The notes below the pieces were generated by a model. It did not search any database and was not told where the DNA came from. It was given only the letters and a program-made list of their open reading frames with translations. Below, in pieces: positions 1 through 64,000 of a stretch of 64,000 bases of DNA. The translations under genes were made by a program, and so were the position numbers. The DNA is from Alphaproteobacteria bacterium (GTDB taxonomy: Bacteria > Pseudomonadota > Alphaproteobacteria > Bin95). The stretch covers positions 288,001 through 352,000 of the forward strand of contig OZ219788.1 in NCBI GenBank assembly GCA_964291285.2. Direction: 5' to 3'. Each line of letters starts with the position of its first letter. Within the stretch, counting starts at the first letter, position 1.

Positions 1-348
1 ACGCAAGGTCGGTCGCTGGAAAGCATGCTCCAGGAAGTCAATCCGCTCCTCCGGGGATGGGCCAACTACTACCGATACTGCATCGGTGCGAAGCGCATTC
101 TGTGCGCTCTGGACCGGTATGTGGGCCATCGGCTCTGGCTGTGGCTACGGAGTAAGCACAAGCGCGTTCCCACGAGGAGGCTGTCCAAGATATGGCTCCG
201 GCGTAGCCGGGTCCATCCGGGCACTCGTGCCTGGGCCGAGGGCGGCGTTGAGCAATACCTCATGGCCTACGTTCGGGTCGCGCGGTTCGAGCTCAAATGG
301 ATGAGGTCTCCCGACTTCGCGAAAGCCTTTGGAGAGCCGGATGCATAA
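1..348 (+). CDS. ltrA: Group II intron reverse transcriptase/maturase, C-terminal (X/thumb) part; 5' end outside the window
   Basis: Maturase motif VNPLLRGWANYY; the ORF runs into domain V and ends FGEPDA*; no endonuclease domain. Confidence 0.9.
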   Translation, partial: TQGRSLESMLQEVNPLLRGWANYYRYCIGAKRILCALDRYVGHRLWLWLRSKHKRVPTRRLSKIWLRRSRVHPGTRAWAEGGVEQYLMAYVRVARFELKWMRSPDFAKAFGEPDA

Positions 349-432
349 CGAAAGGTGCACGTCCGGTTCGGAGGGCGGGCCGAAGAAACCCGGCGGCCGT
401 AAGGCCGACAGGGCGCTTCGGTCCGACCCTAT
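334..432 (+). ncRNA. Group II intron domains V and VI and 3' splice site
   Basis: DV GAGCCGGATGCATAACGAAAGGTGCACGTCCGGTTC (334-369, AGC triad), then a DVI hairpin ending GACCCTAT (AY terminus at 431-432). Confidence 0.9.
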
Positions 433-472
433 GGCTGTGGCGGAACACGAAGCCGTAGATCGTCTTTTCCAT
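433..472 (-). pseudogene. First 13 codons of a probable ABC transporter gene, interrupted by the intron
   Basis: ATG at 472 reads MEKTIYGFVFRHS and meets the intron 3' end; resembles the N-terminus of the ABC transporters I recall beside this glycosyltransferase operon. Confidence 0.55.
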
Positions 473-604
473 GCCGGCTGGCTCCCGCGCCCGGACCGAT
501 GCCCGCATCATGGGCCTATCCGGGGCAATTGAAAGTGCGGCTCGCGCACACGACATTCACATTCAGTGGAGCGGCGGCGCCGGAGATATGCGATAGTCGG
601 GGTC

Positions 605-1810
605 ATGCGGGGCAAGCGTATCCTCATCTACAGCCATGACAGCTTCGGGCTCGGCCATCTGCGCCGCTGCCGGACGATCGCGCATGCGCTGGTCGGCAGG
701 CGCCGGGACCTCTCGGTGCTGATCCTCTCCGGCTCGCCGATCATCGGCAGCTTCGACTTCCGCACCCGCGTCGACTTCGTCCGCGTGCCGGGCATGATCA
801 AGCTGCGCAACGGCGACTACACGCCGCTTAATCTAAACATGGCTCCGGAAGAGACGCTGGCGATGCGCGCCTCGATCATCCGCCACACGGCGGAGATCTT
901 CGACCCGGACCTGTTCCTGGTGGACAAGGAGCCGCTCGGCCTGCGCGGCGAGGTGGCCGAGACGCTGGGCATCCTGCGCCGGCGGGGTACGCGCCTCGTG
1001 CTCGGCCTGCGCGACGTGATGGACGAGCCGGAAATGCTGGCGCCGGAATGGGAGCGCAAGAACGTCGCCCCGGCGCTCTCGCGGCTCTACGACCAGATCT
1101 GGATATACGGCCTGCCGCAGATCTGCGACCCGCTGGACGGCCTCGGCCTGTCGGAGACGGTGCAGCGCAAGGCGGTCTATACCGGCTACCTGCCGCGCAG
1201 CGTACCGGATGCGCCGCTCTCGCCGGAAGCCGAGCGCGCGGCGGACGAACCGTTCGTGCTGGTGACGGCCGGCGGCGGCGGCGACGGCGACGAGCTGATC
1301 GACTGGGTGCTGCGCGCCTATGAGCAGGCAGGGCCGATGCCATGGCGGGCCGTGCTGGTGTTCGGGCCCTTCATGCCCTCGGAGCGCCAGGCGGAGTTCC
1401 GCCAGCGGGCGGCGGCGCTGCCGCAGGTCTCGACGCTCGTGTTCGACGCGCATCTGGAAGCCCTGATGGAGCGGGCCGCCGGCGTGGTCGCCATGGGCGG
1501 CTACAACACCTTCTGCGAGATCCTCTCGCTCGACAAGCCGGCCGTGATCGTGCCGCGCACTCGGCCCCGGCTGGAGCAGCGCATCCGCGCCGAGCGCGCC
1601 CAGGAACTCGGCCTCGTGCGGATGCTCGATCCCGACTTCCTCGCCGACACCCGCGCCATGGCGGCGGCGATTCGGAACCTCGCCGTGCAGAACCGTCCGT
1701 CCGAAGTGGTCGTGCCGGGCCTGATGGACGGCGTGGAGAGCATCGCGCGGCTCACCGACCTGGCGTTGGAGCGGCCGGCAGCCGAGCCGCTCAGGCTTGT
1801 GCAGCCTTGA
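605..1810 (+). CDS. Predicted glycosyltransferase (GT-B fold, GT28 C-terminal-like)
   Basis: YSHDSFGLGHLRR, TAGGGGDG and MGGYNT motifs. Confidence 0.85.
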   Translation: MRGKRILIYSHDSFGLGHLRRCRTIAHALVGRRRDLSVLILSGSPIIGSFDFRTRVDFVRVPGMIKLRNGDYTPLNLNMAPEETLAMRASIIRHTAEIFDPDLFLVDKEPLGLRGEVAETLGILRRRGTRLVLGLRDVMDEPEMLAPEWERKNVAPALSRLYDQIWIYGLPQICDPLDGLGLSETVQRKAVYTGYLPRSVPDAPLSPEAERAADEPFVLVTAGGGGDGDELIDWVLRAYEQAGPMPWRAVLVFGPFMPSERQAEFRQRAAALPQVSTLVFDAHLEALMERAAGVVAMGGYNTFCEILSLDKPAVIVPRTRPRLEQRIRAERAQELGLVRMLDPDFLADTRAMAAAIRNLAVQNRPSEVVVPGLMDGVESIARLTDLALERPAAEPLRLVQP

Positions 1811-3039
1811 CCGTCGCGGTCATCGTCAAGGGCTATCCGCGCCTCTCCGAGACCTTTATCGCACAGGAAATCCTGGGGCTGGAGGAACGCGGCGTCGCGC
1901 AGCGCATCGTCTCGCTGCGCCACCCGACCGATCCGGCGCACCACCCGATGCACGAGCGGATCGCGGCGCCCGTCCACTACCTGCCGGAATATGTCCGCGA
2001 GGAGCCGCTCCGCGTCTGGCGGGGCTGGCGGCGGGCGCGCCGGCTGCCGGGCTACCGCGCCGCACGTGCCGCCTGGCTCCGCGACTGGCGGCGCGACCCG
2101 ACGCCGAACCGGGGGCGGCGCTTCGCCCAGGCAGCGGTACTGGCGGCGGAACTGCCGGAGGACGTCGAGCGCTTCCATGTGCATTTCCTGCACACGCCCG
2201 CCTCGGTCGCCCGCTATGCGAGCCTGATGACCGGCCTGCCTTGGTCCTGCTCGGCCCATGCCAAGGACATCTGGACGACGCCCGAATGGGAGAAGCGCGA
2301 GAAGATCGCGGCGTGCGAGTGGCTGGTGACCTGTACCGGGTCCGGTGCGGCGCATCTGGCGTCGCTTGCGCCCGAGCCCGAGCGGGTGATGCTGGTCTAT
2401 CACGGCCTCGACCTCGGGCGCTTTCCTCCGCCGCCGGAGCGCGAGGCGCCCGACGGCAGCGACCCGGCCCGGCCCGTGGTCATCGCGTCGGTCGGCCGCG
2501 CAGTGGAGAAGAAAGGCTACGACGCGCTGCTCGCGGCGTTGCGCCTGCTGCCGCCGGAGCTGCATTGGCGCTTCGTGCATATCGGCGGCGGCAAGCTCGC
2601 CGGGCGGCTGGAGCGGGCGGCGGCGGACCTGCCGGCCCGGTTCCTCGGCGCGCAGCCGCAGGAGAGGGTGGTGGAGGAGCTCCGCAAGGCGGACCTTTTC
2701 GCGCTCGCCTGCCGGATAGCCCCCGACGGCGACCGCGACGGCCTGCCCAATGTGCTGATGGAGGCGGCCTCGCAGGGCCTGCCGGCCGTTTCCACGCGGG
2801 TCTCGGCAGTGCCCGAGTTCGTACGCGCCGGCGAGACCGGGCTGCTGGTCGAGCCGGAGGATCCGCAGGCCTTTGCGGCGGCGCTCGCCGCGCTCATCCG
2901 CAACCCGGCGGAAAGGGCCGCCATGGGCCGGGCGGCCCATGTGCGCGTCCGTACGGCCTTTTCCTTCGAGGCCGGCATCGACCGGCTCGCCGAGCGCTTC
3001 GAGTCGCCGACATGCGCATCGCGTTCTATGCGCCGCTGA
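1807..3039 (+). CDS. Glycosyltransferase family 4
   Basis: TTG start overlaps the upstream stop; KGYPRLSETFI, VGRAVEKKG, DGLPNVLMEA. Confidence 0.88.
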   Translation: MTVAVIVKGYPRLSETFIAQEILGLEERGVAQRIVSLRHPTDPAHHPMHERIAAPVHYLPEYVREEPLRVWRGWRRARRLPGYRAARAAWLRDWRRDPTPNRGRRFAQAAVLAAELPEDVERFHVHFLHTPASVARYASLMTGLPWSCSAHAKDIWTTPEWEKREKIAACEWLVTCTGSGAAHLASLAPEPERVMLVYHGLDLGRFPPPPEREAPDGSDPARPVVIASVGRAVEKKGYDALLAALRLLPPELHWRFVHIGGGKLAGRLERAAADLPARFLGAQPQERVVEELRKADLFALACRIAPDGDRDGLPNVLMEAASQGLPAVSTRVSAVPEFVRAGETGLLVEPEDPQAFAAALAALIRNPAERAAMGRAAHVRVRTAFSFEAGIDRLAERFESPTCASRSMRR

Positions 3040-4055
3040 AGCCGCCCGACCATCCCGTGCCTTCGGGCGAAAGGCAGATTGCGCGGCTCTTCCTGCGCGC
3101 GCTGGAGGCGGCCGGCCACAAGCCTTTCCTCGCCTCGCGCTTCCGCCCGCTGGACAAGCGGGGCGACCCCCGTCGCCAGCAACGCCTCGGGGCGCTCGGG
3201 GAGAGGCTCGCCGGGCGCCTGGAGGCGCGCCTGCCCGCCTTCGACGTCTGGTTCACCTATCATCTCTACTACAAGGCGCCGGACTGGCTCGGCCCCCGCC
3301 TCGCGGCGGCGCGCGGGGCGGCCTACTGGGTGGCGGAAGCATCCCACGCACCGAAGCGCGCCGGCGGCCCCTGGGATCTCGGGCACCGCGCCGTCGCGGA
3401 AGCCATAGCTCGCGCGGACCGGCTGTTCTGTCTCAACCCCAATGATCGCGCTTGCCTCGCGCAACTCGTCTCCCCGGAGCGTATGACCGATCTTCCGCCT
3501 TTTCTGGATGCGTCGGCGTGGCGGGCAGCGTCCTGCGTCGGCGACCCGCCCATGCTTGTCACCGTGGCGATGATGCGCGAGGGTGCCAAGCTTGCCTCAT
3601 ACCGCAGGCTGGGCGCGGCGCTGGCGGCGCTGGACGACCTGCCCTGGCGGCTGCTCGTTGTGGGCGACGGGCCGGCGCGCGAGCAGGTCGAGGCGGCATT
3701 GCCGGCCGGGCGCACCTGTTGGCTCGGGAGGCGGAGCGAAGCGGAACTGCCCGCCATTCTGGCGAATGCGGACCTCTTCGTCTGGCCGGCGGAGCGCGAG
3801 GCCATCGGCATGGCCCTGCTGGAGGCAGCGGCCGCCGGCCTGCCGGTCGTTGCGGCGGAAACGGACGGCGTGCCGGCGGTGGTGTCGCATGGCGAAACCG
3901 GCCTGCTGGCGCCGCCGGGCGACGCGGCCGCCTTGGCCGATGGCCTGCGGGCGCTGCTGACGGACCCGGACCGGCGCCGCGAAATGGGCGGGGCGGCCAG
4001 GAAGCGTGTGCTCGCGCGCCACGACATCGCTCAGGCGGCAGCGGCGCTGGCATGA
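3012..4055 (+). CDS. Glycosyltransferase family 4
   Basis: MRIAFYAPLKPPDHPVPSG start; EAIGMALLEA (Ex7E) motif. Confidence 0.88.
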   Translation: MRIAFYAPLKPPDHPVPSGERQIARLFLRALEAAGHKPFLASRFRPLDKRGDPRRQQRLGALGERLAGRLEARLPAFDVWFTYHLYYKAPDWLGPRLAAARGAAYWVAEASHAPKRAGGPWDLGHRAVAEAIARADRLFCLNPNDRACLAQLVSPERMTDLPPFLDASAWRAASCVGDPPMLVTVAMMREGAKLASYRRLGAALAALDDLPWRLLVVGDGPAREQVEAALPAGRTCWLGRRSEAELPAILANADLFVWPAEREAIGMALLEAAAAGLPVVAAETDGVPAVVSHGETGLLAPPGDAAALADGLRALLTDPDRRREMGGAARKRVLARHDIAQAAAALA

Positions 4056-4639
4056 CGCTCCTCGCCCTCATCCGGCACGGTCCGACCGCCTGGAACCGGG
4101 AAAGGCGGGTTCAGGGGCGCCGCGACATTCCCCTCGATGCCAAGGGCGTGGCGGAGGTTGCGTGCTGGAAACTACCGCCGGCCTTCTCCTCCTTCGACTG
4201 GGCAGCGAGCCCGCTTGCCCGCGCGCGGCGCACGGCGGCCGTGCTGGCCGGCGGCGCGGTTCCATCTGCGCAGGCGCTCATCGAGATGGACTGGGGTGCG
4301 TGGGAGGGGCGGCGGCTGGCGGAGCTCCGCGCCGAACTCGGGCCTGAGATGGCCGAAAACGAGGCGCGCGGCCTCGACTTCCTGCCGCCCGGCGGCGAGA
4401 GCCCGCGCATGGTCCAGCGCCGTCTTGCGCCCTGGCTTGAGAACATCGCCCGCCGCGGCCGGCCGACGGTCGCGGTCGCGCATCGCGGCGTAATTCGCGC
4501 GCTCTACGCCGCAGCCGCCGGATGGGACATGCTGGAGCGGCCGCCCCGCGCACTCTCCTCGCCGGCGGCGCATCTGTTCGAAGTCGCGCCGGGCGGGCGG
4601 CTGCGGCTCCGCTGTCTCGATGTGCAGGCATTCCGATGA
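4052..4639 (+). CDS. Histidine phosphatase (phosphoglycerate mutase family)
   Basis: LIRHG motif, GGES, VAHRG; ATGA overlap with the previous gene. Confidence 0.9.
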   Translation: MTLLALIRHGPTAWNRERRVQGRRDIPLDAKGVAEVACWKLPPAFSSFDWAASPLARARRTAAVLAGGAVPSAQALIEMDWGAWEGRRLAELRAELGPEMAENEARGLDFLPPGGESPRMVQRRLAPWLENIARRGRPTVAVAHRGVIRALYAAAAGWDMLERPPRALSSPAAHLFEVAPGGRLRLRCLDVQAFR

Positions 4640-5766
4640 AGGTCTTCTTCTGGGTCCAGCACCTGCTCGGCATCGGCCATCTGCGCCGCACGCTGTCGCT
4701 GGCGAGGGCGGCGGCCGCGGCCGGCATCGAAACCGTCGTCGCCTCGGGCGGCCTGCCGGTGCCCGGGGCCGACCCCGGCGGGGCAAAGCTCGTGCAGCTT
4801 CCACCGGTGCGCGCCGTGGACCGCTATTTCAAGCAATTGGCGGACGAGCGGGGCCGCCCTATCGACGATGCCTGGCGCGGCAGGCGGCGGGCGGCGCTGT
4901 TCGAGGCCTATGACGCGGCGCGGCCGGACGCCCTGGTTACGGAGCTGTTTCCCTTCGGCCGCCGGCAATTGCGCTTCGAGTTGGAGCCGCTGCTGGCGCG
5001 GGCGAAGGCCGACGGCTGCACGACCGTCTCCTCGGTGCGCGACATTCTGGTTGAGCCGGACAAGCCCGAACGCATCGGCGAGATGCTGGAGCGGGTAAAG
5101 CGCTGGTACGATCTGGTGCTGGTCCACGGCGACCCGGCCTTCGTGCCGTTCGATGTGACCTTTCCGGGCCTCGACGAGATCGCGCCGCTCGTGCGCTATA
5201 CCGGCTACACGGTGGACCGGGCGGAGGCCCCGCCCTGCGGTGACGGGGAGGGCGAGGTTCTGGTCTCGGCCGGTGGCGGAGCGGTCGGCGAGCCGCTGCT
5301 GCGCGCCGCGCTTGCCGCCCGCCCGCTCTCGGCCGCCCGCGACCGCCGCTGGCGCTTCCTCGTCGGCGAGGGGCTGCCGGACGCCGTGTTTTCCGACCTC
5401 GCGCACGCCGCGCCCTCCGGCGTCATCGTGGAGCGCGCCCGGCCCGACTTCCAGGGGCTGCTCGCCCGCGCGCATCTCTCGGTCTCCCAGGGCGGCTACA
5501 ACACGGTGATGGAGGTGCTGGCGGCGGGGCTCCGCGCTGTCGTCGCGCCCTATGCGGGCGGGCATGAGAGCGAACAGACCCTGCGCGCCCATGCGCTGGC
5601 GGAGCGCGGGGCCTTGCAGGTCGTGGCCGAGGATGACCTGTCGCCGGAGCGCCTGGCCGCCGCCATAGACAGGGCGCTCGCCGGCCCGCCGCTTTCCACC
5701 GCCGGTATCGACCTCGGCGGCATTGCGGCGACGATCGCCCTGTTGCAGGGCCTCGATGGCCGCTGA
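4636..5766 (+). CDS. Predicted glycosyltransferase (GT28 C-terminal-like)
   Basis: VQHLLGIGHL, SAGGGAVG, SQGGYNT; paralogous to 605-1810. Confidence 0.85.
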   Translation: MKVFFWVQHLLGIGHLRRTLSLARAAAAAGIETVVASGGLPVPGADPGGAKLVQLPPVRAVDRYFKQLADERGRPIDDAWRGRRRAALFEAYDAARPDALVTELFPFGRRQLRFELEPLLARAKADGCTTVSSVRDILVEPDKPERIGEMLERVKRWYDLVLVHGDPAFVPFDVTFPGLDEIAPLVRYTGYTVDRAEAPPCGDGEGEVLVSAGGGAVGEPLLRAALAARPLSAARDRRWRFLVGEGLPDAVFSDLAHAAPSGVIVERARPDFQGLLARAHLSVSQGGYNTVMEVLAAGLRAVVAPYAGGHESEQTLRAHALAERGALQVVAEDDLSPERLAAAIDRALAGPPLSTAGIDLGGIAATIALLQGLDGR

Positions 5767-6466
5767 CCCCTGGCAGGCGCTGGCCGGCGAGCTCGACCTG
5801 TGGCCGGAGCCCGCGGACTTCTGGTGGCGCGATGACGACGCCGCGGCCTGGTCGCCCGCGCTGGAACGGCTGGTCGAAGCGCTGGACGGCGTTCCCTTTG
5901 CACTTGCGGCCGTCCCGGCGGAAGCCGCCGCAGACCTGCCGGGCGCGATCCTCCAGCATGGATGGCGGCACGGGAACCATGCCGGCCCGGCGGAGAAGAA
6001 AGCGGAGTTCGGTCCCCACAGGCCGCAGGAAACCATGCTGGTCGAGCTCGAAGCCGGCCGCGAGCGGCTCAAGGCGCTTTACGACCGGCGCTTCCTGCCG
6101 GTTTTGGTTCCGCCCTGGAACCGGATCGACCCGGCGCTGGCGGCGCGGCTGCCGGGGGCGGGCTGGCAGGGCCTCTCCGTTTTCCGCCCGCGCCGAAGCC
6201 CGTTCGAGACCAATGCCCATGTCGATCCGGTCGCCTGGCGCACCCATCGCGGCTTTCGCGGCGAGGCTGAGGTGCTCGACGACATCGCCGCCCATCTCCG
6301 CGCCCGGCGGACGGGAACGGCCGATCGGGGCGAGCCGACGGGTATCCTCTCCCACCACCTCGTCGCCGACGAGGCGGGGTTCGCCTTCTTCCGCGAACTC
6401 GCCCGCTTCGTCGCGGCTCATCCCCGCGCCGGCTGGCGGGACCCGGCAACGCTCTGGCCGGGCTGA
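5756..6466 (+). CDS. Polysaccharide deacetylase-like protein
   Basis: WWRDDDA, QHGWRH, VPPWNR, LSHH motifs. Confidence 0.75.
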   Translation: MAADPWQALAGELDLWPEPADFWWRDDDAAAWSPALERLVEALDGVPFALAAVPAEAAADLPGAILQHGWRHGNHAGPAEKKAEFGPHRPQETMLVELEAGRERLKALYDRRFLPVLVPPWNRIDPALAARLPGAGWQGLSVFRPRRSPFETNAHVDPVAWRTHRGFRGEAEVLDDIAAHLRARRTGTADRGEPTGILSHHLVADEAGFAFFRELARFVAAHPRAGWRDPATLWPG

Positions 6467-6588
6467 AACATCCGGGCCAAGTTGCAGTTTCCTGTCGAAC
6501 CGCTGTATCTCTCACCCCACGCATCGTCCTGCGGATAATCTGCGGCTCGTCGGGCAGACCCGACGCCAAACCCTGCGAGGCCGGTCCT

Positions 6589-7047
6589 ATGCAAATGACG
6601 CGATACAGCGATTACTCCCTGAGGACGCTCATCTATCTCGGCCTCCACCGCGACCGGCGCTGCACGATCCGGGAAATCGCCGACGCCTACGGCATTTCGG
6701 AAAACCACCTGATGAAACTTGTCCACCAGCTCGGCCGGGAGGGATTCGTCAGGACGACCCGGGGGAAGAACGGCGGCCTCGAACTCGCCCGCCCGGCGCG
6801 CGAGATCGGCGTGGGCGCGGTGTTTCGCGCGATGGAGGGGAACTTCCATCTGGTCGAGTGTTTCAAGGAAGACGGGAACACCTGCCCGATCGCGGGGCCC
6901 TGCGTGTTGAGCCGGGTCCTCGACGAGGCCCTGCAAGCCTTCCTGGAGGTCCTCGACCGGCACACGCTCGAGGACCTTCTGGCCCCGTCGCATGCGCTCG
7001 GCCGCATATTCGCGGCCAGGCAGGAAGCCGCAATCCGTCTGCAATAG
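6589..7047 (+). CDS. nsrR: Rrf2-family regulator, NsrR-like
   Basis: MQMTRYSDYSLR, ISENHLMK, RGKNGGL and three Fe-S cysteines in ECFKEDGNTCPIAGPC. Confidence 0.8.
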   Translation: MQMTRYSDYSLRTLIYLGLHRDRRCTIREIADAYGISENHLMKLVHQLGREGFVRTTRGKNGGLELARPAREIGVGAVFRAMEGNFHLVECFKEDGNTCPIAGPCVLSRVLDEALQAFLEVLDRHTLEDLLAPSHALGRIFAARQEAAIRLQ

Positions 7048-7078
7048 GCACCTCCGTCACCCCACTTCGTCCCGCTAG

Positions 7079-9092
7079 CCCGACTTCCGCAACTCGGGGG
7101 TCATGAGGATGCTAACTCATTGAATAGCCTTGATCGTCTCCCCGAGGGTCGGCACTACAAGGCGGCGAACGGAGAGGCGGCGCCGTGTGCCGTCAGGCGG
7201 AGATCCGGGGTGCGGGTTGCTGCGGCCAGGTCATGCCGAGCTGTTGCAGCAGTAGCTCGTGCTCCTTGTTCGGCCGGGTGTGGCGCGGCAGGACGAGGTG
7301 CCGGCCGTCGGTGGTTGGCAGATGGACGTCCACCATCTGGATGGTGGCGAAGGCCTCAAGGATGGCGCGTGGGGTGAGGCCCGGGGCGCGCGGCCGGGCG
7401 AGGTTCTTCAGGGTCACCAGCAGGCAGTAGGCGATGAACGAGACGAAGATATGCGCCTCGATGCGCTCTTGGCGCTGATGGAAGATGGGGCGGATCGCGA
7501 GGTCGTGCTTGAGTTCCTTGAACGCCTGCTCGATCTCGACGAGCTGCATGTACAGATGCCACAGCGTGGCGGGGTCTTCGGCGACCATGTTGGATCGCAG
7601 CAGGTAACGGCCCTCGCGGCGGCGGACCTGGCGCAGCCGGTCGCGCTGCAGGCGGAATGAGAAGCCGTTGGCGGCGAGTTCGCTGTCGGTCCCGGGCACG
7701 GTGATGTCGACCAGGCTCCAGGCCCGGCCGGCCTCCTTCCTGGCGGCGCCGAGCTTGAGCAACAACTGATCCCGGCTGTTCGACTGCCCTTGCAACTCGG
7801 CCAATCGACGCCACAGCCTCTTCAGCCGGCGCCGGCGCATGCCGCGTTCCTTCACCTGCCGCCCCTCGCTGCGCACCAGGACGTAGAGCTCGCCATCCTC
7901 GACCAGAAGCTTGACAGTCACGGACTGGCGCACCTCCTGCCAGGGCAGGCCCAGGAACACCTTCTCGAGCCGCGTCAGCCGGCCCTTGGGCGTGCCCACC
8001 AGGTAGCGCACCGGCGCCTCGCCCTCGCGCATCGCGGCCAGCGTCTCCTCGGTGGGGATGCCGCGGTCCATGATCCACACCCGCTCGGAGCGGCCATACT
8101 GATCCTCGATCTTCTTGAGGAACGCCGCCAGCGTGGTGTCGTCGGAGGTGTTGCCCGGCATCACCTCATAGGCCAGCGGAAAGCCCTGCGGCGTAACGAT
8201 CAGGGCGATCACCACCTGCACGCAGTCGGGCCGCTTGTCCCGGCTGTAGCCGAAGCGGCGCTTGTCATCGAACGGCGGATCGCTCTCGAAGTAGGTCGAG
8301 GTCAGGTCGTAGAGCAGCACGTCGAAGCGCGCCTCGAACAGCGTCGCCCAGCGGTCGCGCAGAAACGAGAAGAAGCCCTGCTTGTGCGCCAGCAGCTTGT
8401 CGAGACAGCGATAGAGTGTGTCGTCGGCGATCGCCCGCTCGCCACCCAGAAGATCGCGAAGCGCGCTGTGCTCATACCAGTGACGGTGAAGGCGCCACTC
8501 GCTGCCCGGGTCGATCAGCCGGTAGCAGACCTGGATCTTCAGGATGTCCAGCCACCGCGTGCCTTGCCGGCTCGCCGGCAGCCGCTCTTCCCAGAAGCGG
8601 TCCAGGTCCAGGCGGTCCCACAAGGACAGCGCCAGCCAGCACGCCCCCCACTGGCGCGGGTCGTGAAGCGCCACCTGCGAGAGGTCGATCTTCACCACTT
8701 CGCAAGTCAGCGCCGGCGCCTCCCGGTCCTCGGGAAACAGCGCCATCTGCCGTGATCGCGACTTGCCCTTCACCACCTCGATCGAGCGGCACCACGCCGC
8801 TCGCTGGCTGTCGTTGATCTCCCCGAGATAGAGCACCTGACGCTGAACAACCCGACCGCCGTGGACCCGGACGTTCTCCACAACGCTCCAGTAGCGGTGC
8901 TCCTTGCCGTCCTTGAAGCGTCTCTTGCAGCGCACGAACATCAGCGCAGCGTCCGGATCTTCGCCAGCCCGATCAAGGGGGTAGGTCGGCACTACAAGCC
9001 GGTCCCGAGAGGTACTGCACCGAAATCCGACACTTCTCGCGCCGGAAAACCGTCAAATCAGTCGATTCTCAAGCCGAGTTGCGGAAGTCGGG
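7079..9092 (-). mobile_element. IS1634-family element (type A)
   Basis: Perfect 19-bp TIR CCCGACTTCCGCAACTCGG (7079-7097 / 9074-9092) around a transposase; no clean TSD (CTAG vs ATAG). Confidence 0.88.
7193..8941 (-). CDS. IS1634-family DDE transposase
   Basis: YDLTSTYFE, GYSRDKRPD, MDRG, IEQAFKELK, IRPIFHQ. Confidence 0.9.
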   Translation of the reverse strand: MFVRCKRRFKDGKEHRYWSVVENVRVHGGRVVQRQVLYLGEINDSQRAAWCRSIEVVKGKSRSRQMALFPEDREAPALTCEVVKIDLSQVALHDPRQWGACWLALSLWDRLDLDRFWEERLPASRQGTRWLDILKIQVCYRLIDPGSEWRLHRHWYEHSALRDLLGGERAIADDTLYRCLDKLLAHKQGFFSFLRDRWATLFEARFDVLLYDLTSTYFESDPPFDDKRRFGYSRDKRPDCVQVVIALIVTPQGFPLAYEVMPGNTSDDTTLAAFLKKIEDQYGRSERVWIMDRGIPTEETLAAMREGEAPVRYLVGTPKGRLTRLEKVFLGLPWQEVRQSVTVKLLVEDGELYVLVRSEGRQVKERGMRRRRLKRLWRRLAELQGQSNSRDQLLLKLGAARKEAGRAWSLVDITVPGTDSELAANGFSFRLQRDRLRQVRRREGRYLLRSNMVAEDPATLWHLYMQLVEIEQAFKELKHDLAIRPIFHQRQERIEAHIFVSFIAYCLLVTLKNLARPRAPGLTPRAILEAFATIQMVDVHLPTTDGRHLVLPRHTRPNKEHELLLQQLGMTWPQQPAPRISA

Positions 9093-9123
9093 ATAGCGAC
9101 ACAGTCGCGCCGGCGGGCGGCTG

Positions 9124-9321
9124 TCAGTGCATCAGGCGCGGACGGTCCGCCGTGTCCTGCCCGGAGAAGCGGAGGACCGTCCGGCACGGCCGGTCCGCAT
9201 CCACGGCAGTGCTTTCGCAAGGCGGGTCTTCTTTCGACGAGGACTGCGTCCGGTAGGAGCGCGACGCGGAGACGAGCAGGGCGGCGAGGGTCTTCGAGTC
9301 GATATTTCTCAAGGTGAACAT
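9124..9321 (-). CDS. Small hypothetical protein
   Basis: 65-aa ORF with ATG start; no recognisable motif. Confidence 0.3.
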   Translation of the reverse strand: MFTLRNIDSKTLAALLVSASRSYRTQSSSKEDPPCESTAVDADRPCRTVLRFSGQDTADRPRLMH

Positions 9322-9391
9322 GGCGGGGCCTACAGATCGGAGCCGCCGTCCTCCCCGGCGCCCATTGTTTCGTGCCTGTGGAAATCCGTTC

Positions 9392-9421
9392 CTTCCGGAG
9401 GCGGCGTGCCGCCTCCGGAAG
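9392..9421 (-). terminator. Strong hairpin just downstream of the porin stop codon
   Basis: Perfect inverted repeat CTTCCGGAGGCGGC-GT-GCCGCCTCCGGAAG; no clear U-tract. Confidence 0.5.
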
Positions 9422-10367
9422 TTATCCGCCGGCCTCCCTAGAACTCGGCGGCGAGCTGCAGGGTGACGGTGCTGCCGCTCTTGCCGGTGCCGCAGGCTGG
9501 AGCATATCCTCCCTCATCGTCCTCCCCGCCTGTGCAGGCGCCCGCACCGTAGTCGTTGTGGCGAGCATATTCGAGCGCGACGCCGACGCCCTCTACAAGT
9601 TCGGTGGAGAAACCGAACAGGACGCGGCTCTCGGGCATTTCCAGACCGACCGCCTCCCGGGTGCGCTGCCAGCCGGCGGCGAATACGACTTCCCGGTCGC
9701 CCATCTCCAAGGCGTAATACCAGCGGGCATAGTTCAGAACCCATTGGCCCATTTTCGGGTTCCGATGGAGGCGATGCGTTCTGGTTGTGAGACGAGATTG
9801 TTCCAGGCCTGGCAGCAGTGATCGAGTATGTCGTCGTAGTTCTGGAAGACGCGGTTCGAGAGCCAATTTTCGCGCATGAACTGCCAGACATTCTCGACGG
9901 GATTGAGCTCGGGGGACCGGGGCGGGAGCGGCATCAGGGTTATGTTGTCGGGGACTTTGAGGGCCGGGGATGTGTGCCATCCGGCCCGGTCGAGCATGAC
10001 GAGGGCATGGGCTCCGGGTTCAACGGTGAGGGCGACCTCGGCGAGGTGGGCGTTGAGTGCCTCCGTGTTGGCGTGGGGCATGACGAGGCCGGCGGCCTTG
10101 CCCTTCTGCGGGCATATGGCGCCGAAGATGTAGGCCGAGATGGTTCTCTGGTCCTTGGGCGCTGACGGTCGGGTGCCGCGTTTAGCCCATCGCCGGGTGA
10201 TCTTGTTCTTCTGCCCGACGCGCGCCTCGTCCTGCCACCAGACTTCGACCTCGACGCCGTCGCCGAGTGCAGCGCGGATCTCCTTCAGGCGGTCGGGGAA
10301 GTTTTTTTGAACCCTGCCAGCGCGGCTTCGTCCTGGGCATAGTGGCGCGGGCGCGCAGAGAGCTTGG

Positions 10368-12274
10368 CCCAACTTGAACAGTCGGTGTCGATTTTTGCCG
10401 GGCGCGGTTTCGCCAAGTTGTTGAAATGATTGGATAGTGAGGTGATGATTGGCGCGGGTTGAGAAAAATGTAGTGAAACATTTTTGCTGATTTGGCCTTG
10501 TTTTCTTGATTGGTCGATATCGAAGACATACAACGCGGTCATGTTCGTGCGCGAAACGACCGCCCGGGGCCACCGCTATCTCTACCTCGTGGAGAGCGTG
10601 CGCGAGGGCAAGCGGGTGCGCCAGCGCACGATCCGCGCGCTCGGCCGCAAGGACGTGTTGCAGGCGAGCGGGGAGCTGGACCGTCTGATCGCGTCCCTGG
10701 CGCGCCATTCGGAGCGGTCCGTGGTGCTGGAGGACATGGAGGCGGGCGCGCTGGCCTGCGTGCGGGTCGGCGGTCCGCTGCTGTTCGGTCGGCTGTGGGA
10801 TCGGCTGGGCGTGGGCGCTGTCGTGAAGGAGCTTCTGGACGGTCGCGGCTTCGGGTTCGCCGTCGAGCGGGCGGTGTTTGTGAGCGTTCTGCACCGTCTG
10901 TTCGTGTCGGGTTCGGACCGGTCCTGCGAGAAGTGGATGGCCGACTACGCGATCGAGGGGATCGAGGGGTTGCGGCTTCATCAGCTGTATCGGGCGATGG
11001 CCTGGCTCGGGGAGGAGCTGGAGGCGCCGGCGGAAGGCGCGCTTGCGCCGCGCTGCGTGAAGGACGGGATCGAGGAGCGTCTGTTCGAGCACAGGCGGGA
11101 CCTGTTCACCGACCTGTCTGTGGTGTTCATGGACACCACGACGCTGTCGTTCCACGGCGCGGGCGGCGAGACGCTGGGCGCGCACGGCTACTCGAAGGAC
11201 CATCGCCCGGACTTGCGCCAGATGGTTCTGGCGGTGGTGCTGGACGGCGAGGGCCGGCCTGTGTGCACGGAGATGCTGCCGGGCAACACGGCCGACACCA
11301 GGGTGCTGCTGCCGATCGTGGACCGTCTTCGGTCACGCTTCGGGATCGGTCGTGTGTGCGTGGTGGCGGACCGGGGGATGATCTCGGCGGCGACGATAGC
11401 GGCGCTGGAAGAGCGGGGGCTGGACTACATCCTGGGCGCGCGCGAGCGGCGCACGAAGGTGGTCCGCGAGGTGGTGCTGAAGGACACGAAGCCCTTTGTG
11501 CCGCTGCTCCTCAAGCGTCCGCGCGGCGAGACGCAGCTGTTCGTGAAGGAAGTCACGGTGGGCGGCGCGCGCTACATCGTGTGCCGCAACGAGGCGGAAG
11601 CACAGAAGGACCGCGCCGACCGGCAGGCCGTGGTGGACGGCCTCCAGCGCCGCCTTGCGGACGGCGAGAAAGCGCTGATCGGCAACAGCGCCTACCGGCG
11701 TTATCTGCGCCGCACGGGCGCGGGCAAGGCGTTCGAGATCGACGCCGGCAAGCTCGCCGAGGAGGCCCGCTTCGACGGCATCTTCGTGCTGCGCACCAAC
11801 GCCGGCATGACGCCGCTCAATGCCGTGCTCCGCTACCGGGAGCTGCTCACGGTGGAAGACCTGTTCCGCCGGGCGAAGGCCCAGTTGCGCACCCGCCCGA
11901 TCTACCACTCCTGCGACGCCGCGATCCGCGGCCACGTCTTCTGCTCCTTCCTCGCGCTCGTCCTCCAGAAGGAACTGGCCGACCGCTGCGCCGCCGCCAA
12001 CGTCAACGTCGAATGGGACGACCTGATCCGCGATCTCGACCGCCTGCAAGAGGCCACCATCGAGAAGGACGGCAAGCGCATCACCACCCGCACCCATGTC
12101 GAGGGCCAGGTCGGAAAGGTCTTCCAGGCCGTCGGCATCGCGCTGCCGCCGAACTGGCGCGAACACAAAGCCTGACCGTCCCCAAAATCAACGAAATGTA
12201 GTGGGTACACCCGGCGATGCCGGTGTAACTCCCTGTTCTATCGAATACTTTTAATCGTCACTGTTGAAGTTGGG
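10368..12274 (+). mobile_element. IS1634-family element (type B) copy 1, 1907 bp
   Basis: TIR CCCAACTT(G/C)AACAGT; 5-bp TSD CTTGG (10363-10367 / 12275-12279), confirmed by the empty site in the second IS630. Confidence 0.95.
10541..12175 (+). CDS. IS1634-family transposase
   Basis: FMDTTT, GYSKDHRPD, VADRG, VEDLFR, TRPIYH. Confidence 0.92.
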   Translation: MFVRETTARGHRYLYLVESVREGKRVRQRTIRALGRKDVLQASGELDRLIASLARHSERSVVLEDMEAGALACVRVGGPLLFGRLWDRLGVGAVVKELLDGRGFGFAVERAVFVSVLHRLFVSGSDRSCEKWMADYAIEGIEGLRLHQLYRAMAWLGEELEAPAEGALAPRCVKDGIEERLFEHRRDLFTDLSVVFMDTTTLSFHGAGGETLGAHGYSKDHRPDLRQMVLAVVLDGEGRPVCTEMLPGNTADTRVLLPIVDRLRSRFGIGRVCVVADRGMISAATIAALEERGLDYILGARERRTKVVREVVLKDTKPFVPLLLKRPRGETQLFVKEVTVGGARYIVCRNEAEAQKDRADRQAVVDGLQRRLADGEKALIGNSAYRRYLRRTGAGKAFEIDAGKLAEEARFDGIFVLRTNAGMTPLNAVLRYRELLTVEDLFRRAKAQLRTRPIYHSCDAAIRGHVFCSFLALVLQKELADRCAAANVNVEWDDLIRDLDRLQEATIEKDGKRITTRTHVEGQVGKVFQAVGIALPPNWREHKA

Positions 12275-13955
12275 CTTGGCGTAGCCCATCCGGCGCAACT
12301 CCCGCCCGACCGTCGTCTCCGCCAACGAGATGCCGAACTGCTCGCTGAGCCATGCCGCCAGGTCGCAGCGCCGCCACCGCACCACGCCGTGGATCGCCGG
12401 GTCCGGACCGCTCTCCACAACCGCCGCCAGCGCCGCGCGCTGCTCCCCGTTCAACTTGCGCGGCGGACCTGAGGCCTTGCGATCCTTCAATCCCTCCGGG
12501 CCTTCCGCGTTGAAGCGAAGAACCCAGTCCCGGATGATCTGCAAGCCCACCCCCGCAAAACGCGCCGCATCCGAACGACGGTAACCGTCGTAAATCACCG
12601 CAAGCGCAAGAAGGCGACGGTTCTGCGAACCATACCGGCTCCGCTGCGCCAAGCCGCGCAACTGCGCCGCATCAAAATCCTCCCTCAAGGGGATTGCTGC
12701 CCTCATAACGACCCTCCAATCGCAGAATCGCTATTGAGCCAGAACTCGATAACCTTGGGAATCCCCTCAATGAGTCTCAACCCTCAACCGCTGGTATAAG
12801 CCGCTTCTACGCCATAGGCCGAGGGCTGGGCTGCTTCCCCGCTACCCGATTCCATCGCATCAGGCTCGACGTTCCATTCGAGCCCGTCGAGCTCGTCGCG
12901 CACGGTCATGTAGTGGCCGGTGAACGAGACGGGACCGAAGCCCAGGCCGCCGGAAACCGCGAGGCCGGCCACTTTCTTGCCGTCCTCCGTAGTCCCTTCC
13001 AGCGTGTCCGCCTCGGCGACATCGTTGATCCAGCCGATGCCGGCGTTGAAGGCTATGCCGCCGAGCTCGATCCCGTAGTCCAACTGGACGCCGAAATCGC
13101 TGATACGGTCCTTTTCCTTGTAATCGACGTCGCCGTTGAAGACGTAAGCCGAAGCGGCGAGGCCTGCTTCGGACTCGAAGGAGAGCTGCAGCGCGCTCTC
13201 GCCGGCCTCGCCCATTTCGAGCCCCAGCGGGTCGGAGATGAGTTCCGTGCCGAAATCGGCGAAGGGCAGGGTGAACAGGCCGGCGGTGAACGAAACGGGC
13301 ATCTCCTCCACGCCGATCGTGAAGGCCGCGGTATCGACCTCGATCCCGCCTTCGTCGCCCATCGTCAGGACGATTTCGGCGCTGGCGGCATCGCTGATTT
13401 CAGCCTCGAAGGCGACATCCACCGTGGCCGTGTCGGCGTTCGATGCGGACTTGCCCTCATAGGGGTTGTCCTGGACGATCTCGACCTCGATGGCGCCGCC
13501 GATCCCGAGGCCGCCGGCGGCGGCCGCCGCTTCCTCCGCCTGAGCGCGGATGTCGGCTGCGGTCTGCTCCTGCACCGCCACCTTCGCCTTCAGCTTCGCG
13601 AGCGCCTGCTCCTTCTCCATCATGGCCGCGTCGCGTTCGGCGAGGCGTTCCTCAAGCTGCTGGATGCGCTTTTCCAGCGCTTCGAGGCGGGCGTCGGTTC
13701 CGCTCTGGGCCAGGGCGCCGCCGGACAGCAGGCAGGCGCCGAGCGCCGCCGCCGCCAACAGTCTGGGCATTCTCATGCGTCGTATCCCTTTCATCGCGTT
13801 TTTCGTTCGGACACACCGGATAACGGGCAATATCCATGCCGGGGGCCGGATTGCGCCCTCCCCCCGTCCGGCTGCCCCAGGGCGAATTAATTGTCTGCCT
13901 TTGGGCCATGTTGAGGTGGGGTCCGGGGTGGCTATTTTTTTCTTGATATGGCAGT

Positions 13956-15752
13956 GTGCCGGTCATGGCGAGGTTTCTGTTTGCGGGTGTTTGGGTTGAT
14001 CTTCGCGCGGTCACGGTGCGCCCGACCTGGGGGGCACGGGAGCACCGGCGCTGGGACGATTTGGTAGCGGCGCACCACTATCTGCGGTTCCACGGCATCA
14101 TCGGCAAGGGTCTGCGCCATGTCGCGGTTCATGGCGAGGCCTGGCTTGCCCTGGTTGGCTGGCAGCCTGGAGCGTTCAAGGTGGGAGCGCGGGACCGCTG
14201 GATCGGGTGGTCGGCGGAGCAGCAGTTCCGTCGCCTGCATCTGGTTGCCAACAACTCGCGCTTTGTCATCCTGACGCCTGAGCGGGTTCCCAACCTTGCC
14301 TCGCGGGTGCTGGGGCTGAGCGTGCGGCGGCTGTCGCAGGACCTGCGGGCGGCGCATGGCTATCCGGCTGTTGTGGCGGAGACGTTTGTGGACGTCTCGC
14401 GCTTCGCCGGCACCTGCTACCGCGCGGCCAACTGGCGCTCTTTGGGTCTGACGCGCGGCTTTGCCCGCGAGCCCGGAGGGGTGGCGCGCTGGCGTCACCA
14501 CGGCCAGCCCAAGGAGGTCTTCGTGTTCGAACTGACACACGGCGCCCCCGAGGCGCTGAGCCATCCCGAGATACCGGCAGACTGGAACGCTGAGCAGCAC
14601 ACCGAGCCGATGGCGGCGCCCCGGCTGCGCAGCCTGTTCGAGTGTTTGGGCGAGGTGCCCGAATACCGCCATGCCCGGGGCAAGCGCTATGCGCTCACCA
14701 CCATTCTGACGCTGGCCGTTGCCGCCCGGCTTGCCGGATACCGGGGTGTGAACGCCTTCGCCCAGTTCGCCGCCCTGCTCTCCCAGAAGCAACTCAAGGC
14801 GGTGGGCGCCTTCTGGAGCCCATCCAGGCAGTGCTACACGCCGCCGGCGGTCACCACCTTCCACAACATCCTCGCCGCCCTGCCGCCACAGACCCTGGAC
14901 AATGCCATCGGCCAGTGGGCCGGACAGCACAGCAGTGCGCACGCGCCTGTGGCCATGGACGGAAAGGATTTGCGCGGTGCCTCGAAGCAGAGCGAAGACC
15001 GGCGCAGGAGGATGGTCGCTGCGGTGGCGCATGACACCGGCGTGGTCCTCGGGCAGGTCGAAGTCAGCTCCAAAAGCAACGAAATCCCGGCCGTGCGCGA
15101 ACTCTCCAGCGGTCTCGACCTCACAGGCCGGATCGTCACCATCGATGCGATGCACGCCCAGCACGAGACCGCGCGTTGCCTGCTCGAACGCCGTGCCGAC
15201 TACGTGGTCAGCGCGGTGAAGGGCAACCAGCAGACCATCCTCGAAGACCTCAAGGCGATCGACTTCAGCGATGCGCCCTGGCACGAAACCGTCGACAAGG
15301 GCCATGGTCGCATTGAGCGCCGACGCTGCGCCGTCGTCGACCTCTGCGCTGCCGAGTGGGACGGCTACGCCCACCTTCACGGGCGCCGCCAGGCAATGCG
15401 CATGGAACGCGAGCGCAAGATGCTCAAAACCGGCAAGCGCAGCATCGAGGTCACCTGGAGCCTGACGTCGCTTGGCGCAGAGCGAGCCGGCCCCAAGGAG
15501 CTTCTCGATCTGGTGCGCAACCACTGGCACATTGAGAACCGTGTGCACTATGTGCGTGACTTCACCTATGACGAAGACCGTTGCCGGGCATATGTGCGCC
15601 ACCTGCCCGGAAATCTGGCCTGCTTGAGCAACGCGGCCATCGCTATCGTGCGCTGCGACGGACGCTTCCGATATGTACCCGAGGCCAACCGGCACTACGC
15701 CGCCCGCGCCCAAGAGGCCCTCGACGCGATTATGATCGCGCCCAGAGGCTGA
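13956..15752 (+). CDS. ISAs1-family transposase with an N-terminal DUF4338-like domain
   Basis: N-terminal HHYL, RDRWIGW, NNSRF, NLASRVL, GTCYRAANW; C-terminal MDGK, KSNEIP, IDAMHAQ, VKGNQ, HGRIE, HWHIEN; exact start uncertain. Confidence 0.85.
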   Translation: MPVMARFLFAGVWVDLRAVTVRPTWGAREHRRWDDLVAAHHYLRFHGIIGKGLRHVAVHGEAWLALVGWQPGAFKVGARDRWIGWSAEQQFRRLHLVANNSRFVILTPERVPNLASRVLGLSVRRLSQDLRAAHGYPAVVAETFVDVSRFAGTCYRAANWRSLGLTRGFAREPGGVARWRHHGQPKEVFVFELTHGAPEALSHPEIPADWNAEQHTEPMAAPRLRSLFECLGEVPEYRHARGKRYALTTILTLAVAARLAGYRGVNAFAQFAALLSQKQLKAVGAFWSPSRQCYTPPAVTTFHNILAALPPQTLDNAIGQWAGQHSSAHAPVAMDGKDLRGASKQSEDRRRRMVAAVAHDTGVVLGQVEVSSKSNEIPAVRELSSGLDLTGRIVTIDAMHAQHETARCLLERRADYVVSAVKGNQQTILEDLKAIDFSDAPWHETVDKGHGRIERRRCAVVDLCAAEWDGYAHLHGRRQAMRMERERKMLKTGKRSIEVTWSLTSLGAERAGPKELLDLVRNHWHIENRVHYVRDFTYDEDRCRAYVRHLPGNLACLSNAAIAIVRCDGRFRYVPEANRHYAARAQEALDAIMIAPRG

Positions 15753-15889
15753 TACCCCACCCCCCACCGCAATACAGGCTCGGGCCGAAGAACGGCGCAG
15801 CAAAACAACTGCGCCCGTCGAGGACGAAAACACTGGACCGCGGCATCAAGAAACCACCATGACGGCGGCCAGAAACGTCTGGGGTTCCC

Positions 15890-16301
15890 CAAAACCTTCA
15901 TTGTCGGGCGGGTCGGCCACCCCGTATCATGAAAACAGGTGCCGGCCGCGCGGGCGGGACTTCGGGCTTTTACGGGGTTGCCTACCGGTCAGGGTCCGCA
16001 AGACGGGCGCCGCAGATGGCGAGTATCGGACGCCTCGGGAGCAGTGCTTTGGCGGGGAGGTTTTTTTTGCGCCCGATCCCCAACAATTTTCACGGCAAAA
16101 CCTTCATTGTCGGGCGGGTCGGCCACCCCGTATCATGAAAACAGGTGCCGGCCGCGCGGGCGGGACTTCGGGCTTTTACGGGGTTGCCTACCGGTCAGGG
16201 TCCGCAAGACGGGCGCCGCAGATGGCGAGTATCGGACGCCTCGGGAGCAGTGCTTTGGCGGGGAGGTTTTTTTTGCGCCCGATCCCCAACAATTTTCACG
16301 G
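15890..16301. repeat. 206-bp tandem duplication (2 copies)
   Basis: 15890-16095 is repeated at 16096-16301, apparently exactly. Confidence 0.95.
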
Positions 16302-16655
16302 CAAACACCGGCAGCCAGACCGACATCACTCAGACAAAGCCCGCGGTTCGACTAAAAATTTTCCCTGCGGAACCCCCTGATCGGCGATCAGGGGATTCCT
16401 CCGGGAGGCGTGTGCGCTGTTTGGAAGTTCTTTCTGAGCAAGGCATTGCGGAGGGTCTGGATTTTTCTTACCCCGTCAGGATGGCTGATTTCGGGGGTTT
16501 TTGCGGTTTGGAGGGAAAGGTTTTGTGGATTTCCACCCCATGGCCGTGCGCGGGCTGGTTTTCGGGCGCGTCGCGTTGAGGCGCGGGACTGAGTAGAAGG
16601 TGTCGCCATCGGGCCTGCGGCCCTTGTTCCATCCACCGGTGCTGGTTGGGAGAAC

Positions 16656-17274
16656 GTGATGGCGACAGCGGAGAAGTTACCGTTTTCGTGGCGGTCTGTC
16701 GAAGGTTTTCCGGATCTTGCGCGGTTGCGTGTGGTGCTGGAGGTGCTTCCGGACGAGGAGGTTGTGGCAGCGCTTGAGGCGGGTCGCGGGCGGAACGACT
16801 ATCCGGTGCGGGCGATGTGGCGTGCGTTGATCGCGGGGATCGTGTTCCGGCACGCCTCGATGCAGTCGCTTCTGCGGGAGCTGGGCCGCAACCCGGCGCT
16901 TCTGGAGATTTGCGGTTTCGAGGCGCTGCCCTTGCAGGGCGCGCCGGTGGTGGCGCTTTGCGCGGGGCGGGTGGTGAGGTATCCGGCGCCGTTGCGCTCG
17001 ACGGTGCCGGGCGCCTGGAACTTCTCGCGGTTCCTGGGGCGCGTGGTGCGCCTTGAGGACGAGCGCGGCCTTGTGTCGGGGATGATCGGGCGTCTGCGCG
17101 CCTCGCTGTTCGAGGAGTTGCCGGACTTCGGTCGCCATCTCGGGTATGACGGCAAGGCGGTGGCGAGCCACTCGACGGGCCGGGTTGCCGGGGCCAGGGG
17201 GCAGACCTCGGACCCCGATGCGGACTGGGGCAGGCACGAGACGGGCGGGGTGAACGCGAAGACCGGCGCGGTGT
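16656..17274 (+). pseudogene. Truncated transposase (IS4/IS1182-like N-terminus), cut at the left junction of element 1
   Basis: LEVLPDE, GRNDYPVRAMW, WNFSRF, YDGK, DPDADWG; breaks abruptly into AT-rich DNA; palindrome at 16374-16394 upstream. Confidence 0.75.
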
Positions 17275-17656
17275 AAATCTCGAATGAGATTTTTCATGTT
17301 AGGGCACTATCTGACAGAAGGTCGCCTTCCTCCCATGAGGGGGTCCTGAATACAGGATATTTTTGGGCATGGCAAGAGGCATTGGCACGAAATCCGACTG
17401 ACCTACAGGAAGGTCCTGAACGCGATAGTGGCACTGGGGGAAGTAAAACAATGACAACGCATTGTTTCCGGGGGGCATTGAGGGTAGCCTTATGCATGAA
17501 TGCATTTCTAGTACGAAGGAAGTCACGACCATCGTGGTGATGCACCTAATCAACCTGTGAGAGGATGAATATGATAACTGATACAGGAGAAAAACAAGAG
17601 CACTTGCCGGTAAAGCACGGAATTCTGATGGCTGCGGCAGGTCCGGGGGCGTCGTC

Positions 17657-18040
17657 ATGAGCCGGGCTCCGGGGGGCCGCCGCACGCAGCATGCGGTGAT
17701 GGCGACGGCGAACGAGTGGGCGCGCATCAGGGAGCTTGCCGACGAGGCGGGCATGGAAATCTCGCGCTACATCGTTCACCGGGCCATCATGGCGGAGGCG
17801 GTGCCGGCCGTCGTCATGCGGCGCGCGGTGCGCGAACTGCTGGTGCTGGCAAAGATCGAGCAGGAGCGCATGGAGGACCTCGACCTGGGGGACCGCTGGA
17901 CCGCTCTCGGCGATGCCGTCGATGCCTGGCTCTCCCGTGAGGACGACCTGGACCGCCTGACCGATCCCGGCGCGGCGGCGCGCTGGCAGGCGGTCTCGGT
18001 CAGCGGCGATCCGGAGGGCGGCCCCGCGCCGCAGCCCTGA
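17657..18040 (+). CDS. Ribbon-helix-helix (MobC/NikA-like) protein 1
   Basis: QHAVMATANEWARIRELADEAGMEISRYI beta-helix-helix pattern; homolog at 59450-59770. Confidence 0.65.
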   Translation: MSRAPGGRRTQHAVMATANEWARIRELADEAGMEISRYIVHRAIMAEAVPAVVMRRAVRELLVLAKIEQERMEDLDLGDRWTALGDAVDAWLSREDDLDRLTDPGAAARWQAVSVSGDPEGGPAPQP

Positions 18041-18047
18041 GGCGGTC

Positions 18048-18377
18048 ATGGCAAGAGTGGTTCGCCGCACCCTGCGCTGCACGGCGGTCGAAAAGGCGGC
18101 GATCGGGGAGAGGGCCGAGGCGGTCGGCATGCCGGTCTCGCGCTTCCTGGTAGCCTGCGCGCTGCACGAGGATGCGGGCGGGGCGCCCCGCGAGGAGCCC
18201 CGGCTGGTGCTCTCGGAGGAGGAACAGCGGACATTGCATGAGCGGGTGGCGCGGATGGACGCCGTCCATCGCGCCTTGCACGAGGCGCTTCCCGGCACGG
18301 ACCTGTCGCTGTTCGGCGCGATCGCGTTCATCCAGCGCGCGCTTCGGGAGCGCCCTTCGGGATGGGCCGATCGATGA
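18048..18377 (+). CDS. Ribbon-helix-helix-like protein 2
   Basis: RRTLRCTAVEKAAIGERAEAVGMPVSRFL. Confidence 0.65.
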   Translation: MARVVRRTLRCTAVEKAAIGERAEAVGMPVSRFLVACALHEDAGGAPREEPRLVLSEEEQRTLHERVARMDAVHRALHEALPGTDLSLFGAIAFIQRALRERPSGWADR

Positions 18378-18823
18378 CGGCGCGCGGTTCCGGCGGGCGG
18401 GTGCGGCTGACTATCTCATGCTCCGACCTGGACTGGGAGCGAAGCCGGGAGATCGCGGACCGGCGCGGCGTTTCGATCAACGGGCACATGATTTCCGCGG
18501 GGCTGAGCGTCGAGCTCGATCCGGAGGCGTTGTCCGGTCCGTCGCTCGTCCTGTCCGGGGCGGAGCAGCGGCAGCTGTTCGACCGGGTCGCCCGTATGGC
18601 GGACGGCGCCCTGGCGGCGGCGGGTCCGGGCGGGAGTTCCATCGAACGGCTCCGGCAATCGGTGGAGCTGCTGCTCATGACGGTGCTGCGTGACATGGTC
18701 CGGCAGGGCCGGGAGGACGAACTCGGGCCTCTGCTGGCGGAGACGTTCGGCGCCGACCACGCCCCGGAGATCGAACGGCAGTTTCACAGGTGGATGGAGA
18801 ACCAGACGCCGCTGCTCGGCTGA
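18374..18823 (+). CDS. Ribbon-helix-helix-like protein 3
   Basis: RLTISCSDLDWERSREIADRRGVSINGHMI; ATGA overlap with the previous gene. Confidence 0.6.
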   Translation: MTARGSGGRVRLTISCSDLDWERSREIADRRGVSINGHMISAGLSVELDPEALSGPSLVLSGAEQRQLFDRVARMADGALAAAGPGGSSIERLRQSVELLLMTVLRDMVRQGREDELGPLLAETFGADHAPEIERQFHRWMENQTPLLG

Positions 18824-18919
18824 GCTGGCGGTGCTGGCCGATAGTATTCACGGAGTTTCCCCTCGAGTTGCGCAGCAAGATCGCCGACCGGGCGATCGGG
18901 GCTGAGGCGGGACCCTGGC

Positions 18920-19035
18920 GAAAGCACCGGGACGGAAAGAACGGGAAGCGATGGCGGTCAAGCGACTCTTCGACCGTTTCCCCAACGAGGACGCGGCCCG
19001 CAAATGGTTCGAGGCCGTTATCTGGCCGGACGAGA
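18920..19035 (+). pseudogene. IS1595-family transposase N-terminal remnant
   Basis: KAPGRKER..LFDRFPNEDAARKWFEAVIWPD, ending before the zinc ribbon. Confidence 0.6.
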
Positions 19036-19224
19036 ACAACCGGCACAAACCGCCAGTTCCCGATCATCCTGACCCGTCGATACAGAAGGCGCCGTGCGGC
19101 CAGTCTGTCCAACGACCGCTCGCAGTTTTGCCGCTCCTGAACGGCTTCGTGCATCGCCTCGCCAGTCCGGCTCGCAAGACCGGTCACGCCGGGGATGCCC
19201 GGCAGGACCCGGCAGCACCGCCGG

Positions 19225-22200
19225 TCATCCCATGCTCAGTCCGCCGCCTTCGGAGCGGTCGACGCGCTGCTCCTGGGTCGTTTCTTGCACCTGCCGGGGC
19301 GTCTGAACCGGCTTCGGCGGGTTCAGGATACGTGCGCGGCGGGCCTCGTCGCTCCATTCGGCGCGGAAGCATCCGCGCGCGGTGACCGCGGCGACCGTCC
19401 TCTCGATATCGCTGCCCGGCTCGGGCGCGTCCGGGCCCGAGGCCTCGACGGTTTCGAGCCGGAGCCCTGGGCTGCCGAAGCGGATATCGTCCATGCGCGC
19501 CGTCACCTTCGCCTCGACCGTGAGGACCCGGCCTTCGCCGGCGTCCTCGGTCCAGGCGATGCGGTCGCCCGGCACCGGTTCGCCGCAGGCCAGCCGGCAG
19601 AGCCATGACGGCACAGACCGGTGCCGGGCCAGTTCCAGTTCCCGGAGCCTCTCGTCGGACCAGGCGGCGCGGGCGCAGCCGATGCTGACGAGGGATTCGG
19701 CCGTTCGGGGGATGACCGCCCCGAGCCCGGGCGGTTCGTCCGGACCCGCGACATCCAGCATCCGCACCTGCAGCAGGTCGTCCTCGTGCATGCCGCCGGC
19801 CGCTCCTGCGGAGACGACGATGATTTCCATCATGTCGTCGCCGACGCGGACCCGGTCGCCGGGGACCAGCGGTTCCTCCCCGGTCCAGCGGAGCCAGTGT
19901 GCGGGTTCCGGCACGCGCGCAAGCCGCTCCCTCTCGCGGCGGATGGCCTCCGCCACGGCGGGCCGGCCGGCAGCCTCACGCTGCGCGGCCGGATCGGCCG
20001 ATTGTCCGAACCCGCCGGCGAGCCCGGCGACCGACGCCAGGTCCTCGTTCCACCGGCGGTCGCGGGCGAGCCACTCCCCGGCCCTCCGGCGGGCCGGCTC
20101 CGGCAGCGCCTCCAGCTCCTTCGCGTACATGGTGACCCGCGCATAACCTTCCGCATGGAGCGCCAGCGTGTCGTCCCGGACGGCGAGCCGCTCGACCCGG
20201 TCCGCGAGCGACATGAAGGCGTCGCCCGCGTCTCGCAGCCGCACGGCCTCGAGCCCGGCCAGCACCTCCCGCACCCGGTCCCGGAGGCGGGGCATGACCT
20301 TCAGGCGGGAGGCGGCCCTGGCCTCGGCCGCGCCGGCCTCCGCCTCGCCCAGCAGCCTCCGGCCGGCGGCTCGGATTTCCCCGGAGCCCTCCCGCCATGC
20401 CGCCATGTCCCCGAGCGCGAAGGGCGCCATCCCGGCCTCGCGGGCCCTCTCCTCCAGACCCTCCCGCCGGCGCTCATGCTCTTCGCCTGCCTTCAGGAAC
20501 GACATGACCGGTTCGGTCTCCGCCTTTGCGCGGGCATCGAGGTCGAACACCCGGTCCACGGCGCGCCGCACCTCGGGCTCAAGAGACGCCTCGCCCCTGA
20601 GTTCCTCCGCCCGGTCGCGGAGCCCGGCCCAGGAAGGCAGGTCGACGGGGTCGGAGCCGGACTCGCGGCGTTGCCGGCCCACCGTCCTGACAAGCGCCGC
20701 GAACCTTGCCGAGCGGCGTCGCAGCGCCGCCTCCGCAAGCCTGTCGACCGCCTCGCGAACCCGCGCGCGCTCGGCCCCGACGCGCGCAAGGCGGATGCGG
20801 AGCGGATCGCCGAGCTTCGCTCCCGGTCCCTCGCCGAGCATTCCGAGGCCCTGTTGGCGAAGCCTCGCCGCCCGCTCGTCCCAGGGGTCCGGTTCCGCAG
20901 CACCTCCGGGGCCGGCATCGAACAGAAGACCGTCGCAGTCCAGCAGGAACGTCTCGATGCCGAGCCCGGCCCTCCTGTCTTCGGGCGTCGGCGGCGTTCC
21001 GGAAGCGGCCCTGCGTTCCGCGTCGGCCGCGCCCCAGGCCTCGACCGCCGGACGCACCGCCTGCGGTACCTCCCGGCCCCGGAGCCGCCCCGCCCATTTC
21101 GCCAGCGCTTCGGCGCCGGCCGTTTCGCGGGGGGCGACGCCCGCTGCCCGCGCGCCGGCCTCGTGCCGCGCCGCAGCCTCGCGGAACCGCTCCGCCTCGT
21201 CGAGCTCCCGGCCCCGCACCAGGCGCCGGAGCGCGGCGCCGATCCTGGCGGCGATGCCCTGGCCGCTGCCCTCCCGGAGTTCCTGTCCCGCATCGGCGAG
21301 CGTCCTGCCCTCCGCCAGCCAGGCCGCGTGCTCGGGAAGGTCGTCCATCGGCCGCCCGCGCTTCGCCGCCGCCCGTTTCAGCAGCGGCCAGTCGCGGCCG
21401 TGCCTCTCCGCCCGGCGCAGGAAAGCGAACCCCTGCCGGCGCTCCGCAATGGCCTGCGCGTCCCTGCTGTGGACCTCCTCCACGAACGCCCGCAGGTCCG
21501 CCGGAAGCGCCATGTCCTCCGCCAGCATCGCCGTGCCGGTCACGATACGGGCATAGCCCTCCGTGCGGACAAGGTCGCTGCCCTGCGTTTCAGCCCGGGC
21601 AACGAGTTCCCGCCAGTCCGCCTCCAGCCCGCGCAACATGGCAAGCGCCGCGGCGGGCGGCGGGTCCCCGTTCTCGCCCACCGCCTCCAGCGCCGTCATG
21701 CGCGAGCCGTCATTCGCCTCCAGCACCTCCTCCAGCCGCTCGCGATCGTTCGTCACCAGCACGAACCGGTCCCGGGCCCGGCTCGCCTCCACATGGAGGC
21801 CCGCCTGGCCGGCGAGCGCCCCGTGCCCCGTGTCGAGCACGCCGATCGCGCCGTCGCTTGTCATGCCCTGCGCCGCATGCAGGGTCGTGCTCCAGGCATG
21901 GTCGATATGGCGGAGTTGCGGGTCGGTGCGCGCCAGCGACAGGGTCCTGCCGTCTCCCAGATCGAACCTCACCCGGCGCGACCCGATCTCCCGCACCACC
22001 GCACCGCCGCCGTTCACAAGCCCGCGCCGCTCGTCGTTCATCGTCCAGCGGATGCGGTCGCCCGCCCGGATGCGGATGCGCGCCGTCTCGTAGAGCCCGA
22101 ACCGGTAGCGCACCCAGCTGTCGCCGGGGCGGATGCGCACCGTCCGCCCCGTCGGGTGCTCCAGGAAGACGAACTCTCCCTCCGCGCGCATCACCCGGCA

Positions 22201-24405
22201 GGCGTCGCCCTTCTCCACCCGCAGCGGCGCCACGCGCGAGTGGAACAGCACGATGTCGCCCGGCTCGTGGTTGCGCAGGTCCGCGCGCTGCGCCGCCGTC
22301 AGGTGGCGGTTCGCATAGCGTTCGAGTTCCAGCTCGCGCCCGTGCAGCACGCCCTCGCGCGCAAGCCCGTCCCGCACGACCCGGTGGATCTCCGCCCGGA
22401 TGAAATGCGTCGGCGCCAGGATCGCCGTCCGCGCCCGGTCCTCCGGGTCGAGCGCCAGCCAGAGCCGGGCCGCCTCCGCGCCCAACTCCTGCTGCGGCGC
22501 CTCGTGGACATGTTCGAGCTCCCGAAGCGCCTCGCGGGGACGGCCCTCCTTCAGATGCTCGACCGCAGCCTTCAAGGCCGGGTCGCGCTGGCGCAGGACC
22601 TCCTCCATCTCCGCCGTCGCCACGCCCGCCTCCTGCAGCGCCCGGAACGGCTCGCCCGCCCGCACGGCCCGCAGCTGCCGCCGGTCGCCCACCAGCACCA
22701 GCCGCGCGACGCGGAACCGCGCCGCGATCCGCATCAGCAACTCCATCTCCGCGGTCGAGACCATCGAGGCCTCGTCCACCACCAGCACCGCGCCCTCGTG
22801 GTCCTGCCGGTCCCGGGCCACGCGCGCGGCATTGCCCAGATCGCCGTGGCGGGTGAGGAACCATTGCAGCGGCCGGGACCGGACGCCGGTCTCCTCCCGC
22901 AGAACCCGCGCGGCGGCTGCCGAGGGCGCCAGCAGGACCGCCCTGCGTCCGCCCAGCAGCCCCAGCGCCTCCTTCAGCATCGTCGTCTTGCCGGTGCCGG
23001 CCGCGCCCTGCACCGCCACGATGCCGTCTTGCGACAGCAGGATGGTGCGCACCGCCTCCTGCTGCCCTTCGGTCAGCGCCGTTTCGGCCAATCGGCACGA
23101 GACGGCCGTCTCCTCCGCCAGCGGTTGCGAGGCGCCCAGCGCCCGGCGCTTCATGGCCATGATCCCGCGCTCCAGGCCGAGCGCCTCCGAGGTCACGAAC
23201 GAGCGCCCGCCCCGGAGCTGCGCTTCCACGAGGTGGCCGTCCCCGATCAGCCCCGCCAACGCCGCGTCGATGTCTCCCAGCCCGTGCCGGCCCGGCGCAT
23301 GGCCGAGCGCGATCGCCCTGATCTCGCGCTCCCGGATCACCGGGGCCCGCTCCGCCAGATGCTCCACCGCGCGCCAGGTCACCTCCCGCGCGCTCAGCCC
23401 CGGCGGCTCGGGCTGCAGCTCCTCCGCTGTCCGCACATAGGGCCGGCCCGCCTTGCGCGCCGTCTTCCGCGACGCGGTCGTCGTCCGCCGGAGCCCGGGC
23501 CTGGCGATGCTGCGGTCGCGGGAGAGCCCGAGCTCCTCGGCGCGCGTCTTCCACTCCGCCCGCAGCTCGTCGACGTCCCTGTCCGCCTTCTTCTTCCGGG
23601 TGATCAGCGCCGCCTGCTGCGTCAGCGCCGCGCTCCAGGGCAGGCCGTGCTTGTCCAGCCACGCCAGAATCTCCCGGCGCCGCGACGAGAACGCGTCCAC
23701 GAACTCCCGCCCGTAGCCCGCGATCTCGAACCCCGGCACGCCGCCGATCATCGTCGCCTCGATCGCGAACCCGAGCGCCAGCAGCCGCCGCGCCAGTTCC
23801 TGGCGGTAGACCGCCCCGATCAGCCGCACGTTGCGCCGGATTTCCGTCGGCTCGACGCTCCGCCACGCGCCCGACCGGTCGCGCGTCATGTTGGCGATGA
23901 TGCAGTGCGTGTGAAGCTGCGGGTCCTGGTCCCGGCTCGTCAGGTGACGGAACCCGGCCGCCACCAGTCCGTTCGCCGCCACGCGCGGACGCTGCCGGGT
24001 CACGGGATCGTACGACCGCGTCTGCAGCAGCTCCCTCTCCAGCCAGTCCAGGGTCGCCTTCACGGCCGCGTCGTGCGCGCCCAGCACCCGCCGGTCCCCA
24101 TGGAGCAGCGCCTCCAGCGAGACCGTCTTCGGCGCCGACAGCGTCAGGTCGAAGCCCGGCCGGTGCTGGTGCTCCCCGTCCCGCACCCGCCCGAGCCGGA
24201 TGTCCGTGCCGGGCACATGGCCCGACAGGATGCGCCCGAACGCCCGCGGCGAGACATGCCTGGCCATGCCGAGCGCCGCCGCTCCGGCCCCGTGCCAGAA
24301 GCTCGCCCGGCGCTGGCGCGGGTCGTTCTTCGCGTAGTAACCCTCCCTGGAGAAATACCCGACCGTCATCGTGGTCGAGGTGAGGTCCGTCAGGCCCGCA
24401 ACCAT
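19225..24405 (-). CDS. mobF: MobF/TrwC-family relaxase-helicase with a long C-terminal extension (1726 aa)
   Basis: YFSREGYY, DLTLSAPKTVS, HLTSRDQDPQLHTH, FSSRR; helicase GAAGTGKT, VDEASM, GDRRQL, HAAQGMT. Confidence 0.92.
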   Translation of the reverse strand: MVAGLTDLTSTTMTVGYFSREGYYAKNDPRQRRASFWHGAGAAALGMARHVSPRAFGRILSGHVPGTDIRLGRVRDGEHQHRPGFDLTLSAPKTVSLEALLHGDRRVLGAHDAAVKATLDWLERELLQTRSYDPVTRQRPRVAANGLVAAGFRHLTSRDQDPQLHTHCIIANMTRDRSGAWRSVEPTEIRRNVRLIGAVYRQELARRLLALGFAIEATMIGGVPGFEIAGYGREFVDAFSSRRREILAWLDKHGLPWSAALTQQAALITRKKKADRDVDELRAEWKTRAEELGLSRDRSIARPGLRRTTTASRKTARKAGRPYVRTAEELQPEPPGLSAREVTWRAVEHLAERAPVIREREIRAIALGHAPGRHGLGDIDAALAGLIGDGHLVEAQLRGGRSFVTSEALGLERGIMAMKRRALGASQPLAEETAVSCRLAETALTEGQQEAVRTILLSQDGIVAVQGAAGTGKTTMLKEALGLLGGRRAVLLAPSAAAARVLREETGVRSRPLQWFLTRHGDLGNAARVARDRQDHEGAVLVVDEASMVSTAEMELLMRIAARFRVARLVLVGDRRQLRAVRAGEPFRALQEAGVATAEMEEVLRQRDPALKAAVEHLKEGRPREALRELEHVHEAPQQELGAEAARLWLALDPEDRARTAILAPTHFIRAEIHRVVRDGLAREGVLHGRELELERYANRHLTAAQRADLRNHEPGDIVLFHSRVAPLRVEKGDACRVMRAEGEFVFLEHPTGRTVRIRPGDSWVRYRFGLYETARIRIRAGDRIRWTMNDERRGLVNGGGAVVREIGSRRVRFDLGDGRTLSLARTDPQLRHIDHAWSTTLHAAQGMTSDGAIGVLDTGHGALAGQAGLHVEASRARDRFVLVTNDRERLEEVLEANDGSRMTALEAVGENGDPPPAAALAMLRGLEADWRELVARAETQGSDLVRTEGYARIVTGTAMLAEDMALPADLRAFVEEVHSRDAQAIAERRQGFAFLRRAERHGRDWPLLKRAAAKRGRPMDDLPEHAAWLAEGRTLADAGQELREGSGQGIAARIGAALRRLVRGRELDEAERFREAAARHEAGARAAGVAPRETAGAEALAKWAGRLRGREVPQAVRPAVEAWGAADAERRAASGTPPTPEDRRAGLGIETFLLDCDGLLFDAGPGGAAEPDPWDERAARLRQQGLGMLGEGPGAKLGDPLRIRLARVGAERARVREAVDRLAEAALRRRSARFAALVRTVGRQRRESGSDPVDLPSWAGLRDRAEELRGEASLEPEVRRAVDRVFDLDARAKAETEPVMSFLKAGEEHERRREGLEERAREAGMAPFALGDMAAWREGSGEIRAAGRRLLGEAEAGAAEARAASRLKVMPRLRDRVREVLAGLEAVRLRDAGDAFMSLADRVERLAVRDDTLALHAEGYARVTMYAKELEALPEPARRRAGEWLARDRRWNEDLASVAGLAGGFGQSADPAAQREAAGRPAVAEAIRRERERLARVPEPAHWLRWTGEEPLVPGDRVRVGDDMMEIIVVSAGAAGGMHEDDLLQVRMLDVAGPDEPPGLGAVIPRTAESLVSIGCARAAWSDERLRELELARHRSVPSWLCRLACGEPVPGDRIAWTEDAGEGRVLTVEAKVTARMDDIRFGSPGLRLETVEASGPDAPEPGSDIERTVAAVTARGCFRAEWSDEARRARILNPPKPVQTPRQVQETTQEQRVDRSEGGGLSMG

Positions 24406-24458
24406 GCGCCTCGATCAGCCTTGCCCGGCCGCAATCGCACCGCTCGCAGCCACGGCAC

Positions 24459-25568
24459 TCATTTCCACTGGACCTCGAGGGTGCATATGACGGGCTCGCC
24501 GGACCTCAGGGATTCCTTCAGGCACTGCTTTACCTGCTCGCCCTGCTGCTCCCAGACGATCCGTTTCCAGTTGCCCGTGTCGTCGTAGGGCGCGAAGACG
24601 CCCACCTTGCTCTGGCCGACCGCTCCCACCACGGTCAGGACCGGCACCATCACGACCAGCACCGCCGCCAGCACCGGCACGGTCCAGCGCCGCGTGTTCC
24701 GCCACTCCTTCCGGAAATCCTCCAGCGCTCCCTGCCAGACCGAGCCGAACCTCTTGAGGAATGCGTCTCCGCTCTCGGTCAGCCCTTGCACATTGCCGGA
24801 GGTCCGCGCCACTGCCAGCTCCTGCGCCGCCGCGTTCTCATCCAGACTCTTCTCGATCCGCGCCGTCCAGGGGCCGATCGCCTGCTCCACCCGCGAAACG
24901 AGGTTCTCGCCCTCGGCGAGGCGGTCGGTCAGCACGGCCATCTCCTGCCGGCAGGCCAGCGCGGCGGTGCTCCACTCATCGTAGTATCCGACGATATCCT
25001 GCTTCACCGCCTGGAGCTCGGCCGAACGCGCGTCCAGCTTCTGCCGCGCCTCGTCCAGCTGCCGCAGGCGCGCGCCGAGCGTCCCGGCATTGCCGGAAAG
25101 GGTCTCGATCTGACGGTCGAACCCCTCCTCCCGGGCCTTCAGCGCCGCCACCTCGCCAGCGAGGCCCCGCTCCGCCTTCCCGAGGTCCCGGATCGACGTG
25201 CCCGCCGTCACCAGAAGGCTGTCCATCGCCGCGCGGATGTCGTTCGCCCACTCCGTCGCCGCCGCGATCGAACGCGCCGCCTCCCCGAGGTCCGCCCCGT
25301 CTTCGCCCGCCGTGGCGCCCGGCTTCGCGGTCAGCTCCTCCAGCAGGGCAAGGATGCGCCGCTGGCCGGCGGCGAGTTCCGCCAGCACCGCGGCAGGAGC
25401 GGGGGCGGTCTCCGCGCCGGGTCCGGCGGCTGGCTCGGCACTCCTGTCCGGCGTCGGCTCGCCCGCCCCATCCGCCCTGCCGGCGCGCCAGCCGATCAGC
25501 AGGTTCATGTCCTCGCCGGCACCGTTCGGCGGCGGTGCGCCGTTGCCTCCCTTCTTCTTCGAGGTCAT
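24459..25568 (-). CDS. Coiled-coil protein with one C-terminal transmembrane segment
   Basis: Long Ala/Glu/Leu-rich helix then VPVLAAVLVVMVPVLTVVGAV; directly upstream of the relaxase. Confidence 0.65.
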   Translation of the reverse strand: MTSKKKGGNGAPPPNGAGEDMNLLIGWRAGRADGAGEPTPDRSAEPAAGPGAETAPAPAAVLAELAAGQRRILALLEELTAKPGATAGEDGADLGEAARSIAAATEWANDIRAAMDSLLVTAGTSIRDLGKAERGLAGEVAALKAREEGFDRQIETLSGNAGTLGARLRQLDEARQKLDARSAELQAVKQDIVGYYDEWSTAALACRQEMAVLTDRLAEGENLVSRVEQAIGPWTARIEKSLDENAAAQELAVARTSGNVQGLTESGDAFLKRFGSVWQGALEDFRKEWRNTRRWTVPVLAAVLVVMVPVLTVVGAVGQSKVGVFAPYDDTGNWKRIVWEQQGEQVKQCLKESLRSGEPVICTLEVQWK

Positions 25569-25659
25569 CTTCGCCGCTCCCCCTCGCCGATGCGTCCGTA
25601 AACGGACAGCATGGACGAGGATGAAGGGAAATTCACCTCCCGCAACAAGCTGCGGCGGA

Positions 25660-25740
25660 CACAAGAGCCGGGTCGATGCCGACACGCCGCTCCAGCTCCT
25701 GAAATACATGGTCAACACCTGGCGCCGCGAGATCGAGTGC
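25660..25740 (+). pseudogene. Fragment of an Rpn/YhgA-like nuclease-transposase
   Basis: HKSRVDADTPLQLLKYMVNTW resembles the Rpn EHKS..PLQLL.YM..W motif. Confidence 0.5.
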
Positions 25741-25784
25741 CATCATCGCCATACGAGATTCACGCCCCGTGGGCGTCTGTTAGA

Positions 25785-27691
25785 CCCAACTTGAACAGTC
25801 GGTGTCGATTTTTGCCGGGCGCGGTTTCGCCAAGTTGTTGAAATGATTGGATAGTGAGGTGATGATTGGCGCGGGTTGAGAAAAATGTAGTGAAACATTT
25901 TTGCTGATTTGGCCTTGTTTTCTTGATTGGTCGATATCGAAGACATACAACGCGGTCATGTTCGTGCGCGAAACGACCGCCCGGGGCCACCGCTATCTCT
26001 ACCTCGTGGAGAGCGTGCGCGAGGGCAAGCGGGTGCGCCAGCGCACGATCCGCGCGCTCGGCCGCAAGGACGTGTTGCAGGCGAGCGGGGAGCTGGACCG
26101 TCTGATCGCGTCCCTGGCGCGCCATTCGGAGCGGTCCGTGGTGCTGGAGGACATGGAGGCGGGCGCGCTGGCCTGCGTGCGGGTCGGCGGTCCGCTGCTG
26201 TTCGGTCGGCTGTGGGATCGGCTGGGCGTGGGCGCTGTCGTGAAGGAGCTTCTGGACGGTCGCGGCTTCGGGTTCGCCGTCGAGCGGGCGGTGTTTGTGA
26301 GCGTTCTGCACCGTCTGTTCGTGTCGGGTTCGGACCGGTCCTGCGAGAAGTGGATGGCCGACTACGCGATCGAGGGGATCGAGGGGTTGCGGCTTCATCA
26401 GCTGTATCGGGCGATGGCCTGGCTCGGGGAGGAGCTGGAGGCGCCGGCGGAAGGCGCGCTTGCGCCGCGCTGCGTGAAGGACGGGATCGAGGAGCGTCTG
26501 TTCGAGCACAGGCGGGACCTGTTCACCGACCTGTCTGTGGTGTTCATGGACACCACGACGCTGTCGTTCCACGGCGCGGGCGGCGAGACGCTGGGCGCGC
26601 ACGGCTACTCGAAGGACCATCGCCCGGACTTGCGCCAGATGGTTCTGGCGGTGGTGCTGGACGGCGAGGGCCGGCCTGTGTGCACGGAGATGCTGCCGGG
26701 CAACACGGCCGACACCAGGGTGCTGCTGCCGATCGTGGACCGTCTTCGGTCACGCTTCGGGATCGGTCGTGTGTGCGTGGTGGCGGACCGGGGGATGATC
26801 TCGGCGGCGACGATAGCGGCGCTGGAAGAGCGGGGGCTGGACTACATCCTGGGCGCGCGCGAGCGGCGCACGAAGGTGGTCCGCGAGGTGGTGCTGAAGG
26901 ACACGAAGCCCTTTGTGCCGCTGCTCCTCAAGCGTCCGCGCGGCGAGACGCAGCTGTTCGTGAAGGAAGTCACGGTGGGCGGCGCGCGCTACATCGTGTG
27001 CCGCAACGAGGCGGAGGCACAGAAGGACCGCGCCGACCGGCAGGCCGTGGTGGACGGCCTCCAGCGCCGCCTTGCGGACGGCGAGAAAGCGCTGATCGGC
27101 AACAGCGCCTACCGGCGTTATCTGCGCCGCACGGGCGCGGGCAAGGCGTTCGAGATCGACGCCGGCAAGCTCGCCGAGGAGGCCCGCTTCGACGGCATCT
27201 TCGTGCTGCGCACCAACGCCGGCATGACGCCGCTCAATGCCGTGCTCCGCTACCGGGAGCTGCTCACGGTGGAAGACCTGTTCCGCCGGGCGAAGGCCCA
27301 GTTGCGCACCCGCCCGATCTACCACTCCTGCGACGCCGCGATCCGCGGCCACGTCTTCTGCTCCTTCCTCGCGCTCGTCCTCCAGAAGGAACTGGCCGAC
27401 CGCTGCGCCGCCGCCAACGTCAACGTCGAATGGGACGACCTGATCCGCGATCTCGACCGCCTGCAAGAGGCCACCATCGAGAAGGACGGCAAGCGCATCA
27501 CCACCCGCACCCATGTCGAGGGCCAGGTCGGAAAGGTCTTCCAGGCCGTCGGCATCGCGCTGCCGCCGAACTGGCGCGAACACAAAGCCTGACCGTCCCC
27601 AAAATCAACGAAATGTAGTGGGTACACCCGGCGATGCCGGTGTAACTCCCTGTTCTATCGAATACTTTTAATCGTCACTGTTGAAGTTGGG
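25785..27691 (+). mobile_element. IS1634 type B copy 2, 1907 bp (transposase 25958-27592)
   Basis: Same TIRs and protein as copy 1; TSD TTAGA (25780-25784 / 27692-27696). Confidence 0.95.
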
Positions 27692-28172
27692 TTAGACGGA
27701 TATTCCGGGGCTTGACGCGGATGAGTCGGATGTCGTCGCCGACAAGCGCGCCCTGGATCGGCTGTCGAAGTCGGCGCGCGTCTATGGCGTCAACGAAGCG
27801 ATGGGGCCGGACCACGATATTCTGGAAGGCTTTTGAGAAAGGGAGGCACGCTCGTCGCTTCCGGTCAGCAGAGATCCTTTTCTGCGGCACGCCTGAATTG
27901 GACCGGTGGCGAAGTTCACCACGGGGCTGTGCACGCGGGATATCGACATTTCGGACCGGCACCCCTACGCTACCAAAGTGAAGGCGCGGGATTCTCGGGT
28001 GTATTAACCAAGATGCTGACGTCGCACATAGCGCTGTAGGAAGACAATCCTAGCGGATACCGGCTTTATAGATCTCGACATACTGCTCACACGAATTCGG
28101 CATACGCAGTCGAAGGTTTATTTCCTAGACGCTGTCAAAGCCTACAAGGCAGGTGCGCTTCGTGCCTCACTA

Positions 28173-29047
28173 GGCCCTGTGGACGTATTGACTCAGGAGC
28201 GTGTTCAGGGATTCCCGTGCGAGGATTTGTCTGAATCATGAGGCGTCGGCGATTCGGGGGTTTCTTTGATGTCGACGAAGATGACGAATGGAGACTGGGA
28301 GGTTGCGCTGGAGGTTTTCCGGCTTTGCCTTCCGAGGCGGGGTGCGAAGGCGAAGGACGACCGTCTGTTTCTGGAGGCGCTGCACTTCTTTGCGGTTCAC
28401 AACATCACCTGGCGGGCGCTGCCGGAGCGGTTCGGGCACTGGAATACGGTATGGCGGCGTTTTCACCGTCTGAGCCGTTCAGGGGTGTTCGAGGACTTTT
28501 TCGCCACGCTGGCGGATTTGAGCAGCACGGCGCACCTGGTTCAGATGTTCGATTCGACCGTGACCCGCGCGCATGTATCGGCGGCCGGCGCAAAAGGGGG
28601 CAGCAGGGTCAGGCGCTTGGACGCTCGCGGGGCGGTTTCAGCACCAAGATCCACCTGAAGACCGATTTCGACGGCCTGCCGATCGCCTTCGACCTGACCG
28701 GCGGCGAGGCTGCCGACAGTCCGCATTTCGAGACCCTGATGGACATCGGCCCCGATGTCCGGCCCCGCGCCATCGTCGCCGACAAGGGCTATGACAGCGC
28801 CGGAAACCGCCAACTCGCCCGGAAAAGAGGCGCCCTGACCGTCATTCCCTACCGGAAGAACATCAAAAACAGGCCAAAGCGCTTCGCAAGCGCGCTCTAC
28901 AGAGGACGGGCGCGCATCGAACAGGCCGTCGGCAAGCTCAAACGCTTCAAACGCATCGCCCTGCGCTGCGAAAAGACCGCCACAAACTTCAGCTCTTTCG
29001 TCGCACTCGCCGCTGCCTTCATCTTGATCAAATCCGTCCACAGGGCC
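28173..29047 (+). mobile_element. IS5-family (IS427-like) element; two overlapping frames, 28269-28658 and one ending at 29050
   Basis: TIR GGCCCTGTGGACG, TA flanks; WRALPERFG, GRSRGGFSTK, ADKGYD; probable frameshift at AAAAGGGGG (28592-28600). Confidence 0.9.
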
Positions 29048-29097
29048 TAAAAGCTAATCTTCAAAAGCGATTCCCCTGGAGCGCAAGCTTCTCGGAC

Positions 29098-29126
29098 TTG
29101 CTTGACGGTGGGGGGGGGGGTAGACT
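29098..29126 (+). promoter_or_regulatory. Putative sigma70 promoter with a G11 tract in the spacer
   Basis: TTGCTT (29098) or TTGACG (29102), G11 at 29110-29120, TAGACT (29121); GGGAGG RBS before ATG 29160. Confidence 0.6.
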
Positions 29127-29159
29127 TTGCGTCCGTAACAGGATCGGGAGGATTTTATC

Positions 29160-31595
29160 ATGGTTATCATGGCTATCGAGCGGACCGGCGGCGCTGGCGA
29201 CGACACCCTGACGGGGGGCGTCGGCAATGACATCCTGAAGGGCGGCCTCGGCGACGACATCCTGACGGGCGGCGACGGCGACGACACGCTGACGGGCGGA
29301 ACCGCAAGCCCGGGAGCCGACGCGGACTTTCTCCTCATGAACCCCGGCAGCTCGGACGATGACACGCTGGACGGCGGCGCGGGGAACGACACGCTGGACG
29401 GCGGCGCGGGCAACGACGCGCTGGACGGCGGCACGGGCAACGACACGCTGTATGGCGGCGACGGGGACGACACGGTCGATGGCGGCGCGGGCAACGACCG
29501 TCTGGAAGGCGGCCGGGGCGCCGACAGGCTGACCGGCGGCCGGGGCGCGGACTCGCTCTATGGCGGCAGTGGCCATGGCGTCGACGTCTTTGCGTTCTCG
29601 GTTGGCGACGGGGCCGATTACATCGGCGATTTCGAGGCTGGCGACATCATCGAGATTGCCGGGGTGTCCGGCGGTTTCGGGGGTCTTGTGATCGAGCAGA
29701 AGGGCTTCAATACCGTCATCAGCTACGGCGACGGCGACACGATCAAGCTGGAGGGCGTGACGGCGGCCTCCCTTGGCGCGGACGACTTCCGGTTCCTTCC
29801 CGTCGAGGCAGCCCCGCCGGAGGGCGGCGGCGAGGACGCTCCTGCACAGGGTGCGCCGCCGGACGGCAACGATGACGGCGACGATGATGCCTCGAGCGGC
29901 GGGCCTTCTGGCGGGGAGGTGCTGAAGGGTAGCAAGGACGCGGACACGCTCACCGGCGGGGCCGGCGACGACACCCTGCGTGGCTACGGGGGCGCCGACA
30001 CGCTGACCGGCGGGGCCGGCGACGACCTCCTCTATGGCGGCCTGGGCGCCGACACGCTGACCGGCGGGGCTGGCGACGATACGCTGGGGGGCGGCAAGGG
30101 CAACGACACTCTGGACGGCGGCGCGGGCGACGACACGCTGCGCGGCGCCAGGGGTGCCGACACGCTGCGCGGCGGCGCGGGCGATGACACGCTGGGGGGC
30201 GGCAAGGGCGCCGACACCTTCGTGTTCGAGGCGGGAGACGGCCACGACACGATCACCGACTTCGGAGCCGGCGACCGGATTCGCCTTGACGGCGAGTCCG
30301 GCGGATTCGTGGCGCTGGTCATCGAGCAGGACGGCGCCGATACCGTCATTCGCTACGGCGGCGGCGGCGACACGATCAGGCTGTCGGGCGTGTCGGCGGA
30401 CAGCTTGGATGCGAACGACTTCATCCTGCCTGCTGGCGGTGGCGGCGACGATCACGACGGCGGCAATCCCCTCGATAGCGACAACGACGGTGGCAACCCG
30501 CTTGACGACGACGATGACAACGACCCGAATGCCAACAACGGCGGCGACGAGGACACGATCCCGGGCACCTCGGGCGATGGGACGCTTGATGTCGAGAACA
30601 CCGGGGACGGAGGCGGCGACTCGGACGTCGGGAGAGACGACGACGACAGCTGCAATAAACCGGGCGAGCTTCCTCGCATCGTCGGTCAGGGCCAGACCGG
30701 ATACAGCATAATCCACGGCACCGAGGACTCGGAGTTCATCTACGGCGGTGCCGGATGGGTCTGGAACACGCTCTACGGCCACGGCGGTCATGACACAATG
30801 GCAGGCGGCTACGGCAGCGATGTGCTGGTCGGCGGCAAGGGCAACGACTGGCTTCGCGGCGACTGGGGGGGATGGGTCTACGGTGACACCTACATTTTCA
30901 ATCCGGGCGACGGCTTCGACTACCTGTTCGAGCTGAGAAAGGAGGATACGATCGAGTTTCACTTCGGCGATCAAGACATGGGTCCCTTCCAGTTCGTCGA
31001 TCACCAGGCGCGCTACTCCATGGATGCGGTCATCGTCTACGGCGATGGTGGCACGTCGGACGGCACCATCCTCTCGCACACCGGCTTCGCCTGCGCGCTG
31101 CAGGTAGACGGCGGCGCGGGCGGCGGAACTGTCCGGATCGGCGACATGTCGCTGGCCGAGTTCAAGGCCTCCGGGATCGGCTTCACCGTCCGGGGCGGTA
31201 ACGGCGACAATACGCTCCACGGCGCCTTCGGCCGGGACATCCTCCAGGGCCTCGGGGGCGACGACACGCTCCACGGCTACGATCGGGACGACCGGCTTTC
31301 GGGGGGGACGGGCGATGACACGCTGATTGGAGGCAAGGGCAACGACCTGCTCCACGGCGGCGCCGGTGCCGACCGATTCGTCTTCGACAGCGAGTCCGAT
31401 ACCGACCGCATCCTGGATTTCGAGGACGGCACCGACATCTTGGTCATCCGTGGGAACCTCCAATTCTCCGATCTGGACATCAAGCAGAGTGGACACAACG
31501 CCGTGATCGGCGATCCTGACAACACATTCTCGATCGTGGTCGAGAACATTCAGGCGTCGCAGCTGACCGAAGCCGATTTCGACTTCGTCGGCTGA
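29160..31595 (+). CDS. RTX/hemolysin-type Ca2+-binding repeat protein, probable type I secretion substrate
   Basis: Many GGxGxDxLx nonapeptides in several blocks, acidic linkers, C-terminal LTEADFDFV; no signal peptide. Confidence 0.9.
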   Translation: MVIMAIERTGGAGDDTLTGGVGNDILKGGLGDDILTGGDGDDTLTGGTASPGADADFLLMNPGSSDDDTLDGGAGNDTLDGGAGNDALDGGTGNDTLYGGDGDDTVDGGAGNDRLEGGRGADRLTGGRGADSLYGGSGHGVDVFAFSVGDGADYIGDFEAGDIIEIAGVSGGFGGLVIEQKGFNTVISYGDGDTIKLEGVTAASLGADDFRFLPVEAAPPEGGGEDAPAQGAPPDGNDDGDDDASSGGPSGGEVLKGSKDADTLTGGAGDDTLRGYGGADTLTGGAGDDLLYGGLGADTLTGGAGDDTLGGGKGNDTLDGGAGDDTLRGARGADTLRGGAGDDTLGGGKGADTFVFEAGDGHDTITDFGAGDRIRLDGESGGFVALVIEQDGADTVIRYGGGGDTIRLSGVSADSLDANDFILPAGGGGDDHDGGNPLDSDNDGGNPLDDDDDNDPNANNGGDEDTIPGTSGDGTLDVENTGDGGGDSDVGRDDDDSCNKPGELPRIVGQGQTGYSIIHGTEDSEFIYGGAGWVWNTLYGHGGHDTMAGGYGSDVLVGGKGNDWLRGDWGGWVYGDTYIFNPGDGFDYLFELRKEDTIEFHFGDQDMGPFQFVDHQARYSMDAVIVYGDGGTSDGTILSHTGFACALQVDGGAGGGTVRIGDMSLAEFKASGIGFTVRGGNGDNTLHGAFGRDILQGLGGDDTLHGYDRDDRLSGGTGDDTLIGGKGNDLLHGGAGADRFVFDSESDTDRILDFEDGTDILVIRGNLQFSDLDIKQSGHNAVIGDPDNTFSIVVENIQASQLTEADFDFVG

Positions 31596-32028
31596 CGCAC
31601 CTGACGCGCGCCGCCAGGGCCATGCGAGAAGCGCCGCGCCGAATGCTGGCCAGAGGGGCAGGAGCGTCGCGGCCCCGACGCGCGGGCGCCCGGCGGCAGT
31701 TGACTGTGGCATGGATGCAACAGGTCCGGGCAATCGGCGTTCGGGCGCCCTGTCCGTTCCCTCCCGGCACATGCGGCCCGGGCGCGCCGTCTCGCCTACG
31801 GCCTCATGCGCTTTCCCCGGCCCGTTTTCCGCCGCCGCGCCCGTTCGACAAGGCCTGTCCAACCCCGCCCGGCGGACCGGTTCAACGGGCCCCACAATAT
31901 CCCCGCCGAGGCAAGGGGGACCTGATACCACCGGTCGTTGATTGGAACCGATAGCAGAGCCTCCCTCCGTAGCCTGCCCCCTGAGCCGAGGCCTCGTACT
32001 GCAAGAGGTAATCTCCGCCGAGAGAGGC

Positions 32029-32262
32029 TTATCGGGTCTTATCTGTGGCCGCTGGCGTGGGCAGACGCCCAAGGATGCGGTTGATCTTGGCGTCGATCTT
32101 GGCGTCAACCCTTGCAAAGGCGGCCTTGAATGCCTTTCGGTCATTGTTGACGGAACCCGCCCACATGCCCCCGCTGAACAGGATAACCATCAGCGTCAGG
32201 GCAGCAGCCCCGACCCGCAGGGGGTCCGCCAATATCCACTCAAACACCGTCTCAAACACCAT
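32029..32262 (-). CDS. Small hypothetical membrane protein, possibly truncated
   Basis: MVFETVFEW start with GAAGGGG RBS; one hydrophobic segment then a short coiled coil. Confidence 0.45.
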   Translation of the reverse strand: MVFETVFEWILADPLRVGAAALTLMVILFSGGMWAGSVNNDRKAFKAAFARVDAKIDAKINRILGRLPTPAATDKTR

Positions 32263-32569
32263 CGTTCCCCTTCCTTCTCGCGCTAATTCTATCCCCGCCG
32301 CACCTGCCTGATCAGTAAGCGGTGCGGCTGAGCCCCCTTCCAGTTGCAGGCGTGTGTCAATGGCAGCCGAAAATTGCGCATTTTTGGCAAGTGAAAATTG
32401 CTCACTTTTGTCTTTGATCCCTTTCGCCCGGCACGGTGCTTGGGGTGTGGGCCTCGATGGAGCTGTGGGTAACCGGGTTGGCGCAGCGACCGCCGCGAGT
32501 CTGGCGGCGACAACCCGGTTATCCATAGCGGGCGGCGGTCACCGTTGCCGTTTTTGCTCCGGGCGGGGA

Positions 32570-33367
32570 TCACGCGGCGGCCCTCTTGCGTCGCCGGTCC
32601 GAGCCGGACTGCAGCAGGTTCTGATGATCGCGCATCCGGTAGGAGTTCCCCCGGATGTTGACGATGTGGCAGTGGTGGACCAGGCGGTCGATGAGAGCCG
32701 CCGCCATGACCTCGTCGCCGAGCACGCCGCCCCAGTCCTCGAAGCCCTTGTTCGAGGTCAGCACGGTCGATGCCTTCTCGTGCCTGGCGTTGATGAGCTG
32801 GAAGAAGAGCACGGCGCCGTCCTGGTTGACGGGCAGGTAGCCGATCTCGTCGACCACCAGCAGCGCCGGGTGTGTGAGCACGCGCAGCCGGTGGGACAGG
32901 TTGCCGGCGGCCTTGGCCTCGGTGAGGGAGTCGATCAGCCCTGCGAGCGTGCCGTAGTAGACGCGCCGTCCAGCTTCGGCCGCGGCGATCGCGAGGCTTA
33001 TGGCCAGATGCGTTTTGCCGACCCCGGGCGGACCAAGCAGGATCACGTTCTCGCGGCGGTCGACGAAGCCGAGCTCGTGCAGGCTCTCGATCTGCTCGCG
33101 CTTGATGCTGGGCTGGAAGGCGAAGTCGAACTGGTCGAGCGTCTTCACCGCGGGCAGCCTGGACGAGCGCATGGCGGTCTGGAGCCTGCGGTTGTTGCGG
33201 AGCACGATCTGGGCGTTCAGCAACTGCTGGATGGCCTCGGCCGCGGTGATCGAGCCGCCGTCGGCTTCGGACAGGATGCCGTCGACGGCCTCCAGCGCGC
33301 CGGGCATCTTCAGGTCGGCCAGCATCGCCCGCAGCCTGTCGCGCCGGCTCGGCGCCGGGGGCTTCAT
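32570..33367 (-). CDS. istB: IS21 helper ATPase
   Basis: GPPGVGKTHLA, VDEIGY, LTSN, DRLVHH, GNSYR. Confidence 0.93.
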   Translation of the reverse strand: MKPPAPSRRDRLRAMLADLKMPGALEAVDGILSEADGGSITAAEAIQQLLNAQIVLRNNRRLQTAMRSSRLPAVKTLDQFDFAFQPSIKREQIESLHELGFVDRRENVILLGPPGVGKTHLAISLAIAAAEAGRRVYYGTLAGLIDSLTEAKAAGNLSHRLRVLTHPALLVVDEIGYLPVNQDGAVLFFQLINARHEKASTVLTSNKGFEDWGGVLGDEVMAAALIDRLVHHCHIVNIRGNSYRMRDHQNLLQSGSDRRRKRAAA

Positions 33368-34386
33368 TGCAGCGCCTCCGCATAGACGCTGAGCGGGCGC
33401 CGTTCGACCTCCACACTTGTCGGAAAGCGCCGTCGTGCGGGCTCCGGAGCCTGGCGGAGGCCGAGACGCCGGTAGGGAGAGATGGCCAGGGGGCGAAGCG
33501 CCGCCCGTTCGTCGCGCTCGAAGCGGTCGACGGGGCGTTCCCCGGTCGTGGCGTGCCGGCGAACGTTGGCCGTACCCTCCAGCCAGCCCGCGGCCTGTTG
33601 GTTGAGATCGTCGTCGTTCGCGAAGCTGCGTCCGTAGAAGAAGCTCTCGCGGATGTAGCGGATCGGACGCTCCACCTTGCCCCTCGTCCGGGCCCGACAG
33701 GGGCGGCACGAGCGGGGCATGAACCCCCAGTGCGTGGCGAAGCGCAGGAACTCCGCGTTGAGCACCAGGCCGCCGGCGCCGGTGCGGTCGTCGGACAGCA
33801 CCACCGCGCGCATCTGGTCGAACAGCAGCTCCTCCGGAACCCCGCCGAACCGACCGAAGGCGCTCTCCAGTCCCTCCATCAGCACTGCCATCGTCTGCCG
33901 GGGGAAGAACCGCAGCCACAGAAGCCGGGAGTAGCCCAGCACCACCACCAGGGCATGACGCCGGCCCCAGGGAAGCCGGAACGTCCCGAAGTCCACCTGG
34001 CCCTGGCGACCCGCCGGCGTCTCGAACCGCACCACCGCCTCGACCGGCTCGCGCGGCCGCGTCGCACGCACATAGTCCAGCACGCGGCGATAGCCGCCCG
34101 GGTAGCCCGCCGCGCGAACCTCGTCGAACAGACGCTTCGCCGAGAGCTTCGGGAACTCCTCAAGGCGCGCGTCGATGATCCCCTTGTAGGGATCCAGCTT
34201 GTGAGCCACCGGGGGGCGCGGCGCATAACCTCGCGGGCCGGCCGACAGATCACGGTCCAGTTGGCCCGTCTCGATCCAGTAATGGATCGTGCGCCGGTTC
34301 ACCCCGAACCGGCGCGACAGCTCCGCCTTCGAAACGCCCCGGTCCAGATAGTGCTTCAACAACATCCTCGTCTCCCATCCATACAT
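33364..34386 (-). CDS. istA: IS21 transposase
   Basis: RFETPAGRQGQVDF, LGYSR, FDQM, GKVER. Confidence 0.93.
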   Translation of the reverse strand: MYGWETRMLLKHYLDRGVSKAELSRRFGVNRRTIHYWIETGQLDRDLSAGPRGYAPRPPVAHKLDPYKGIIDARLEEFPKLSAKRLFDEVRAAGYPGGYRRVLDYVRATRPREPVEAVVRFETPAGRQGQVDFGTFRLPWGRRHALVVVLGYSRLLWLRFFPRQTMAVLMEGLESAFGRFGGVPEELLFDQMRAVVLSDDRTGAGGLVLNAEFLRFATHWGFMPRSCRPCRARTRGKVERPIRYIRESFFYGRSFANDDDLNQQAAGWLEGTANVRRHATTGERPVDRFERDERAALRPLAISPYRRLGLRQAPEPARRRFPTSVEVERRPLSVYAEALQ

Positions 34387-34560
34387 CCGCGCGCCGCACC
34401 CCGCTCCGTTGGCAAAGCCAACAGAGCGGCCCGACGCATCTTCAGCGACAAGCCAAAAGTGAGAAATTTCGGGTTGCCAGAAATGGGAAACTTACGGGTG
34501 CCACCAACAGCGTGATTTGGGATTCCCCTTTTGTGATTTGAACAGGAGGTGAGTTTCACA

Positions 34561-34947
34561 ATGTTGGGCTCAGTTGAGACACTCAGGAGCGTAGAAGTGC
34601 TTCCGGTTGGAGGCGGTTGTCGTCGCTGGCCGGATGATTTGAAGGCGCGGATTGTGGCGGAGACGCTGGAGCCGGGTGCGACGGTTCGCGAGGTTGCGCG
34701 CAGACATGGCGTCCATGCGAACCAGTTGACGGGCTGGCGTCGCCTGGCGCGGGAAGGTCGGCTTGTTTTGCCTGCGGCGGAAGTGGCGTTTGCGCCGCTG
34801 GTTGTCCGGGCGGAGGGTAGCGGTGTCGGTGAGGCGAGCGGCGCGCGTCTGGAAGTCGTTATGGACAGGGTTACGGTCCGTCTGGACGCGGCCGTGCCGG
34901 CGGGACGGTTGGCGGAGATCGTTTCTGCGCTGAACGCGGCGTCATGA
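34561..34947 (+). CDS. tnpA: IS66 accessory protein TnpA
   Basis: RRWPDDLKARIVAETLEPGATVREVARRHG HTH; start uncertain. Confidence 0.85.
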   Translation: MLGSVETLRSVEVLPVGGGCRRWPDDLKARIVAETLEPGATVREVARRHGVHANQLTGWRRLAREGRLVLPAAEVAFAPLVVRAEGSGVGEASGARLEVVMDRVTVRLDAAVPAGRLAEIVSALNAAS

Positions 34948-35297
34948 TCTTCCCATCGAACCGTGTGCGGATCGTCGTTGCGACGAAGCCCGTGGACTTC
35001 AGGAAGCAGCACGACGGCCTTGTTGCGCATGTGAAGAGCGTGTTGCGCAAGGACCCGTTCACGGGAACGGTCTTCCTCTTCAGGGCAAAACGAAGCGACA
35101 GGCTGAAGCTCGTCTTCCATGACGGGACCGGGTTGGTGATGGTCTACAAGCGTCTGGAGGATCAGGGCTTCGTGTGGCCTGCGATCCGCGACGGTGTCAT
35201 GACGCTGAACCATGCACAGTTCGAGGCGCTGTTCTGCGGGCTGGACTGGCGTCGTGTTCGGGCGCTGTCCGTCCGGGCCCCGGCTGAGGCGGAATGA
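34944..35297 (+). CDS. tnpB: IS66 accessory protein TnpB
   Basis: PVDFRKQHDGL, DGTGL..VYKRLE. Confidence 0.92.
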   Translation: MIFPSNRVRIVVATKPVDFRKQHDGLVAHVKSVLRKDPFTGTVFLFRAKRSDRLKLVFHDGTGLVMVYKRLEDQGFVWPAIRDGVMTLNHAQFEALFCGLDWRRVRALSVRAPAEAE

Positions 35298-35348
35298 CTC
35301 AGCGGATCGGGGCCCCCGGCTCCCCGACACTGTGCTATCGAGCGGGCC

Positions 35349-36881
35349 ATGGCAGCGCTTGCGGAGATGGACCTCGACACGCTGACGCCGGAACAGGCGG
35401 CGGCTGCGAGGCAGGCGCTTGCGGCTCTGGAGACGCTTCGCACCGGGAACAGGACGCTGACGGAAGAGAAGGTCTGCCTCGCGGGTGAGAATGAGGCGCT
35501 GTCGGCGCGCATCCGCCGTCTGGAGCATCTGAACCTTGAACTGGTCCGCCTTGTGTATGGCAAGAGGTCGGAGAAGCTGTCGGCGGACGAGCGCCAGCTG
35601 GCGTTCGAGGAGCTGGAGGGCGCGTCTGCGGAGGGGGAAGCACAGGCCGCGGCCGACAATCCGTCGCCGCCGCGCGCACCGAGGAAGCCCCGCCCGGAGC
35701 GCAATCCCGGCCATTTGCCGGAGCACCTGGAACGGATCGAGCAGGTGATCGAGCCGGAGAGCACGCTGTGCCCCTGCGGCTGCGGGGAGATGGTGAAGAT
35801 CGGCGAGGACCGCGCCGAGAGGCTCGACATCGTGCCGGCGCAGTTGCGGGTAATCGTCACGGTGCGCCCGAAATACGCCTGCCGCAAGTGCGAGGAAGGC
35901 GTTACCCAGGCGCCGGCGCCGGCGCGGCTGATCGAGGGCGGGCTGCCGACCGAAGGCGCCATCGCCCATGTCCTGATCTCCAAATATGCCGACCACCTTC
36001 CGCTGTACCGCCAGGCCCGGATCCATGCCCGCTCGGGGCTGCAACTGGACCGCTCGACGCTGGCCGGCTGGGTCGGCAAGGCGGCGTTCCACCTCGGGCC
36101 CGTGTATGAGCGCCTGAAGACGGCGCTGAAGATGTCGAGCACCCTGGGTCTGGACGAAACCACGGTTCGGGTTCTCGACCCGGGCCGGGGCAAGACCAAA
36201 ACCGGCTATCTGTGGACCATGGTGCGCGACCAGCGGGCCTGGTCCGGGGCGGACCCGCCGGGGGTGGTCTATGAGTATGCGCCCGGGCGCAGCGGCAAGC
36301 ATGGCGAGAAGCTGCTCGAGGGCTTCCAGGGATCGGTGCAGGTCGACGGCTATGCCGGCCACAACCGGCTCGGCCGGGCGGATCGCCCGGGCGGGGCGCT
36401 GACGCTCTGTGCCTGTTGGGCACACGCCAGGCGCGGCCTTGAGACGGTGTTCGACAGCAGCCGCTCGCCGATCGCGAAGGCCGGACTGGAGCGCATCGCG
36501 CAGCTCTACAGGATCGAGGACAGGATCCGGGGCGAGGAGCCGGCGACGCGCCAGTTCGTCCGCTGGACCGGGTCCGCGCCGCTGGTGAACGCCTTCGGGG
36601 TGTGGCTCGACGAGCAGCGCTCGCGCGTCTCGCCCAAGTCCCGCCTCGGCGAGAAGTTGACCTACATCGCCAACCAGTGGGACGGGCTGCTGGTCTTCCT
36701 GCACGACGGGCGCGTCGAGATGGACAGCAACTTCGTCGAAAATCGGATCCGGCCGATCAAGCTCACCGCGAAAAATGCGTTGTTCGCCGGCCACGACGAG
36801 GGCGCGCGCTCCTGGGGCCGCATCGGCTCGCTCATCGAGACGGCGAAGATGAACGGCGTCGAGCCCTACGCCTGGCTCAAG
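35349..36881 (+). pseudogene. tnpC: IS66 transposase TnpC; the last 28 codons are displaced to 60619-60705
   Basis: CPCGC, KYADHLPLYRQ, DET, DGYAG, CWAHARR, DSNFVEN; cut at AWLK by IS1634. Confidence 0.92.
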
Positions 36882-38408
36882 CCCAACTTCAACAGTGACG
36901 ATTAAAAGTATTCGATAGAACAGGGAGTTACACCGGCATCGCCGGGTGTACCCACTACATTTCGTTGATTTTGGGGACGGTCAGGCTTTGTGTTCGCGCC
37001 AGTTCGGCGGCAGCGCGATGCCGACGGCCTGGAAGACCTTTCCGACCTGGCCCTCGACATGGGTGCGGGTGGTGATGCGCTTGCCGTCCTTCTCGATGGT
37101 GGCCTCTTGCAGGCGGTCGAGATCGCGGATCAGGTCGTCCCATTCGACGTTGACGTTGGCGGCGGCGCAGCGGTCGGCCAGTTCCTTCTGGAGGACGAGC
37201 GCGAGGAAGGAGCAGAAGACGTGGCCGCGGATCGCGGCGTCGCAGGAGTGGTAGATCGGGCGGGTGCGCAACTGGGCCTTCGCCCGGCGGAACAGGTCTT
37301 CCACCGTGAGCAGCTCCCGGTAGCGGAGCACGGCATTGAGCGGCGTCATGCCGGCGTTGGTGCGCAGCACGAAGATGCCGTCGAAGCGGGCCTCCTCGGC
37401 GAGCTTGCCGGCGTCGATCTCGAACGCCTTGCCCGCGCCCGTGCGGCGCAGATAACGCCGGTAGGCGCTGTTGCCGATCAGCGCTTTCTCGCCGTCCGCA
37501 AGGCGGCGCTGGAGGCCGTCCACCACGGCCTGCCGGTCGGCGCGGTCCTTCTGTGCCTCCGCCTCGTTGCGGCACACGATGTAGCGCGCGCCGCCCACCG
37601 TGACTTCCTTCACGAACAGCTGCGTCTCGCCGCGCGGACGCTTGAGGAGCAGCGGCACAAAGGGCTTCGTGTCCTTCAGCACCACCTCGCGGACCACCTT
37701 CGTGCGCCGCTCGCGCGCGCCCAGGATGTAGTCCAGCCCCCGCTCTTCCAGCGCCGCTATCGTCGCCGCCGAGATCATCCCCCGGTCCGCCACCACGCAC
37801 ACACGACCGATCCCGAAGCGTGACCGAAGACGGTCCACGATCGGCAGCAGCACCCTGGTGTCGGCCGTGTTGCCCGGCAGCATCTCCGTGCACACAGGCC
37901 GGCCCTCGCCGTCCAGCACCACCGCCAGAACCATCTGGCGCAAGTCCGGGCGATGGTCCTTCGAGTAGCCGTGCGCGCCCAGCGTCTCGCCGCCCGCGCC
38001 GTGGAACGACAGCGTCGTGGTGTCCATGAACACCACAGACAGGTCGGTGAACAGGTCCCGCCTGTGCTCGAACAGACGCTCCTCGATCCCGTCCTTCACG
38101 CAGCGCGGCGCAAGCGCGCCTTCCGCCGGCGCCTCCAGCTCCTCCCCGAGCCAGGCCATCGCCCGATACAGCTGATGAAGCCGCAGCCCCTCGATCCCCT
38201 CGATCGCGTAGTCGGCCATCCACTTCTCGCACGACCGGTCCGAACCCGACACGAACAGACGGTGCAGAACGCTCACGAACACCGCGCGCCGCACCTGTCG
38301 GTTCTAACCTGTTGATACAGCGTCTGTTTTTCCTCGTGCAACAGCGGGTCAGGGGTGCAACTGCAACCGCAATGTGCCCCGCCTGCAAATGGATGCAGGA
38401 GGAAATCC

Positions 38409-39530
38409 ATGCCCATCGTACGCCTCAACGAGAGCCGGATCGAGGCCCTTGAATCCCGAAAGGCGCCATATGATGTCCGCGACGCAGAGCTGAAGGGCTT
38501 CGGCGTCCGCATCCTGCCTTCGGGCAGCAAACGCTATTTCATTCACAGCCAGCATCAGGGCCGGCGCCTCTGGAAGACCGTGGGCGACGCCGGCAGCATC
38601 GGCTTCGACGAAGCCCGCCGGCAGGCAACGGAACTGCTTGCCGCCATCCGGCGCGACGAACCCGCCGCGCTTCCCGAAGACAGGCTCTTCGAGGCCGTGG
38701 CGGAGGAAGTCTTCTCCCGCTACGGGCGGCACTGGAAGCCCGGAACCATGAAGGTCAACCGGGGCTATCTGCGCAGCACGATCCTTCCCCGGTTCGCCGG
38801 GATGAACATCGCCGACATCACGAAAGCCGACGTGCAGCGCTGGTTCGCGTCCCTTCATGCCACGCCGGTGGCGGCCGACCGGTCGGCGCCGATCCTGTCC
38901 GTCATCATGCGCCAGGCCGAACTCTACGGCTACCGCCCCGAGGGCAGCAATCCCTGCACCGGCATCCGCCGCTACCGGCGCAAGGGACGGGAGCGGTTTC
39001 TTTCGGCGACCGAGCTTCGCCGCCTCGCGCGCGTGCTCGGAGATCATGAAGACCGGCATTCGCGCTGCGTCGCATTCATCCGCCTGCTGCTGCTGACCGG
39101 CTGCCGCAAGAGCGAGATACTGACCCTGCAATGGTCCGACTGCCGCGAGGGGCGCCTGTTCCTGCGCGACGGCAAGACCGGGCCCCGGACCGTGTGGCTG
39201 TCCTCGCCCGCGCGCGCCGTCCTGGACGGGCTTGCCCGGCAGGGCAAATGGGTCTTTCCCTCGCCGCAGAGGCAGGGGCCGGTATCCGCAACCGTCTTCG
39301 AGACCTTCTGGTGGCGGGTCCGGGAGGAGGCGGGGATTGCCGATGTGCGCCTGCATGACCTTCGGCATACATATGCCAGCATCGCCATCATGGGGGGCGA
39401 GACCGTCACGGCGACGGCGCGGCTGCTCGGGCACAACGATGCGCAGACAACACTGAAATACGCTCATTTGTCCGACCGTTCGGTCCGGGAGGCCGCCGAC
39501 GCCCTCGGCTCCATCCTCGGGGAGAGCTGA
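38409..39530 (+). CDS. Tyrosine recombinase A with an N-terminal arm-binding-like domain
   Basis: DAELKGFGVRILPSGSK; catalytic TGCR, DGKTG, HDLRH, LLGH, TLKYAH. Confidence 0.93.
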   Translation: MPIVRLNESRIEALESRKAPYDVRDAELKGFGVRILPSGSKRYFIHSQHQGRRLWKTVGDAGSIGFDEARRQATELLAAIRRDEPAALPEDRLFEAVAEEVFSRYGRHWKPGTMKVNRGYLRSTILPRFAGMNIADITKADVQRWFASLHATPVAADRSAPILSVIMRQAELYGYRPEGSNPCTGIRRYRRKGRERFLSATELRRLARVLGDHEDRHSRCVAFIRLLLLTGCRKSEILTLQWSDCREGRLFLRDGKTGPRTVWLSSPARAVLDGLARQGKWVFPSPQRQGPVSATVFETFWWRVREEAGIADVRLHDLRHTYASIAIMGGETVTATARLLGHNDAQTTLKYAHLSDRSVREAADALGSILGES

Positions 39531-39533
39531 TCC

Positions 39534-40679
39534 ATGCCGAGGCGGAAAAGGCTCACCGACGCCGGCATCGCAAGGCTTCGGGCCGGGGCGCGCGAATATA
39601 CGGTCTGGGATACCGGGGTCGCCGGGCTCGGGGTCAGGGTTCGCCCCTCCGGCAGCCGGACGTTCATCTACCATCGCAAGACGGCCGACGGGTTGCGGAA
39701 GATGTCCTTCGGTCCGGCAGCGCTGCGCAAGGTCGCGGATGTGCGCCGCGCCTGCATGGAGGCCGCGACCGGGGCCGCCGACGCGGACGCAGCCTGTCGC
39801 GAAAGGGCGCCGCTGTTCGGGAATTTCGTGGCCGGTCAGTGGGAGGCGGATTGTTTCGAGCGCTGCAAGCCGTCCACGCAGAGGAACTTTGCCGGCATTC
39901 TGAGACGGCAGCTGCTTCCGGCCTTCGGCTCCCGGCGCCTCGACCGCATCACCCGCAGCATGGTGCTCCGCTGGTTCGAGGCTTGCAGCCGGACCGCGCC
40001 GGGGGCGGCCAACGCCGCCCTCGCCCTGCTGCGGCAGATCCTCAACCACGCCATCGCCTGCGGGTACATCGAAACCAACCCGGTGCGCGGCATCCGCCGC
40101 AATCCCGGCCGGAAGATGACGCGCTTCCTGTCCCGAGAGGAAATCACACGGCTTCACCGTGTCCTCGATCGGTATGCGCAAGGGACGGTCTCGCAGGCTC
40201 AGCAGGCCGACATCATCCGCCTGCTGCTGCTCACCGGCTGCCGCAAGGGTGAGATCGTGTATTTGCGCCGGGAGGAAGTGAAGGACGCCCGGCTCGAACT
40301 TGCAGACGCCAAGACGGGACCGAGAACGGTCCTGCTGAACGCGCCGGCACGGGAGATCGTCGCGCGCCGGATGCGGCAGGGAAACGGCCCCTGGGTCTTC
40401 CCCTCCGTCAGGGACCCGTCCCGGCCCCGATGCCGGGAGCTTCCCCTCTGGTATCGGGTTCGGCGCGAGGCCCGCATAGAGGACGTGCGCCTGCACGACC
40501 TTCGCCATACCGTCGCCAGCCAGGCGGCGATGAACGGCGTGCCGCTGCCGGTCGTCGCTCGCCTGCTCGGACACGGCAATGTGCGCATGACGATGCGCTA
40601 TGCCCATGTCGGAGACCGCGAGATCGAGGCGGCGGCGGAACGGGTCGGGCGGGCGATTGCAAACTTGATGGCGAAGTGA
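39534..40679 (+). CDS. Tyrosine recombinase B, paralog of A
   Basis: WDTGVAGLGVRVRPSGSR; TGCR, DAKTG, HDLRH, LLGH, TMRYAH. Confidence 0.93.
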   Translation: MPRRKRLTDAGIARLRAGAREYTVWDTGVAGLGVRVRPSGSRTFIYHRKTADGLRKMSFGPAALRKVADVRRACMEAATGAADADAACRERAPLFGNFVAGQWEADCFERCKPSTQRNFAGILRRQLLPAFGSRRLDRITRSMVLRWFEACSRTAPGAANAALALLRQILNHAIACGYIETNPVRGIRRNPGRKMTRFLSREEITRLHRVLDRYAQGTVSQAQQADIIRLLLLTGCRKGEIVYLRREEVKDARLELADAKTGPRTVLLNAPAREIVARRMRQGNGPWVFPSVRDPSRPRCRELPLWYRVRREARIEDVRLHDLRHTVASQAAMNGVPLPVVARLLGHGNVRMTMRYAHVGDREIEAAAERVGRAIANLMAK

Positions 40680-40759
40680 TCGAGCTTCGCCGATGGCATA
40701 CCGTTTCTCACGGCCCCGGAACACGCTCCCAGGCATGACGACACGGCACACGGCACACG

Positions 40760-43893
<3,134 letters not shown>

Positions 43894-43897
<4 letters not shown>

Positions 43898-44363
43898 CGG
43901 GAAGGGACAGTCAACTGGTTCATGACGCGACGGATCATCAGGTCTTTGTTGGCCGGTGCGCTCTCGGCAATCAACGGGGTGAGCCGGTCAGCACTCGGGG
44001 ATCAAGCCGGCGCGCGACGCACTCCTGCGCCAGATAGGGCAGGAAGAGGAGCGCAGATGCGTTTGTAGTCGTCGGTGACGGACGGCCCTTACCAATGAAG
44101 TAGAGCAGATGCACCACCTCCTCCTCACAGCTGCGGCAGAGCGGTTCGCCGGACATGGTCCGCTTGATGTTGCGACGATAGCGTCCAGGGCATCGCTGCG
44201 CTGGTTGCCGAAGAGCGGCGATGCCTCGCCTCTCGCTACGAGAACGCGTCTCGGGTCCTTGATGGCATGGGTTGCGCGGTCGGCGTCGAGTGCACCGACA
44301 GCCGGTTTCACGCCGGCCGGCCTTTCCATGCGGTTTTCGTCGTATTCCAGGAAAAGACGCCAC
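43894..44363 (-). pseudogene. Decayed RhuM/Fic-like gene remnant
   Basis: Frameshifted pieces WRLFLEYDE, GEASPLFGNQR, EEEVVHLLYFI and [14 protein letters not shown]. Confidence 0.6.
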
Positions 44364-44420
44364 ATCTCGGTATTGGCCGAGCTGATGTCGGAAACAGCCG
44401 AGCCGGTATCGCCGGCCGGT

Positions 44421-45563
44421 TCAACCATATTCCGGATTATCTTCGTCATCGCGCAGGACGCTCTCCAGTTGGGGGTTCAGCAGCTTCCATCGCTGACGTA
44501 CCCGCTCGAGATCACCCTTGAGGATGACCGGCACCCGGTCCTTATGGGCCTGAACCACGCGCTCGTAATCGGCCTGTTCCAGAACCGCCGCGACCGACTG
44601 CCATTGCCCGTCGATTTCGGTGCGGAACCTGATCGTCCCGTCCACATCTTCCTCTTTGCGTTCCAGGACACGAACGAAGCCATACAGAAGCACATCGGGC
44701 CTTGGCGCACGCTCTCGCAGGGAGCGCGCGGCCTCGCGCAGCAATACGGCATCCTTCGATCCGAACTGGGAAACCGACGGCGGCGTCTTCACCGGCCGCG
44801 TCCGTGCCCACGAGACGCTGATATCCAGCTTCGGGAACGGTTCGACGATTCTGGCAAGCGCCTCACAGAGATTGGCGCTCACCCCGCTGGATACTGCCTC
44901 TCCGAAGGCACCGCCATCGTCGGAACCCGCCCGCTCTGCCGCCCGACGTACCGCGGCCAGCGCCTCGACAAGCCGTTTCGTCATCCGGCGAAAGATCGGC
45001 GCGTTAAGGTCATCCGAAGCCTCATCCTCGAACAACATTAGCATGGGCGGCGGCATGGCCGGTGTCAGCAATGTCACCACAAAACTGCCCTGGTCCGTCT
45101 GCCCAAGCCGCATCTGCCGCAAAAGGTCCGCCGCGTCCCTGTTTGCACGAGCACGGTACACCGGCCGCGGGTCATGAAGCGAGCACGCCGCCGCCAGCAC
45201 CAGGTCGCTGGCGCCATCGATCAGGGTCACGCCGTCGTTCAGTCCCAGGCTGCCGTCGTCGCTCTCCGCCGCCCGGATGCGAATCGCATCGCGGTCCGCT
45301 GTCGTGAGCGCACGGTAAACGGTCAACGTGTCCTGGTCGGCTACCTGCGCGAAGGTCTCGATCAACGCCGCCACGGCACTTGCATAGTCCCCGAGGCGCG
45401 TCGTCAGCGGCACGACGATTTCCGGCAACGTGTCGCCGACATAGATGTCCGAATGCTCGCGATACGAGTCGCAGCGGCTCCAACCCGCGATGCGGGCGTA
45501 GGCGGACAGCGCCGCCGGTGAAATCGCCAGCAGCGCGTCGCGGTCTTGAATGCTGACTTGCAT
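44421..45563 (-). CDS. Hypothetical protein, partner of the DUF4365-like gene
   Basis: 380 aa, start overlaps the upstream stop; GQTDQGSFV and GVSANLCEAL look like conserved motifs. Confidence 0.8.
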   Translation of the reverse strand: MQVSIQDRDALLAISPAALSAYARIAGWSRCDSYREHSDIYVGDTLPEIVVPLTTRLGDYASAVAALIETFAQVADQDTLTVYRALTTADRDAIRIRAAESDDGSLGLNDGVTLIDGASDLVLAAACSLHDPRPVYRARANRDAADLLRQMRLGQTDQGSFVVTLLTPAMPPPMLMLFEDEASDDLNAPIFRRMTKRLVEALAAVRRAAERAGSDDGGAFGEAVSSGVSANLCEALARIVEPFPKLDISVSWARTRPVKTPPSVSQFGSKDAVLLREAARSLRERAPRPDVLLYGFVRVLERKEEDVDGTIRFRTEIDGQWQSVAAVLEQADYERVVQAHKDRVPVILKGDLERVRQRWKLLNPQLESVLRDDEDNPEYG

Positions 45564-46063
45564 CAGAGTTCTCCCGTCCTGGATTGCTCCATCAGCCTTT
45601 GCAGGGCCTCAACATCGAGTATGTTCCGCTCGGGGATATGAACGGTAACGGTCTTCTGACCGGCGACTTCATCATGGCCCCGTTGCAGGCTCAGCCAGTA
45701 GGCGCGACGCCGCAGGATGAGAGCCTCCTCGGTCACGGACAACCAGCGCGCTTCGTCTTCGGGAAGCTCCAGCACCACGAGCAGCCGAGGCGTCTGCGTC
45801 CCGGCACGTAGATCGTCGTAGTTCTTCAAGGACAGTCGAAACGGCAGGACGCCGTTTCTTGGCCCGCTGAGATCGGCAGTGGCCTTGAGTTGCAAGTCGA
45901 GGGCCGGGCGATATGTACCTCCCGCCTGAACCCGCAGGTCGACGCTGTCGCGGTCCGGCGCCGGCACAGAAGTCAGAAACCCTGCACGCGCCGCCAGCGC
46001 CTTGACATAGACCAGGGACAGCCCCTCCTTCCTGTCAGGAGAGGTGAGCAGGCCGCCAGTCAT
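45563..46063 (-). CDS. DUF4365-like PD-(D/E)XK nuclease
   Basis: DRDSVD...DLQLKAT, YDDLR, PRLLVVL, AYWLSL. Confidence 0.75.
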   Translation of the reverse strand: MTGGLLTSPDRKEGLSLVYVKALAARAGFLTSVPAPDRDSVDLRVQAGGTYRPALDLQLKATADLSGPRNGVLPFRLSLKNYDDLRAGTQTPRLLVVLELPEDEARWLSVTEEALILRRRAYWLSLQRGHDEVAGQKTVTVHIPERNILDVEALQRLMEQSRTGEL

Positions 46064-47679
46064 GCAATCTCTCCGACAATCTGTTCAGCATCCCGAAGTC
46101 GGACTTCGCCGGACATCAGTTTGGGAAGCAGCCCGTGTAGAATGCCGACGAGAGAATGACTTTGCCGGGAAGCCGCACTTGCTCGAGCGATAGGCGGACG
46201 AACCAGATTTCCGAACGCGACGGCGACTTGCTCTGTCGGGCACGCAAGTGGGAATTTTTGCAAGGCTTGGGCCTGCACCCGCTGGCGACCGCTTGTACCG
46301 GTCATGTTCTGAATGGCAAATTCGCGGAAACGAAAACTTCGGGCGAGACAATATGCGAATTCATACGGAAGCGGAGACTTGGGGCGCAAGACAATGTACT
46401 CTGTGGATCCCCAACCTACCTCGCCTTCCTGCAAGAAATCGACATAGGCCGTCTTTCCGTTCTCTAGGCATGGCGTGATACGAGCCATAAGTGTATCGCC
46501 GTTCATGAACTTTGTCCCCGAGCCAAAGGGACGAGCAGAGATGGTATCAGGTATATGTCCCTTGGCTGGCATGTTCGCCATATCGAGGTACGGAGCGGTT
46601 TGCCCCTTGGGCAAACGCCGCAGGGGATTGACTGAGATCAGATCGTCGAGCGGGCTCACTTCCCACCCCTCCGGTATCTCGCCGATTTCGGAATTGGCGA
46701 AGCGGTCGGGAAACAGTTTCCATATTTCGGGAGGCAGATAGGGCGCACGCCCTTCCATCTTCGCCCGGACCGGCCCGAAATCGACGAACCAGTCCTTGAA
46801 GATCGCCCGCGCCATCGCCTCCAGCGTCCCGTTCATGCGCCGGTTCAACGCGATCTTGTCGTCCAGCGCGCCGAGGATGCCCGCAATCGCCCGCTGCTCG
46901 GGAAGGGGTGGTAAATCGATGTTCAGATTCTTGATATCCGAGGGCCTTATTGACGGATAAGCCGAAGTACTGTGTTCGGCAATGGTATGAAGCTGGTTGA
47001 TAATTCGTTCCTGAACAAGAAACCAATAGATGAAACCAGTGTCAGCAATGTCTTCACGCGCACGAAACACCGCAAAGCCAGTAGATGCGAGAAAATTCTC
47101 TGGAACATCCCGTAGCAACCCGAAGTGCCTCTGATTGGGCCGGACGGTTGAGAATACGATGTCGCCCGGTTCAATTTTGCGACGCGCACGGTCAGGCAGC
47201 TTGTCTTTGTTCAGCTTCAGGCATTGAATCCTCTCTATTCGGTTATCTGTGATGCTGCCTGTATCAAGGTAATTGACAAATGGCCAATCTTCCTTCGGGG
47301 AATATGTTGCTTCATTCATTACGGTGCATTCGCCAAGTCGTATCCTGTGCCAATGATTGGCAGGAACTAGCGGTTTGGCCAGTACCACATGGTCTCGCTC
47401 AATTTGCTTCCGGAAGGAGCCCGGCACGTCATCCCAGACGAACAGGTCCACCCGGAATGGGAGACTGCTTTCCTCCAACGCTTCCCGGAGGTCGGAAACG
47501 GCGCGCTTCTGTTCGGGCGTCGCGAACACCACCATATCGATGTCGGATTGGGGGCGAGAGGTCCAACTGACCCGGGAACCGTAAGCCCAAGCCTTGGTGT
47601 CCGGGAGATGGCGTTCGAGCAACGCCAGAATATCTTTGCGTTGCCCGGCGGTGATGTCGATGGAGAAGTTTATTCCCAT
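46060..47679 (-). CDS. hsdS: Fusion of a minimal nucleotidyltransferase (MNT) and type I RM specificity subunit
   Basis: N-terminal YGSRVSWTSRPQSDIDM..LPFRVDL; then two TRDs with PPLPEQRAIA..LDDKI, IPEGW, LLPKLMSGE. Confidence 0.9.
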   Translation of the reverse strand: MGINFSIDITAGQRKDILALLERHLPDTKAWAYGSRVSWTSRPQSDIDMVVFATPEQKRAVSDLREALEESSLPFRVDLFVWDDVPGSFRKQIERDHVVLAKPLVPANHWHRIRLGECTVMNEATYSPKEDWPFVNYLDTGSITDNRIERIQCLKLNKDKLPDRARRKIEPGDIVFSTVRPNQRHFGLLRDVPENFLASTGFAVFRAREDIADTGFIYWFLVQERIINQLHTIAEHSTSAYPSIRPSDIKNLNIDLPPLPEQRAIAGILGALDDKIALNRRMNGTLEAMARAIFKDWFVDFGPVRAKMEGRAPYLPPEIWKLFPDRFANSEIGEIPEGWEVSPLDDLISVNPLRRLPKGQTAPYLDMANMPAKGHIPDTISARPFGSGTKFMNGDTLMARITPCLENGKTAYVDFLQEGEVGWGSTEYIVLRPKSPLPYEFAYCLARSFRFREFAIQNMTGTSGRQRVQAQALQKFPLACPTEQVAVAFGNLVRPPIARASAASRQSHSLVGILHGLLPKLMSGEVRLRDAEQIVGEIA

Positions 47680-48086
47680 ATCTGTTCGGTCATCGTTTGG
47701 TAGAGGCCTATGGCGTCGTCGATAAACGTGGGCATCAATGCCAGGCAGGCTTTCGCTTTCTCGCCGTCGTAATCGTGCGACGTATTGATACGCGCTTCCG
47801 CATATTCAAGCCAATCTTCCAACGGAGAAGCGAACAGGCTGTTTTCATGTGCAAGCCTGAAGAGAGGCTTGGGACTGTTGGGTACTTCGGCAATGCCGAG
47901 TTTCTCGTTAAGGTATCTTTTCAGTACCTTCCACAAGTAGTCGTAGCAGGTCTCGAAGCGCTGAATGACCGACTCGGCGACCCCTTCCCGGGTCATTTCG
48001 GATAGTCCTTCGTCGGGCGACTGATAGTTGTCATGTTGCTCCTCCAGGCGTTTCAAGGACAACTCGAATTTTCCATAGTCGATCAT
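47670..48086 (-). CDS. HEPN-domain protein (HI0074-like nucleotidyltransferase substrate-binding family)
   Basis: IQRFETCY, SPK, Rx4H motif RINTSH followed by DY. Confidence 0.85.
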   Translation of the reverse strand: MIDYGKFELSLKRLEEQHDNYQSPDEGLSEMTREGVAESVIQRFETCYDYLWKVLKRYLNEKLGIAEVPNSPKPLFRLAHENSLFASPLEDWLEYAEARINTSHDYDGEKAKACLALMPTFIDDAIGLYQTMTEQIWE

Positions 48087-48108
48087 GTACAGCCCTTCCG
48101 CACCGCTT

Positions 48109-48356
48109 TCACCAGGAAGAGCGGCGCAAGACCAGCGCCTCAACGGTTCCGGCCGCATCCGGCTCCCCGTCAGGCAACCCTTCGGGGTCGCCGTGCTTTC
48201 CCTGCCAGGACTCCGTTCCCGTATCGAGGTCGATCTTCTTCACAATCATGCGCTCGGGAGACAGATCATCGTAACCCCCTTCGTAGCCGTCCACCACGAC
48301 ATGCAGCACGGGCGGATAGCCGCCAGGCAGCTCGATCAATTCCGCAACCGTCATGC

Positions 48357-48360
<4 letters not shown>
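48109..48360 (-). CDS. Small hypothetical protein
   Basis: 83 aa, overlaps the hsdM stop; [17 protein letters not shown]. Confidence 0.55.
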
Positions 48361-49961
<1,601 letters not shown>

Positions 49962-50179
49962 GCTGCGCCCTTTCCGGTCAAATCCTGCGCCGCCACCCTA
50001 GGTCTCCGCTTGCCGGACATTTCCCCGAAGGCGCTCCGCGATGGTCGGCGCAAGGCAACCTTTAGCGCGCCGCCAGACAGCCTGCAATCGACCCCATGAG
50101 ACGACCGGCGCGGGAACGGCTTATGGCGGATCCCGGCCCGGCGCAAGAAAACGCCGATGCTGCCCTTGCCCGCGCCTGC

Positions 50180-53100
50180 TCATTGTGTGGCGATTCCGTA
50201 CAATTTTTGAAACCGGAGGTCGCCAGAAATTCCGCAATTCCCGGCGCACAGAGCGTCAAGCAATTTCTTGAGACCGGGCTTGTTATAGTCCGGCAGAACA
50301 TCGATTACCTTATTCAGCACCTTGAGCAATGGCTCCGGATGCTGTTTCGCGCAGCCATTCCTGTTGAGAACGAAGAAGCTATGCCCGACGCCGCCGCTGC
50401 CTTCCACGGGCCGCAAATATGTCAGCCACCATTCCGCCGCCTGAGGAAATGCATCGCCGCACTCCGCAAGCATCTTCAGTATCGCTTCCGAGATCTTCGC
50501 AGTATTGCGGCCCTGCTCTCGCGGCCAGTAGCTGCAAAGCCAGCGGTGCAATTTCTCGTCCCAGATCCGCTGCCGTTCGTCAGGTGTCCCGGTGAGGCGC
50601 CGCCTCAGGCTCCCAAGCACAGTCACCAGCCCTTGTTCGGGCATGGGGGCGACAACGTCGCGAATCTCTTTCTCAGTCAGATCTCCCGGCGCATCAAGGC
50701 AGACCGCCATGAACAGGTCTCTCAGTCGGCGCATTCTCCGGTCTTCAAGCCTGTCGTCGTGCAGGATTTCGAGAAACGGCGCCCTGATGGCTTTCAGGAG
50801 GTCCGGACCCAGACCTGGCGACCAGCTGTATGCAGACCATAGGTCGACAGCTTCCTGTGACTTCAGGCAGGCGAGGCGCGCGATCAGGTGCTGCCGGGTC
50901 CACTCAGCGTCGACCGCAAACAGCGGGCGCAATCTGGTCGCCAGAAGCACGCGGCCTGGATGCCCGAGCGGGTCTTCGGCCATGGCGTCGAAATACGGCC
51001 GGACCGGTGGAGGGAATCCCGCTCCGGCTGGCAGTTCGTATTTCGACAGCCGGGTCAATGCCGCTTCCGCCAGCTTTCCGGCCGGATGGTTCAAGGCGTT
51101 CGTCAGGGTTTCATTCTGGTCGGCCATCTCCGATTCGCCCTCGCCCTTTCCGACCCAGGATTTCATCCAAAGGACACCGAATTCAGCTTCCCGATCGGTT
51201 TCCCATGCGTCCGCAAGCTGTTTCACGAAGCCCGCGACGGCGGACGCTACCTCGCCGAACAGCTCGCCGGGAGCCTCGGCAAGGATTCTTGCCGCACAGG
51301 CGTGCAGTTCCGCCGGCCGCTTTGGTTCCGGCAGCTCCCAGAGGAAATCCCGCCAGTACCCTGCAGGCCATTTGCCCTGTTTTCCGAGCTGTCGCAGCGC
51401 GGAAAAAACCTCTGCCGGTTTCCGGGCAGCCAGCCCTCGCAGTCCGTCCTGAACGATTTCCCCGGTATCGAGCGCCACCACGATGTCTTCGACCGATCCC
51501 TTGAGGAGATGCTTGGGCGCATAATCTTCGATGCCGATTCGTTCATACTTTACCTCGCCAAAAAATTCATCGATCTCTCCCTCGATTTCCTCCATTTTCT
51601 GGGTTATTGTTTCAGCCATCGCTCTTGATTTCTTGTCCAGCTTTATCCCGGACATGCCCAGCATGTGCAGGAACAATGCCTGTTCTTTGCGCAACCCTTC
51701 GTCACTGCCGAAGGATTCCCGGATTTTATTCGATTTCGGTCCAGCGTGAATTGCGTCAATGATGTCGCTGCGGAGATCTCGGGGTAACCGCTTGCCCGCC
51801 AATCTCAGAAAACGCATCGTTTCGCGCCGCATATCGAAGTCCCAGAGACCGAGGTTTCGACCTCCCAGAAGCAATTTCTGGGCAAGCCGAATATCGGCTC
51901 TCGGGTTTTCGGTCAGCGCGTGCAGCGCCAGCCTCCCGAACAGCGGCTCTTCGGAGTCCGCCCAGCGAAGGAGAAGATTGTACGCGCGTCGGCTCTCGTC
52001 GGGAACCAGCGCAAGATAACTGTCCCGCGCCAGATCGATGAGGCGGGTCCAGTTGTCGAAATCGTTGTTTTGCTCGTGAGGCGCGATCGACGGCCGATAC
52101 AGGTACGACCGCTGGTAGACATTGCCATCGGCCTTACCCAGGGAAAGGGCGTGTTCGAGATGATCGGTCAGCGTCTCGGCGTGTCTCGAAAGCACTTCCC
52201 GGTCATCGAGAATAGCCTTGAATAGCGCCCAAACCCTGTCGCATGCCGACATCAATTCGAGATGTCCGCATGTATCGATGGGCTGCGGCGCTTGCGGGGT
52301 ATTCTCGTAATTCAGCCGTACTTGCCGGACCATGGAAAGACCCGGTCGGACGACGAGACGCGGCCGGATACTCTCCATGACCTTGTCCTCGATGAGCCTG
52401 CGTTCGTCGGGGGACATCGCGGCCCGATGACGGTCGGAAAGCCAGAGCCCGTTCCAGGGATCATCGGGCCTGCTGCCCAGAAGAACGGTCCAGAGCAGTC
52501 GCAGCCTGTCGGGAATGTCCGGAAGCGCGGAAGCCCGCTCAGTCAGACGGCTCTCGACCTGCTGGCGAAGAAGAGGGTGGAGATGAGCGCCGTTCCGAAG
52601 CGCCCAGGCCAGCAGTTGCGGCACATGCAGATGGTTGGCCAGCCAAACCGAGAGATGGTGCCTTGTCCTATCCAGATTGTAGGGATTCACCGATTCGAGA
52701 CCGGTATCTACGAGATGCCGGTCCGTCCCGTTAGCGGCAGAGCGCAGCAGACCCTTTTCCGCGAACATGTCGAGCCACTTCTCGAACTTTGCATGGTCCT
52801 CCTCGTTCGACATGGGAGGGGCTTCGGCAAGCGCCTGTGCGGCCGATGCGTCCTGTAGCGCCCAGACGACCCGTTCCACAACCGGCCCGGCCGGCATCTT
52901 GTTAATCTCGTCGATGGCGATCCGGGAACGGGCTCGAAGGGGATCGCTTCGGATCCGCGCCCATTCAATCAGTGTGTCTGCGAGAAGGCGGTGTCCGTCC
53001 CGCTCGTCATAGAGGATCGGTTCGACATTCTTCGCGACCCAGGCGTCACGCGCCCTGGATATCCCGGCTTCGGAACCATCCATGGCGGCGAATGCCCAAG

Positions 53101-53836
53101 CCATTCCGAAGCCCGCGCCCTTTGACCGCTCGGCGGCAAGGGCGTCGACCATGTACCCCATGACAGGATCGTCGAGGCTGTAGCCGACGAAGACGACCGA
53201 GAATTCGCGAAACAGTTCGGTGACGAACCTCGCCGCCCAGCGCTCGGTCAGATATGCGCGCCCGAAATCTGCCGCGGTCAGCACCAGGTTCGAGCCATCT
53301 TCCTTCGGTGCGATGCGGCCGTGCAGATGCACCAGGCTCGACCAGGCATGAGGCTTGGGTATCGGAAGCCGGGGCGCGGCATCGACCGTCAGGGATTCTT
53401 CCGCCGCTTCGGCAAAGCGGTTGTCGAAATTGGTGGTAACAAGTCGGACGCCGCTGTCGAAATTGGTGGTAACAGGTCGGACGCCGCGTTCAGTCCGCGA
53501 CAGCTTGAGCAATGCCTTGTGGAGTTTCAGGTCACCGCTTCGCGGTCGAGAAAGCCGGTCGATGACCGCACCCCGCAAGTGGTTCGCGCCCAGGCGGCGT
53601 TCCAGAAGCCCGAGCGCCCTGTCCCAGGCCCCGCTACATAGCGCTTGCCGTTCGGCGGGATCGGGTTCGATGTGGTTGGCATCATATACATGTTTCACGA
53701 GGGCTTTGAAGCTCGGCAGGTCAGACCCTTCTGCCATCGAGACCCCGGCGCCGCAGAAGAAAACGACATTGCCGTCGTCCAGCCCGTTCAGGAGGGGCGC
53801 CGGAATGTCCGGGCCGTCTTCAATCAGTTCAGGCAT
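50180..53836 (-). CDS. dsr1: Defence-associated sirtuin, Dsr1-like (1218 aa)
   Basis: GPDIP..VVFFCGAGVS, TTNFD, HLHG, DFGRAYLTERWAARF, FVGYSLDDP; long helical C-terminus. Confidence 0.8.
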   Translation of the reverse strand: MPELIEDGPDIPAPLLNGLDDGNVVFFCGAGVSMAEGSDLPSFKALVKHVYDANHIEPDPAERQALCSGAWDRALGLLERRLGANHLRGAVIDRLSRPRSGDLKLHKALLKLSRTERGVRPVTTNFDSGVRLVTTNFDNRFAEAAEESLTVDAAPRLPIPKPHAWSSLVHLHGRIAPKEDGSNLVLTAADFGRAYLTERWAARFVTELFREFSVVFVGYSLDDPVMGYMVDALAAERSKGAGFGMAWAFAAMDGSEAGISRARDAWVAKNVEPILYDERDGHRLLADTLIEWARIRSDPLRARSRIAIDEINKMPAGPVVERVVWALQDASAAQALAEAPPMSNEEDHAKFEKWLDMFAEKGLLRSAANGTDRHLVDTGLESVNPYNLDRTRHHLSVWLANHLHVPQLLAWALRNGAHLHPLLRQQVESRLTERASALPDIPDRLRLLWTVLLGSRPDDPWNGLWLSDRHRAAMSPDERRLIEDKVMESIRPRLVVRPGLSMVRQVRLNYENTPQAPQPIDTCGHLELMSACDRVWALFKAILDDREVLSRHAETLTDHLEHALSLGKADGNVYQRSYLYRPSIAPHEQNNDFDNWTRLIDLARDSYLALVPDESRRAYNLLLRWADSEEPLFGRLALHALTENPRADIRLAQKLLLGGRNLGLWDFDMRRETMRFLRLAGKRLPRDLRSDIIDAIHAGPKSNKIRESFGSDEGLRKEQALFLHMLGMSGIKLDKKSRAMAETITQKMEEIEGEIDEFFGEVKYERIGIEDYAPKHLLKGSVEDIVVALDTGEIVQDGLRGLAARKPAEVFSALRQLGKQGKWPAGYWRDFLWELPEPKRPAELHACAARILAEAPGELFGEVASAVAGFVKQLADAWETDREAEFGVLWMKSWVGKGEGESEMADQNETLTNALNHPAGKLAEAALTRLSKYELPAGAGFPPPVRPYFDAMAEDPLGHPGRVLLATRLRPLFAVDAEWTRQHLIARLACLKSQEAVDLWSAYSWSPGLGPDLLKAIRAPFLEILHDDRLEDRRMRRLRDLFMAVCLDAPGDLTEKEIRDVVAPMPEQGLVTVLGSLRRRLTGTPDERQRIWDEKLHRWLCSYWPREQGRNTAKISEAILKMLAECGDAFPQAAEWWLTYLRPVEGSGGVGHSFFVLNRNGCAKQHPEPLLKVLNKVIDVLPDYNKPGLKKLLDALCAGNCGISGDLRFQKLYGIATQ
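53422..53487. repeat. In-frame 33-bp tandem duplication in the sirtuin TTNFD motif
   Basis: TGTCGAAATTGGTGGTAACA(A/G)GTCGGACGCCGC x2. Confidence 0.92.
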
Positions 53837-53929
53837 GGCGAATTGTACCGTCGTTCATTTGGCGCCGGCCTCATGCGGGTCATCGGGTAATGTTGCCGCC
53901 TCCCAGTAGCGGTTTCTGTAGAATTTCGC

Positions 53930-53977
53930 TGCACTGCTAAACTCGTGCACTGCTAAACTCGTGAACCCGTGCACCCG
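53930..53977. repeat. 16-bp direct repeat x2 plus two 8-bp near-repeats between dsr1 and the relaxase
   Basis: TGCACTGCTAAACTCG x2, then TGAACCCG TGCACCCG. Confidence 0.85.
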
Positions 53978-54260
53978 AAGCGTCTTTAACCTTCATAGCC
54001 CGATTCGCAATCCGCTTGCTGATCCTGTCGGGAGCGCCGCACAGCCCGGGCCCGGCATAGGCGCCAGCAGCGAACAGGCGGCGCAGCCAGAGAGGATGAA
54101 TGGCGCATGGATTTCAGCACGGGCGTCGCGACGTCGTTTCCCTAAATACCCGTGCCGAGCCTCGGCCTTGAGCCTTTCCGGCAGCTGGCACGGCGGTCAC
54201 GGCTTCGGCGGCCTCTGGACGGTTGACACGCCGCCGTCCGCGATGGGGTAAGCTCCGCCG

Positions 54261-57200
54261 ATGGTGGCGACGGTCTTCAACCTGACCTCGGCTTCCTCGA
54301 CGGTGCACTATTTCCGGCGCGAGGGGCACGGGCTCGGGCCGAACCTGCCGGCGAACGACGACGAGGCGGGCGACTACTACGCGCGCAAGGATGACGAGCA
54401 CCGCAAGGCGAGCCGGTGGCGGGGCAGCGGGGCGGCGGCGCTGGGGCTGACGGGCCATGTCGAGCCGGTGGAGTTCCGGCGTGTGCTGCAGGGATACGTT
54501 CCCGGCACGGACATCCGGCTGGGGCGGCTGCGCGACGGCGAACACGAGCACCGCCCGGGTGTGGACATCACGTTTTCGGCGCCGAAGTCGGTGTCGCTCG
54601 AGGCGCTGCTCGGCGGTGCGGGTTCGGCCAGGGCGATGCGGGCGCACGATGCGGCGGTGCGGGCGACGCTGGACTACATCGAGACACGGCTCTTGCGAAC
54701 CCGGCGCTGGAGCCGCGAGGAGCGGCGCTCGGTGCAGGTGAATGCGCCCATGCTGGTGGCGGCGACCTTCCGGCATATCACGAGCCGCAACAACGACCCG
54801 CAGCTTCACACCCATTGCGTGGTCGCGAACATGACGCGCGACGGCGGGCAGTGGCGGAGTGCGGAGACCGGTCTGCTGCGCCGGTCGGAGAAGCTGGTCG
54901 GGGCCTTCTACCGCAACGAGCTGGCGCACCGTCTGCGCCGTGAGGGTTTCGCGCTGCGTCCGTCGATGATCGGGCGGGTTCCGGGGTTCGAGATCTCGGG
55001 CTGGCCGCGTGCGGTGCTGGAGGCGTTCTCGAGCCGGCGGCAACAGATACTGGCCTACATCCGGGAGAAGGGCTGGCGCTACGATGCGCACACCGCGCAG
55101 GCGGCGACGCTGGCGACGCGGGCGCGCAAGAACGAGCCGCGCCGGGCGGAGCTTGAGGCGCTGTGGCGGGCGTTTGCCGAGGAAAATGGCCTCGCCAGGC
55201 GGACGCTGCGGAAGATCGGGGTGCGGCATGCGGCGCCGCCGACGGCGCTGGAGATCGCCTGGCGGGCTCTTGAGCAGCTGGAGGAGCGGGCGAGCGTCTT
55301 CCCGGCGCGGGACGCGCTGGCGCTGGCGCTGGCGCTGGCGCATTCGCCCGGCCTCTACCGGCTTGAGGAGATCGAGGGGGCCTTTGCGGAGCTTCGACGG
55401 GACAAGCATTTGCTGCCGGCGATCCGGCGCGGGGCGGGCGAGGCCTGGACGACGGCGCGGGCGGTCAACGCCGAACGCGAGGTGCGCGAGCGCACGATCG
55501 CCAATATCGGTGCTGTCAGGGCGCTCTCCGAAGCTCCCGTCCCCGGAGAGGCGCTGGAGGGCCTGACCGGGGGCCAGCGCGAGGCGGTGCGGCTGATCCT
55601 GGAGAGCCGGGACCGGGCGGTCGGGGTGCAGGGCCATGCGGGCACCGGCAAGACGGTGATGCTGCGCCGGGCCGTGTCGTGCATGGGAGAAAGGCGGGTG
55701 CTGGGACTGGCGCCGTCGGCCTCGGCGGCGCGGACGCTGTCGCGCGAAACGGGCCTCGCCTGCCGGACGCTGCAATGGTTCCTGACGCGCTGCCAGGAGG
55801 TGTCCGACGGGGTGGCGGACGCAAGGACGCTCGCCGCGCTGAGAGAGCGCCATGGCGGCGCGGTGGTGGTGGTGGTGGACGAGATGTCGCTGGCGGGCAC
55901 GGCGCAGGCGCGCGCGCTGCTGCGGATTGCCGAGCGCCTCGACATTGCCCGGCTTGTGCTTGTGGGCGACAGCCGGCAGCTGCGGGGCGTGCAGGCGGGC
56001 CAGCCCTTCCGGCAGATGCAGCAGGCGGGCTTGGGCGTCGCGGAGATGGACGAGGTTCGCCGGCAGCAGGACCCGGACCTGCTGGCCGCCGTCCAGGACA
56101 TGATCGAGGGCGAGCCGGGCGCGGCGCTGGAGCGTCTCGGAGGCAACCTGCGGGAACTGCCGGCGGAGGAGATCGCGGGCATGGCGGCCGCGCTCTGGCT
56201 GCGGCTTTCGCCCGGGGCGCGGGCGGGTACGGCGTTGCTGGTTCCGACGCGCGCGCTCAGGGCCGAGGTCGAGGAGGCGGTGCGCGAAGGCCTCGAAGCC
56301 GAGGGCGCCCTGCACGGGTCCTCCATCGGGATCGAGACGCTCGTGCCCCTCAACCTCACGCGCGCGGAGACGGGGTCGTGCGGCTGATACCGAGCTTCTC
56401 CCACGGCCCCTCAACCTCACGCGCGCGGAGACGGGCGACGTGCGCAACTGGCGCGAGGGCGACATCGCGCTCTTCAACCGCGAGCGGAAGAACTACCGCA
56501 TCCGCAAGGACGACGCCTGCACGGTGATGGAGGTGGAGGAGGACCGGGTGATCCTCGCCCATCCCGATGGCCGGCCGCGCCACCTGAAGCCCGGCGGCGA
56601 CCTGCGCTACCGGCTGGACCTGTTCGAGGCGAAGACGCTGCGGATCAGGGAGGGCGAGCAACTGCGCTGGACGCGCAACGACAGGGAGCGCGGCCTCGTC
56701 AACGGCGACCGTGTGGAGGTGGCCGCCATGGGAACCGGAGCGCTCCGCATGCGCCTCTCCGACGGGCGGGAGATGCGATTCGCGCGCGACGACCCGCAGC
56801 TTCGTCATCTTGCATACGCCTATGCGTCCACCGTGCATGCGGCGCAGGGGCAGACGCACGACCGTGTGGTCGCGGTGCTGGACACAGGCGCGGGGCCGCT
56901 GGTGAACCAGCAGACGCTCTACGTGCAGCTCAGCCGCGCGCGGGAAGAGGCGCTGGTGCTGACCGACAACCGCGAGCAGCTTGTGGAGACGCTGGAGGCG
57001 AACACGGGCGAGCGGCTGACGGCGCTGGAAGCCATCGGCGAGACGGAGACGATGAAGGCGCCGGCGAAGCGGACGGTCTCCGGGGAGGCGGCGTCTGCGT
57101 TCCTTGACGGCCTGCGCGCGGAGCGGGAGCGCCGCGCCGAAGCGGAGGCGGCCTTGCGCCGGCTGGCGGAGGCCGAAGCAGCGCTTGCCGCAGCCCGCGC

Positions 57201-58569
57201 CCATGCGCAGGAAGCCGGATACACCTTCGCCGCCCTGCCGGCGGTCGATCCGGACGACGGACAGACCCTTCAGGACCGTCTCGCGGCGGCCAAAATTGTG
57301 CAGGAAGCGGCGCATGATGTCTCGGCTGCCGCCCATGCGGTGCTGGAGGCGGCGAAGGCGGCGGACCGCGTCCCGCCGCTCGACGATGCCGCGATGGAGG
57401 CGGCGAAGACCGGCGAAACCGAGGCAGCGGCGCGCCTTGTGGCATACCGGTCGCTGGAGACGGCCTTGACGGCGGCGAACAGGGCGTCCGGACGGCTGGC
57501 GCCCGCAGGCGCGCTCCGCGACAAGGATATCGACGGGGCTTCGATGCAGCGCCATGGCGCCGCCGCCCGGGAGGCGGCCGCCGCCTTCGACGCCCTCGCG
57601 CAAAAGGCGCGGGCAGCGGGCGAGGCGGCGCTGGCCCGGCGCGCGCGGGAGAGGGCTTCGGACCTCGGGCTGGCGGCGCTGCACTGGAGCTACAGGCTGG
57701 CGGGCCACCGGTTCGCGGTGGCGCGGCTGGCCGAGCGGGACATGGCGCCGCCGCACACGGTCGGGGACGTGCGGCGCTGGCAGGACCTGCGCCAGCGCCA
57801 GGCGGACGCGCGGACCGGGGCGGCAGCCGCGGCCGAGGCGGTCGCGCCGGAGAGCGCGGACGCGGCGGCCCGGTGGCGTGAACAGGCGGCGGACTACCGC
57901 AAGCAGGCCGGCGCGATACGCGGCTCGCTGGCGGAACTGGAGGGGCTGAAGACGCTGGTGCGGACCGCGGAAGCCGCGTCGGACGACGCGGCGGCATGGA
58001 GCGCGGCGGCGGGCGCGGCGGAGACGATCCGGAAAGGCTCCGGCCGGGGTCTGGAGGACGAGGCCGCGCGCGTGCGTGACGAGGAGGCGCGCCGCCGACA
58101 GGAAGGGCGCGAGGCGGCGCGGGCACGTTTCGAGACCCTGAGCTCGGAATGGGACGCGTTCGAGAGGAAGGTCAGGGCCGGGGGGCGGGTCGGCTTTGCG
58201 GACAAGCGCAGCCGGCAATATGTCGACCGCGCGCGGCGGCTGGAGGCGGACCCCGATCTCGATGCGGAAGCGAAGGAGACGCTCGCGGCGTTCCTGCACG
58301 AGCACGATGTCGTGCGCCCGAAGGTCGTCCGGCGCTGCCGGGAGCTGTTCGCGCAGTGGAACGCGGTCCGCGCAACGGCAAGGGCCCGCGGCGTCGGCCG
58401 GTTCATCCCTCCGGAGAGCGCGGAGGTCGTTGCGGGGATGCGCAAGCTCGCCGCCGGGAGCCCGGAGCACCTGACGCGCAGACAGAAGGAGACATTCGAG
58501 ACGATCACCGAGGAATACGCCCTCCATGTCGAGCGGCAGCGGACATGGGTGATGACCATGAGGCCGTGA
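54261..58569 (+). pseudogene. mobF: MobF relaxase-helicase frameshifted by a 61-bp insertion (1415 aa if restored)
   Basis: GDYY, DITFSAPKSVS, HITSRNNDPQLHTH, GHAGTGKT, HAAQGQT; deleting 61 bp restores LNLTRAETGDVRNW, matching the 19225-24405 paralog. Confidence 0.92.
56346..56435 (-). CRISPR. Single repeat-spacer-repeat unit: putative ectopic (neo-)CRISPR of type I-E geometry
   Basis: Exact 29-bp repeats at 56346-56374 and 56407-56435 around a 32-bp spacer; the repeat matches the E. coli I-E repeat at 15/29 positions without gaps; no cas genes in the window. Confidence 0.65.
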
Positions 58570-58920
58570 GCGAGCGGGCCGGACCCCGGCGGCGGGCGCT
58601 GTTGTCCTCATCGGTCGGACAGCAGGGCGACGGGACGACTGCAACCATGGCCGAAGACCCTGGCAGAAGACGGGGAACGCGTCAGCTTCCGGGAACGCCG
58701 CCTGCCCGCGACGCGAGAGCCGCATGTCCGGCGCTGCAACGGCCATGCAATTCAGGCCCGGAAGCCACATGATCCACCATGCAATCCGGCAATATGTGAC
58801 ACAGTGAATATTGTATAGCCATTCCCGATTCAACAATGAAAACAGAATGTTGATGCCATGACTGAACTATATAATATATCCACAACATCCGTAATGAAGG
58901 CCATATGACCTCCTGTCCGG

Positions 58921-59466
58921 TCATCCTGCGCCGCCCGCTTTCCCGCCACCGGCCCGCATCGCCGCCCGGCGGGCGATGTCGGCAGCGCGCTCCGGGCCGG
59001 TGACCGGCGCCAGCAACGCTTCCATCCCGTCCCTTCGGCCCTCGCGCGCCATTTCGTCGAGGCGCGCCTCGAACAGCAGCGCGACGGTCTCGCGAAGCCC
59101 GGCGGGCGCATCGCCGGAAAGGCCCGACAGCACCGCCGCCGCGCCTCGCACGGCCTTCCTTCCGCTGCCGGAACCGAAGCTCGCTGGCAAGGAATGCGAG
59201 CGCCTCGGCCATCGTCACCCCGCTGCCGGGCAGGGGGCCGGCAAGCCCGTCGCCGAGGGACGCAAGCTGGACCGCGCTGTCGTGCAGGGCGGCTGCTCGT
59301 CGCCCGTCAGCGCCATCCGGCAGTCCTCGCCCAGCACCTCCCTCAGGATGAAGGACGAGGTCTTCATCCCCGCTTCCTCCGCCAGCACCCGGATCGCCCA
59401 CCAGTCCGACTGCGGGCAGGTGATGCAATACTGCCGTGCGCCGCTTACGTCAGCCCTCCCGCCCAT
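58921..59466 (-). pseudogene. Decayed RHH genes 2 and 3 of element 2
   Basis: RQYCITCPQSDW..GMKTSSFI, frameshift, LPGSGVTMAEALAF (cf. 18048-18377); LRETVALLF..MAREGR (cf. C-terminus of 18374-18823). Confidence 0.6.
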
Positions 59467-59770
59467 CGTCGGCCACAGACGCCTCGGCTTCCTCCACCAG
59501 CCGCCGCCAGACACCGCCCCGGCCCTCGTCCTCGAAGCGCATGCGCTCCGCCAGAACGAGAAGGCGCAGGTCCACCAGCGCGCGGCGCCTCACCGCCAGG
59601 GAGAAGTCTTCCGCGATCTCCGCCGCCAGCTCCTCAGGCGCGAGCCCGCGCGAGATCAGGAAGTCCGAGGCCGACATGTCCGCCCTGCCGGCGCGGCTGC
59701 GGACCAGGCGCCAGTCGCTGTCGGTCGCCATCACCGAGCGCGGTCTCTTCCTGCCGTCATCCGCCGCCAT
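59450..59770 (-). CDS. Ribbon-helix-helix protein 1 of element 2
   Basis: SVMATDSDWRLVRSRAGRADMSASDFL and RRALVDLRLLVLAE, homologous to 17657-18040. Confidence 0.65.
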   Translation of the reverse strand: MAADDGRKRPRSVMATDSDWRLVRSRAGRADMSASDFLISRGLAPEELAAEIAEDFSLAVRRRALVDLRLLVLAERMRFEDEGRGGVWRRLVEEAEASVADDGREG

Positions 59771-60783
59771 CACACCTCTCCGGCCCCGGGACACAGGCAT
59801 GACCCGTGCCTTTTTACCGTGAACCACAGGAACGATACATCAATGTTGTATCCATGTTCATACGGTATGACCTTCTCCTGTCCATTCCTTGCCTTGCTTT
59901 CAGACAGGCACAGGCTCAAGTCCCTACAAAATTCCCAATCCGTTACCGAAGTGCCTCACTCTTCCAAATCTCCTACAAGAATGATCATGACACAAGGTGC
60001 TTGCATCTACCTCCATGATCTCCTATCATGAGCCACCTTGCGAGGAAGTCAGTGCTTCGGTCAACAGGGTGTTCCTATAGCCAAGAATTCGACTATCTTT
60101 GGCACACCGCGCGCTCCACCGCGAACCCGAAGCCGCGACCGTCCAGAAGCTCCTTCACGACAGCGCCCACGCCCAGCCGATCCCACAGCCGACCGAACAG
60201 CAGCGGACCGCCGACCCGCACGCAGGCCAGCGCGCCCGCCTCCATGTCCTCCAGCACCACGGACCGCTCCGAATGGCGCGCCAGGGACGCGATCAGACGG
60301 TCCAGCTCCCCGCTCGCCTGCAACACGTCCTTGCGGCCGAGCGCGCGGATCGTGCGCTGGCGCACCCGCTTGCCCTCGCGCACGCTCTCCACGAGGTAGA
60401 GATAGCGGTGGCCCCGGGCGGTCGTTTGGCGCACGAACATGACCGCGTTGTATGTCTTCGATATCGACCAATCAAGAAAACAAGGCCAAATCAGCAAAAA
60501 TGTTTCACTACATTTTTCTCAACCCGCGCCAATCATCACCCCACTATCCAATCATTTCAACAACTTGGCGAAACCGCGCCCGGCAAAAATCGACACCGAC
60601 TGTTCAAGTTGGGTCAAGATCACGCTGGAGAGAATCGCCGCCGGCCATCCAAACAGCCGCATCGACGAACTCCTGCCCTGGAGCTTCAAGCCCCCGTCAA
60701 GCTGAAAGCCGGGTGCCGCCGCCGCACCGCTTACCTTGGCGCGGGCAGAAGAGCTCTCCGGAGTGGAAGAACCGGACCACTAA

Positions 60784-61950
60784 TACCAGCGGGCATAGTT
60801 CAGAACCCATTGGCCCATTTTCGGGTTCCGATGGAGGCGATGCGTTCTGGTTGTGAGACGAGATTGTTCCAGGCCTGGCAGCAGTGATCGAGTATGTCGT
60901 CGTAGTTCTGGAAGACGCGGTTCGAGAGCCAATTTTCGCGCATGAACTGCCAGACATTCTCGACGGGATTGAGCTCGGGGGACCGGGGCGGGAGCGGCAT
61001 CAGGGTTATGTTGTCGGGGACTTTGAGGGCCGGGGATGTGTGCCATCCGGCCCGGTCGAGCATGACGAGGGCATGGGCTCCGGGTTCAACGGTGAGGGCG
61101 ACCTCGGCGAGGTGGGCGTTGAGTGCCTCCGTGTTGGCGTGGGGCATGACGAGGCCGGCGGCCTTGCCCTTCTGCGGGCATATGGCGCCGAAGATGTAGG
61201 CCGAGATGGTTCTCTGGTCCTTGGGCGCTGACGGTCGGGTGCCGCGTTTAGCCCATCGCCGGGTGATCTTGTTCTTCTGCCCGACGCGCGCCTCGTCCTG
61301 CCACCAGACTTCGACCTCGACGCCGTCGCCGAGTGCAGCGCGGATCTCCTTCAGGCGGTCGGGGAAGTTTTTTTGAACCCTGCCAGCGCGGCTTCGTCCT
61401 GGGCATAGTGGCGCGGGCGCGCAGAGAGCTTGGCGTAGCCCATCCGGCGCAACTCCCGCCCGACCGTCGTCTCCGCCAACGAGATGCCGAACTGCTCGCT
61501 GAGCCATGCCGCCAGGTCGCAGCGCCGCCACCGCACCACGCCGTGGATCGCCGGGTCCGGACCGCTCTCCACAACCGCCGCCAGCGCCGCGCGCTGCTCC
61601 CCGTTCAACTTGCGCGGCGGACCTGAGGCCTTGCGATCCTTCAATCCCTCCGGGCCTTCCGCGTTGAAGCGAAGAACCCAGTCCCGGATGATCTGCAAGC
61701 CCACCCCCGCAAAACGCGCCGCATCCGAACGACGGTAACCGTCGTAAATCACCGCAAGCGCAAGAAGGCGACGGTTCTGCGAACCATCCCGGCTCCGCTG
61801 CGCCAAGCCGCGCAACTGCGCCGCATCAAAATCCTCCCTCAAGGGGATTGCTGCCCTCATAACGACCCTCCAATCGCAGAATCGCTATTGAGTCAGAACT
61901 CGATAACCTTGGGAATCCCCTCAATGAGTCTCAACCCTCAACCGCTGGTA
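60784..61950 (-). mobile_element. IS630-family element, copy 2, intact (1167 bp)
   Basis: TA(A) flanks; orfA 61351-61860 and the DDE frame ending at 60800 joined at an A7 slippery run (61368-61374). Confidence 0.93.
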
Positions 61951-62041
61951 TAAGGTCTAACCCGGCTACTTGCCGGGATGAATCAAGGCACTTTTCTTCC
62001 ATAATCTGCCATGCCATGCTGCCCGGCAGGGAGGACATGCC

Positions 62042-62194
62042 ATGACCGAGACACGCAAACGAGGACGCCCGGTAGAGAAGCCGGAGCCGGACCCCATACC
62101 CGACAGCCCGGAGAATGTGCTGCGCGCGCTTGTGACTGCGCCGCCGCGCGCGGAGGACGATTGGGACTATCTCAAGCGGGTGCCCCGGCCGTGA
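62042..62194 (+). CDS. 50-aa protein of the kind found in IS1595-like elements
   Basis: GGAGG RBS; MTETRKRGRP..PDPIPDSPENVLRAL..DWDYL; IS1595-like end TATATAATCCC at 62370-62380. Confidence 0.5.
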   Translation: MTETRKRGRPVEKPEPDPIPDSPENVLRALVTAPPRAEDDWDYLKRVPRP

Positions 62195-62380
62195 GTCTGG
62201 AGTATCGCGAATATGTCGAATGGTGGTGTAGGTCGTTCCTTGACGTGTCTCATGAATCTGGAAGCATGCCGGCTAACTGGACGGACATAATTGCAGCGTG
62301 CATTGAGTTGGCTGCAAAGTGCGAGGCTCTGCCACCGATTCCTCCAGGATAGGTGCCTTGGCACTTTCGTATATAATCCC

Positions 62381-62917
62381 CAGGGAAAAGGCCATTGCCG
62401 CCATCGCCGAAGCCAAAGCCGACCGCGAGACCGGGCCGCTGTTCGCCGACTTCGCGGCCGACTTCATGCGCCGCCAGGGGCGGCGCTGGAAACCCTCCAC
62501 GAGGAAGGCCAACGCCCATCTGATCGAGCGCCGCCTCGCGCCCTTCTTCGGCGCGATGCCCGTCGCGAAGATCGACCGCGCCGATGTGCGGCGCTGGTTC
62601 GATTCCCTCAGCGGAACCCCCGGCAGCGCCAACCGGACCCTGCCGGTGCTCTCGGTGATGATGCGCCAGGCGGAGCTATGGGACCTTCGCCCGCAGGGCT
62701 CCAACCCCTGCCGCAACATGCGGCGCTACAGGACGGCGCCGCGCGAGCGGTTCCTGTCCCTGGACGAGTTGAAGCGCCTCGGCTTCGTCCTCGACCATGC
62801 GGAGGACCGGCAGGCCGCCGCCGCCATCCGCCTGCTGCTGTTCACCGGCGCCCGGTCGTCCGAGATCGCCGGCCTGCAATGGGACTGGATACGGGACACC
62901 CGCGCGGTGTTGCCGGA
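62381..62917 (+). pseudogene. Internal fragment of a third tyrosine recombinase (A-type)
   Basis: ANRTLPVLSVMMRQAELW..GSNPC, RERFLS, LLLFTGAR; cut 5' by the IS1595-like end and 3' by IS21. Confidence 0.85.
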
Positions 62918-63107
62918 TGTCAATCGGCGTTCAAAGTTGACCCCGGATCGGCGCGGAAGATTGACCCCTCTGTAGGTTGTCCCGGTAGTCAACAGGAGGG
63001 CCCCGCGCGGCTCCGCGTAGCGCCCTGCGATACGTGGAGCGGAGCCGCGCGGGAGGTGCCTGTTGACCCACCGGGGCAACCGGGCCGCCGGCCTGGGCGT
63101 CGCCGGG

Positions 63108-63836
63108 TCACGATCGATGTTTGAAGCGCCAGCTCTCGTTGCCGGTTTCGACAATGTCGCAATGATGGGTCAGGCGGTCGAGGAGCGCGGTGGTCATCTT
63201 GGGATCGCCGAACACGGAGGGCCATTCGCCGAAGGCGAGGTTTGTGGTGATGATGATCGAGGTGCGCTCGTAGAGCCGGCTCATCAGGTGGAAGAGCAGC
63301 TGTCCTCCGGCCTGGGCGAAGGGGAGGTATCCGAGTTCGTCGAGGACGACGAAGTCGCGCCGGGCGAGCTGCTGGGCGGTACGACCCTGGCGCCCGGCGC
63401 GATGCTCGGCCTCAAGCAGATTGACCAGGTCGACGGTGTTGTAGCAGCGCCCGCGGCAGCCCTGCCGGATGCAGGCGCGCACGATGGCGACGGCAAGATG
63501 CGTTTTGCCGCTGCCGGTTCCGCCGACCAGGACGAGATTGCGCTTTCCTTCCAGGAAGGCGCCGGTGACCAGTTCCTGGATCAGGGCCTCGTTGACCGGG
63601 GAGGCCGCGAAGTCGAAGTCGGCCAGTTCCTTGGCCATCGGCAGCCTGGCGCTTGCCATCTGGTATTTGATCGAGCGCGCCGTCTTGTCGGCGATCTCGG
63701 CCTGCAGCAGCGCGGCGATGATCTTCGGCGCCGGGTGGCGGCGCTTGATGGCGTCGGCGAGGATATCGTCCCAGGCGGCGCGCATGCCCGACAGCTTGAG
63801 GGCGGTCATCATCGCCAACACGTCATGACGCTCCAT
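63108..63836 (-). CDS. istB: IS21 helper ATPase
   Basis: [33 protein letters not shown]. Confidence 0.93.
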
Positions 63837-64000
63837 GGCCGGCCTCCCTCAGACGGTCGTAGCGGTGGCAGTCGGCCACTGGCTGATGGCGAAGCTGCAA
63901 GCCCTCGGGCGTCGGGATGGGCGGAACCGGCGCCGGCTGGCGATGCCGGGCGAGGATGTTGAGCACGACGTCGGCGCTGCAGGCGCCATTGGCGAGCGCC
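63823..64000 (-). CDS. istA: IS21 transposase C-terminus, partial
   Basis: [23 protein letters not shown] overlapping the istB start. Confidence 0.8.

What the first reader, a model, noticed from the sequence alone, without database searches (positions are those of the whole stretch)
56346..56435. Natural neo-CRISPR: apparent off-target Cas1-Cas2 spacer insertion that broke the relaxase
Seen: a net 61-bp insertion made of a 29-bp duplication of relaxase sequence plus 32 foreign bp (a 30+31 parse is also possible). On -, the repeat CCCGTCTCCGCGCGCGTGAGGTTGAGGGG aligns without gaps to the E. coli I-E repeat GTGTTCCCCGCGCCAGCGGGGATAAACCG at 15/29, mostly across the palindrome and the final G. 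The spacer CCGTGGGAGAAGCTCGGTATCAGCCGCACGAC translates to PWEKLGISRT, resembling the KPWE..GISR.T C-terminal motif of plasmid replicases. Known: I-E units are 61 bp with an AAG PAM whose G ends the repeat, and off-target integration at repeat-like sites has been shown experimentally in E. coli. An AAG PAM would encode exactly the Lys before PWE. Inference: a plasmid-derived spacer was integrated ectopically, immobilising the defence element and seeding a proto-array.
Basis: partly seen in the sequence, partly recalled or inferred. Interest (0 to 1): 0.92.

Follow-up and report, generated by a model that had tools for sequence, protein, structure and literature searches.

The report
Stray CRISPR spacer broke a relaxase
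A 61-base insertion that breaks a plasmid-transfer (relaxase) gene has the exact anatomy of a CRISPR spacer pasted into the wrong place by the host's own Cas1-Cas2 enzyme, and the same genome carries three more such misplaced insertions, one of which has grown into a small three-spacer array.

Summary
Window 56345-56374 and 56406-56435 are exact 30-nt direct copies around 31 foreign nt, a net 61 bp. The insertion frameshifts a TrwC-type relaxase-helicase.

The interpretation, ectopic type I-E Cas1-Cas2 integration, is strongly supported:
- The host has I-E arrays with a 61-bp period (28-nt duplicated repeat plus a 33-nt insert) and intact cas1 and cas2.
- A genome-wide scan finds the same anatomy at three more loci. 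One is a 4-repeat/3-spacer array in the 96-98% identical relaxase paralogue on C1. One breaks a chromosomal 2-hydroxyacid dehydrogenase gene.
- Empty sites are seen in the paralogue and in relatives for three of the four loci.
- The duplicated targets mimic the repeat's palindromic core in register.
- The relaxase spacer encodes PWEKLGISRTT, the conserved C-terminal motif of ColE2-type plasmid replication genes. A Lys codon (AAR) sits at the PAM position in 9 of 9 homologues.

"Immobilised a defence element" is not shown. Cascade is broken here: cse1 is split beside IS copies.

This is a natural, multi-locus case of a phenomenon known from the laboratory.

The parts
56345..56374 (-). Copy A of the duplicated relaxase target (30 nt exact). 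In the mechanistic parse the 28-nt duplicated segment is 56347-56374; read on the - strand it is the leader-distal 'repeat'.
56375..56407 (-). 33-nt inserted prespacer. On the - strand it is G plus a 32-nt spacer encoding PWEKLGISRTT. Only 56375-56405 (31 nt) is unambiguously foreign; the last 2 nt coincide with native sequence.
56406..56435 (-). Copy B of the duplicated target (30 nt exact; 28-nt parse 56408-56435).
54261..56387 (+). N-terminal part of the broken TrwC relaxase-helicase (TrwC relaxase + AAA_30 domains). It ends at a TGA inside the insert.
56440..58569 (+). C-terminal part of the same gene (UvrD_C_2 helicase domain), displaced by +1 frame by the 61-bp insertion.
57628..57655 (.). 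Single, unduplicated copy of the 28-mer that on contig C1 (833753-833963) is present four times around three 33-nt inserts. This is the empty site for the paralogue's ectopic array.

Best explanation
The host's type I-E Cas1-Cas2 integrase put a plasmid-derived prespacer into a repeat-like site inside a TrwC relaxase gene instead of into the CRISPR array. As at a true repeat, two staggered attacks 28 bp apart joined a 33-nt prespacer (PAM-derived G plus 32 nt). Gap filling then duplicated the 28-bp target, giving a net 61 bp, a +1 frameshift and a stop codon. The apparent 30-nt duplication is 28 nt plus two insert bases that happen to equal the native bases. Shown: the anatomy, the empty sites, the matching host system, the repeat-like targets, recurrence at four loci, and the plasmid-gene origin of the spacer. 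Inferred: that this host's Cas1-Cas2 did it, the order of attacks, and the PAM of the true protospacer. The ectopic repeats probably make no usable crRNA.
For: (1) Same unit as the host array. The C3 arrays have a 61-bp period. Repeat base 29 varies (28 G, 1 A of 29 repeats), so 28 nt are duplicated and 33 inserted. Three other ectopic loci show exactly 28+33 (C1, three units; C3:1772442) or 28+32 (C3:1520497).
(2) Machinery. Cas2 (PF09707, full length) and Cas1 are present. Cas1 (317 aa) aligns end to end with E. coli Cas1 structures at E 6e-133; the residues I recall as catalytic (Glu in GIEG, His in HTGKP, Asp in YDxAD) are conserved in that alignment.
(3) Insertions, not ancestral. Empty sites in 8 of 8 loci for the window site. 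For the C1 array, empty sites in the window itself and in 6 relatives. For C3:1772442, empty sites in 13 relatives.
(4) Targets mimic the repeat in register. Matches to repeat positions 6-21 (IR1-loop-IR2) are 12/16, 12/16 and 11/16; genome background P is 5.4e-4 for at least 12 and 3.5e-3 for at least 11, best of two orientations. All 4 targets match IR1 (CCCCGC at positions 6-11) at 5/6, background 0.033 each. In E. coli these inverted repeats are the only essential repeat elements and anchor the rulers that set the 28-bp distance (PMC5039180, passages).
(5) Six different inserts, none with a second copy in the genome, so this is not a mobile element family.
(6) The window spacer matches plasmid genes. 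pTRACA45 orf2, next to a PF03090 replicase: 27/32 nt, AAG 5'. A Neisseria 4.4-kb contig: 28/32. A 4-kb metagenome contig: 26/32 nt with 11/11 amino acids, all six differences at third codon positions.
(7) The parse that puts G first in the insert is also the one with the best repeat match, 15/28.
(8) Of 12 same-genus relatives searched, only 1 has a close I-E Cas1. Relatives showing empty sites, including the closest at the C3 locus, showed none.
Against: No exact protospacer was found for any of the six inserts, so a PAM was never read directly. Searches: plasmids and phages for the window insert and the C1 array; genome, metagenome and viral scans; 37 family genomes for one insert. Six of the nine homologues carry AAA, not AAG. 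In the best-fitting orientation only 3 of 5 orientable inserts start with G, against 28 of 29 in the true arrays. The C3:1520497 unit is 60 bp, resembles the repeat poorly overall (10/28) and has no empty-site control. I saw no leader-like sequence or properly placed IHF-like site beside the window site by eye; this was not tested formally. About 21,000 genome sites match the repeat core as well as the window target does (at least 11/16), so resemblance alone does not explain why these four were hit. Cas1-Cas2 activity is inferred from sequence only.
Confidence: 0.92

Rival explanations
1. Another insertion mechanism with a long staggered cut, such as an unknown transposase or casposase-like footprint, or repair-templated filler DNA, produced a 28-30-bp target duplication around 31-33 nt.
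For: The window insert's two ends are weakly inverse-complementary (6 of 8 nt by eye on the sequence). The genome is extremely IS-rich. One locus has a 60-bp unit and a poor overall repeat match.
Against: The six inserts are all different and unique in the genome. The unit length equals the host I-E period, and the 28/33 split equals that of the true arrays. Three serial units at one site are what array growth gives, not a footprint. The targets mimic the repeat core in register. No spacing other than 60-61 shows such clean duplications, apart from families at 62, 54 and 66; the 54 and 66 families I did not inspect.
Confidence: 0.03
2. Assembly or sequencing artefact, such as a chimeric or mis-polished stretch.
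For: The relaxase has a 96-98% identical paralogue, a situation in which assemblers can err.
Against: Four loci on three contigs share one precise architecture. The inserts match nothing else in the assembly, so no template for a chimera exists. One insert encodes a recognisable foreign plasmid motif in frame. The assembly has only 5 contigs and no N.
Confidence: 0.02
3. The units arose in a different former host of the relaxase-bearing element, through that host's I-E system, and arrived by transfer. On this reading the resident Cas1-Cas2 is not responsible for the window event.
For: Two of the four loci lie in one mobile-element gene family and a third lies in a mobile-looking region (DndB-like and primase zinc-ribbon ORFs). 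I-E systems with similar repeats occur on plasmids of several alphaproteobacterial genera.
Against: One locus breaks a chromosomal 2-hydroxyacid dehydrogenase whose orthologue is uninterrupted in 13 relatives, one of them 95-98% identical, so ectopic integration did happen in this lineage. The targets fit the resident repeat. None of the relatives' relaxase copies carries either insertion.
Confidence: 0.03

Closest known systems
Off-target ('neo-CRISPR') spacer integration by E. coli type I-E Cas1-Cas2 (Nivala, Shipman & Church, Nat Microbiol 2018). The paper is not held; I know it only through passages in citing papers.
   Same: Spacer-sized DNA is integrated at non-CRISPR genomic sites, the flanking target is duplicated, and such sites can spawn new arrays. 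The integrase family is the same: the host Cas1 aligns full-length with E. coli Cas1.
   Different: That work used over-produced Cas1-Cas2 and supplied oligonucleotides in the laboratory. According to a citing preprint, it offered only circumstantial evidence for two other species. Here the events are fixed in a natural genome at four loci, with empty-site controls, disrupted genes, a three-spacer ectopic array, and a host whose cse1 is split.
Canonical type I-E adaptation in E. coli: a 28-bp repeat, with IR1/IR2 motifs anchoring two molecular rulers (Goren et al. 2016, PMC5039180; passages read).
   Same: A 28-bp duplication plus a 33-nt insert gives a 61-bp unit, and the insert-derived base becomes repeat position 29. 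IR1-like and IR2-like motifs sit at the same distance from the junction.
   Different: There is no leader next to the sites, and the targets are coding sequence. The repeats do not form the Cas6e hairpin: fold z-scores are -0.4 to +1.9, against -3.7 for the true repeat.
In vitro integration by P. furiosus Cas1-Cas2 at non-CRISPR plasmid sites that resemble repeats (PMC6698737; abstract and passages read).
   Same: Paired attacks one repeat length apart at sites that share positionally conserved bases with the repeat, independent of a leader.
   Different: A different CRISPR type and a 30-bp spacing; in vitro only.
Transposon or IS target-site duplications and excision footprints (general knowledge, recalled).
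   Same: A direct duplication of the target flanks inserted DNA.
   Different: The inserts are 32-33 nt, all different and non-repeated, with no transposase. The duplication is 28 bp and equals the CRISPR repeat length.

Membership tests
Ectopic type I-E Cas1-Cas2 spacer integration (neo-CRISPR) | Target duplication of one repeat length (28 bp) flanking one prespacer (33 nt), so that the unit equals the host array period | tested here: met
   Host period is 61 with a 28+33 split. The window unit is 61 (30+31 seen, compatible with 28+33). C1 has three units of 28+33, C3:1772442 has 28+33, and C3:1520497 has 28+32.
Ectopic type I-E Cas1-Cas2 spacer integration (neo-CRISPR) | The same genome encodes a matching, apparently intact Cas1 and Cas2 | tested here: met
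Ectopic type I-E Cas1-Cas2 spacer integration (neo-CRISPR) | An uninterrupted (empty) site exists in paralogues or relatives | tested here: met
   Window site: 8 of 8 loci. C1 site: the window plus 6 relatives. C3:1772442: 13 relatives. C3:1520497: no orthologue found.
Ectopic type I-E Cas1-Cas2 spacer integration (neo-CRISPR) | The target resembles the repeat at the elements Cas1-Cas2 reads (the inverted repeats), in register with the junctions | tested here: met
   Core 6-21 matches are 12/16, 12/16 and 11/16 (P 5.4e-4 and 3.5e-3). IR1 matches 5/6 at 4 of 4 sites (P 0.033 each). C3:1520497 matches IR1 only.
Ectopic type I-E Cas1-Cas2 spacer integration (neo-CRISPR) | The insert derives from foreign DNA next to the system's PAM | tested here: inconclusive
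   The window insert encodes a plasmid Rep-family motif, and 9 of 9 homologues have AAR 5' of it. The exact protospacer was not found for any of the 6 inserts.
Ectopic type I-E Cas1-Cas2 spacer integration (neo-CRISPR) | Integration at these sites by the purified or expressed integrase | not testable with these tools
   A bench assay is needed.
Functional CRISPR array | A repeat that folds into the Cas6e stem-loop, and a leader next to the first repeat | tested here: not met
   The true repeat folds at -15 kcal/mol (z -3.7). The ectopic repeats give z -0.4 to +1.9 in either orientation. No leader-like flank was seen by eye; this was not tested formally.
Transposable element or footprint | The same element sequence recurs at several sites | tested here: not met
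   Six inserts, all different, each unique in the genome.

The most novel reading that the evidence does not exclude
In this lineage Cas1-Cas2 has been uncoupled from interference, because cse1 is split beside IS copies and its 5' part lies on another contig. The integrase then works as a free-running integrase that writes foreign DNA into repeat-like sites. The double hit in one TrwC relaxase family (2 of 4 loci, in about 0.13% of the genome) would not be chance. It would reflect either a real target preference for conjugative-element DNA or selection for knocking out transfer functions. The three-spacer array inside the C1 relaxase would be a CRISPR array caught at birth.
Probability: 0.25. 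Interest if true: 0.9.

Novelty: new member of a known kind. Interest (0 to 1): 0.8.

Why it matters
Off-target spacer integration and the birth of new arrays have been shown with over-produced E. coli Cas1-Cas2. A citing preprint describes the evidence from natural genomes as circumstantial. In the held library only 1 paper uses the term 'neo-CRISPR'. A second search (51 papers, 15 listed) showed no natural multi-locus case in its listing. Both are limited searches, not proof of absence.

This genome supplies what a natural case needs:
- internal empty-site controls, because each relaxase paralogue is the control for the other;
- a resident integrase closely related to the E. coli enzyme;
- repeat-like targets in register;
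- serial growth to three spacers;
- visible costs, namely two broken genes, one of them chromosomal.

It makes two questions directly testable with natural sequences: what Cas1-Cas2 reads in a target when no leader is present, and how often adaptation acts as an insertional mutagen.

Tried and rejected
1. Local or chromosomal origin of the insert. No second copy was found in the window or the genome. A six-frame peptide search of the genome for PWEKLGISRTT gave only chance hits.

2. Exact protospacers.
- Plasmid and phage collections gave nothing significant for the C1 array. For the window insert they gave only the homologue pTRACA45 (E 0.02).
- The wobble pattern gave 0 hits in genome contigs, 0 in viral contigs and 1 in metagenome contigs.
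- The looser pattern gave 58 loci, of which 7 are true homologues. The other 51 include a non-coding motif in Acidobacteriota and Gemmatimonadota MAGs and a few unrelated hits.
- Five 30-nt insert stretches gave 0 hits in viral contigs.
- One insert, allowing up to 3 mismatches, gave 0 hits in 36 family genomes.
- The two C3 inserts were not sent to the plasmid or phage collections.

3. Reading the PAM from canonical spacers. The arrays hit only other I-E arrays on plasmids, plus one low-complexity 28-mer. There were no self-targets in the genome.

4. The type II-C-like system on C1 (36-nt repeat, period 65-66) was considered as the source and rejected because its unit size does not fit.

5. 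The 7-copy family with period 62 was considered as a fifth locus. No empty site exists for it, so it is left unexplained.

6. Leader or IHF-like flanks. By eye I saw only an oppositely oriented partial resemblance downstream of the window site. It was not tested and no weight is given to it.

7. Complex prediction, structure prediction and the protein atlas were not used, because no claim needed them.

Nivala et al. 2018 is not held, so its natural examples and off-target motif could not be compared.

Full report
WHAT IS THERE. Window 56345-56374 and 56406-56435 are exact 30-nt direct copies with 31 unrelated nt between them, a period of 61. The window is C4:288001-352000 of a 6.13-Mb, 68% GC, 5-contig genome. 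The unit lies in a TrwC-type relaxase-helicase. ORF 54261-56387 carries the TrwC relaxase and AAA_30 domains, and ORF 56440-58569 carries UvrD_C_2. The first ORF ends at a TGA inside the insert. The second is in frame with it only if 61 nt are discounted. So this insertion is the lesion that separates the two halves.

IT IS AN INSERTION OF FOREIGN DNA. A paralogue on contig C1, 96-98% identical, and seven relatives' copies all carry the site uninterrupted: 8 of 8 loci examined. The 31-mer has no other copy in the window or in the genome; the best other hit is 14 nt.

THE HOST HAS THE MATCHING MACHINERY.
- Contig C3 carries type I-E arrays with a period of exactly 61. There are 29 readable repeats, in one array split by an IS66-family element plus a degenerate remnant.
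- Repeat position 29 is G in 28 repeats and A in 1. As in E. coli, 28 nt are therefore duplicated and the 29th base comes in with a 33-nt insert.
- Next to the array lie cas2, cas1, cas6e, cas5e, cas7e and cse2.
- Cas1 (317 aa) aligns over its whole length with solved E. coli Cas1 structures (E 6e-133). The residues I recall as catalytic are conserved in the printed alignment.
- Interference looks broken. The 3' part of cse1 (profile positions 303-449) sits beside cse2 on C3 and abuts a DDE_Tnp_1 IS. The 5' part (positions 1-303) is on contig C2 beside a copy of the same IS. The only Cas3 HD match is elsewhere on C2.
- A second system on C1 is type II-C-like, with Cas9, a 36-nt repeat and a 65-66 period. 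It cannot give 61-bp units.

THE SAME ANATOMY RECURS. I scanned the whole genome for direct duplications at fixed spacing.

With exact runs of 24-36 nt, spacings 40-120, and tandem or low-complexity cases removed, 5 pairs remain: 1 at spacing 45, 1 at 60 and 3 at 61. My filter dropped C3:1772442 in that run.

With at least 25/28 identity and spacings 45-90, spacing 61 has 5 pairs in three loci. Spacing 60 has 2 (one low-complexity), spacing 62 has 7 (one repeated-element family), spacing 54 has 8 and spacing 66 has 4. The 54 and 66 families were not inspected. All other spacings have 0-1.

The loci are:
(i) the window site;
(ii) C1:833753-833963, inside the paralogous relaxase: four copies of a 28-mer (the last with one mismatch) around three different 33-nt inserts. 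The window at 57628-57655 holds the single-copy empty site, as do six relatives. The 183 nt are in frame but bring a stop codon;
(iii) C3:1772442, 28+33, which splits a D-2-hydroxyacid dehydrogenase gene into its catalytic and NAD-binding halves. Thirteen relatives have the empty site, with two alignment pieces overlapping by 28 nt; the closest is 95-98% identical;
(iv) C3:1520497, 28+32 (period 60), in an ORF with a primase zinc-ribbon near a DndB-like gene. No orthologue was found to serve as an empty site.

None of the six inserts has a second copy in the genome.

THE TARGETS LOOK LIKE THE REPEAT WHERE IT MATTERS. Each duplicated 28-mer was aligned to the repeat without shifting. Total identities are 14/28 (C1), 15/28 (C3:1772442), 15/28 (window, - strand, the parse that leaves G as the first insert base) and 10/28 (C3:1520497). 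The background P for at least 15, in the better of two orientations, is 0.0056.

The match is concentrated in positions 6-21, the IR1-loop-IR2 palindrome. The scores are 12/16, 12/16, 11/16 and 7/16, with P 5.4e-4 for at least 12 and 3.5e-3 for at least 11. All four sites match IR1 (positions 6-11) at 5/6, with P 0.033 each.

In E. coli the inverted repeats are the only essential repeat elements. Motifs in them anchor two rulers that place the second attack 16 and 8 nt downstream (PMC5039180, passages). About 21,000 genome sites match the core as well as the window target does (at least 11/16), so resemblance is necessary-looking but not sufficient.

WHERE THE WINDOW SPACER CAME FROM. On the - strand the insert reads G followed by a 32-mer that encodes PWEKLGISRTT with GC-rich third positions.
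- Plasmid collection: the best match is pTRACA45 (2,013 bp). Its orf2 lies immediately downstream of a PF03090 'Replicase' plus PriCT_1 gene. The match is 27/32 nt, the peptide is ...DKPWEKLGISRATWYRR..., and AAG precedes it.
- Genome contigs: a codon-wobble pattern returned 58 loci, of which 7 are true homologues. Three are Neisseria contigs of about 4.3 kb (best 28/32). The others are a Psychrobacter and a Xenorhabdus PF03090 Rep with the motif at the C-terminus, an Acetobacter ORF and a Synergistaceae ORF.
- Metagenome collection: one 4-kb contig encodes KPWEKLGISRTTWYRR. It matches 11/11 amino acids and 26/32 nt, and all six differences are at third codon positions.
- In all 9 homologues the codon before CCN-TGG is Lys: AAG in 3 and AAA in 6.

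The true, presumably high-GC, source was not found.

FUNCTIONAL STATUS. The true repeat folds into the expected 7-bp stem (-15 kcal/mol, z -3.7). The ectopic repeats do no better than shuffled sequence in either orientation. They are unlikely to be Cas6e substrates. Together with the broken cse1, this means the ectopic units probably confer no immunity. They are records and mutations, and at C1 a growing proto-array in the structural sense only.

OPEN POINTS.
- Orientation is settled for the window site (PAM-side G, best match) and is likely the same for C1 (IR1 5/6 against 2/6). It is ambiguous for C3:1772442.
- In those orientations 3 of 5 orientable inserts begin with G.
- Two of the four loci fall in one relaxase paralogue pair, about 7.7 kb of 6.1 Mb. 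These genes have only about twice the genome density of repeat-like sites. This is suggestive of a bias or of selection, but it is a post hoc observation and unexplained.
- Of 12 same-genus relatives searched, only 1 has a close I-E Cas1 (91% identity). This fits the insertions being private to this genome.
- I found no evidence that the surrounding region (type I restriction-modification genes, a SIR2 protein, an integrase fragment and several IS) was a mobile unit that this event immobilised.

LITERATURE SEEN.
- Nivala et al. 2018: not held. What I know of it comes from passages in 10.1101/148544, PMC7054753, PMC11788318, PMC6698737 and PMC6546382.
- Goren et al. 2016: passages.
- Searches.

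VERDICT. It is a natural, multi-locus, gene-breaking instance of off-target type I-E spacer integration. That makes it a new member of a known (laboratory-defined) kind, of high interest to people who study CRISPR adaptation.

Noticed in passing
G000 contig C1:833753-833963 (locus L012:2754-2964); empty site at window 57628-57655: A three-spacer ectopic array (four 28-nt copies, the last with one mismatch, around three different 33-nt inserts) inside the paralogous TrwC relaxase. The insertion is in frame but brings a stop codon.
   Followed up: yes
G000 contig C3:1772442-1772530 (L013:2443-2531): A 28+33 unit that splits a chromosomal D-2-hydroxyacid dehydrogenase gene. The empty site is present in 13 relatives.
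   Followed up: yes
G000 contig C3:1520497-1520584 (L014:2498-2585): A 28+32 unit (period 60) in an ORF with a primase zinc-ribbon near a DndB-like gene. It matches the repeat only at IR1, and no empty-site control was found.
   Followed up: partly
G000 C3:1398206-1398664 and C2:533987-534994; IS at C3:1399286-1401082 and C2:534996-537485: cse1 of the I-E operon is split at profile position 303 between two contigs, each half beside a copy of the same IS. The Cas3 HD domain is found only at C2:452861-453490. The adaptation genes are intact while Cascade is not.
   Followed up: partly
G000 C4:232177-232266 and six other copies (C4:41401, C1:140146, C1:787081, C2:375225, C2:1382985, C3:112310): A 7-copy repeated element containing a 28-nt direct repeat at period 62 around a 34-nt hairpin-bearing stretch. 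It matches the I-E repeat at 14/28 in one orientation (counted by hand). No empty variant was found. It could be transposase-binding repeats or an old ectopic unit that then multiplied.
   Followed up: partly
G000 C1:152886-158000 (L016:4886-10000): A second CRISPR-Cas system, type II-C-like: Cas9 (1046 aa), Cas1, Cas2 and ten 36-nt repeats at period 65-66.
   Followed up: partly
window 19225-24405 (-): An intact 1726-aa TrwC relaxase-helicase paralogue, about 71% identical in DNA to the broken one. The genome holds roughly ten TrwC-like copies.
   Followed up: no
window 7070-9100, 10360-12280, 13875-16370, 25780-27700, 28170-29050, 36880-38290, 60100-61950 and others: The window and the genome are packed with IS copies at 99-100% identity, with tens of copies of several families.
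   Followed up: no
loci L031-L088 (for example L034, L038, L051): Most of the 51 non-homologue hits to the wobble pattern share a conserved motif, GTGCCGTGGGAGAAGTTSGGCATC, with in-frame stops around it, in Acidobacteriota, Gemmatimonadota and other MAGs. It may be an unrecognised non-coding element.
   Followed up: no
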